Of a DNA stretch of 32,000 nt, positions 1 through 32,000 are shown piece by piece. The notes beneath the pieces are model-generated. The model did not search any database. It had not been told where the DNA came from and was given only the letters and a program-made list of their open reading frames with translations. The stretch covers positions 6,293-38,292 of the forward strand of contig JAPYVP010000005.1 of NCBI GenBank assembly GCA_028276785.1. The letters are read 5' to 3'. This stretch comes from Candidatus Nanopusillus sp. GTDB taxonomy: Archaea > Nanobdellota > Nanobdellia > Nanobdellales > Nanobdellaceae. Position numbers and translations under genes: made by a program. Positions within the stretch are counted from its first letter, which is position 1. Each line of letters starts with the position of its first letter.

Positions 1-591
1 TTGTATGCTATATTTGTTATATTTATAGGATTATCTATTTCTATATTAAATACAATTAAACCATTGATAGTAAGCCAAATTTCAGCTTCTACTGTTCAAA
101 CATCTTTTAATTTCTTTTCTTCTTCAATAGATTATCCTTGGTTAAAATTTATTACAGCTTTATCAATAATTTTAGTAGGGATTTCATCATCAATTGTAAT
201 GGGTATTGCTGAAAGCGGAAAAATAAGATCTTCTGTAAAACATTTAGCAATAAATAATTTAATAGGACTGTTGTCCATAATAATATTTGTTTTACCATCT
301 TTTGTATCATTTAATTTGCAAGTTTTTCCGACAAATGCTTATATATACACCCCAATAAATATACAAATATATGGATATATTGATGCACAACCAATAACAA
401 ATGCTCCATTAGCAATATATGTAATAAATTCAACTGGAGACTATGTTTATCAAAATTTTCAAATATTACAGAATGGATACTATTCTCAGTCTATTACTTT
501 AAATAATACCGGTACATATATTATAGAAGCTATATTGGATTATAATGGTAAAAAATACGTACAAAAGCAGAGCATTAATGTAACAATATGA
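1..591 (+). CDS. Polytopic membrane protein, probably 5'-truncated by the window edge, with a C-terminal beta-rich extracellular domain; possibly the C-terminus of a FlaJ/TadC-type pilus platform protein
   Basis: Frame is open from nt 1. Three hydrophobic helices (YAIFVIFIGLSISIL, LKFITALSIILVGISSSIVMGIA, LIGLLSIIIFVLPSFV) precede ~100 aa of Y/N/T-rich beta-type sequence. Its stop overlaps the next start (ATGA, 588-591). The platform-protein idea rests only on context, since a pilin-like gene follows. Confidence 0.6.
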   Translation: MYAIFVIFIGLSISILNTIKPLIVSQISASTVQTSFNFFSSSIDYPWLKFITALSIILVGISSSIVMGIAESGKIRSSVKHLAINNLIGLLSIIIFVLPSFVSFNLQVFPTNAYIYTPINIQIYGYIDAQPITNAPLAIYVINSTGDYVYQNFQILQNGYYSQSITLNNTGTYIIEAILDYNGKKYVQKQSINVTI

Positions 592-1274
592 AGTCTCAAA
601 GTTGGATTGAAGTATTAATTACACTTGCTGTATTTTTATACATTATAATTTATATTTATCAGAGTATAGTTAGTGGAGTAGCACAGTATTCATCTGGATT
701 GTACAAAATGACTGAATATCAAAAATTATATACTAGTTCATTTTATTTTTCTCAATTCTATGATCCACGGCAAGTATATAATTATTTAAATTTTTCTTTT
801 TCATATTATTATGCCCCAAAAGTTATATTTTTGTCTACAAATCCATATATTTGTAACAATTGCATAGAATTTTTTTATAATACTAGTTCAAATAGTATAG
901 GAATAATACAGAGATCTTATATAAATGTATCATCAGTTTTGCAAGTTTACATATATGGATCAACACAGAATATTAGCATAATAAATAATTCAGCATATTA
1001 TAGTTGTTATAATCATCTAAGTTCATCTTTTTTTACTGTATATACAAGAACTTATTTATATTGTAATTTTAATTTAATTGGAAACTCTAGTATTTACATA
1101 AATACAAATGAAAAATTTTTAATTATAAATAATTATAATACTGTACTATATTTGTATAATGGAGATAAGATTGTTGGTCTTCCAAATATATTAATAAATA
1201 TTTATCCGACAGTACATTTAAATTATTTTCAATATTTTAATGGCTCTATAAATTATATATCTTTATATGGATAA
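588..1274 (+). CDS. Pilin-like secreted protein with a putative class III (prepilin-type) signal peptide
   Basis: N-terminus MKS/QSWIEVLITLAVFLYIIIYIY has a short charged n-region, a small residue, Gln at +1, Glu at +5 and a ~20-aa hydrophobic helix. The rest is Cys-containing, N-x-S/T-rich and beta-type. Translationally coupled to the upstream membrane protein. Confidence 0.6.
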   Translation: MKSQSWIEVLITLAVFLYIIIYIYQSIVSGVAQYSSGLYKMTEYQKLYTSSFYFSQFYDPRQVYNYLNFSFSYYYAPKVIFLSTNPYICNNCIEFFYNTSSNSIGIIQRSYINVSSVLQVYIYGSTQNISIINNSAYYSCYNHLSSSFFTVYTRTYLYCNFNLIGNSSIYINTNEKFLIINNYNTVLYLYNGDKIVGLPNILINIYPTVHLNYFQYFNGSINYISLYG

Positions 1275-1281
1275 TGAAAAA

Positions 1282-1289
1282 TTTATATA
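1282..1289 (+). promoter_or_regulatory. TATA-like box (TTTATATA, preceded by an A-rich BRE-like GAAAAA) upstream of tRNA-Lys
   Basis: Located 30-37 nt upstream of the mature tRNA 5' end, which implies a short leader needing RNase P processing. Confidence 0.3.
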
Positions 1290-1318
1290 AGAATCGCAAA
1301 TATAAATTAAATATTGCT

Positions 1319-1392
1319 GGGCCCGTAGCTTAGTCTGGTAAAGCGTCGGGCTTTTAACCCGAAGATCGGGGGTTCGAATCCCCCCGGGCCCG
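1319..1392 (+). tRNA. tRNA-Lys (anticodon UUU), no intron, CCA not encoded
   Basis: Hand-folded cloverleaf: acceptor GGGCCCG/CGGGCCC, D stem GCTT/AAGC, anticodon stem TCGGG/CCCGA, loop CTTTTAA, variable AGATC, T arm GGGGG-TTCGAAT-CCCCC, discriminator G. Confidence 0.95.
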
Positions 1393-1434
1393 GGTTCGAT
1401 TATCATAAATGATTAAGGTTATTAGCAATCATAA

Positions 1435-1443
1435 TTTTATATA
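1435..1443 (+). promoter_or_regulatory. TATA-like box TTTTATATA for the surface-protein gene
   Basis: Centre lies ~27 nt upstream of ATG 1467. With no room for a leader or SD sequence, the mRNA is probably leaderless. Confidence 0.35.
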
Positions 1444-1466
1444 CGACAATATTTTCTAAATATATC

Positions 1467-1868
1467 ATGGAGATAAAGAAGATATTATATTTTATTACAA
1501 TAAATTTTCTATTGTTGATTTCTGCGCCTAATATATATTCACAAGTAGGAGCAGTTGTTGTTGGAAGTAATAGTGCTGTAGCTAATAGTATAACGTTATC
1601 TACAGCAAATTTATATTATTGTGTTGCTTCTTCCACCGGTTCAACCCTTACTCCAAGTTTTAATGTAATGGTAAATAACGGAGGTTATGCAGTAATTGGA
1701 AATTCCAGTACAAATTCATGTTCATTTACTACTACAGCTACAAGTTATGTGATAGGTGGGGTTTCTGTAAATAACTATTCAGTTCCAGTTATTTTAGCTA
1801 CTTTTACAAATACATATACTGCAACAAGTACGGTAACAATTCCATTTACAATTTCTGGACAAAAATAA
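1467..1868 (+). CDS. Segment 1 (frame 3) of a frame-interrupted large secreted surface protein: Sec-type signal peptide plus the first S/T/N-rich beta module
   Basis: MEIKKILYFITINFLLLISAPNIYSQ has an n-region, h-region and small residues. Composition and motifs continue seamlessly in frame 1 after the AAA TAA stop at 1863-1868. Confidence 0.85.
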   Translation: MEIKKILYFITINFLLLISAPNIYSQVGAVVVGSNSAVANSITLSTANLYYCVASSTGSTLTPSFNVMVNNGGYAVIGNSSTNSCSFTTTATSYVIGGVSVNNYSVPVILATFTNTYTATSTVTIPFTISGQK

Positions 1869-3648
1869 TACAGTATTAATATTATTATCTTCGGGGGGAA
1901 CAAGGAATGGAGGTACTATTAGTGGAGTAACATTACCTAGTGGATGTTCACAATTATTTTTAACATCTTCTGGAACTGCAGCTAGTGTATATGCTGCAGT
2001 ATGTAATAAATTAGCTCCTGGTACTTATAGTATCTCATTTACTGTTAATCGTGGTGCAGGATCAACAGTATATGTTTCTGCATTAGTATTAGGATTTCCG
2101 GTATTCACCTTTAATATTACAGGACCCAACAGTATAAGTGTTTATACAAATTATAATAATTCAACAACAATATATGTAAATCAATTAACAGGAAATACTG
2201 CTTTACCAGTTACTTTATCCTGTTCAACAAATAGTAGTTATTTATCTTGTTTATTATCAAATACAACTGTTACTCCAAATGCATCAGTAACATTAACTGT
2301 TACTGCATCATCATCAATTACCCCAGGTACATATTCAGTAACAATTTCAGGTACGGCACCAAATGGTGCTACAAATTCTACTACTATAACAGTTAATGTA
2401 CAACAATTATATAATAATCCACAAATATATATTATATCTCCATCTAACAATTCAATATCAAACTATTATCAATTAAATATATCATTTTATACAAATTATC
2501 CAAATGTAAATGTAACAATAAATGGAAATACATATAGTATAAGTGTAACACCAGGTAATAATGTTATTCAATTAAATTATCAGAATTCATCATACAATTT
2601 ACCAGGATTGTATAATATTATACCAAATGGAGGAAATATTACAATACAATTATCAACATCAAATCCATTAGGACAAATAAATTCAACTGGAATATATGTT
2701 TATACATTACCCCCACCAATATTTAATGTATCATATGCATATCCCACACCATCGAATGGTACACAAGAAAATATATGGTTACTAGGAATTAATACAAATA
2801 TATATGATAATACCTTAGGTCAATATTATTGTCAAATACAATTCTTAAATCAAACAAGTAATCAATGGGTAACAATAGCAAATTCATGTTCAGATATGTT
2901 GTATAATGGAATATTGCAACAATATGCAAAATTAGATAGTAATGGATACTATTCCATATGGTATAGGGTATATTCATATAATAATTATGGATTATATCAA
3001 TATACAAATCCACAAGTAATATATATAGCGCAAAATGCATATAATGTATCGGTGGTAAATAATACATTAAGCAATACACAAATACAGGGGATAATAGATT
3101 CTGCAATTAATAATTCAATACCAGTAGTAGTATTCCCTCCAGGAGTATATTTAGTAAACTTAGTAATAGATCCACAAGGTAAAAATATAACATTATTGGG
3201 ACAAAATGCAATATTTGAACCTGCAAATCCCGGATTACCAGTTATAGATATAAAATCCTCAAATGTAACAATACAAAATATAAATATTAATACAAATCTA
3301 TTTGCAATAAATGTAAATAATGGTGTGTTGAACATAATAAATTCAAATATAAATTCGGGATTATTCGGAATAAATGTAAAAAATCCGTCAGTAGTAAATG
3401 TATATAATTCTACAATAAAGGGAAATATAGGATCTATATATGGTTATATACAAAATTCAACAATAAGCAATACCAATATACAATCTTCTGTATGGGGTGT
3501 GTATATTAATAATCCATATAATGTAATAATAGATAATTCAAACATAAATGGACAAATATTTGGAGTATATCTTGATGGAACTGCAATAAATAACACAATA
3601 AAGAACAGTAATATAATTTCTAAATATATTTGGAATAAGAATAAATAA
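1837..3648 (+). CDS. Segment 2 (frame 1) of the same surface protein: Ig-like/CARDB-like modules followed by a parallel beta-helix (PbH1/NosD-like) domain; the ORF track shows only 2608..3648
   Basis: I translated 1837-3648 codon by codon: 604 codons with no stop. The first canonical start in frame is TTG 2608. 1870-2607 encodes ...PGTYSISFTVNRG...CSTNSSYLSCLLSNTTVTPNASVTLTVTASSSITPGTYSVTISGTAPNG.... The beta-helix entry motif IPVVVFPPGVYLVNLVIDPQGKNITLLG is followed by ~22-aa NSxIxxxxFGIxV repeats. Confidence 0.85.
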   Translation, partial: QFHLQFLDKNNTVLILLSSGGTRNGGTISGVTLPSGCSQLFLTSSGTAASVYAAVCNKLAPGTYSISFTVNRGAGSTVYVSALVLGFPVFTFNITGPNSISVYTNYNNSTTIYVNQLTGNTALPVTLSCSTNSSYLSCLLSNTTVTPNASVTLTVTASSSITPGTYSVTISGTAPNGATNSTTITVNVQQLYNNPQIYIISPSNNSISNYYQLNISFYTNYPNVNVTINGNTYSISVTPGNNVIQLNYQNSSYNLPGLYNIIPNGGNITIQLSTSNPLGQINSTGIYVYTLPPPIFNVSYAYPTPSNGTQENIWLLGINTNIYDNTLGQYYCQIQFLNQTSNQWVTIANSCSDMLYNGILQQYAKLDSNGYYSIWYRVYSYNNYGLYQYTNPQVIYIAQNAYNVSVVNNTLSNTQIQGIIDSAINNSIPVVVFPPGVYLVNLVIDPQGKNITLLGQNAIFEPANPGLPVIDIKSSNVTIQNININTNLFAINVNNGVLNIINSNINSGLFGINVKNPSVVNVYNSTIKGNIGSIYGYIQNSTISNTNIQSSVWGVYINNPYNVIIDNSNINGQIFGVYLDGTAINNTIKNSNIISKYIWNKNK

Positions 3649-4201
3649 CGGAAATAATAATATTATAGTAAATAATAGTGTACAATCAAACATATTTGGA
3701 ATATATTTAACATCATCAGGAAATAATATAAAAAATGTTTATATAAAAGTAGGACAAGTATTTGGATTGTATATAACTCAACCAAATAACATAATAAATG
3801 TAACAACATATGGTGGATTGTTTGGATATTATTTAACAGGTAATGCAGCAAATATATCTTTATATAATTCACAATTGGGAATTGCAATATATGGAAGCGG
3901 ATATATAAATAATTTGACAACATCTACGGGAAGCGTAGACATATACTATAATAATTCACAAGGATTCATAAATAGTTTAAGTAGTATAATATATAATACA
4001 AAAGTAAATAATACATTATATAATTATTATGCAGGCATATCAATAATAGGAACTATAAATGGAAATATTACATTTATTAATTTGCCACCTGCTACTAGTT
4101 ATATTGTAGAAAGGATAGTAGCAAGTAATAGAAATATAATATCTACAAATAATACATTTATACCACAAGGATTTGGAAATTATCAACTATTTTATTCATA
4201 A
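3617..4201 (+). CDS. Segment 3 (frame 2) of the same surface protein: continuation of the beta-helix repeats and the C-terminal domain; the ORF track shows only 3767..4201
   Basis: Frame 2 is open from 3617. It reads NIFGIRINNGNNNIIVNNSVQSNIFGIYLTSSGNNIKNVYIKVGQVFGLYIT..., which is in register with the repeats of segment 2. Confidence 0.8.
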   Translation, partial: FLNIFGIRINNGNNNIIVNNSVQSNIFGIYLTSSGNNIKNVYIKVGQVFGLYITQPNNIINVTTYGGLFGYYLTGNAANISLYNSQLGIAIYGSGYINNLTTSTGSVDIYYNNSQGFINSLSSIIYNTKVNNTLYNYYAGISIIGTINGNITFINLPPATSYIVERIVASNRNIISTNNTFIPQGFGNYQLFYS

Positions 4202-4202
4202 A

Positions 4203-4220
4203 TTTTTTTAATAATTTTTT
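4203..4220 (+). terminator. Oligo-T tracts (T7 and T6) directly after the surface-protein stop
   Basis: AATTTTTTTAATAATTTTTTC. Archaeal RNA polymerase terminates at oligo-T runs. Confidence 0.3.
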
Positions 4221-4223
4221 CTT

Positions 4224-5018
4224 ATGAGTTTAGATACTTTAATATTAGCGGGAGGTTTTGCAAAGAGATTTAGACCATTATCAGATTATGTACCAAAACC
4301 ATTATTTCCAGTAGGCGGTGTACCTTTGATATATTATATAATAGAAAAAGCATTAGAAACTGGATCAGATGAAATAATTATATCTACAAATAAAAAATAT
4401 GAAAATCATTTTAGGCATATTCTAGCGTCATTATATTCTTTTTATGAACCATCTCAAATTGGAAAAATAAGATTGGTAATTGAACCATCAAGTTCTGAAG
4501 AAAATAAGCTTGGATCAATCGGTGGTTTACATTATGCAATAAAAGAGATGGGTATAAATAATAATCTATTAATATTGCTGGGAGATAATTTGTTTAGCTT
4601 TAATTTAAATAAAATAATTAAATTAGGAAATGAAAATAATTCTATAGCCTTAGCAATATATGATATAAAAAATTATGAGGATGCAAAAAATTATGGTGTA
4701 GTAAAATTAGAAGATAATATAATAAAGGAATTTTATGAAAAACCCCAAAATCCTCCATATACCACAATATCTACTGGAATATATTATATCCCAAAAGAAA
4801 AATTATATCTATTAGATGAATATATGAAGTCTAATTATAGTAAAGATTCTATGGGAAATTTCTTCGAATATTTAATAAAAAGGGGAGAAAAATTGTATGG
4901 ATATGTGTATGATGATGATAATGAATACTGGTTTGACATTGGTACGATAGAATCTTATCAAAGAGCAAATAATTTTGCAAATGAAAGAGGTTTATATAGA
5001 AGATGGATATGGCCATAA
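4224..5018 (+). CDS. Sugar-1-phosphate nucleotidyltransferase (NTP_transferase family)
   Basis: N-terminal LILAGGFAKRFRPLSDYVPKPLFPVGG matches the LAGGxGxRLxPLTxxxPKPL signature. GDNLF and GVV motifs follow. Confidence 0.8.
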   Translation: MSLDTLILAGGFAKRFRPLSDYVPKPLFPVGGVPLIYYIIEKALETGSDEIIISTNKKYENHFRHILASLYSFYEPSQIGKIRLVIEPSSSEENKLGSIGGLHYAIKEMGINNNLLILLGDNLFSFNLNKIIKLGNENNSIALAIYDIKNYEDAKNYGVVKLEDNIIKEFYEKPQNPPYTTISTGIYYIPKEKLYLLDEYMKSNYSKDSMGNFFEYLIKRGEKLYGYVYDDDNEYWFDIGTIESYQRANNFANERGLYRRWIWP

Positions 5019-5048
5019 ATAAAAGTTTTTCTTATAAATTATTTTTAG

Positions 5049-6824
5049 ATGATAAGATCTCCAATAATTGTTGTTTTAGGTCATGTTGGAGCTGGTAAAA
5101 CTTCTTTATTAGATAAGATTAGAAATACATCTTATGCAAAAAAAGAAGCTGGTGAAATGACCCAACATATTGGGGCTACGGAAGTATCAATTGATATAAT
5201 TAAGGAAATCTCAAAACCATTATTAAATTTGTTTAAATTTGACTTAAAAATCCCCTCTCTATTATTTATTGATACTCCAGGTCATGAAGTATTTAGTAAT
5301 TTAAGAAAAAGAGGGGGATCTGTTTCAGATTTAGCAATTATTGTTGTAGATATATTGGATGGTTTTCAGAAACAAACATATGAAGCAATAGAAATATGTA
5401 AGCAACTAAAAGTGCCTTTTTTAATTGCATTAAATAAAATAGATAAAATAGATGGATGGAAATCATATGAAAATAAACCATTTTTAGAAAGTATAAAATA
5501 CCAAGATCAAAAAGTAATAAATAAATTAGAAGAATATACATACAACATTGTGGCTAAATTATATGAATTGGGTTTTGATTCTGATAGATATGATAGAATA
5601 AAAGATTTTAGAAGACAGGTTGCGATAGTTCCAGTTTCTTCAAAAACTGGAGAAGGTATTCCAGATTTATTATTATTAATTGCTGGACTTTCTCAAAGAT
5701 ATTTAGAAGAAAAATTAAGAATAAATGTTGAAGGAAATGGAATTGGTGTAATTTTAGAAGTAAAGGAAGAAAAAGGTTTGGGTAGTGTAATAGATATGAT
5801 ATTATATGATGGTAAAATAAAAAAAGGTGATAAAATTGCATTTTTATCAAAAGATGGTATTAAAACAACAAAAGTAAAATTAATATTAAAACCTGTACCT
5901 TTAACAGATATTAGATTTGCTGGTAGAAATAAATTTAAAGAAATAGACGTAGCATACGCAGCAAGTGGTGTAAGGATATCTGCGGATGGATTAGATAATG
6001 CTCTACCAGGTTCTACAGTTTATGTATATAACGATGAAAAAGAATTAAAGGAAATAGAAAAAAAATTAAAAAAAGATATCGAAAACATAATATTTCAAAC
6101 TGATAAAGAAGGTATTATTGTTAAAGCAGATACTTTGGGATCTTTAGAAGTATTGGTAAAAATGTTAAAAGATAGGAATATTCCAATAAAAAAAGCAGAT
6201 ATAGGAGATATAAATAAGGAAGATGTAAATATAGCATTATCTATGAAGGAAAAATATCCACAATATTCTGTTATAGTTGGATTTAATATTGGGATAAATA
6301 AAAATGATGAAGAATATGTGAAATCTTCAAATATAAATTTAATAATATCAAATGTTATATATGATTTAATTGAAAAAATCGAGAAATATATTAATGATAT
6401 AAAATATAATAAAGAAAAAATATTAAAAGAATTGCCTCCAGTGGGGAAGATAAGAATATTAAAGGGAAATATATTTAGAAGATCAAATCCCGCAATTGTT
6501 GGAATTGAAGTTTTAGGAGGAGAAATAAGGAAGGATGTATATTTAATTAATTTAAATGGAAAAATAATTGGAAAAATTTTAGCAATACAAAAGGAGAAAA
6601 AGAATATGGATGTAGCTATAAAAAATGATAAGGTCGCTATATCCATAGATGATGCAATAGTTGGAAGAAATATATTTGAAGATGACATATTATATACCTT
6701 TATATCTGAAAATGATTATAGAAAATTTAAGGAAAATAAGGATCTCTTAAGTGATGAACAAAAAGAGATATTAAAAGAAATAGCAGGTATAATGAGAAAA
6801 GAAAATCCTGCCTGGGGGCTATAA
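5049..6824 (+). CDS. infB: Translation initiation factor aIF5B (IF2 family GTPase)
   Basis: G1 VLGHVGAGKTSLLDKIR, G3 DTPGHEVF, G4 LNKIDK, then the beta-barrel and C-terminal domains. The 591-aa length is typical. Confidence 0.95.
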   Translation: MIRSPIIVVLGHVGAGKTSLLDKIRNTSYAKKEAGEMTQHIGATEVSIDIIKEISKPLLNLFKFDLKIPSLLFIDTPGHEVFSNLRKRGGSVSDLAIIVVDILDGFQKQTYEAIEICKQLKVPFLIALNKIDKIDGWKSYENKPFLESIKYQDQKVINKLEEYTYNIVAKLYELGFDSDRYDRIKDFRRQVAIVPVSSKTGEGIPDLLLLIAGLSQRYLEEKLRINVEGNGIGVILEVKEEKGLGSVIDMILYDGKIKKGDKIAFLSKDGIKTTKVKLILKPVPLTDIRFAGRNKFKEIDVAYAASGVRISADGLDNALPGSTVYVYNDEKELKEIEKKLKKDIENIIFQTDKEGIIVKADTLGSLEVLVKMLKDRNIPIKKADIGDINKEDVNIALSMKEKYPQYSVIVGFNIGINKNDEEYVKSSNINLIISNVIYDLIEKIEKYINDIKYNKEKILKELPPVGKIRILKGNIFRRSNPAIVGIEVLGGEIRKDVYLINLNGKIIGKILAIQKEKKNMDVAIKNDKVAISIDDAIVGRNIFEDDILYTFISENDYRKFKENKDLLSDEQKEILKEIAGIMRKENPAWGL

Positions 6825-7292
6825 TTTTTTAATTCTATGAAATTTTCTATTATATTCTCTATTCGTGACTTCTAAAACATGAGATGGTTTTGATAATGAA
6901 ATTATAGAATCTGTATCAAAGAAATCTTTTAATATATTTTCAATACTCTCCTTATCTATATTTATGTTTTGACCGGGCAATCTTGAATAAATTATATTTA
7001 TTGTAATATCTTTAGGGATTTTAAAAAAATGTAAAGGCTCTAATTTTAATAAATTAAATATATTAAATCTTTTATTTGAGAAAAAAGAGAAAAATAATGG
7101 AAAATTATCAATAAAAGTTCTAGGAATAAATCCAAAATAGAACGGATATGATACTTTTAAATTTATGTAAGTATTTATATTCAAATCAAAATCTATTACA
7201 TTTATTGCATTTGTATCTGGCAAATTTAATATTATTCCATTAAAAAAATTTGGAAATTCATCACTTTGTTCGATATGTAATAATTCCCTCAT
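6819..7292 (-). CDS. Family I inorganic pyrophosphatase-like protein with degenerate catalytic motifs (the ORF track extends it to 7376)
   Basis: SYPFYFGFIPRTF matches the PPase YPxxYGxIPxT core. The expected (E/D)DGDPxD after it reads IDNFPLF. ATG 7292 (MRELLH...) is preferred because a minus-strand TTTTATATAA (7313-7322) sits ~26 nt upstream, and the longer form would overlap the rps6e start. Confidence 0.55.
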   Translation of the reverse strand: MRELLHIEQSDEFPNFFNGIILNLPDTNAINVIDFDLNINTYINLKVSYPFYFGFIPRTFIDNFPLFFSFFSNKRFNIFNLLKLEPLHFFKIPKDITINIIYSRLPGQNINIDKESIENILKDFFDTDSIISLSKPSHVLEVTNREYNRKFHRIKKL

Positions 7293-7312
7293 AATAAATT
7301 TAAGATACTTTG

Positions 7313-7322
7313 TTATATAAAA
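7313..7322 (-). promoter_or_regulatory. TATA-like box TTTTATATAA (minus strand) for the PPase-like gene
   Basis: Centre is ~26 nt upstream of ATG 7292. Confidence 0.35.
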
Positions 7323-7365
7323 ATTTTCATTAAAAAATAAAAATATTTTCCTTAATTGATATAAA

Positions 7366-7758
7366 ATGGTAAACAAGAGAAAAGAAATTATATTTAAAGT
7401 TGTAGTATCAGATCCAAAGACTGGAAAGTCTATTCAGGTGCAAACAAAAGATGAATCTTTAATAGGTAAAAAAATTGGAGATATAATTGATGGATCAATA
7501 GTTAATTTAGACGGATATAAATTAAAGATAACTGGAGGTTCTGGATTTGAGGGTGCTCCAATGGTAAGTTATGTTGAAGGAATGAATAAAAAATATGTAT
7601 GGTGGTATGATAAAAGTAAAAAGGTAAGAGTTAAAAAATTGGTTAGGGGGAATACGATCTCTCCAGAAATTGTGCAAATAAATACTAAAATAGAAGAATA
7701 TGGAAATAAAGATTTTAATCAACTATATGAAGAATTTAAATCTCAAAAATCTCAATGA
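7366..7758 (+). CDS. rps6e: 30S ribosomal protein S6e
   Basis: KVVVSDPKTGKSIQVQ...GYKLKITGGSGFEGAPM is the characteristic S6e sequence. 130 aa. Confidence 0.9.
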   Translation: MVNKRKEIIFKVVVSDPKTGKSIQVQTKDESLIGKKIGDIIDGSIVNLDGYKLKITGGSGFEGAPMVSYVEGMNKKYVWWYDKSKKVRVKKLVRGNTISPEIVQINTKIEEYGNKDFNQLYEEFKSQKSQ

Positions 7759-8951
7759 TAATTTCTTTAGGAATAGAAGCTACTGCTCACACTTATTCAA
7801 TTGGAATTGTTGATGAGAGCGGGAATATATATTCTAACGAGAGGATAATATATAAAAGCGAGAAAGGAGGGATACATCCAAGAGAGGCTGCAGAATTACA
7901 TTCAAAGGAGAGTATTAATATTTTAAGAAATTCTGTATGGAAGGCTGGATTTATTTTTAAGAAAATAAATGGCAAATTTTATATTGTAGATGCATTATAT
8001 GAAATAAAAAATAAATTAGAAGGATCAAAAGAAATATTTTTTGATGAACCATGGAATAGAAGAAGATATATAATATATAATAATATTAGAATATGGATTG
8101 AAAATAATAAAATAGTTTCTGATAATAAAGAATTAGAAAATAATTTAAATTCATATATAAATAATTTAAATAATTTTGAAAGAAAAATAAATTTAATTTC
8201 ATATTCTGCAGGACCTGGTTTATATCCAACATTGGTTCAAGCATATTTTAGCGGTAAATTATTTTCTAAGATATTTAATTCAAATTTAATTGGAGTAAAT
8301 CATTTAATAGCACATGTAGAAATTGTTAAATTATATAATAAATTTACAGATCCTTTAATTTTGCTAGTTTCGGGAGCTAATACAATGTTATTATCATTTG
8401 AAGGAAATAAATACAGAATTGTCGGAGAGACTTTAGATATGGGTGTGGGAAACTTTTTAGATAAGGTTGGCAGATTATTAAATATTGAATTTCCAGCAGG
8501 TCCAAAGATTGAAGAATTATCAAAAAAAGGAAAAAATCTAATAAAATTGCCATATTCTGTTAAAGGAATGGATATACAATTGGGGGGAGTATATACATAT
8601 ATAAAAAATCTAATAAAAAAGAAAAATGTTAATATAAATGATTTGGCTTATTCTATTCAAGAATATGTATTTTCAATGTTAGCAGAAATATCTGAGAGAG
8701 GATTATCAATATTAGATAAAAAAGAATTTGGATTAACTGGTGGGGTTGCTGTAAATAAAAGATTACAAGAAATTTTATATTTAATGTGTAATGAAAGAAA
8801 TGTAAAATTTGGAACTGTTCCTCTGGATTTAGGAAATGATAATGGTGCAATGATTGCATGGACTGGAATATTATGGTATAAAAATAATATGAATATAATT
8901 GATGGGATTAACCCATACTGGAGACCTGAGGATATTGAATATAAAATTTAA
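7755..8951 (+). CDS. kae1: tRNA N6-adenosine threonylcarbamoyltransferase Kae1 (KEOPS catalytic subunit) with a ~75-aa internal insertion
   Basis: LGIEATAHT, GGIHPREAAELH, SAGPGL, GVNHLIAHVE (HxxxH metal site), VSGANT, GETLDMGVGN, PAGPKIEEL, TGGVAVNKRL and GNDNGAMIAWTG are all present. ATGA overlap with rps6e. Confidence 0.9.
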   Translation: MIISLGIEATAHTYSIGIVDESGNIYSNERIIYKSEKGGIHPREAAELHSKESINILRNSVWKAGFIFKKINGKFYIVDALYEIKNKLEGSKEIFFDEPWNRRRYIIYNNIRIWIENNKIVSDNKELENNLNSYINNLNNFERKINLISYSAGPGLYPTLVQAYFSGKLFSKIFNSNLIGVNHLIAHVEIVKLYNKFTDPLILLVSGANTMLLSFEGNKYRIVGETLDMGVGNFLDKVGRLLNIEFPAGPKIEELSKKGKNLIKLPYSVKGMDIQLGGVYTYIKNLIKKKNVNINDLAYSIQEYVFSMLAEISERGLSILDKKEFGLTGGVAVNKRLQEILYLMCNERNVKFGTVPLDLGNDNGAMIAWTGILWYKNNMNIIDGINPYWRPEDIEYKI

Positions 8952-8979
8952 ATGTTGTATTGTGAATCATTATATTATA

Positions 8980-9114
8980 ATGGTGGACCAGAACACCTTG
9001 CTGGAATTAATAAAATTGAGAAGCAATGCAAGAAGAAAGAATTTGGGAAGTAATACAAAAGCAATAAGGAATTTAAGAAAGAAAATGGCCAGAGAAAATA
9101 TTGTTGTGAGATGA
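8980..9114 (+). CDS. rpl29: 50S ribosomal protein L29 (uL29), unusually short (44 aa from ATG 8980; 50 aa if GTG 8962)
   Basis: LLELIKLRSNARRKNLGSNTKAIRNLRKKMARENIVV resembles the L29 helix-turn-helix (..LR.Q...G.LEN...IR..RK.IARI.TV). It occupies the conserved archaeal position directly upstream of SUI1 and Rpp29. The 8899 start in the ORF track lies inside kae1 and is discounted. Confidence 0.6.
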   Translation: MVDQNTLLELIKLRSNARRKNLGSNTKAIRNLRKKMARENIVVR

Positions 9115-9425
9115 AAAAGAAACTTTTCTCAGGTCTTCCAATAGATTTAGAGAATACAACAAAGGAAATAGAAAAGGAGTTTCAGAAGATTATTGTAAGG
9201 GCTGAAAGAAGAAGTTATGGAAAAATTGTTACAATTTTAGAAGGTATAGATCCGGCTATTGCAAAAGAAACATTGAAAAGTTTAAAACAAAAGTTGGGTT
9301 GTGGAGGAACATATAAAGATAATTTAATAGAATTGCAGGGAGATCATAGAGAAAAAATAAAAAAATTATTACTGGATTTGGGTTTTAAGGAAGAGAATAT
9401 AGAAATATCTAATGAAATTGAATAA
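9111..9425 (+). CDS. sui1: Translation initiation factor aSUI1 (eIF1 homologue)
   Basis: IVRAERRSYGKIVTILEGID...LKQKLGCGGTYKDNLIELQGDHREKIKKLL is a canonical SUI1 domain. ATGA overlap with L29. Confidence 0.9.
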   Translation: MKKKLFSGLPIDLENTTKEIEKEFQKIIVRAERRSYGKIVTILEGIDPAIAKETLKSLKQKLGCGGTYKDNLIELQGDHREKIKKLLLDLGFKEENIEISNEIE

Positions 9426-9690
9426 ATATTTTTTATCTTATGAATTTATTGGATTAAATGTGGAAGTGTATGATTGTAAGATAAAAAGTTTAGCAGGTAT
9501 TTATGGAGAGATAATAGATGAAACAAAAAATACATTTTATATAAAGAGTAAAGATAAAGTATACATAGTTCCTAAGAGTATATCGAAATTTATTTTTTAT
9601 TTCAAAGATTATTCAATTTTTTTAGATGGAAAATTAATTAATATGAGGCCGTGGGAAAGATTAAAAGTAAATGTAAAGAAAAAGGTATAA
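9412..9690 (+). CDS. rnp1: RNase P protein component 1 (Rpp29/Pop4)
   Basis: LIGLNVEVYDCKIKSLAGIYGEIIDETKNTFYIKSKDK...VPK...F matches the Rpp29 Sm-like barrel pattern. Conserved position after SUI1. Confidence 0.75.
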   Translation: MKLNKYFLSYEFIGLNVEVYDCKIKSLAGIYGEIIDETKNTFYIKSKDKVYIVPKSISKFIFYFKDYSIFLDGKLINMRPWERLKVNVKKKV

Positions 9691-9692
9691 GG

Positions 9693-9700
9693 TTTATATA
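9693..9700 (+). promoter_or_regulatory. TATA-like box TTTATATA for the pilin gene
   Basis: Centre is ~26 nt upstream of ATG 9723, consistent with a leaderless mRNA. Confidence 0.35.
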
Positions 9701-9722
9701 TTACTAAAATTTTAAATATATT

Positions 9723-10223
9723 ATGAAAATAAAGGCTGTATCCCCCCTGATTGCAACAATTATATTAATCGCCTTAACAGTGGCTTTAGGTGCAATTATA
9801 GTTGGATGGGCAAGAAATTATGTTAGTAGTGAAGTCTCAAATCTGGGTGCTCAAGTTCAAATACTACAGGTAGTTTATAATAATTCAAATGGCAATATAG
9901 CAATTTTAGTTCAAAATATAGGATCTACGCAATTAGTTGGATATAATCTTTTAGTAGAATTTTCTTCTATTAACGGAAAACGTGAGAAATGTCCTTTGGT
10001 TTCAAGTAGTAATGATACAAAATATTTGGCATGTTATATTTATAATATAACAGATTCTTCGTCTACTACTTCATTAATAAATGGTACAATACCTCAAAAT
10101 TCACTATTTCTAATAAATATGACAGTCAATAAGGATAGTTTTGGAATATCTTCTTTAACCGGTTCTACTATTTATATATATTATTCCAAAAACCAAATAT
10201 CTGAGGGATATACATTATCGTGA
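9723..10223 (+). CDS. Archaeal type IV pilin-like protein (Pilin_N / class III signal peptide)
   Basis: MKIKAVSPLIATIILIALTVALGAIIVGWA matches the K/R-A-V-S-P-[VL]-I-A-T...I(A/T)LTV archaeal pilin N-terminal signature. The C-terminal domain is beta-type with N-x-S/T sequons. Confidence 0.8.
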   Translation: MKIKAVSPLIATIILIALTVALGAIIVGWARNYVSSEVSNLGAQVQILQVVYNNSNGNIAILVQNIGSTQLVGYNLLVEFSSINGKREKCPLVSSSNDTKYLACYIYNITDSSSTTSLINGTIPQNSLFLINMTVNKDSFGISSLTGSTIYIYYSKNQISEGYTLS

Positions 10224-10277
10224 TTTACTTTTTAGTAGTTAATTAAAAGAATAAATGACATCTATAAATATTTTTAT

Positions 10278-11453
10278 ATGGAAATTAAATCTGCAAAAGC
10301 AAGGGTTATTCTAAATTCTAGAGGAGATCCAACATTAGAAATTGAAATAAATGGTTATTCAGAAGCCGCTCCAGAGGGGGCAAGCAAAGGGTCTGGAGAA
10401 GTTCCATATTTAGATCCTAAAAAAGCTGCTGAATTGTTCAATAATGAATTGGTAGATTTTCTTAAAACATTTGATATAATAACTTTAGATGATTTAAAAG
10501 AATTTGAAAGTGAATTTGAATCAATTGGTGGAATAAAGAGATATGGAGGTAATACATTAATTGCTACTGAATATGCTATATTAAGAGCATGGTCTCATTA
10601 TGAAGGAAAACCTATTTACAAATTTTTTAATAAAAATCCAAAAATAAATATAAGAATATTGGCAAATGTTGTTGGTGGTGGTGCGCATTCAAGAGGTAGA
10701 AGTACAAATATTCAAGAATTCTTAGTTTCTCCAGATACAGATAATTTACCTTTATCCATTTTTATTGCATCCTATATACATAAATTATTGGGGAAGAGAT
10801 TAGAATTGTTGGATGATAAATTTTTATATGGAAGGAATGATGAAGGTGCATGGACAACATCGCTTGAAGATGAAACAATATTTAATATTATAAAAATGGT
10901 TTTTGATGAGGTTAAGATTGATTATAATATAAAAGTTGATCTTGGAATTGATTTTGCTGCAAGTCAATTATATAAAGATAACGCATATAAATATAAAAAT
11001 AAAGTATTTTCTAGAGAAGATCAAATAAAATATGTAAAATTTCTTATAGATACATATGATTTATTTTATGTTGAAGATCCGTTATATGAAGAAGATTTTG
11101 AAGGATTTGCAGAGATAAATAATAGTACGAAAAGCTTAATTGTTGGAGACGATTTAACAGTAACAAATGTAGAAAGAATAAAAAAATCTTTAATATATAA
11201 ATCAATTAAGGGTGTTATAATAAAACCAAATCAAATAGGTTCTGTTGTTAAGGCATATGAAGTTGTAAAATTCTGTAAAGAAAACGGTCTAGTACCAATA
11301 TTATCTCATAGATCCGGAGAAACAGAAAGTAATATACTAGCTCATTTAGCAGTTGGATTTGAAGTTCCATTTGTGAAGTTTGGAATTATAAATGGAGAGA
11401 GAATTGCAAAATTAAATGAATTAATTAGAATATATGAAAGCTTAAATAAATAA
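10278..11453 (+). CDS. eno: Enolase (2-phosphoglycerate dehydratase), compact 391-aa form
   Basis: ARVILNSRGDPTLEIEI, PEGASKGSGE, DFAASQ, VEDP, VGDDLTVTN, IKPNQIGS, SHRSGETES and KFG...ERIAKLNELIRI are all present, so the metal and catalytic residues are conserved. Confidence 0.95.
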   Translation: MEIKSAKARVILNSRGDPTLEIEINGYSEAAPEGASKGSGEVPYLDPKKAAELFNNELVDFLKTFDIITLDDLKEFESEFESIGGIKRYGGNTLIATEYAILRAWSHYEGKPIYKFFNKNPKINIRILANVVGGGAHSRGRSTNIQEFLVSPDTDNLPLSIFIASYIHKLLGKRLELLDDKFLYGRNDEGAWTTSLEDETIFNIIKMVFDEVKIDYNIKVDLGIDFAASQLYKDNAYKYKNKVFSREDQIKYVKFLIDTYDLFYVEDPLYEEDFEGFAEINNSTKSLIVGDDLTVTNVERIKKSLIYKSIKGVIIKPNQIGSVVKAYEVVKFCKENGLVPILSHRSGETESNILAHLAVGFEVPFVKFGIINGERIAKLNELIRIYESLNK

Positions 11454-11714
11454 CTTGAACCATTTTTTATATTCTTCAGGTACCTCAATTAATCCTAAAT
11501 TAACTAGTGTATCCAATATTCCCCATATATAATTTTCTAATTCAAATGCTTTTACGAAATCTTTATTTTCATAAAAATATTTCATGTCATTATAATAAGA
11601 TATAACAAATTTTTCAAACCTGTTATCTAAAAATCTTATGTTTTTAAATATTAATTCTAGTTTTTTATATTCTCTGTCCAGATAATAGAAAAACTCTTCT
11701 TCATTTATTCTCAT
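11442..11714 (-). CDS. Small helical protein, DUF357-like
   Basis: VISYYNDMKYFYENKDFVKAFELENYIWGILDTLVNLGL fits the DUF357 pattern A..Y..DA.YF.e.gD...A.....YA.GwLDa...lG. 90 aa. Confidence 0.5.
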   Translation of the reverse strand: MRINEEEFFYYLDREYKKLELIFKNIRFLDNRFEKFVISYYNDMKYFYENKDFVKAFELENYIWGILDTLVNLGLIEVPEEYKKWFKLFI

Positions 11715-11721
11715 TTATATA
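11714..11721 (+). promoter_or_regulatory. TATA-like box TTTATATA for gene 11743, abutting or overlapping the divergent gene's start codon
   Basis: Centre is ~26 nt upstream of ATG 11743. Confidence 0.3.
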
Positions 11722-11734
11722 CCTTATTTAAAAA

Positions 11735-11743
11735 TTTAATAAA
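11735..11743 (-). promoter_or_regulatory. TATA-like box TTTATTAAA (minus strand) for gene 11714, abutting the divergent gene's start codon
   Basis: Centre is ~25 nt upstream of the minus-strand ATG at 11714. Confidence 0.3.
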
Positions 11744-12456
11744 TGGATCTTAAAGATATATTATCTAAATTCAACGTTGAAGAAATATTATATTTTGAAG
11801 AAAATTATGATTTACAATATAAATATTTAAAACTTTTATATAAGAATATAAAAAATCAAAATTTATTTCTAAAGATTATCATAATAAATTCTTTATTAGC
11901 ATTTCAATTATCATATAAAGGAGAAAAATTTTGGAAAATATTTTCCATATACTTTTCTAAACATAATAATGATGATATATATGATAATTTTCTATCTTTC
12001 ATAAATTTATATAATAAGAGATATAAGGAAATAAAAATAAAAAGATTAAATAGAATTTATAATTGGATAAAGAATAAAGATTTATTAATTTATAAAGATG
12101 ATCTAGTTAAGTTTAATTTAGAAATTGCGGAAGTAATGGGACAAAATATTTATGATAAAACAATAGTATTTTCAACAAAAATTTATGGTTATGGATTAAG
12201 AATTATTGGATATAAAATAATATTTCCATTTGAAATATTCATACCAATAGATAATAGAATTGGAAAAATTAGTAAAGATAGAAATTATTGGATAAGATTA
12301 TCAAAAGAAGTAAACATACCATTATTACACATAGATTCTTTAGTATGGATTACTATGGGATTGGATAACGATAAAATAGAAAGAATAAGAAATGAAGAAC
12401 TTAAAAATAAAATTAAATTATTAAAAAATTATCTAAATAATATTGTTAATAATTAA
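11743..12456 (+). CDS. Probable archaeal 8-oxoguanine DNA glycosylase (AGOG-type N-glycosylase/DNA lyase)
   Basis: NSLLAFQLSYKGEKFWKIFSIYFS, KTIVFSTKIYGY and IPIDNRI resemble the AGOG family blocks as I remember them (alvsYqL..kGE..W..F..yF; KTiVFa.KM.gY; iPvD.R). The size, 237 aa, fits. Confidence 0.5.
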   Translation: MDLKDILSKFNVEEILYFEENYDLQYKYLKLLYKNIKNQNLFLKIIIINSLLAFQLSYKGEKFWKIFSIYFSKHNNDDIYDNFLSFINLYNKRYKEIKIKRLNRIYNWIKNKDLLIYKDDLVKFNLEIAEVMGQNIYDKTIVFSTKIYGYGLRIIGYKIIFPFEIFIPIDNRIGKISKDRNYWIRLSKEVNIPLLHIDSLVWITMGLDNDKIERIRNEELKNKIKLLKNYLNNIVNN

Positions 12457-12897
12457 TAGACCATCTGTAATATATAATATATCTCTAGCAATTTTTTCTT
12501 CATTTATTATTTTTGAGTCGAAATCCGATCCAATTTTTCCATTTCCAACGAATATTTTTTCAGTTGGAGATAGCAAATATTTGTCATACTTTAATATAAA
12601 TTCTTCAGATTTCTTTAATAAATATCCTAAATATATTAGTTGATTTAGACCATAAATTTTATTTTTATCACTTAAATCATTAAAATTATATATATACAAA
12701 TTAATATTACTTTCTAATAATTTTATCTTATTGTCTTTTATTAATAATGTGGCTTGCCAATTCTTTTTATAATCTTTATAATTCAATGATGTTGTTGTTT
12801 TATTATTATATTCTAATGTCATCTTTTCCTTTTCCTTTTTTATTGTTACTTTACCTTCTTCTAAAGATAGCTTTATCCCTATACCCAGTATATCCAT
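12433..12897 (-). CDS. Hypothetical protein (154 aa)
   Basis: Long ORF in a compact region with coding-like composition. Its 3' end overlaps the convergent gene by 24 nt. No family recognised. Confidence 0.55.
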   Translation of the reverse strand: MDILGIGIKLSLEEGKVTIKKEKEKMTLEYNNKTTTSLNYKDYKKNWQATLLIKDNKIKLLESNINLYIYNFNDLSDKNKIYGLNQLIYLGYLLKKSEEFILKYDKYLLSPTEKIFVGNGKIGSDFDSKIINEEKIARDILYITDGLLIINNII

Positions 12898-12962
12898 AAA
12901 CTATTTATAGAAAATGAGATATAAAAAGATTATTAAAAATTTACTAAGTAATCTATATATAT

Positions 12963-13035
12963 GCCGCCGTAGCTCAGTTGGTAGAGCAGCCGGCTGTTAA
13001 CCGGCAGGTCGTGGGTTCAAGTCCCACCGGCGGCG
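12963..13035 (+). tRNA. tRNA-Asn (anticodon GUU), no intron, CCA not encoded
   Basis: Hand-folded: acceptor GCCGCCG/CGGCGGC, D stem GCTC/GAGC, anticodon stem GCCGG/CCGGC, loop CTGTTAA, variable AGGTC, T arm GTGGG-TTCAAGT-CCCAC, discriminator G. Confidence 0.95.
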
Positions 13036-13902
13036 TTATTCATTATAATATTTATATAATAGTTCTCTATTTGCTTCTAGTTGTATATTTTTAATATTTA
13101 AGTAATCTGCAGCTGATAAAAACTCTGTACCAAAATTTTTTCCAATTTCGTTTAATTTATTTAGTATTTCTCTATAATTTAAAGATCTAGCCATATGATG
13201 ATCAATTATTATTTTATTAATCTTTGTATTCTCTAGTAATCTTTCAATATTCTTATAAAATATTTCATTATATGAAATATCCCACTTTGTATGATAAAAA
13301 GGAGGACCCGATAGTATTATATAATCTGGATTTTTTTCTATTATATAATTCAGTGTAAAATCTGTTAAAATACCTTGTATATCAGATCCAAAAAATAAAG
13401 ATGAGTTTTTATATTCAATGTATATACCAATAACATAACCTAAAACTGAATTTTCTGCTCCATGAAATAATGGGGGAGAAATTTCTATATATGTATTATT
13501 AAATTCAAATACCTTATTATCTCCAATATATATTTCAGATTTATTCTTTAATTTTTCATATACATTTTTTCCTCTATTTTTTTGAGAATTATTTATGTAA
13601 TTATTAAAATCTTTTATGATTAGTTTTTTATTATATAATATTTTGAAATGTTCTTCTTTTGGGTTTGGACAATGATCCCAATGATAATGTGTAATAATTA
13701 TTAAATCAACATCCTTTGATAATTCAATTATTTCTTTTCTTTTGTTTTTTAATTCTTCTAATTCAATTTTATGTGGTTTTAGACCATATCTATAAGGAGC
13801 AATTGCAATAGAAGGATCTATAAATATTTTAATATTAGTTTTAACAATTGTTGCCATAGATCTTGTTGAAAATGAATCATATGCAACTGGTATTATTATC
13901 AT
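13036..13902 (-). CDS. MBL-fold metallo-hydrolase, UPF0282 family
   Basis: MIIIPVAYDSFSTRSMATIV...IFIDPSIAIAPYRYGLKPH...IITHYHWDH matches the archaeal UPF0282 N-terminus and the HxHxDH motif. Confidence 0.8.
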   Translation of the reverse strand: MIIIPVAYDSFSTRSMATIVKTNIKIFIDPSIAIAPYRYGLKPHKIELEELKNKRKEIIELSKDVDLIIITHYHWDHCPNPKEEHFKILYNKKLIIKDFNNYINNSQKNRGKNVYEKLKNKSEIYIGDNKVFEFNNTYIEISPPLFHGAENSVLGYVIGIYIEYKNSSLFFGSDIQGILTDFTLNYIIEKNPDYIILSGPPFYHTKWDISYNEIFYKNIERLLENTKINKIIIDHHMARSLNYREILNKLNEIGKNFGTEFLSAADYLNIKNIQLEANRELLYKYYNE

Positions 13903-13923
13903 TAAAAAATATTAATAAAAAAA

Positions 13924-14736
13924 TTAATAAACAGCTTCTCCAATTTCTTCAAGATACTTTCTTTCATAATATTCAAATGCTCCTGTAATCTTTGATGGAT
14001 TTAATCCATATAATATAACTTTATTATTGTTATTTATTTCAAACATAAATCCAGAATATTCTTTGTATTTTCCATTTACAATTTCAACAATCTTTCTTGC
14101 AAATAGTTCTCCAGATATTTTTGGATAATCTTTTAATTTGCCCCCCATTCCTTCTTCTCCAGTTTTAATAGTATCTGGAAATAGAGCTATAATTCTTCTA
14201 CCACGGCTATTAAGTATTTGTAGCTCAGCATGTGCTTTAAGAGCAGCTTTTGTTTTTTGATATTCAGGATCCCAATTTCCTCTATAAAATGCAGATATTG
14301 ATACCATGTAAATTGTATCTAAATAAAGGTTTTTTTCTTCTAATTCTCTATCCATTTTTTCTATAGACTTTACATTTATTTCGTATGAATCGTCAATCAT
14401 TTTATTTGTATAACTCTTAAATTCGCCAGGATAATCATATAAAATTCCTATATTATAGAATATAGTTACTTTATATCCTTTATCCCCGTATTCTTTTATT
14501 TTTTCTATTATCCTTTTTCTATCTTCATCCTTTGTTAAATCTCCAACTACGTAATCATCTATCTTTCCTTCATTTTTCATATCAATTAATACATTTTCTT
14601 TTCTTCCATTTCCAACAACAATATATCCATCCTTTTTTAATTCTTCTGCTAATAATTTACCAATACCGCCAGTAGCTCCCAACAAAAATATAACTTCTTT
14701 TTTTTCATTATACATCATAATCTTATCAAGACTCAT
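13924..14736 (-). CDS. Short-chain dehydrogenase/reductase (SDR)
   Basis: Rossmann motif LLGATGGIGKLLAEEL (TGxxxGxG) and catalytic YxxxK (YQKTK). Confidence 0.75.
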   Translation of the reverse strand: MSLDKIMMYNEKKEVIFLLGATGGIGKLLAEELKKDGYIVVGNGRKENVLIDMKNEGKIDDYVVGDLTKDEDRKRIIEKIKEYGDKGYKVTIFYNIGILYDYPGEFKSYTNKMIDDSYEINVKSIEKMDRELEEKNLYLDTIYMVSISAFYRGNWDPEYQKTKAALKAHAELQILNSRGRRIIALFPDTIKTGEEGMGGKLKDYPKISGELFARKIVEIVNGKYKEYSGFMFEINNNNKVILYGLNPSKITGAFEYYERKYLEEIGEAVY

Positions 14737-15572
14737 AGTTTATATAAGTTATCAACATATTCTAATATAGCCCCTTTCATTTCTTCTTGTCCCAAATCAT
14801 TAAAAAATTTTTCAAATGGTTTTTTTACATTTTTATCTACTTTACTTGAATATGCATAGATTACCAGACCATTATTATATAAGAATCCTGTTAAATAATA
14901 TCCCTTTTCTTCATATTCTTCCATATTTGTTGTATATATTAATTTTGGATATTTTTCATTATTTTCCTTTCTTTTATATTCAAATGAATGAATTTTACAA
15001 TCCAAATTATTCAATATACATAATTTTTTAAAGAATTCTTCAGAATATTTTGGTATCTTTAATTCTAACACTTTATCATTTGATCTATGTCCAATAATTG
15101 TTGTATATGGATTATTTTCATTATCTCTATATATAAAAGATGAAGCAAAACCAGAAATTCTTATTCCATAATTTTCCCATATTCTAAATATCTTGCTTGA
15201 AGTTGGTAAATACACAACAAAATCTGTGGCTACAGGTGTGTTTTGTTGTAAGAAATAATAATAAAGTTTTTTTGCAATTCCCTTATTAGAATGATTACCA
15301 TCAACAACAGTATAAACATTATATAGTATTCCACCTTTATATGTCCAGTGAGATAATCCAGCTATATAATTGTTTATTATGTATAAAAGAATAGTATCTC
15401 CTTTATTTATCAAATCTTTTACATATTCTTCTTCATAAATCTTATATGAATTTTCTCCATTTTCTTCAAAATCAAAATAAAATCTATTTTCTTTAATATT
15501 TTTTCTAATAAATTCTGTAATATTTTTTATATCATTATAATCTGCTATTCTAATATATTCACCTGTATCCAT
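14733..15572 (-). CDS. GNAT-family acetyltransferase-like protein with a ~120-aa C-terminal extension
   Basis: VYTVVDGNHSNKGIAKKLYYYF resembles GNAT motif A (V....RgkGIg..L). Its stop overlaps the SDR start (ATGA on the minus strand). Confidence 0.45.
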   Translation of the reverse strand: MDTGEYIRIADYNDIKNITEFIRKNIKENRFYFDFEENGENSYKIYEEEYVKDLINKGDTILLYIINNYIAGLSHWTYKGGILYNVYTVVDGNHSNKGIAKKLYYYFLQQNTPVATDFVVYLPTSSKIFRIWENYGIRISGFASSFIYRDNENNPYTTIIGHRSNDKVLELKIPKYSEEFFKKLCILNNLDCKIHSFEYKRKENNEKYPKLIYTTNMEEYEEKGYYLTGFLYNNGLVIYAYSSKVDKNVKKPFEKFFNDLGQEEMKGAILEYVDNLYKL

Positions 15573-15615
15573 AACTATTATATAGTTAAGAGAAAGACTT
15601 ATAAGTATGACAAAG

Positions 15616-16938
15616 TTATATATATTTTAACATTTTTGCAGTTTTTTCATCCATATAATATGCTTCTATTCCCCTATCTCTTAATCTCTTAGCAAAATAT
15701 TTAGAGAGTATACCATTTTTACATATTAACAAGTATTTTTTACCTTTTTCAAAATTATACTTAGAAAATTCTTCAGACTTAACAATTATTAGATCTTTTT
15801 TATCCGGAATCTTCAAATTGAATTCCTCAATATTTATATTATTAATTTCTCCAATCCTTTCAATTTCTTTATCAAAATCCATATTTAATTTATTTAATTC
15901 AGAAATTACTATATCCATTTTTGGTTTTGTTGTTGGATGATCTTCAATTTTACATATTTCTGGTGCCCTTATATCATATACATCAATCTTCTTTGATAAC
16001 TCCAATATTTCATTTTTATTAAATCCAATTAATGGTCTTAATACTAAAATATCTACAAGACTATCCAATACTTTTAATGAATCAATTGTTTGTGAAGAAA
16101 CTTGTCCTAAAGATTCTCCAGTAACTATACAATCATAATTATTTTTCTTTGCAAATTTTTCTGCAATTTTATACATTATTGCTTTAAATAATATTTGTCT
16201 ATATCCTTCCCTTACATTAAACAAATATTCTATATCTAAGTTATATACATATAATTTTGAATTTGGAAAATATTCCTTTAATTTATTATATATATTATAT
16301 ACGTACTGCAAATAAACATCCCCAGCAATGTTAATAAATAAAAAATCTATTTTTAATCCTCTTTTTGAAATAATATATGCGGCTACTGATGAATCAGATC
16401 CTCCCGAAAATAATAAAATTCCTTTACCTTCAGATCCTTCTGGTAATCCACCAGGCCCCTCAATTATTTTATCATAAATAAATGTATAATCTTGATGAAT
16501 TTCTATATATAATATTTTTTCTGGGTTTTTTACATCAACTTTTAATTTATATTTATTTAATATTTCTTCTCCAACAATTTTGCTAACTTCTAAAGATTTA
16601 TAAGGAAAGCTTTTATCAACCCTCTTTGTAGATATCTTAAATTTATTAATATTTCCAATAAAATTGCTAAAAAATTCTAAAGAATATTTTTTTATATTTT
16701 TTATAGATGTCTCAAAATAAATAGCTGGGTATATATTTTTTATTCCTGGAATCTTTCTTAATATGTTTATCCACTCATCTTTATAACCCCATATTATTAT
16801 TCTACCTCTTCTATTTTCTATTTTATCAAAATTTATTCTATTTTTGATATCATTTATTAATATATCCATCATTTTTTTCTTTATTTTTTCAGATTTTGTC
16901 CATATTTCATCAATACCAATCAATATACAATTATACAT
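15616..16938 (-). CDS. thiI: tRNA 4-thiouridine synthase ThiI (THUMP + PP-loop + C-terminal rhodanese-like domain)
   Basis: PP-loop LFSGGSDSSVAAY, GESLGQVSSQT and the LRPLIGFNK block are present. The C-terminal YLLICKNGILSKYFAKRLRDRGIEAYYMD looks like a rhodanese active-site loop, with Cys406 at codon 15721-15723. Confidence 0.85.
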   Translation of the reverse strand: MYNCILIGIDEIWTKSEKIKKKMMDILINDIKNRINFDKIENRRGRIIIWGYKDEWINILRKIPGIKNIYPAIYFETSIKNIKKYSLEFFSNFIGNINKFKISTKRVDKSFPYKSLEVSKIVGEEILNKYKLKVDVKNPEKILYIEIHQDYTFIYDKIIEGPGGLPEGSEGKGILLFSGGSDSSVAAYIISKRGLKIDFLFINIAGDVYLQYVYNIYNKLKEYFPNSKLYVYNLDIEYLFNVREGYRQILFKAIMYKIAEKFAKKNNYDCIVTGESLGQVSSQTIDSLKVLDSLVDILVLRPLIGFNKNEILELSKKIDVYDIRAPEICKIEDHPTTKPKMDIVISELNKLNMDFDKEIERIGEINNINIEEFNLKIPDKKDLIIVKSEEFSKYNFEKGKKYLLICKNGILSKYFAKRLRDRGIEAYYMDEKTAKMLKYI

Positions 16939-16974
16939 AATATTTTTATTACGAAAAAATCATTATAATGTTAT

Positions 16975-17859
16975 ATGTTAATACTATATTCTAAATATTT
17001 ACTATACCATAATGATCCAAATCATATAGAAAATAATAGAAGATTATTAGTAATAAAAAAATTAATAAAAAATAATTATAAAAAAATAGGAAAAATAAGA
17101 AAAGATATATATAAATACATAAATTATGCACATAGCTGGAAATATATTAGAATGATAAAAAGAATCTGGAAAGATTCCTATAAAAATAATAAAATTATTT
17201 ATTTAGATTCTGATACATATATATCTCCTTTATCGTTTTATTCTATTCTTAAATCTGTTGAAGGTGTGCTAGAAAGTATAGAAATAAGTGAAAAATATAT
17301 TTTTATACCCACAAGACCACCAGGTCATCATGTTCCAAAAAATCCATTAAATAGTGATAAAACTCTTGGATTCTGTATATTTAATAATGTTGCAATTGCT
17401 GGTATGTATGCTAGGAAAATATACAAAAATGTATTAATTTTTGATATAGATTTGCATCATGGAAATGGAACTCAGGATATAATTGAAAATAAGAAGAATA
17501 TTTATTATATATCTACTCATGCAAAAAATATATATCCAAATACAGGTTTGGAATCTGGAAATAATTATTTTAATTTTCCATTAGATTTTAATATAGATGA
17601 TAATTATTATATTAGTTTATTAAATGTCAAAATATTTCCATTAATTGAAGAAATAAATCCAGAAATTGTATTAGTATCTTTGGGATTTGATATGCATAAA
17701 AATGACCCATTATCGGTATTTAATATCACATTGAAATCATATGAATATATCTTTAATTATTTAAAAAGGTTCAATAAGGTTGTATATATATTAGAAGGTG
17801 GGTATAATAGAGAAGTAATTTATAATGGTATAAATACATTATTAAAAGTATATGGATAA
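16975..17859 (+). CDS. Histone deacetylase/acetoin-utilisation (HDAC/AcuC/acetylpolyamine amidohydrolase) family deacetylase
   Basis: RPPGHHV, FDIDLHHGNGTQDI, SLGFDMHKNDPL and LEGGYN are the Zn-binding and catalytic motifs of the arginase-deacetylase fold. Confidence 0.85.
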   Translation: MLILYSKYLLYHNDPNHIENNRRLLVIKKLIKNNYKKIGKIRKDIYKYINYAHSWKYIRMIKRIWKDSYKNNKIIYLDSDTYISPLSFYSILKSVEGVLESIEISEKYIFIPTRPPGHHVPKNPLNSDKTLGFCIFNNVAIAGMYARKIYKNVLIFDIDLHHGNGTQDIIENKKNIYYISTHAKNIYPNTGLESGNNYFNFPLDFNIDDNYYISLLNVKIFPLIEEINPEIVLVSLGFDMHKNDPLSVFNITLKSYEYIFNYLKRFNKVVYILEGGYNREVIYNGINTLLKVYG

Positions 17860-18952
17860 GTTTTATCTAGGGTTTTCAATATCATCATTTCAAACCGAAG
17901 GAAATTATAATAATCAAGATTGGTATTATTTTATTAAACAAGGAAAATTACCAGAGATAGATAATGCTTGTAATTTATGGGAAAAATATTTGGATATAAT
18001 TCCAATATTAATTGATTTAAATGCAAATGCCTTTAGATTTTCAATAGATTGGGCTAGAATATATCCAAATAAAGATAAGATAGATTATCATAGTATGAAA
18101 AGATATGTAGAATTTACAGATAAATTGATAAAGAATAATATAGAACCGTTTATAACTTTATGGCATTATGTTAATCCTCTATGGTTTTATAATTTGGGGG
18201 GATGGGAAAATAAAGAAAATATAGAATACTTTGTTGATTATTCATACTTTATAATTGATAAATTTTCAAAATTAGGGGTTAAGTATTTTATATCATTCAA
18301 TGAACCTTGGATATATATATTATCCTCTTATGTTTTTGGTAAATGGCCCCCATTTAAAAAAGTAAATACAATTGAAGATTTGAAGAATGTAATAGTAATA
18401 TTAGATAATATATTTTATGCAAATAAAGAATTATATAAAATAACTAAAGAATTTAATGTTTATTTGATATATACAGAAAATTTATCGTTATTAAAACTAC
18501 CTTTTAACTTTTTATTAAAGGATATAATAAGTTCAAATATTCATTTGCTATTTCCAAAGGAAATAGATTTCTATGGAATAAACTATTATGGTGTATTTAA
18601 AAGCTTAAAAGATATAGATGAAAGAAAACCATCTTTTAGCGTATCTGTATTAGATAGTATTTTAAAGAATTTGGACAAACCAATATTTGTAACAGAAAAT
18701 GGAATAAATACTGAAGATGAATTCTTAAGGGTTAGAATTATTAAAAAATATCTGCATTATTTTGTAAAAAATAGAAAAAAATATAATATAAAAGGATATT
18801 TTATTTGGTCTTTAATGGATAATTATGAGTGGGATTTTGGATATAATGCAAAATTTGGGATATTAAATAGAAATTTATCAAAGAAAGATTCTTATTATGA
18901 GATAAAAGAAATATATAAAAGATTAAATCAGAAGCTTAATATATCCAAGTAA
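17852..18952 (+). CDS. Glycoside hydrolase family 1 (beta-glucosidase-like), compact 366-aa form
   Basis: FSISSFQTEG, FRFSIDWARIYP, TLWHYVNPLW, acid/base FNEPW, nucleophile VTENGI and WSLMDNYEWDFGY are present. 8-nt overlap with the deacetylase gene. Confidence 0.8.
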   Translation: MDKFYLGFSISSFQTEGNYNNQDWYYFIKQGKLPEIDNACNLWEKYLDIIPILIDLNANAFRFSIDWARIYPNKDKIDYHSMKRYVEFTDKLIKNNIEPFITLWHYVNPLWFYNLGGWENKENIEYFVDYSYFIIDKFSKLGVKYFISFNEPWIYILSSYVFGKWPPFKKVNTIEDLKNVIVILDNIFYANKELYKITKEFNVYLIYTENLSLLKLPFNFLLKDIISSNIHLLFPKEIDFYGINYYGVFKSLKDIDERKPSFSVSVLDSILKNLDKPIFVTENGINTEDEFLRVRIIKKYLHYFVKNRKKYNIKGYFIWSLMDNYEWDFGYNAKFGILNRNLSKKDSYYEIKEIYKRLNQKLNISK

Positions 18953-19432
18953 AGGTATTCTTAGTATTCCAATCCCAATAATTCTATTTGGATCCATATT
19001 ATTTTCACCTTCAAATATTATTGGTCCGGGATTATTATCACCCATAATGATAAAGTTACCATTATTATAACCAACTATCCTATGAAAGATATATTCACCT
19101 TTATATAATGAAGTTCCCTTATATAAAATCAAATCGCCCGGTTTTAAATATTGTGTATCAATAGGTAAAATTATTACTATATCTCCAACATATAACCCAT
19201 TTGGATATGGAAATTGAAAAAATTCTTGTTGTGTAATATTATATTGTTCATATTTTTGAAAATTAAAATTATGATGTTCCATACTTGGAGATACTATTAC
19301 AGAAAATAATGGGGGATAAACCAACTGAATAATAAAATATACAATAAATATAAATATTATAAATAGTACATCGCTCAAATAATCATCCCCGAAAAATATT
19401 CTTACTATAATTTTTTTTATTTTTTTAATCAT
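18923..19432 (-). CDS. Signal peptidase I, archaeal/eukaryal (S26B, Sec11-like) type
   Basis: An N-terminal TM anchor is followed by VSPSMEH (SxSMxP box), GDLILYK, HRIVGY and MGDNN boxes. Confidence 0.75.
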   Translation of the reverse strand: MIKKIKKIIVRIFFGDDYLSDVLFIIFIFIVYFIIQLVYPPLFSVIVSPSMEHHNFNFQKYEQYNITQQEFFQFPYPNGLYVGDIVIILPIDTQYLKPGDLILYKGTSLYKGEYIFHRIVGYNNGNFIIMGDNNPGPIIFEGENNMDPNRIIGIGILRIPLLGYIKLLI

Positions 19433-19739
19433 ATACTCTCCATGTATATCCGCATTTTACACATCTATAAAATTTTGTTTCACCTTCATCTCCAGCTCTT
19501 GTTTGAATAGACCAGAAATATGCTCCTTTATTTCCGCATTTTGGGCATAAGACTTCGTCATCAATTGGATATAATTTATAATCTTCCTCCATGATTTTAA
19601 TTTCTGAAGATTTATTTATATTTTCTTTGAGCAATAAAGAATTTTCATCTTTTATTTTTTCTTTATATCCACAATTTGGACATACTAAGTGGTTACTTTC
19701 TTTTTTCATTAAGCTCCCACATTTGGGACAAAATTTCAT
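19425..19739 (-). CDS. tfs: Transcription factor S (TFS; RpoM/TFIIS-like)
   Basis: N-terminal Zn ribbon CPKCGSLM...CPNCGY. C-terminal CPKCGNKGAYFWSIQTRAGDEGETKFYRCVKCGYTWR carries the acidic DE hairpin. Confidence 0.9.
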   Translation of the reverse strand: MKFCPKCGSLMKKESNHLVCPNCGYKEKIKDENSLLLKENINKSSEIKIMEEDYKLYPIDDEVLCPKCGNKGAYFWSIQTRAGDEGETKFYRCVKCGYTWRVYD

Positions 19740-19765
19740 AAAAATATTTTATATTGCAGAAATAT

Positions 19766-20551
19766 TTATAAATTTTCTACCTTTTTATTTATATCTAAAA
19801 ATATTTTAAGTAAGGTAATAAGGAATATAGCAATTGATATATTTATTTCAAATGAAAAATTATTTATAATATTCTCCAATTTATAATTGATAGTTTGGTT
19901 ATATTGATTTAAATATTCATTTATTGTTGAATTTAAGTTATTTAAGAATGTTTGATTTACATATGGTAAACTATTATATAATATATACGCCCCATTTGTA
20001 TCACCCACACTCTCTAAAATACTTATTGCTGTTTCATAACCACCAATATATGTATTCAACAATTGATATCCATATATTTGGTATATATCATATATGTATG
20101 AAGAATAAAGAGTTTCTAACTTACTATGAATAAATCGATTTACTATATTAATAAATATTGAATTATTTAGAACAACTAACAAAATCGATAAAAAATAAGC
20201 TATCATCGCAAAAAAAGAGTATTCTATTTTTATTATTTTAAATATAAAGAACATCGAGATCGTTAAATATATATTTATAAAATTATTGAATAATAAAAGA
20301 CCAATAACATAATATATAATTCCAATAATTAAATAGAAGATTTTATTTTCTATTTCTCTTGAAAAATACGTTCCTAAATAAAATGTTATTAAAAATGATA
20401 ATAAACTAATTGATAATATAAATAAAAGACTATGGTTTGCTGTTGAGAATAATAAATTATTTACCAAATCTAAAGAATATATATAAAAAAAGTATAAAGC
20501 TATAGAAGATTCTATATACAAAATTAATGATAATATATAATTTTTAATCAT
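19766..20551 (-). CDS. Polytopic membrane protein with a C-terminal N/Y-rich extracytoplasmic region; unknown function
   Basis: About five hydrophobic helices in the N-terminal 130 aa, then a soluble Y/N/Q-rich segment with sequons and a terminal helix. Confidence 0.6.
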   Translation of the reverse strand: MIKNYILSLILYIESSIALYFFYIYSLDLVNNLLFSTANHSLLFILSISLLSFLITFYLGTYFSREIENKIFYLIIGIIYYVIGLLLFNNFINIYLTISMFFIFKIIKIEYSFFAMIAYFLSILLVVLNNSIFINIVNRFIHSKLETLYSSYIYDIYQIYGYQLLNTYIGGYETAISILESVGDTNGAYILYNSLPYVNQTFLNNLNSTINEYLNQYNQTINYKLENIINNFSFEINISIAIFLITLLKIFLDINKKVENL

Positions 20552-20572
20552 AAAATAGTTTTTTTAGTAAAA

Positions 20573-20580
20573 TTTTTAAA
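20573..20580. promoter_or_regulatory. Single central TATA-like element TTTTTAAA in a 52-bp divergent spacer
   Basis: Centre is ~26 nt from the minus-strand ATG (20551) and ~27 nt from the plus-strand ATG (20604). Confidence 0.35.
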
Positions 20581-20603
20581 GATGTTTTAATAAGTTATGT
20601 AGA

Positions 20604-21404
20604 ATGGATTTATATCCAATAATTTTGGGAATAATTCAAGGTATAAGTGAATGGTTGCCAATAAGTAGTAAAACAGAAATTTTAATAGCTTCACATTATT
20701 TACTTAATATTAGCCCATCAATTGGATATACATTTGGATTGTTTATGGAAATTGGAACTGTATTATCTGCTTTATTATACTTTAAGAAAGATATATATCA
20801 AATATTAAAAGATAAGAAGATGTTATATTATATAATTATTGCAATAATTTTTACAGGATTGGTTGGTGCTCCTTTATATATAATTTCTAATAGATTATTA
20901 GAAAATGTATATAATCCATCTATACCAATGATAATTTTGGGATTAATACTTATTTTAGATGGTATCTATATATATTATACAAGGAATAAGATAAAAATAA
21001 AAGATAAGAAAGATCTTAATTTAAGAGATATAATTATTATTGGAACTGCACAAGGGTTGTCAGCTTTGCCTGGTGTTAGCAGATCTGGAATTACAGTATC
21101 TACTATGTTATTAATGGAATATGATCCAAAATTTGCTTTTTCACTTTCATATATTTTATATATACCAGCAGCTATTGGAGCATTTTTTTTAACTATATTA
21201 GCTTCTAAATCTAACATTATTTATATAGAGTCTACTATTGGATATTATGGAATTCTAACTGCAATGGTTGTTTCGTTTATAGTTGGCTATTTAACTATTG
21301 ATATCTTAATGAGATTAGCAAAGAGTAAAAAGGTATACTATATTAATTTTATACTTGGTAGTATAGCAATAATAGTTAATTTGGCAGGTTTAATATATGG
21401 TTAA
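20604..21404 (+). CDS. uppP: Undecaprenyl/polyprenyl-diphosphate phosphatase (UppP/BacA family)
   Basis: QGISEWLPISSKTE (motif 1) and GTAQGLSALPGVSRSGITVSTMLL (PGxSRSG motif). About 8 TM helices. Confidence 0.85.
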   Translation: MDLYPIILGIIQGISEWLPISSKTEILIASHYLLNISPSIGYTFGLFMEIGTVLSALLYFKKDIYQILKDKKMLYYIIIAIIFTGLVGAPLYIISNRLLENVYNPSIPMIILGLILILDGIYIYYTRNKIKIKDKKDLNLRDIIIIGTAQGLSALPGVSRSGITVSTMLLMEYDPKFAFSLSYILYIPAAIGAFFLTILASKSNIIYIESTIGYYGILTAMVVSFIVGYLTIDILMRLAKSKKVYYINFILGSIAIIVNLAGLIYG

Positions 21405-21443
21405 TAAATAATTTTATATATTTAAAATTAAAACATAATATAC

Positions 21444-22865
21444 ATGGATTGGAAAAAGCTTTTACTAGGTATGTTAACTATACCAATTATTTTAGAGATT
21501 TATGCACAACAGCCAATAGTTGGATATCCAACAGTAATAAGTAATCAAATTAATATATCTAATCCAAATAGCTATGCAGTATACGAAATAGATATATACA
21601 ATCCCACAAATTATACATATTATTATTATGTTTCTCCATTATCTTCCCAATGGTTATTTATAGTAGGAGAAAATAACACTATGGTTTCTGGATATTTATA
21701 TTCTAATCAATTGAAGAACATAAAAATATATATGAGACCTTTAGGTTTCGTTAATCAAATACCCGAAATCGTTTTATATTTGTATAATATAAATGTTACC
21801 TCTGAGCGTTATTCTTATGTAATACAATTTACTCCAATACTATATTATAATCAACCAACCACAACAAATTTAACCACTACTTTACCTTTACCATTATCGA
21901 TAAGCTTTGAATTATCTAGTTCAACAGTAACACAAAATAGCTTTATATATTTAATAGGAATAATAAATAACCCAAATAATTATAGTCAAAATTTAATAAT
22001 TAACATAACCTCAGATATTGATTTTTCAGCATTTTATAATGAAACATTGAATCCGGGAGTAAATATATATCAAATTCCAATATTTATATCGAGTAATGTT
22101 TCTATAGGAGATCATCAATTGATAATATATGCAAATAACAATATATATTATCTAAATTTTACAGTTTTTCAGCTAAATACAACTCCAATAGTAGAAATAA
22201 CTAAAGAAGGATTAAAATATATAATAAATATAACAAATCCACATAATTATCCAATTAATTATACGTACTATTTGCAAAATTACTATGGAATATTTTCTAC
22301 ATTCTATCCAAATCAATATTATATTAATAATATAAATGGATCAGAATATGCTGTATATGATATATTCTTATTACCAGGGCAGTCTTATATAATATATGAA
22401 GATTTCAATTACTTACTGTTAGCTGAGATAATAATTGCAGTATTAATAATATTATTCATAATATTCTATGTATTATTTAGGGATAATGTGGTAATATCAA
22501 AAGAGATATTGAAAATAGATTTAGATAAAGAAACAATAGATATAACAATAAATATAAAAAATAAAAGCATATTTCCATTAAATCAAATTAAATTAATAGA
22601 TAGAGTAAATGGACTAATAAAAATAAAAGAATATAAGATTGTAGAACCATCTTCTATTTATAAAGTAGATAATAACTATAACTTAAACTGGAAATTTGAT
22701 AATATAAGAAGAAATGAAGAAATAGTTGTTTCTTATACGTTGGAAGTAAAAGATCTAAAAGAATATAAAAATATAGAGTTACCAAGAGCAGAATTAAGAT
22801 ATAGGTATTTAATTTGGGATAGAGTTAAATATTCTAATGGCCTAATTATAAGGATTACAAAATAA
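21444..22865 (+). CDS. Signal-peptide-bearing, sequon-rich surface protein with one TM helix and a ~125-aa C-terminal beta domain
   Basis: Signal MDWKKLLLGMLTIPIILEIYAQQ, ~300 aa N/Y/I/T-rich ectodomain, TM LLLAEIIIAVLIILFIIFYVLF, then a K/E-rich beta-type domain. Confidence 0.7.
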   Translation: MDWKKLLLGMLTIPIILEIYAQQPIVGYPTVISNQINISNPNSYAVYEIDIYNPTNYTYYYYVSPLSSQWLFIVGENNTMVSGYLYSNQLKNIKIYMRPLGFVNQIPEIVLYLYNINVTSERYSYVIQFTPILYYNQPTTTNLTTTLPLPLSISFELSSSTVTQNSFIYLIGIINNPNNYSQNLIINITSDIDFSAFYNETLNPGVNIYQIPIFISSNVSIGDHQLIIYANNNIYYLNFTVFQLNTTPIVEITKEGLKYIINITNPHNYPINYTYYLQNYYGIFSTFYPNQYYINNINGSEYAVYDIFLLPGQSYIIYEDFNYLLLAEIIIAVLIILFIIFYVLFRDNVVISKEILKIDLDKETIDITINIKNKSIFPLNQIKLIDRVNGLIKIKEYKIVEPSSIYKVDNNYNLNWKFDNIRRNEEIVVSYTLEVKDLKEYKNIELPRAELRYRYLIWDRVKYSNGLIIRITK

Positions 22866-22877
22866 TTTTTACTTTTT
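22866..22877 (+). terminator. Two T5 tracts after the surface-protein stop
   Basis: TTTTTACTTTTT directly follows the stop codon. Confidence 0.3.
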
Positions 22878-22922
22878 GGTTAATCTTTAACCTTTTATTT
22901 TCAGGTATATATTATCTATATT

Positions 22923-23783
22923 ATGGATGATCTAAGGACCGGTTATCAAATTACATGGTGTCCTGGATGCACAAACTTTGGTATATATACAGCAATAATT
23001 TCTACTCTAAGAGAATTGGAATCTGAAGGAAAAATTGATAGAAAGAAAGTTGTATTTACATCTGGAATTGGGTGTGCAGGAAAGATACATAATTATTTAA
23101 ATTTAAGTTCTTTTAGTGGATTACATGGAAGAGCATTACCATTGGGGGTTGGAATAAAAATGGGAAATCCAGAATTAACCGTTTTAGTATTTCAAGGAGA
23201 TGGAGATACATATAATGAAGGAATTGATCATTTTATTTCTTCATGTAAAGAAAATGCAGATGTAAAGTTATTTGTTCATAATAATCAAGTATTTGCATTA
23301 ACAACCGCCCAACATACATTTACAACTGAAGAAGGATATTATTCAAAATCGCTTGGTATGAAAGTATTTGCAAAACCATTGAACCCCATTGCATTAGCAT
23401 TAATATCTGGTGCCACATTTGTTGCTAGAGGATATGCATTATGGATAGATCATTTAAAATATATAATGAAAGAAGCAATATTACACAAAGGATTTGCATT
23501 CGTGGATATAATTCAACCATGTACTGTTCAGCATGATACAAGAAAATATTATGAAACACACATGTATAAATTAGAAGATGTAGGACACAATCCAACAAAT
23601 TTTGATGAGGCATTAAAAAAAGCTTTGGAATATGATTATACATTAAAGGAAGATGCAAAAATTCCCATTGGCATATTTTATAAGGAATCAAGAATTACTT
23701 TACATGAGGGATTGAAAGTACAGCCATTTTATAAAATAACTAAAGAATTAAATTTAGATATTTTAAGTCAGATAACCGTATAA
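22923..23783 (+). CDS. 2-oxoacid:ferredoxin oxidoreductase, beta (TPP-binding) subunit
   Basis: TWCPGCTNFGI, GIGCAGK and the TPP motif GDGDTYNEGIDH are present. Typical size of 286 aa. Confidence 0.85.
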   Translation: MDDLRTGYQITWCPGCTNFGIYTAIISTLRELESEGKIDRKKVVFTSGIGCAGKIHNYLNLSSFSGLHGRALPLGVGIKMGNPELTVLVFQGDGDTYNEGIDHFISSCKENADVKLFVHNNQVFALTTAQHTFTTEEGYYSKSLGMKVFAKPLNPIALALISGATFVARGYALWIDHLKYIMKEAILHKGFAFVDIIQPCTVQHDTRKYYETHMYKLEDVGHNPTNFDEALKKALEYDYTLKEDAKIPIGIFYKESRITLHEGLKVQPFYKITKELNLDILSQITV

Positions 23784-23807
23784 AAATTTTTTACAATATA
23801 TATTTTT

Positions 23808-24329
23808 ATGTATACATATGAATTTGATGTAAGTGATATAAAAGTAAATGAACTTGAAAAATTATTGAAAGAGAGAAATATAAAATATAATAAAAATAAA
23901 AATAAAATAATTGTTTATTATGAAGATTTTTATTTCTTATATAAATTTGATAAATTTATAAAAGGATTAAAAGCAGGCTTTGATATTAAAAAATTATTAA
24001 ATATATTGGATAATGATTGGGATATATTGGAAATTGATTTAAAATTGATATTTGAAAAGAAAATAAACCATATAATTAGAATAAAGGGAAGGATTATTGG
24101 AGAAGAAGGAAAAATATTGGAAGAATTAAAAAAGAGGACGAATGCTGATATAATTATTAAAGATAAATATATATACATACTTGGAGATAATGTTTCTTTA
24201 CAATCAGCATATGAAGGAATAAAAAGGATAATAAAAGGGGAAAAACACGGTACAGTATTTAATTATTTGGATAAATATATAAAAGATTTAAAAAATAAGG
24301 ATAAAGAATTTGCAAGATATATCAAATAA
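23808..24329 (+). CDS. KH-domain RNA-binding protein (aDim2/Pno1/Krr1-like, COG1094 type)
   Basis: FIKGLKAGFDIKKLLNILDNDWDILEIDLK...IRIKGRIIGEEGKILEELKKRTNADIII...GEKHGTVFNYL matches the archaeal Dim2-type second KH domain. The first KH domain looks reduced. Confidence 0.7.
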   Translation: MYTYEFDVSDIKVNELEKLLKERNIKYNKNKNKIIVYYEDFYFLYKFDKFIKGLKAGFDIKKLLNILDNDWDILEIDLKLIFEKKINHIIRIKGRIIGEEGKILEELKKRTNADIIIKDKYIYILGDNVSLQSAYEGIKRIIKGEKHGTVFNYLDKYIKDLKNKDKEFARYIK

Positions 24330-24361
24330 TATTTTAAAATATTAAAATAAATATTTTTTAA

Positions 24362-26104
24362 ATGAAAGAAAAAAGTAAACAAAATATTCAGGAAATTGAA
24401 CTATATAAAAAATTTAAAAGAATATCTGTAGCAGAATTTTTTGAGAGAAATAGACATCTATTAGGATTTGATAGTCCTAGGAAAGCGCTATTAATTGCAG
24501 TTAAAGAATATGTAGATAATTCATTAGATGCATGTGAGGAATATAAAATACTACCAGATATAAAGGTTGAAATAAGTAAAATAGAAAATGATATTTATAA
24601 AATATCCGTAGAAGATAATGGACCTGGTATACCATATGAAAGTGTTCCAGAAATATTTGGTAGTTTTTTATTTGGTTCTAAGTTTCATAGATTCATATCT
24701 ACAAGAGGAAAACAAGGTATTGGGGCTTCAGCAGTTACTTTATATTCACAACTTACAACAAAAGAACCTGTAGAAATTATTACGAAAATAAAAAATAAAG
24801 AAAAGGGGATAAGGTATAAAATAAAGATTGATGTAAAAACAAATACTCCGATAATTGTAGAAAAGGAAGAAATTGAAATAAAAAAAGAGAGTGGGACAAT
24901 TGTAAAGGCAAAAATAGTAGGTCAATATGTAAAAGGTAAACAATCTGTCGACGAATATATTAGATTAACTGCACTAATAAACCCACATACTAATATAACT
25001 TATAAAAATCCAGATGGAGAAAAATTTGTTTATAAAAGAATAATAAATGATATACCGGAGCTAAAGGAAGTAAGACCCCATCCTTATGGTATTGAGATAG
25101 GGTATTTTGAAAGATTAATAAAAGAAACAAATGAAAAAACATTATTAAGTTTTTTAACTAAAACATTTTCATCTGTAGGACAAAATACTGCAATGGAAAT
25201 ACTAAAGAAAGCAAAATTAGATCCAAATACAGATCCAAAGAATTTAGATGACGATCAGATTATAAAATTATATAATGCATTACAAAATGCAAAATTAAGA
25301 GCAATACCGTCAAAATATATTGTAACACTTGGTAGAGATATTATATTAAAGAGTATGGAAAACATACTTAAGCCAGAATATATGGTTGCGATAAAAAGAA
25401 AACCAAAATTATACAGAGGTATACCATTTATAGTAGAAGTTGGAATTGCATATGGTGGAGAAATAACAGAATTTCAATATTATAGATTTGCAAATAGAGT
25501 ACCATTATTATATAAACCAGGAGAAGATGCAATAACACATGCTTTAAAGGAAATTAATTGGAAACATTATGGATTTGAAGTTGAAGGGGAATTTCCGAAG
25601 GATCCAATGGCAATATTGGTTCATGTTGCATCTGTTTGGTTACCATTTACTTCAGAATCAAAAGAAGCAATTGCACCATATGATGAAATAGTAAAGGAAA
25701 TTGAATTAGGAATTAAAAATGTATTAAGAGAACTATCAGTATATATTAAGAAAAAGAGAGCTTTAGAAACGATTGGTGATAAATATAAAAATTTATATGG
25801 ATATGGATTAGAAGTTATAGATTCATTAAGTTCTATATTGGATATTGAAAAAGAAAATGTAGAAAAAAGAGTAAAGGAAAGGATAAAGAAAGAATTGGTA
25901 AATGATATATATGAAATATTAAAATCTGTTAAGGAAGTAAAAAATTTATTAAAAGAAGGAAAGGATGACAAAGCAATAGCTTTGATTAAAAATATGTTAA
26001 AAGATACGGTAAAAATTAATCTACTAAGTGAAAAAGAATTGGAAAACATAATAATAGAAGTAATAAATGACGTTAAAAAGAATAAGTTGAGCTTATTAAA
26101 TTAA
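24362..26104 (+). CDS. top6B: DNA topoisomerase VI subunit B
   Basis: The GHKL ATPase motifs EYVDNSLDACEE, VEDNGPGIP and GKQGIGASA are followed by the H2TH and transducer regions. Confidence 0.95.
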   Translation: MKEKSKQNIQEIELYKKFKRISVAEFFERNRHLLGFDSPRKALLIAVKEYVDNSLDACEEYKILPDIKVEISKIENDIYKISVEDNGPGIPYESVPEIFGSFLFGSKFHRFISTRGKQGIGASAVTLYSQLTTKEPVEIITKIKNKEKGIRYKIKIDVKTNTPIIVEKEEIEIKKESGTIVKAKIVGQYVKGKQSVDEYIRLTALINPHTNITYKNPDGEKFVYKRIINDIPELKEVRPHPYGIEIGYFERLIKETNEKTLLSFLTKTFSSVGQNTAMEILKKAKLDPNTDPKNLDDDQIIKLYNALQNAKLRAIPSKYIVTLGRDIILKSMENILKPEYMVAIKRKPKLYRGIPFIVEVGIAYGGEITEFQYYRFANRVPLLYKPGEDAITHALKEINWKHYGFEVEGEFPKDPMAILVHVASVWLPFTSESKEAIAPYDEIVKEIELGIKNVLRELSVYIKKKRALETIGDKYKNLYGYGLEVIDSLSSILDIEKENVEKRVKERIKKELVNDIYEILKSVKEVKNLLKEGKDDKAIALIKNMLKDTVKINLLSEKELENIIIEVINDVKKNKLSLLN

Positions 26105-26120
26105 CTTATAATAAAATAAA

Positions 26121-27239
26121 ATGGTCCAATATATAGAAAAATTATCTAAAGAGGAAGTTTTAAATAGAATAAAAAAGCTGGCTGAAGAAATTTATAATGA
26201 ATTTCAATCTGGAAATCCATCAATAAAGCTTGCTGTAAGGGGTAATATAAAAAATATTGAATATGATGAAAAAAGGGATATAATCACTTTAAAAGAGAAA
26301 ATAGGATCTAGAGAGTTCTTTAATTTAGGTCATGTGCGAAGATTCATGCAAACATTATTGGTTGCTTCTTTAGCAAAAAAATTAGTAGAAAAGGATAAAA
26401 CTGCAAGCTTGAGAGAAGTTTATTATCAGTTAAAACATACAATACCTATATTAAATGTAAATACAATAGAAGAACAGGAAGAATCTGATGCTGTAATCGA
26501 AGATTTAGAAAGAGCAATAAAAGCAATAAGAGAACAATTTCATATAAAGGCTGAAGGTAGGGGTGCAATATACGGAGATATATATTTAAGGGATAAAAAG
26601 AGAGGTGATGAATGGAATTGTTCAAGGTTGGGAAGGGGTGGATGGAGTATACCATCAACAATTGAAGATCTTGAAATTGGAGATGTAAATGCTGATTTTG
26701 TTTTAGTGGTTGAGAAAGAAGCCATGTTTGATAGGTTAATTGAAGAAAGATTTCCAGAAAAAAATGGTGCAATACTAATTACTAGTAAAGGTCAACCTCC
26801 AAGAGGTGTTAGAAGATTGATTCATAGATTAAGAAAAGAAAAAAATTTACCAGTTTATGTATTTACAGATGGAGATCCATGGGGATTTTATATATATTCT
26901 GTAATCAAAAGAGGGTCTATGAATTTATCACAATTTTCTGAATTATTAGCTACTCCAGATGTTAAGTTTATAGGAATGACAATTGATGACGTAGATGAAT
27001 ATGATTTAAGAAAAAAAGGAGCAGTAATAAAACTAAATCAAAGAGATATAAAAAGAATAAATGAAATTGCAAATTATCCTTGGTTTAAAAAGTCTAAAGA
27101 TTGGCAAAGACAATTTAGAAAAATGTTAGATTATGGAATAAAGGTCGAACAAGATGCATTAGCGGCAAATTCATTAGAATTCGTTGCAGAAAAATATTTA
27201 CCAGATAAATTACAACATCCAGAAAAAATATTAAGTTAA
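26121..27239 (+). CDS. top6A: DNA topoisomerase VI subunit A (Spo11 homologue)
   Basis: Catalytic Tyr context LREVYYQLKH. Toprim VVEKEAMFDRL and FTDGDPWGFYIY. KVEQDAL also present. Confidence 0.95.
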   Translation: MVQYIEKLSKEEVLNRIKKLAEEIYNEFQSGNPSIKLAVRGNIKNIEYDEKRDIITLKEKIGSREFFNLGHVRRFMQTLLVASLAKKLVEKDKTASLREVYYQLKHTIPILNVNTIEEQEESDAVIEDLERAIKAIREQFHIKAEGRGAIYGDIYLRDKKRGDEWNCSRLGRGGWSIPSTIEDLEIGDVNADFVLVVEKEAMFDRLIEERFPEKNGAILITSKGQPPRGVRRLIHRLRKEKNLPVYVFTDGDPWGFYIYSVIKRGSMNLSQFSELLATPDVKFIGMTIDDVDEYDLRKKGAVIKLNQRDIKRINEIANYPWFKKSKDWQRQFRKMLDYGIKVEQDALAANSLEFVAEKYLPDKLQHPEKILS

Positions 27240-27490
27240 TGTATAAATTTTATTTTTGGTTCTCTTTTTTCAGATAATTTTGATAATATATTTTTTAATA
27301 ATTCATCATCTATCTTTTTTATTTTACCAGTTTGTATATATTGATATAAAATTAAAATAACTTGAATAAATTTTTCTGGATATACAGCTTTTATATTTGA
27401 TAATCTATCAATTGCTTCTTTCGTAAGAAATGGTAATATTGATTTATACATTTCTTCTATTTCTTTTAGTCTTCTATTATCTTTGCTCAT
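27236..27490 (-). CDS. PDCD5/TFAR19-type dsDNA-binding protein
   Basis: ILPFLTKEAIDRLSNIKAVYPEKFIQV...IQTGKI.KKIDDELLKNIL fits the archaeal DNA-binding protein family pattern (L..iLt.eAreRL..i.lv.Pe.a..ve..li.la..G.....i.e..lk.lL). Confidence 0.7.
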   Translation of the reverse strand: MSKDNRRLKEIEEMYKSILPFLTKEAIDRLSNIKAVYPEKFIQVILILYQYIQTGKIKKIDDELLKNILSKLSEKREPKIKFIH

Positions 27491-27513
27491 AATTGAATAT
27501 TTTTAAGACAAAG

Positions 27514-27521
27514 TTTTTAAG
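27514..27521. promoter_or_regulatory. Central TATA-like element TTTTTAAG in a 52-bp divergent spacer (second copy at 27500-27507)
   Basis: Centre is ~27 nt from the minus-strand ATG (27490) and ~26 nt from the plus-strand ATG (27543). Confidence 0.35.
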
Positions 27522-27542
27522 CAAAATTAAGATATTTTTGAT

Positions 27543-28355
27543 ATGGAAGAATACAGCAATATGAGACAATGGGGGATATTTTTTATACTATTATTAGTGT
27601 CATTTTTGTTAGTAAAATTTTTTGGAATATTTGGAATAGTATCTGGAATAATTTTATTATTATATACATTGAGTGGAATAAGAATAATATATAATTATGA
27701 AAAAGCAGTAATTTTTACATTAGGATATTATTCAGGAATCCTTTCTGGAGGTTTAATATACATTTTACCAGGTTTTCAAAAATTGGTTAAAGTAGATATG
27801 AGGATTATAAATTATGAATTGCCCGAACAAGTTTTATTGTCTGCAGATAATATAAATATTACTGTAAAGGGTACCGTATTTTATAGAATAGTAGATCCTG
27901 GAAAAGTTATTATGAATATAAGAGAGTTAGATAAGGCAATATTAAACTATGCACAAGCAAAATTAAGAGATATATTTGGAAAATATAATTTAAATGATAT
28001 ATTACATAAAAGAGAAGAAATTGGAATAGAATTAAGAGATATGATTCAAAAAGAAATTGGGGAATGGGGGGTAGATATTATAGCAATAAAAATACAAGAT
28101 ATAATTGTTCCTCAAGAAATACTATCTGCATTGACTCAAAGAGCAATTGCTGAAAGGTTGGCACAGGCAAAGGTTATAGAATCACAAGGTGAATTACAAG
28201 CTGCAGAAAACTATAAAAAAGCTGCAGAAATATTATCCGAAAGCGATTATGGTATAGTATTAAGGTTTTTAGAAATGTTAAGAAGTAGTCAAAATACAAA
28301 AATAATTGTAGTACCGCCAGAAATATTTGATTTATTTAAGAAACATAATAAGTAG
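27543..28355 (+). CDS. SPFH/band 7 (stomatin/prohibitin-like) membrane protein
   Basis: An N-terminal membrane hairpin is followed by YEKAVIFTLG...PGFQKLVKVDMRI, the SPFH core and an Ala/Gln-rich coiled coil. Confidence 0.85.
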   Translation: MEEYSNMRQWGIFFILLLVSFLLVKFFGIFGIVSGIILLLYTLSGIRIIYNYEKAVIFTLGYYSGILSGGLIYILPGFQKLVKVDMRIINYELPEQVLLSADNINITVKGTVFYRIVDPGKVIMNIRELDKAILNYAQAKLRDIFGKYNLNDILHKREEIGIELRDMIQKEIGEWGVDIIAIKIQDIIVPQEILSALTQRAIAERLAQAKVIESQGELQAAENYKKAAEILSESDYGIVLRFLEMLRSSQNTKIIVVPPEIFDLFKKHNK

Positions 28356-28911
28356 AGTACTTTTTTATTAAAATATAAATATTTTTATACATAATAACAA
28401 ATAAAACCATTGAATAAATTAAAATAAAGATTTTATATTCCCAAAATTGTGCTATAAAAAATGAGAAAATTTTTAGTATATTGATTATAAAATAGAAAAA
28501 ATTTAACATATTAAATATCTTATAGAATTTTAAAATTTTCAAAAATGATAAGATCTTGTATAAATCTTTGTAAATTAAATAATAAATTAGAAAATATAAA
28601 AAAGATGCAAATAAAAATAAAATATTGTATATTATAAGAGAATGCGAAAATAATAATAAAAAGTTTATTAAAACATAAACTAATAGTAATGTAATTATTT
28701 TTGAATTATATATAAAATTTAAATACATTATTATAGATATTAAAAATAAAGAAATTGGAATTAATAAGAAAATAATATTATATAAATTATTAGATAATAG
28801 TATTGGATTATAATAAATAATTAAATATAGAATAAGACTAATGGAATTATAATATATAGAAAAAAGAGAAAAATATAGTAAATTATTAAATCTTTCAATA
28901 TTTTTCTCCAT
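28336..28911 (-). CDS. Highly hydrophobic polytopic membrane protein, unknown function
   Basis: 191 aa, almost entirely I/L/F/Y helices. Overlaps both neighbours (20 nt convergent, 17 nt tandem), which argues that it is real despite low complexity. Confidence 0.5.
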   Translation of the reverse strand: MEKNIERFNNLLYFSLFSIYYNSISLILYLIIYYNPILLSNNLYNIIFLLIPISLFLISIIMYLNFIYNSKIITLLLVYVLINFLLLFSHSLIIYNILFLFASFLYFLIYYLIYKDLYKILSFLKILKFYKIFNMLNFFYFIINILKIFSFFIAQFWEYKIFILIYSMVLFVIMYKNIYILIKKYSTYYVS

Positions 28912-29431
28912 ACCAATATCCTTTATATGTTTCTTTTGATTCTTTTTCCAATTTAATAAATATCAATTGTATCCATGCCTCATTTATATTTATTTTAGCA
29001 TTAATTGGAAAATAATATGTTTGAGTAAATTCTCCTTTATATCCAGGATCAAATAATGCGCTTTCAAACTTTAATATTCCCAATCTATTAAATGTAGACC
29101 TTGGTAATGCTATTGCAATCATATCATTTGGAATTTCAACTTCAGGAAATACTACATAATATAATCCTTTATTTAATACCCAGTAATTATTTTTTGGTTT
29201 TATTTCAATAAATGCATCAGGAATTTTTTTAAATGAATTTTCTAATAAATCTTCATAATCTAAATTATAATTAAATATATATCCTCTTCTATCGCTATCA
29301 ATTAATATATATTTTATTCTTTTAATAGGTATTTTATATATTTTTTTAGGTTTTATGTCAATTCCTGCAGGATTTACTTTTACATATTCTTTTACAAATT
29401 TTTTTGCATCTTCTCCATTTATAACACTCAT
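28895..29431 (-). CDS. dUTPase/dCTP deaminase-superfamily protein (probably dUTP diphosphatase)
   Basis: NPAGIDI (motif 1), ALPRSTFNRLGI (PRSS..RlG) and ALFDPGYKGEF (iDpGy.G). No TLE-type deaminase Glu is evident. Confidence 0.7.
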   Translation of the reverse strand: MSVINGEDAKKFVKEYVKVNPAGIDIKPKKIYKIPIKRIKYILIDSDRRGYIFNYNLDYEDLLENSFKKIPDAFIEIKPKNNYWVLNKGLYYVVFPEVEIPNDMIAIALPRSTFNRLGILKFESALFDPGYKGEFTQTYYFPINAKININEAWIQLIFIKLEKESKETYKGYWYGEKY

Positions 29432-29457
29432 ATAAATATATTGAATATTTGTTATTT

Positions 29458-30666
29458 ATGAATATAGAAGAATATAGAGATTATATAATAGATTTATATA
29501 AGAAATTTATACCAGTTAAATCTATTGGACCGGAAAATAATGGAGGGGGTGAATGGGAAAGAGCAAAAATATTATATAATATTGTAAGAGATTTATTTGA
29601 TGAAATTAAAATAATTGAAGCACCTGATGAAAGAATAAAAGAAAAATCAAGACCAAATATTATTGCAATAAAATATGGAAAAAATAGAGAAAAAACATTT
29701 TGGATAATTGCACATATTGATACTGTACCAGAAGGAAGTTTAAATCTATGGAAATACGATCCATTTAATGTTACAATTGAAGGTAATAAAATATATGGAA
29801 GAGGGGTTTTAGATAATGGAAATGGAATTGTTTTAGGAATATTATTGGCAAAATATTTTAAGGATAATAATATTTTGCCTAAATATAATTATGGGTTAAT
29901 ATTGGCTTCAGATGAAGAAACTGGAAGTAAATATGGATTAAAATATATTTTAGAAAAAGAGCCTGATTTATTTAAAAAGGATGATTGGATTTTGGTACCT
30001 GATGCAGGAAGTTCTGATGGGTTAGATATTGAAGTTGCTGAAAAAGGAATATTATGGATAAAATTCAAGGTTATTGGAAAACAGGCACATGCGAGTACTC
30101 CTGATTTAGGTATTAATTCAACAAAACTAGGATCTATATTAATTTTACAATTATATGATTCTTTACATGAAAAATATGATAAAGAAAATAAATTATTTAA
30201 TCCTTCCAAAAGTACATTTGAACCAACAAAGGTTGAAAAAAATGTAGATAATGTAAATACAATACCTGGGGAATTTACATTTTATTATGATTGTAGAATA
30301 TTACCAGATTATAATTTAGATGAAGTATATCAAACGATAGAATATATATGTAAAGAATTTGAAAGAAATTATAATTGTAAAATTGATATTGAAATTGTAA
30401 ATAAAGATTATCCATCAATATTAGAAAATATTGATAATAATGAATTTTTAAATAAATTAAAAGAAGCAATTAAAAAATATAAAAATAATGAACCAAGATT
30501 GGTAGGAATTGGAGGAGGAACATATGCAAAATATTTAAGAGAAAAAGGTTTGAATTCAATTGTATGGAGTACATATAACGAAAGTGCGCATATGCCAAAT
30601 GAATATATAAATATAAATGATATAATAAATGATGCAAAAATATTGTTAGAAATTCTTAAACCTTAA
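29458..30666 (+). CDS. M20-family metallopeptidase/deacylase (ArgE/DapE/CPG2-like)
   Basis: IAHIDTVPEG, GRGVLDNGNG and SDEETGS are present. The ORF track starts at TTG 29449. ATG 29458 is preferred because a TATAAATA box (29431-29438) is then ~24 nt upstream. Confidence 0.85.
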   Translation: MNIEEYRDYIIDLYKKFIPVKSIGPENNGGGEWERAKILYNIVRDLFDEIKIIEAPDERIKEKSRPNIIAIKYGKNREKTFWIIAHIDTVPEGSLNLWKYDPFNVTIEGNKIYGRGVLDNGNGIVLGILLAKYFKDNNILPKYNYGLILASDEETGSKYGLKYILEKEPDLFKKDDWILVPDAGSSDGLDIEVAEKGILWIKFKVIGKQAHASTPDLGINSTKLGSILILQLYDSLHEKYDKENKLFNPSKSTFEPTKVEKNVDNVNTIPGEFTFYYDCRILPDYNLDEVYQTIEYICKEFERNYNCKIDIEIVNKDYPSILENIDNNEFLNKLKEAIKKYKNNEPRLVGIGGGTYAKYLREKGLNSIVWSTYNESAHMPNEYININDIINDAKILLEILKP

Positions 30667-30681
30667 TTTCATATTAAAATA

Positions 30682-31572
30682 ATGGTTGGTATATTTGATC
30701 TTGCAAAATTAATGACTGGTTTTAATTTATTTAAGAAAGTACCTCAGGAAAATATAGAATATTCAAAGGAATTGATAGAAAATGCTAAGAAAAACTTATC
30801 AGATTCATATGATTTATATAATAAGAAAAATTATAATTTGGCAATATATTATTTAGAACAATCACTATATTTTTCTTTAAAAAGTTTAGTATTATTATTC
30901 CAAATGGTAAAATTAAAGGATGTAAAAGATAAAAATTATAATTCATTTGAAGATTTTGTAAATAAAAACAAGATATTTGATAAATTAAAGAAAATAGTTA
31001 ACCAGAATTCTACAATGTATGAAATACTATTATCTGAAGAAAATAAGAAAAAATTTAAGGAAGATTATGAAAAATATAAAAAAGAAGTAGATGAATTTTT
31101 GAAAAAATTAAAAGATAAAAATGAAAGAAAAAAGATTGTTAGATATAATGAAAATGATTTAAATAATTTATTTTCAATTAATGAATTAGTTAATAAGTAT
31201 CAAATGTCTGAAGAAGTTATTGAGAGTTTAATTAATTTTGCTATGAATTTATTTAGTAGAATGGGTGGAAAAATGAGTAATGTATTAAATACAGGAATGG
31301 CTAGAAGTTTAATTAAAAGAGAATTAGAAAAAAATAAAGATACATTAAATATATTTGGAAATATATTAATACTGACTGGAATATTAATGCTACATGAAAG
31401 ATCAACAAAAGAGTATGATAAAGATTTAGATTTCTCTCCAGATAATTATACTCAAGATTTAGGAGTTGTAAAATTATATAATAAAATGTATGATATGGTT
31501 AATGGATTAATTAAATTTAATGAAAACTTTGTAAATGTATTGGAAAATAAAGATAATTTAAAGCTATTTTAG
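30682..31572 (+). CDS. Hypothetical protein, HEPN-like helical ends separated by a ~150-aa K/E/N-rich insertion
   Basis: N-terminal ELIENAKKNLSDSYDLYNKKNYNLAIYYLEQSLYFSLKSLVL fits the HEPN helices 1-2 pattern. C-terminal HERSTKEYDKDLDFSPDNYTQDLG resembles the H...(R)Yp.....P.e.Yt.e.a segment. Confidence 0.6.
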   Translation: MVGIFDLAKLMTGFNLFKKVPQENIEYSKELIENAKKNLSDSYDLYNKKNYNLAIYYLEQSLYFSLKSLVLLFQMVKLKDVKDKNYNSFEDFVNKNKIFDKLKKIVNQNSTMYEILLSEENKKKFKEDYEKYKKEVDEFLKKLKDKNERKKIVRYNENDLNNLFSINELVNKYQMSEEVIESLINFAMNLFSRMGGKMSNVLNTGMARSLIKRELEKNKDTLNIFGNILILTGILMLHERSTKEYDKDLDFSPDNYTQDLGVVKLYNKMYDMVNGLIKFNENFVNVLENKDNLKLF

Positions 31573-32000
31573 ATTAATTTTTATTACTTTGTTTGGATCA
31601 AAAATTTTGTTGTTATATTTTAGAAAATTCATAAAGTAATTTTCAATTGTTTTATAATCATAATAAATTATTAAATGATATCCTGGCCTTATTTTTCTTC
31701 TCATTTTATATAAATATACATAATCATAGTATAGAGATAATTTTTTTATCATTTTTATTAAGTATCCTGGATGATATGGAATAATTAAAAATAGTAGATT
31801 TTTATCTAAATATAATTGTGGCGGTATTAAAATATCTTTTAAGTGAGTATGTAAAATTCTTTCAGAATCTCTTATTGTATTAAATTTTATCCAGGTAGCT
31901 AATAATTTATGTAAAAAATAATCTTTAAAATATATTTTAAATAATCTATTTATATATTTTAACCCTTTTGCATATTTTCTTTCTCTTTTTGGTCTTTCTT
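31564..32000 (-). CDS. Hypothetical protein, 5'-truncated by the window end (the ORF track shows only the last 62 codons)
   Basis: I translated the reverse strand from 31998: ERPKRERKYAKGLKYINRLFKIYFKDYFLHKLLATWIKFNTIRDSERILHTHLKDILIPPQLYLDKNLLFLIIPYHPGYLIK runs in frame into MIKKLSLYY... with no stop. Confidence 0.65.
   Translation of the reverse strand, partial: ERPKRERKYAKGLKYINRLFKIYFKDYFLHKLLATWIKFNTIRDSERILHTHLKDILIPPQLYLDKNLLFLIIPYHPGYLIKMIKKLSLYYDYVYLYKMRRKIRPGYHLIIYYDYKTIENYFMNFLKYNNKIFDPNKVIKINLK

What the first reader, a model, noticed from the sequence alone, without database searches (positions are those of the whole stretch)
1837..2607. About 770 nt of stop-free coding sequence with no start codon, missing from the ORF track
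Frame 1 is open for 604 codons, from 1837 to 3648. The ORF track reports only 2608..3648, because TTG 2608 is the first canonical start in that frame. My codon-by-codon translation of 1870-2607 gives TVLILLSSGGTRNGGTISGVTLPSGCSQLFLTSSGTAASVYAAVCNKLAPGTYSISFTVNRGAGSTVYVSALVLGFPVFTFNITGPNSISVYTNYNNSTTIYVNQLTGNTALPVTLSCSTNSSYLSCLLSNTTVTPNASVTLTVTASSSITPGTYSVTISGTAPNGATNSTTITVNVQQLYNNPQIYIISPSNNSISNYYQLNISFYTNYPNVNVTINGNTYSISVTPGNNVIQLNYQNSSYNLPG. This is typical Ig-like/CARDB-like surface-protein sequence with the same composition as ORF 1467..1868. In DNA this AT-rich, TAA/TAG/TGA are very frequent in non-coding frames, so a run of this length cannot be chance. The only plausible start and signal peptide for it lie in a different frame, at ATG 1467.
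Basis: seen in the sequence. Interest (0 to 1): 0.7.

Follow-up and report, generated by a model that had tools for sequence, protein, structure and literature searches.

The report
Surface-protein gene broken by two frameshifts
The start-less coding stretch is the middle of one roughly 910-residue secreted surface-protein gene of a Nanopusillus-like nanoarchaeon. In this assembly two single extra A bases split the gene into three reading frames, so this is an ordinary interrupted gene (or an assembly error), not a new kind of gene.

Summary
Frame 1 is stop-free from 1837 to 3648, and its first ATG/GTG/TTG is TTG 2608. The chance probability of 257 stop-free codons is about 1e-9.

The stretch is the central part of one gene, 1467..4201. 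Relatives in Nanopusillus and Nanobsidianus carry it as a single ORF of 904-1272 aa, starting with the same signal peptide as ATG 1467.

The window differs from every relative by two 1-nt insertions:
- A5 instead of A4 at 1861-1865.
- One extra A at 3622-3624.

The repaired protein has 910 aa: signal peptide, Ig-like beta-sandwiches, then a parallel beta-helix.

The shifts are not conserved. A contig of the same strain, with 0 mismatches over 2334 nt, lacks the second extra A. dN/dS is 0.2-0.3, as for intact alleles. So this is not programmed recoding.

It is either a very recent loss-of-function allele (about 0.5) or an assembly or sequencing error (about 0.4). Frameshifted alleles of this gene recur in other lineages and independent assemblies, while the neighbouring aIF5B stays intact. 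That slightly favours real mutation. Interest is low to moderate.

The parts
1435..1443 (+). TTTTATATA, a TATA-box-like element about 28 nt upstream of ATG 1467. It would suit a leaderless or short-leader archaeal transcript. This is inferred, not tested.
   Evidence: Read directly from the sequence. The interpretation rests on general knowledge of archaeal promoters.
1467..1865 (+). Piece A (frame 3): the true start of the gene. It covers residues 1-133, including the N-terminal signal peptide (about residues 1-25, nt 1467-1541) and the first beta-sandwich.
   Evidence: It is collinear with the N-termini of intact orthologues. The most hydrophobic 19-mer is at residues 6-24. tblastn of the repaired protein gives 100% over residues 1-133.
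1861..1865 (+). Junction 1: an A5 run carrying one extra A. All 13 other distinct loci have A4: GGAC-AAAAT(A/G)A.
   Evidence: DNA alignments and a pattern count. A metagenome scan that allowed A4 or A5 found 6 contigs, all with A4.
1866..1868 (+). Premature TAA that ends frame 3 after 133 codons. It is a consequence of junction 1.
1867..3621 (+). Piece B (frame 1), residues 134-718 of the repaired protein. The reported start-less stretch 1837/1870-2607 is its first 247 codons, which encode beta-sandwich domains with Cys pairs.
   Evidence: pN/pS against the intact allele L021 is 0.28 for 1867-2607 and 0.19 for 2608-3621. The AF2 model has pLDDT 79-93 over residues 30-310.
3622..3624 (+). Junction 2: TCT-AAA-TAT carrying one extra A. 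All 16 other distinct loci are 1 nt shorter here, including L020, a contig of the same strain with 0 mismatches.
3646..3648 (+). TAA that ends frame 1. It is a consequence of junction 2.
3623..4201 (+). Piece C (frame 2), residues 719-910 plus the stop: the end of the parallel beta-helix and the C-terminal region. The ORF track shows only 3767..4201, which starts at a TTG.
   Evidence: It is 100% identical to P0029 across the junction. pN/pS against L021 is 0.02.
3454..3874 (+). Pfam Beta_helix (PF13229) match, residues 663-802 of the repaired protein. It runs across junction 2.
   Evidence: E=3.7e-8, 33.6 bits against a cut-off of 25.9. The coordinates are converted from residue numbers.

Best explanation
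Window 1467..4201 is one gene for a secreted, probably glycosylated, cell-surface protein of about 910 aa. The organism is a Nanopusillus/Nanobsidianus-type nanoarchaeon. The protein consists of a signal peptide, several Ig-like beta-sandwich domains, a right-handed parallel beta-helix and a C-terminal region.

In this sequence the gene carries two single-A insertions, A4->A5 at 1861-1865 and one extra A at 3622-3624. These move the reading frame from 3 to 1 and then from 1 to 2. The 'start-less ORF' 1837-2607 is simply the part of the gene downstream of the first insertion.

As written, translation from ATG 1467 stops at TAA 1866 and yields a 133-residue fragment. The rest has no signal peptide of its own and would not be exported.

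I take the insertions to be real, very recent loss-of-function mutations that segregate in the population next to the intact allele. This gene is a fast-evolving, apparently dispensable host-interaction or surface gene that is repeatedly knocked out in this group.

Shown: the gene architecture, the two insertions, their absence from all relatives, and the lack of relaxed selection. Inferred: that the insertions exist in the cells rather than only in the assembly, and the role of the protein.
For: Single-ORF orthologues:
- The orthologues are single ORFs with the same N-terminus and the same gene neighbourhood: T2SSF/FlaJ-like genes, a 228-aa gene, this gene, an NTP-transferase and aIF5B.

The two insertions:
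- The two extra A bases are the only gaps in 8325 aligned nt against the closest full-length relative, L021 (97.7% identical, intact 910-aa P0030).
- All 13 other loci at junction 1 and all 16 at junction 2 lack them.

Evidence against random sequencing error:
- There are no indels in 11.8 kb against L001.
- aIF5B has 22 A-runs of 5 or more, against 4 in this gene, yet it is intact here and in L010 and L022.
- Eleven indels were found in this gene across three assemblies and 0 in aIF5B (Poisson P about 8e-4).

Frameshifted alleles of the same gene recur and are reproduced in independent assemblies:
- L010 (NCBI MAG) and L017 (JGI contig, 99.8% identical) share their frameshifts.
- 144-aa C-terminal ORFs were called on at least 9 contigs from at least 4 sequence lineages in JGI, ENA and NCBI.

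Agreement with the literature:
- Jarett et al. 2018 (PMC6142677) found the highest non-synonymous SNP densities in hypothetical cell-surface proteins and a FlaJ/TadC homologue of Yellowstone Nanoarchaeota.
Against: - The frameshifted ORFs of the window are on record for only one contig, of 38,292 nt; the JGI/IMG and NCBI entries are the same contig.
- L020, from JGI metagenome 3300036468, is identical to window 2771-5105 except that it lacks the extra A at junction 2.
- There is no sign of relaxed constraint. dN/dS is 0.21-0.27 against the full-length orthologues (0.11 against the partial L002), compared with 0.26-0.38 between the other full-length alleles. The window's own branch has 7 synonymous and 5 non-synonymous changes. 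The repaired frame has no stop codon.
- Two neutral indels arising while the flanks gained only about 2 substitutions in 11.8 kb is itself improbable.
- This gene is a place where assemblies break: the other assembly has contig ends at window 2771 and 4979.
Confidence: 0.5

Rival explanations
1. Assembly or sequencing artefact. The organism's gene is intact (910 aa, like P0030 and P0029), and the two extra A bases were introduced when this contig was built. The cause could be indel-bearing reads or low-coverage graph paths in a strain-heterogeneous region.
For: - A contig of the same strain, L020, has 0 mismatches over 2334 nt and is intact at junction 2.
- The frameshifted ORFs are seen on a single contig only.
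- Both changes are +1 A in A-runs.
- Selection is not relaxed and the repaired frame has no stop.
- The other assembly fragments exactly in this gene: contig ends at 2771 and 4979, with a 127-nt overlap between L020 and L001.
- Another MAG contig, L022, has indels in this gene and also in the neighbouring NTP-transferase, which suggests that some assemblies of these populations are indel-prone.
- It is known that many apparent pseudogenes can be technical artefacts (abstract of PMC11017572).
Against: - Both indels of the window fall in this one gene. There are 0 gaps in 11.8 kb against L001 and no others in 8.3 kb against L021. If placement were random over the roughly 20 kb compared, P would be about 0.02.
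- A3 and A5 are short runs, and the far more A-run-rich aIF5B is untouched.
- Frameshifts in this gene in other lineages are reproduced by independent assemblies, so real disrupted alleles do exist.
Confidence: 0.4
2. Programmed recoding. The full-length protein is made from the frameshifted mRNA by +1 ribosomal frameshifting. Both zero-frame ORFs end in AAA-TAA, the Euplotes-type +1 site. Transcriptional slippage on the A-runs is the alternative route.
For: - Both interrupted frames end ...AAA TAA, and both shifts are +1.
- A +1 shift at 1863-1868 would give ...SGQK-NTVL..., only one residue different from the orthologues' ...SGQN-NTVL....
- The downstream pieces show purifying selection.
Against: - The shifts are not conserved in any of the 13 and 16 other loci, including the same strain.
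- AAA_TAA is simply the commonest stop context in the shifted frame of this Asn-rich gene: 19% of random insertion positions, so both by chance is about 3.6%.
- At junction 2 the conserved rung NIFGIRIN (F721, G722 and I723 are nearly invariant) is encoded in frame 2 upstream of the stop. A shift at AAA-TAA would therefore replace it with KYIWNKNK.
- There is no unusual RNA structure at either site (z = -0.6 and -1.4).
- A5 and A3 are far shorter than the runs of roughly 9 or more A bases known to support transcriptional slippage (established knowledge from endosymbiont studies, not tested here).
Confidence: 0.04
3. Separate genes. 1837/2608..3648 would be an independent gene with a non-canonical or internal start, and 1467..1868 and 3767..4201 would be separate small genes.
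For: The ORF callers of JGI and NCBI annotated 133-, 346- and 144-aa ORFs on the source contig.
Against: - Homologues are collinear single ORFs across all three pieces.
- No homologue starts at the equivalent of 2608 unless its contig is also frameshifted.
- The 247 codons upstream of 2608 are conserved with pN/pS 0.28.
- The pieces cut through a continuous, confidently modelled run of beta-strands and through the beta-helix.
- Pieces B and C have no signal peptide.
Confidence: 0.02

Closest known systems
Intact orthologues: the 910-aa P0030 (JGI 3300045867), the 904-aa P0008, the 'putative secreted protein' of Candidatus Nanobsidianus stetteri (P0012, 909 aa), and the hypothetical proteins of Candidatus Nanopusillus acidilobi (for example Nps_01900, P0001, 1209 aa)
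   Same: Protein identity is 79-97% over the full length. They share the signal peptide, the domain order, and the neighbours: two T2SSF/FlaJ-like genes and a 228-aa gene upstream, then an NTP-transferase and aIF5B downstream.
   Different: They are single uninterrupted ORFs, while the window has two +1 A insertions. Length varies from 904 to 1272 aa, apparently through the number of ~100-aa beta-sandwich repeats.
Frameshift-interrupted genes (young pseudogenes) in bacterial and archaeal genomes, and their look-alikes caused by assembly error
   Same: The reading frame is broken by single-base indels relative to intact orthologues, and the fragments are called as separate small ORFs or left uncalled.
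   Different: There is no decay beyond the two indels (dN/dS 0.2-0.3, no stop codons). The state is therefore very young or artefactual.
Phase-variable (contingency) surface-protein genes switched by slippage in homopolymer tracts, for example in Neisseria, Haemophilus, Campylobacter and Mycoplasma
   Same: It is a surface protein. The frame changes are +/-1 in A-runs. Assemblies of one strain differ by one A at such runs: window against L020, and L010 against L017.
   Different: The runs are only 3-7 nt long rather than the roughly 7-8 or more typical of contingency tracts. The affected sites differ between lineages and include non-homopolymer indels. There is no dedicated switch tract.
Programmed +1 ribosomal frameshifting (bacterial prfB; Euplotes AAA-TAA/TAG sites)
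   Same: The direction is +1, and there is an AAA-TAA motif at the end of both interrupted frames.
   Different: The shifts are not conserved. The motif is expected by chance in this composition. No stimulatory element was found. The ancestral frame changes upstream of the stop at junction 2.

Membership tests
Nanopusillaceae secreted beta-helix surface-protein orthologue group (unnamed hypothetical proteins) | Full-length collinear similarity, including the N-terminal signal peptide | tested here: met
   The repaired 910-aa protein is 85-97% identical over 98-100% of its length to P0008, P0012 and P0030.
Nanopusillaceae secreted beta-helix surface-protein orthologue group (unnamed hypothetical proteins) | Conserved gene neighbourhood (T2SSF x2, 228-aa gene, this gene, NTP-transferase, aIF5B) | tested here: met
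Right-handed parallel beta-helix proteins (Pfam PF13229 Beta_helix) | Score above the Pfam gathering threshold | tested here: met
   33.6 bits against 25.9, E=3.7e-8, residues 663-802. The AF2 model shows a long run of short beta-strands over residues ~553-840.
   There is no CARDB hit at E<=1. The only matches are sub-threshold: RibLong (E=0.058) and Wzt_C (E=0.078). NCBIfam rib_alpha has E=0.053, below its cut-off.
   The AF2 model of residues 30-370 is all-beta with pLDDT about 66-93. The best Foldseek PDB hits are tandem Ig/FN3 ectodomains and bacterial adhesin Ig arrays (E down to 1.5e-8, low TM as expected for multi-domain chains).
Programmed +1 ribosomal frameshift site | Frameshift conserved in orthologues | tested here: not met
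   All 13 other loci at junction 1 and all 16 at junction 2 are in frame, including the same strain.
Programmed +1 ribosomal frameshift site | Shift-prone codon followed by a slow or stop codon | tested here: inconclusive
   AAA-TAA is present at both frame ends, but this is the commonest context (19%) after any +1 insertion in this gene.
Programmed +1 ribosomal frameshift site | Stimulatory RNA element | tested here: not met
   Fold z-scores are -0.6 and -1.4.
Programmed +1 ribosomal frameshift site | Full-length product observed | not testable with these tools
   This needs proteomics.
Pseudogene (decaying gene) | Reading frame disrupted relative to intact orthologues | tested here: met
Pseudogene (decaying gene) | Relaxed selection (dN/dS towards 1, stop codons, further lesions) | tested here: not met
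   dN/dS is 0.21-0.27 against the full-length orthologues (0.11 against the partial L002). pN/pS is 0.28, 0.19 and 0.02 in the downstream pieces. The repaired frame has no stop.
Pseudogene (decaying gene) | Lesions present in the organism's DNA (reads, independent assemblies) | not testable with these tools
   No reads are available. The only overlapping independent contig, L020, lacks the junction 2 insertion.
Phase-variable contingency locus | Long homopolymer or simple-repeat tract within the ORF or its promoter | tested here: not met
   The runs are A5 and A3. The gene has only 2 A-runs of 6 or more.
Phase-variable contingency locus | Tract-length polymorphism within one strain | tested here: inconclusive
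   The window and L020 differ by one A at 3622-3624. L010 and L017 differ at an A7/A6 run. Errors cannot be told apart from polymorphism.

The most novel reading that the evidence does not exclude
Knock-out alleles of this host-facing surface-protein gene arise again and again by small indels. They coexist with intact alleles in natural Nanopusillus populations, giving a population-level on/off variation of a candidate attachment or recognition protein. It might be driven by host or virus recognition, and it works without a dedicated switch tract. The window would be one such freshly switched-off allele. A far less likely reading (about 3-4%) is Euplotes-like +1 frameshifting at AAA-TAA in an archaeon.
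Probability: 0.25. Interest if true: 0.45.

Novelty: new member of a known kind. Interest (0 to 1): 0.22.

Why it matters
For annotation: 1467..4201 should be treated as one interrupted gene (or corrected to one 910-aa ORF), not as three small ORFs plus unexplained coding-like sequence. One source even labels the 144-aa tail 'fructose-1,6-bisphosphatase/inositol monophosphatase family enzyme'.

For biology: the gene sits next to FlaJ/TadC-like pilus-assembly genes. It belongs to the class of exposed proteins reported to evolve fastest in Yellowstone Nanoarchaeota. If the recurrent frameshifted alleles are real, it is a candidate for a dispensable, variable host-interaction factor of these obligate ectosymbionts. 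It is not evidence for a new translation mechanism.

Tried and rejected
1. Exact look-ups of the window's 133-aa and 346-aa ORFs in the contig index found nothing. The cluster look-up later showed they are on record for a single 38,292-nt contig whose DNA I could not fetch, so the source sample and its reads stay unknown.
2. The metagenome scan for junction 1 (A4 or A5 allowed) returned only A4 contigs and none from the window's own population. No independent test of junction 1 in the same strain was possible.
3. Programmed +1 frameshifting at AAA-TAA was rejected for lack of conservation, chance expectation and the lack of RNA structure.
4. Transcriptional slippage and classical phase variation were rejected because the A-runs are too short and the sites differ between lineages.
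5. Stop-codon reassignment was rejected because the pieces are in different frames and the orthologues differ by indels, not by sense codons at the stops.
6. A paralogue elsewhere in the window that could compensate was not found. Relatives do have a second copy elsewhere in the genome (L005 and L007).
7. Sequence searches against PDB and NCBIfam gave no family assignment.
8. The Rfam scan found only tRNAs.
9. I tried to tell an old pseudogene from a young one for L010 using terminal-branch N/S. The value was 2.18, against 2.0 for the intact L012, which is not informative.
Full report
**Observation**

Window frame 1 is free of stop codons from 1837 to the TAA at 3646-3648, which is 603 sense codons. 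Its first ATG/GTG/TTG is TTG 2608 and its first ATG is 96 codons further on. The window has 24% G+C, and 7.8% of all trinucleotides are stops. The mean open run is therefore about 13 codons, and 257 start-less, stop-free codons have a chance probability of about 1e-9.

All other gene-sized open runs in the window have a start codon within 19 codons of the upstream stop. The single other exception is 3617..4201 (50 start-less codons, no ATG at all), directly downstream.

**What it is**

The window comes from a nanoarchaeon of the Nanopusillus/Nanobsidianus group. Its aIF5B and 228-aa proteins are identical to proteins recorded from JGI and NCBI Nanopusillus-type assemblies. All homologues of the gene are from Candidatus Nanopusillus, Candidatus Nanobsidianus, Nanobdella and related MAGs.

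I joined 1467..1865 (frame 3), 1867..3621 (frame 1) and 3623..4198 (frame 2) into a 910-aa protein. A search with it found 26 homologues. The full-length ones are single ORFs of 904-1272 aa:
- P0008, 904 aa, 92% identical
- P0012, 909 aa, 'putative secreted protein' of N. stetteri, 85% identical
- P0001, N. acidilobi Nps_01900, 1209 aa
- P0030, 910 aa, 96.7% identical, found later

All of them start M(G/E)IK(K/R)ILYF..., like ATG 1467. All read '...SGQN(N/D/E)TVLIL...' across the first junction and '...NSNI(I/M)SNIFGI(R/K)INNG...' across the second.

The neighbourhood is conserved: two T2SSF (FlaJ/TadC-like) genes and a 228-aa gene upstream, then a sugar nucleotidyltransferase and aIF5B downstream. 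In the window a tRNA-Lys also lies upstream.

**The lesions**

DNA alignments show that the window differs from every relative by one extra A at each junction.
- Junction 1: GGAC-AAAAA-TAAT in the window against GGAC-AAAA-T(A/G)A in 13 other distinct loci.
- Junction 2: TCT-AAA-TATATTTGG in the window against a sequence 1 nt shorter in 16 other distinct loci.

A scan of JGI metagenome contigs with a pattern that allowed either A4 or A5 found six contigs, all with A4. Against the closest full-length relative (L021, 97.7% identical over 8325 nt), these two A bases are the only gaps.

**The protein**

- Pfam finds a right-handed beta-helix region at residues 663-802, above threshold, and it straddles junction 2.
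- An AlphaFold2 model built with the 26-sequence alignment has mean pLDDT 71.5. It is all-beta, with confident beta-sandwich strands from residue 30 to about 370, followed by a long beta-helix-like run.
- Junction 1 (residues 133/134) lies in a short loop between two strands within a region of pLDDT about 87-92. Junction 2 (residue 718) lies between rungs of the helix.
- Foldseek against PDB returns tandem Ig/FN3 ectodomains and bacterial adhesin Ig arrays.
- No CARDB or other curated family is matched by sequence.
- The only strongly hydrophobic segment is N-terminal. There are four closely spaced Cys pairs and 34 N-x-S/T sequons.
- Together these features fit an exported, glycosylated surface protein (inference).
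- It is not the S-layer protein predicted for N. acidilobi, which is Nps760 (PMC4935971).

**How it works as written**

Translation from ATG 1467 ends at TAA 1866 after 133 residues. Pieces B and C have no export signal, and the first canonical start in frame 1 is 247 codons into piece B. The locus as sequenced therefore encodes a knocked-out gene, unless the extra A bases are not really there.

**Real mutation, artefact or recoding?**

*Recoding.* Both interrupted frames end AAA-TAA and both shifts are +1, which recalls Euplotes-type frameshift sites. Several results argue against it:
- AAA_TAA is the commonest stop context after any +1 insertion in this Asn-rich gene: 19%, so both by chance is about 3.6%.
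- The shifts are absent from all relatives.
- At junction 2 the conserved rung NIFGIRIN is encoded in the new frame upstream of the stop.
- No unusual RNA structure is present.
- A5 and A3 are too short for transcriptional slippage.

I put recoding at about 4%.

*Evidence for an artefact.*
- L020, a contig from JGI metagenome 3300036468, equals window 2771-5105 with 0 mismatches, except that it lacks the extra A of junction 2. L001, from the same metagenome, equals window 4979-16824 with 2 mismatches and no gap.
- The window's frameshifted ORFs are on record for only one 38,292-nt contig.
- Constraint is not relaxed. dN/dS is 0.21-0.27 against the full-length orthologues, compared with 0.26-0.38 between the other full-length alleles. 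pN/pS against L021 is 0.28 for the start-less part, 0.19 for 2608-3621 and 0.02 for piece C. The window's own branch has 7 synonymous and 5 non-synonymous changes.
- The other assembly breaks at 2771 and 4979, so this is a difficult, strain-variable region.

*Evidence for a real mutation.*
- The window has no other indel in about 20 kb that could be compared.
- aIF5B has five times as many A-runs of 5 or more (22 against 4) and is intact.
- Frameshifted alleles of this same gene occur in other lineages. L010 (an NCBI MAG) has six single-base indels while its downstream genes are intact. L017, an independent JGI contig of the same strain (99.8% identical), shares those indels that it covers, except at one A7/A6 run.
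- L022, from a third MAG, has three indels and a 1.17-kb internal deletion.
- 144-aa C-terminal ORFs, the signature of a frameshift in the preceding ~150-270 nt, were called on at least 9 contigs of at least 4 sequence lineages from JGI, ENA and NCBI.
- Across three assemblies there are 11 indels in this gene and none in aIF5B (P about 8e-4). Selection sorting real mutations would produce this pattern; random error would not.

I weigh these as about 0.5 for a real, very young allele and about 0.4 for an artefact. Only the reads can decide.

**Comparison with what is known**

The gene belongs to an unnamed family of Nanopusillaceae 'hypothetical' or 'putative secreted' proteins. The phenomenon is an ordinary frameshift-interrupted gene.

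The context fits Jarett et al. 2018 (PMC6142677). They found the highest non-synonymous SNP densities of Yellowstone Nanoarchaeota in hypothetical cell-surface proteins and a FlaJ/TadC homologue. Those are the kinds of genes that sit side by side here.

It resembles phase-variable surface genes only loosely, because there is no dedicated repeat tract and the sites are scattered.

**Verdict**

Novelty: a new member of a known kind. Interest is low. The one point worth following is the recurrence of disrupted alleles of this gene across lineages.

Noticed in passing
L010 220-2946 (JBMSAQ010000023.1, MAG Nanopusillus-CON-C-r01) and L017 (JGI Ga0080008_161923): The orthologue in another lineage carries six single-base indels, several outside homopolymers, and is read in five frame segments. 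The downstream NTP-transferase, aIF5B and S6e genes are intact. An independent JGI contig, 99.8% identical, shares the indels it covers except at one A7/A6 run.
   Followed up: partly
L022 1-1388 and 1412-2193 (JBMSBH010000093.1): A third MAG contig has this gene with a 1.17-kb internal deletion between two copies of a 13-nt repeat (window 1711-1723 and 2879-2891) plus three single-base indels. It also has a frameshift in the neighbouring NTP-transferase gene, so this assembly may be indel-prone in general.
   Followed up: partly
Protein cluster of window 3767..4201 (P0035-P0049): 144-aa ORFs starting at the same TTG were called on at least 9 contigs from at least 4 sequence lineages (JGI, ENA, NCBI). 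Further truncated forms of 194 and 290 aa also occur. The C-terminal part of this gene is therefore cut off from the rest in many assemblies. In contrast, all 15 listed members (of 22) of the neighbouring gene's cluster are full length, at 228 aa.
   Followed up: partly
Window 3767-4201; P0038 and P0039: JGI/IMG names the 144-aa tail fragment 'fructose-1,6-bisphosphatase/inositol monophosphatase family enzyme'. Nothing found here supports this name: the sequence is the end of a beta-helix surface protein.
   Followed up: no
Window 2771 and 4979-5105: In JGI metagenome 3300036468 the same population is assembled into contigs that end at window 2771 and 4979, with a 127-nt overlap between L020 and L001. 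This suggests assembly-graph branching, and so strain variation, in and just after this gene.
   Followed up: partly
Orthologues P0001-P0017; window about 2080-2400: Orthologue length varies from 904 to 1272 aa, apparently in steps of about 100 aa, through different numbers of a repeated beta-sandwich module ('...FSIQGPSSI...TVTPNASVTLTV...GTYSVT...'). The window has the short form.
   Followed up: no
Window 1-1274: Upstream lie the C-terminal part of a 418-aa T2SSF (FlaJ/TadC-like) membrane protein and a conserved 228-aa protein with an N-terminal hydrophobic segment. Together with the surface protein they may form a pilus or attachment-related cluster.
   Followed up: no
Window 11440-11532 (-): ARAGORN calls a 93-nt tRNA-Leu(UAG) here. 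Rfam reported only the other two tRNAs at its gathering threshold. The tRNA overlaps the end of the enolase ORF (10278..11453) and most of the ORF 11442..11714, which lies on the same (-) strand and which JGI calls as a DUF357 gene.
   Followed up: no
Window 6819-7376 (-): The mechanical ORF is 185 aa, starting at a TTG, whereas the JGI gene call for the identical region is 157 aa. The start is uncertain, and either version overlaps the 3' end of aIF5B by a few bases.
   Followed up: no

Follow-up and report, generated by a model that had tools for sequence, protein, structure and literature searches.

Results

A beta-helix gene split over three reading frames

The window, that is the whole stretch of 32,000 nucleotides analysed here, has a G+C content of about 24%. 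The genes in it are most similar to those of Candidatus Nanopusillus and Nanobsidianus, members of the Nanoarchaeota that live as obligate ectosymbionts of hot-spring Crenarchaeota. A gene for a beta-helix protein is distributed over three reading frames, interrupted by two single-base lesions (Table 1), while all remaining ORFs of the 32 kb are intact and closely packed. Joined, the three segments encode a protein of 910 residues with a signal-peptide-like N-terminus, a middle region rich in Asn, Thr and Ser and a C-terminal right-handed beta-helix. The repaired protein matched the Pfam family PF13229 (Beta_helix) over residues 664-802 with 29.5 bits (cut-off 25.9, E = 6.9e-07), and the same domain is found in the orthologues by precomputed annotation. 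Searches of PDB and NCBIfam with the protein gave no match.

Segment 1 holds the signal peptide and the N-terminal region, aligns with residues 1-133 of the intact orthologues and ends with ...ATT TCT GGA CAA AAA TAA. The open stretch of frame 1 spans 1837-3648, and that of frame 2 runs from 3617 to its natural stop. The source record's gene calling gave a fragment of 346 aa (window 2608-3648). Compared with the intact orthologues, the ORF is truncated by two insertions of one A each, with a stop after codon 133 and a second segment that has no start of its own. An arrangement of separate genes was excluded, since frame 1 has its first ATG, GTG or TTG only at 2608, which leaves segment 2 without any of these codons for 257 codons, and since the three segments are collinear with single orthologous proteins. 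A preliminary description of the first junction had given the position of the A5 run, the AAA-TAA, the stop and the overlap of the frames, all of which were confirmed in the sequence. It had also proposed that deletion of one A restores ...TISGQNNTVLILL..., which is exactly right and corresponds to what the orthologues encode.

Table 1. Features of the beta-helix locus and alignment of the contigs of a near-identical strain (positions in the window)
Feature	Position	Strand	Description
tRNA-Lys(UUU)	1318..1393		directly 5' of the beta-helix gene
Beta-helix gene	1467..4201	+	three reading frames, 910 codons when joined
Segment 1, frame 3	1467..1868	+	ATG at 1467; 133 codons and premature TAA
Lesion 1, A5 run	1861..1865	+	one A more than the A4 (CAA-AAT-AAT) of orthologues and near-identical strain
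Premature TAA	1866..1868	+	CAA-AAT-AAT plus one A gives CAA-AAA-TAA
Segment 2, frame 1	1867..3624	+	586 codons; Ig-like region and beginning of the beta-helix
Lesion 2	3622..3624	+	AAA against AA in orthologues and near-identical strain (TCT-AAT-ATA-TTT, Ser-Asn-Ile-Phe)
Frame-1 stop	3646..3648	+	AAA-TAA at 3643-3648; 7 codons past lesion 2
Segment 3, frame 2	3626..4201	+	191 codons of beta-helix repeats; natural stop 4199-4201
Contig L040	1-2890		5 mismatches; 1 gap, the extra A of the A5 run
Contig L039	2771-5105		0 mismatches (2,334 nt); 1 gap, the extra A at 3622-3624
Contig L004	4979-12824		2 mismatches; 0 gaps

Uninterrupted orthologues at the same locus

A protein search returned an uninterrupted relative of 904 aa (P0008, 92% identical). 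Likewise uninterrupted are the protein of Ca. Nanobsidianus stetteri (P0012, 909 aa, 84% identical) and two proteins of about 96.5% identity (P0030, 910 aa; P0031, 915 aa). At four syntenic loci (L001, L003, L037 and L038) the orthologues are single ORFs of 904-915 aa. The shared gene order comprises two FlaJ/TadC-like genes of the T2SSF type, a 228-aa gene, tRNA-Lys, the beta-helix gene, an NTP-transferase and aIF5B, with a gap in the orthologue contigs at the position where the window has tRNA-Lys. The common order indicates that these contigs carry true orthologues.

At site 1, all intact orthologues have an A4 run and an Asn codon (GGAC-AAAAT-AAT, against GGAC-AAAAAT-AAT in the window) and the encoded protein reads SGQ-N-N/D/E-TVLIL. 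Removal of one A from the window gives ...SGQNNTVLILL..., as encoded by the orthologues. At site 2, the orthologues encode IS-N-IFGI from TCN-AAT-ATA-TTT, against TCT-AAAT-ATA-TTT in the window. Lesion 2 is located 21 nt 5' of the frame-1 stop and in front of a TAT codon, not of a stop. The stop that ends frame 1 is a consequence of the shift and not its site.

An intact allele in a near-identical strain

Three contigs of the JGI metagenome 3300036468, retrieved by exact-protein look-ups of the neighbouring genes, tile the locus (Table 1). L040 and L039 join via an exact overlap of 120 nt into one ORF of 910 codons. Its product matches the protein that hypothetical +1 shifts would yield from the window, except for K133N, R146K and K719N. 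The gene of the window is set apart from that of the near-identical strain by nothing but two private one-A insertions and three substitutions, and none of the latter lies in the 3' half. Judged by these contigs, a strain 99.8-100% identical to the window carries an intact gene, and the two frameshifts belong to the assembly of the window only. Scans of genomes and metagenomes found no second record of the A5 or the A3 allele, nor did exact look-ups of two fragments from the window, the 133-aa ORF and P0027, for which no contig was returned. As A4 is present in all orthologues, at 84-96.5% nucleotide identity, and in the near-identical strain, the frameshift is conserved at no distance sampled (84%, 92%, 96.5% and 99.8-100% identity). 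Otherwise identical genomes thus differ in tract length (A4/A5 and A2/A3, window against L040/L039), a polymorphism between two assemblies that may be an artefact.

Sequence context of the junctions

A +1 insertion in this gene leads into a frame with 79 stops, of which AAA-TAA makes up 14 (19% with weighting by the upstream open stretch), more than any other stop context. Each xxA-AAT-AAY (Asn-Asn) pair of this Asn-rich and A-rich gene reads as AAA-TAA in that frame. A slippery codon followed by a slow A site is present at site 1 in the form of AAA-TAA, yet this motif is made by the insertion and is the context most often to be expected there. The chance of AAA-TAA at both junction stops is about 0.04, which is unremarkable because the first AAA-TAA is forced by the insertion. 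Moreover, AAA-TAA terminates 3 of the 35 ordinary ORFs of the window, indicating that the context terminates normally in this organism. The lesion at site 2 reads AAA-TAT, and TAT is an abundant codon (604/9306).

Stimulatory RNA structure was sought in the 100 nt 3' of each candidate site, where folding was no better than that of shuffled sequences (z = +0.66, +1.10 and +0.78). The same holds for the 49 nt 5' (z = +0.94). A frameshift-suppressor tRNA was rejected on two grounds: the anticodon loop (CUUUUAA) of the tRNA-Lys(UUU) that directly precedes the gene is of the normal 7 nt, and this tRNA is also syntenic where the beta-helix gene is intact. Transcriptional slippage was rejected as well, since runs of five and three A residues are too short for it.

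Selection and indel rate

The private branch of the window has accumulated 32 synonymous and 20 non-synonymous changes, corresponding to a dN/dS of about 0.19, and the intact relatives have omega values of 0.16 and 0.22. None of the three segments contains a nonsense codon, and the gene of the window displays neither relaxed selection nor further downstream lesions. An omega of 0.19 together with the lack of nonsense codons indicates that the lesions are very recent or artefactual, dN/dS being a measure of recency only that cannot part a real mutation from an error.

Over the 10,054 nt that were compared with the independent assembly, including 48 homopolymers of at least 6 nt and 70 of 5 nt, lesion 2 is the sole length difference. 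The assembly of the window is not indel-prone. The disrupted gene makes up 8.5% of the window, yet holds both lesions. Homopolymers of at least 6 nt occur in the gene at a density of 1.1/kb versus 5.0/kb in the window, and the affected tracts are A5 and A3 rather than a long homopolymer or short tandem repeat within the ORF.

A decayed copy in a sister lineage

The gene is also disrupted in a sister lineage (L012, L027, L028 and L033) with 92% nucleotide identity to the window and 99.2-99.8% identity among its members. Five single-base indels are shared by these copies, several of them outside homopolymers, and two nonsense codons have arisen (CAA to TAA and TGG to TAG). Two further insertions of one A, which turn A3 into A4 and A6 into A7, are polymorphic and match the lesions in the window in kind. 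The disrupted gene was recovered in three assemblies, each time with intact neighbour genes, and for L012, which has 2 nonsense codons, an omega of 0.31-0.40 reflects relaxed selection. The copy of the sister lineage is an undoubted pseudogene. Its decay demonstrates that gene loss and +A insertions are both natural in these organisms. The ratio of +A insertions to substitutions in the sister lineage is about 1:3 to 1:5, which is compatible with one neutral indel beside the three substitutions of the window gene.

Discussion

By all sequences compared, the first junction arises from one of two private single-base insertions in the gene, an ordinary event that goes back to a recent mutation or to an assembly error and not to a programmed frameshift. 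Two indels separate the gene from its intact counterparts, no relative shares them and they are recent. We consider it probable that the junction represents a recent, strain-private loss-of-function allele brought about by real insertions of single A residues. According to this model, in a Nanopusillus-like ectosymbiotic archaeon, the gene encoding a secreted protein with a right-handed beta-helix would have had its A4 run at site 1 extended to A5, and translation would halt at the premature TAA after 133 residues. The extension of A2 to A3 at site 2 would break the frame again, and would be neutral once lesion 1 had inactivated the gene. Such neutrality would also account for the location of both lesions in one gene. 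The gene of this fast-evolving cell-surface protein would then carry a loss-of-function allele and be a nascent pseudogene. We infer that the indels exist in the cells and did not arise in assembly, and that the cells have lost the product.

The age of the lesions deserves a separate remark. The window gene has hardly diverged from the intact allele, it lacks nonsense codons and its dN/dS is like that of intact relatives, all of which speak against real mutation, and two indels are rather many for real evolution in so short a time.

The foremost alternative to a loss-of-function allele is an assembly or sequencing artefact. In this case, the organism would have A4 and A2 and an intact gene, and the extra A residues would come from a consensus over a strain-heterogeneous region. 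We regard this as possible, although less probable than real insertions. Apart from the two A residues, the sequence is identical or nearly so to the intact allele of an independent assembly, it lacks nonsense codons and signs of relaxed selection, and the A5 and A3 alleles recur in no other record scanned or looked up. Furthermore, the other assembly splits around the gene, with overlaps of 120 and 127 nt that indicate co-existing variants. Against an artefact stands the absence of any other indel in the 10 kb compared, even in the 48 homopolymers of at least 6 nt. Runs as short as those affected (A4 and A2) do not fit the usual profile of homopolymer errors, and two random errors must both strike one gene of 2.7 kb within 32 kb. 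In addition, if the window was assembled with a de Bruijn graph, each k-mer of the contig must occur in the reads. The break of the sister assembly into contigs at the gene points to strain heterogeneity, and mixed reads could conceivably have entered the consensus.

Far less probable is a reversible slipped-strand phase variation of a surface adhesin with the A tracts as on/off switch. The secreted, surface-type protein encoded next to pilus-platform (T2SSF) genes would suit such a switch, as would two A runs that differ in length between near-identical strains and the A3 and A6 runs at which the pseudogene alleles of the sister lineage are polymorphic for an additional A. However, known contingency loci show elevated slippage at tracts of about 7-8 nt or more, and A5 and A3 are far below this length. 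The gene is even depleted in long homopolymers in comparison with the window. A return to the "on" state would require reversion of two simultaneous "off" lesions, and the sister lineage decays irreversibly, as its nonsense codons and non-homopolymer indels testify.

The reading that the preliminary description had emphasised in its title is programmed +1 ribosomal frameshifting, in which Lys-tRNA(UUU) would occupy the P site and the stop codon the A site of ribosomes at AAA-UAA. It predicts a full-length product with Lys at positions 133 and 719 and the trans-frame junction ...FTISGQK/NTVLILLSSGGTR. AAA-TAA does occur at the first junction and also terminates frame 1, a shift at each of the two gives a protein of 910 residues, which is the length of the orthologues, and the three segments are free of further lesions. 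Programmed frameshift sites are conserved and maintained by selection, whereas here no relative has the frameshift. Every intact orthologue has A4 and Asn at the site, and the 99.8%-identical strain has A4 as well. On this comparative evidence, a conserved programmed +1 event at AAA-TAA is refuted. The motif itself owes its existence to the insertion, ranks first among the stop contexts of the frame and ends ordinary genes of the window. The second lesion is found at AAA-TAT, and a shift at the downstream AAA-TAA instead would turn the invariant NIFGIRIN motif of the beta-helix repeat into KYIWNKNK. Neither site is followed by an RNA structure (z from +0.66 to +1.10), and the adjacent tRNA-Lys(UUU) has an anticodon loop of normal size. 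Among cellular archaeal genes, according to a review from 2021, only the -1 shift of fucA1 is established and +1 shifts are merely suspected in a haloarchaeal virus (PMC8211752). Taken together, these points leave programmed +1 frameshifting with next to no probability. Of the three options offered in the preliminary description, assembly error and real indel are supported, programmed +1 frameshifting fails, and the phase-variable adhesin proposed along with the real indel is weakened by tracts of only A5 and A3.

A related idea is that the A5/A3 allele is real and leaky, with stalled ribosomes slipping +1 at AAA-UAA at low efficiency in a fortuitous and unselected, Euplotes-like manner, which we hold to be extremely unlikely; full-length decoding would also require a second shift near 3622-3648.

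Set beside known systems, the locus fits an ordinary frameshift-disrupted gene that has only begun to decay. Such a gene is characterised by single-base indels relative to intact orthologues, by their lack of conservation, by a truncated ORF and by downstream segments without starts, all of which apply here, and the sister lineage shows an advanced stage of the same decay. Unlike a typical disrupted gene, the allele of the window is extremely young, has zero nonsense codons and is not under detectably relaxed selection. As in bacterial homopolymer contingency loci, a gene for a surface protein is concerned and the length of A tracts differs between near-identical strains. In contrast to these loci, the tracts measure 3-5 nt instead of about 7 nt or more, long homopolymers are depleted and two lesions are present at once.

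The AAA-UAA/UAG sites of Euplotes are similar in that the upstream frame of the window ends in AAA-TAA and the downstream frame is +1. Euplotes, a lineage with altered termination, has pervasive +1 sites and conserves them, whereas the site in the window occurs in a single assembly, normal genes end in AAA-TAA and lesion 2 is away from a stop. The CUU-UGA site of bacterial prfB (RF2) likewise combines a slippery P-site codon with a subsequent in-frame stop and the direction +1. This site is conserved across bacteria, preceded by a Shine-Dalgarno-like stimulator and autoregulatory; conservation, stimulator and autoregulation are all missing from the site in the window. The closest archaeal case is fucA1 of Saccharolobus solfataricus, a gene that is split into overlapping ORFs and has full-length homologues elsewhere. 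It uses a -1 shift on the slippery heptamer A-AAA-AAT with a putative stem-loop, and the full-length protein was demonstrated experimentally (PMC8211752, PMC1616953). The junction in the window, known from sequence alone, differs in being a +1 shift and in having no signal.

The locus should be annotated as a frameshifted allele, pseudogene or assembly error of a Nanopusillaceae-specific secreted beta-helix protein and should not be recorded as the first +1 recoding site of a cellular archaeal gene. The case has little importance beyond correct annotation. A modest point is that the same surface-protein gene, located beside FlaJ/TadC-like pilus genes, was probably disrupted independently in two wild Nanopusillus lineages with its neighbours left intact, which suggests that, depending on host or virus, cells can in some settings do without the beta-helix protein or are at a disadvantage with it. 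In populations of hot-spring Nanoarchaeota, hypothetical cell-surface proteins and FlaJ/TadC homologues have the densest non-synonymous SNPs and are the most variable classes (PMC6142677). Disruption in two lineages fits this published view that cell-surface proteins change fastest in these obligate ectosymbionts. Since nanoarchaea have otherwise been described as having few pseudogenes (PMC5339279), the recurrent disruption of a surface-protein family is of some small interest.

Second frame junction and homopolymer content of the surface-protein gene

The second frame junction of the surface-protein gene, like the first, is terminated by AAA-TAA, and the causal lesion is one additional A at window 3622-3624, which converts TCT-AAT to TCT-AAAT. 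This lesion is located 21 nt 5′ of the junction stop hexamer, and the codon that follows it is TAT. The extra A is missing in one contig with otherwise 100% identity across 2,334 nt. Only three of the 161 runs of at least 6 nt in the whole 32 kb window fall within the 2.7 kb of the gene (1467-4201). The surface-protein gene is thus depleted in long homopolymers, whereas a contingency locus would show the opposite.

Coordinates of the features discussed in this section
Feature	Location	Strand	Remarks
Second frame junction, surface-protein gene	window 3617-3648	+	AAA-TAA at 3643-3648
Sister-lineage pseudogene	L012:211-2946		also L027, L028, L033
tRNA-Leu(UAG) call, 93 nt	window 11440-11532	-	ARAGORN

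Decay and variation of related genes

The orthologue in a sister Nanopusillus lineage (92% nucleotide identity), recovered from one MEGAHIT-style MAG contig and two JGI metagenomes, is clearly a pseudogene flanked by intact genes. Five 1-nt indels are common to its copies and two nonsense codons are present, while two +A insertions are polymorphic: A3 to A4 was found in L028 only, and A6 to A7 is present in L012 and L028 and absent from L027. An intact partial copy of the gene (L008) comes from the same MAG.

Disruption seems to be frequent in the beta-helix family. Frame changes or large internal deletions were also observed in further members on four hot-spring metagenome contigs (L024, L026, L032 and L035). 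The L026 copy has a frame change and is missing residues ~386-607, and that on L035 occupies three frames inside 1.2 kb. Paralogues or orthologues of 1008-1272 aa (L009, L010, L011 and L017-L023; for example L010:4001-7630) match residues 1-312 of the query and then match residues 181-910 again. Therefore, the N-terminal Ig-like module has been duplicated or expanded, and its number differs among strains.

The near-identical strain from JGI metagenome 3300036468 was assembled as three separate contigs with exact overlaps of 120 nt (window 2771-2890) and 127 nt (window 4979-5105). These breaks suggest branch points in the assembly graph that arose from co-existing variants of the surface-protein gene.

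Gene neighbourhood

The tRNA-Leu(UAG) call lies within a DUF357 ORF (11442-11714, minus strand), at its 3′ end. Its sequence is extremely rich in A+T, and even with the threshold set at E <= 1 no tRNA family of Rfam matched it. The call is probably a false positive. The region directly 5′ of the surface-protein gene (window 1-1393) holds two T2SSF genes encoding FlaJ/TadC-like pilus-platform proteins, one of them partly inside the window (1-591), a gene for a 228-aa protein of no recognised family, and tRNA-Lys(UUU). Both T2SSF genes occur in L040 from the near-identical strain and in L001 and L003, which carry intact orthologues. This region is a surface and attachment gene neighbourhood conserved in Nanopusillaceae.
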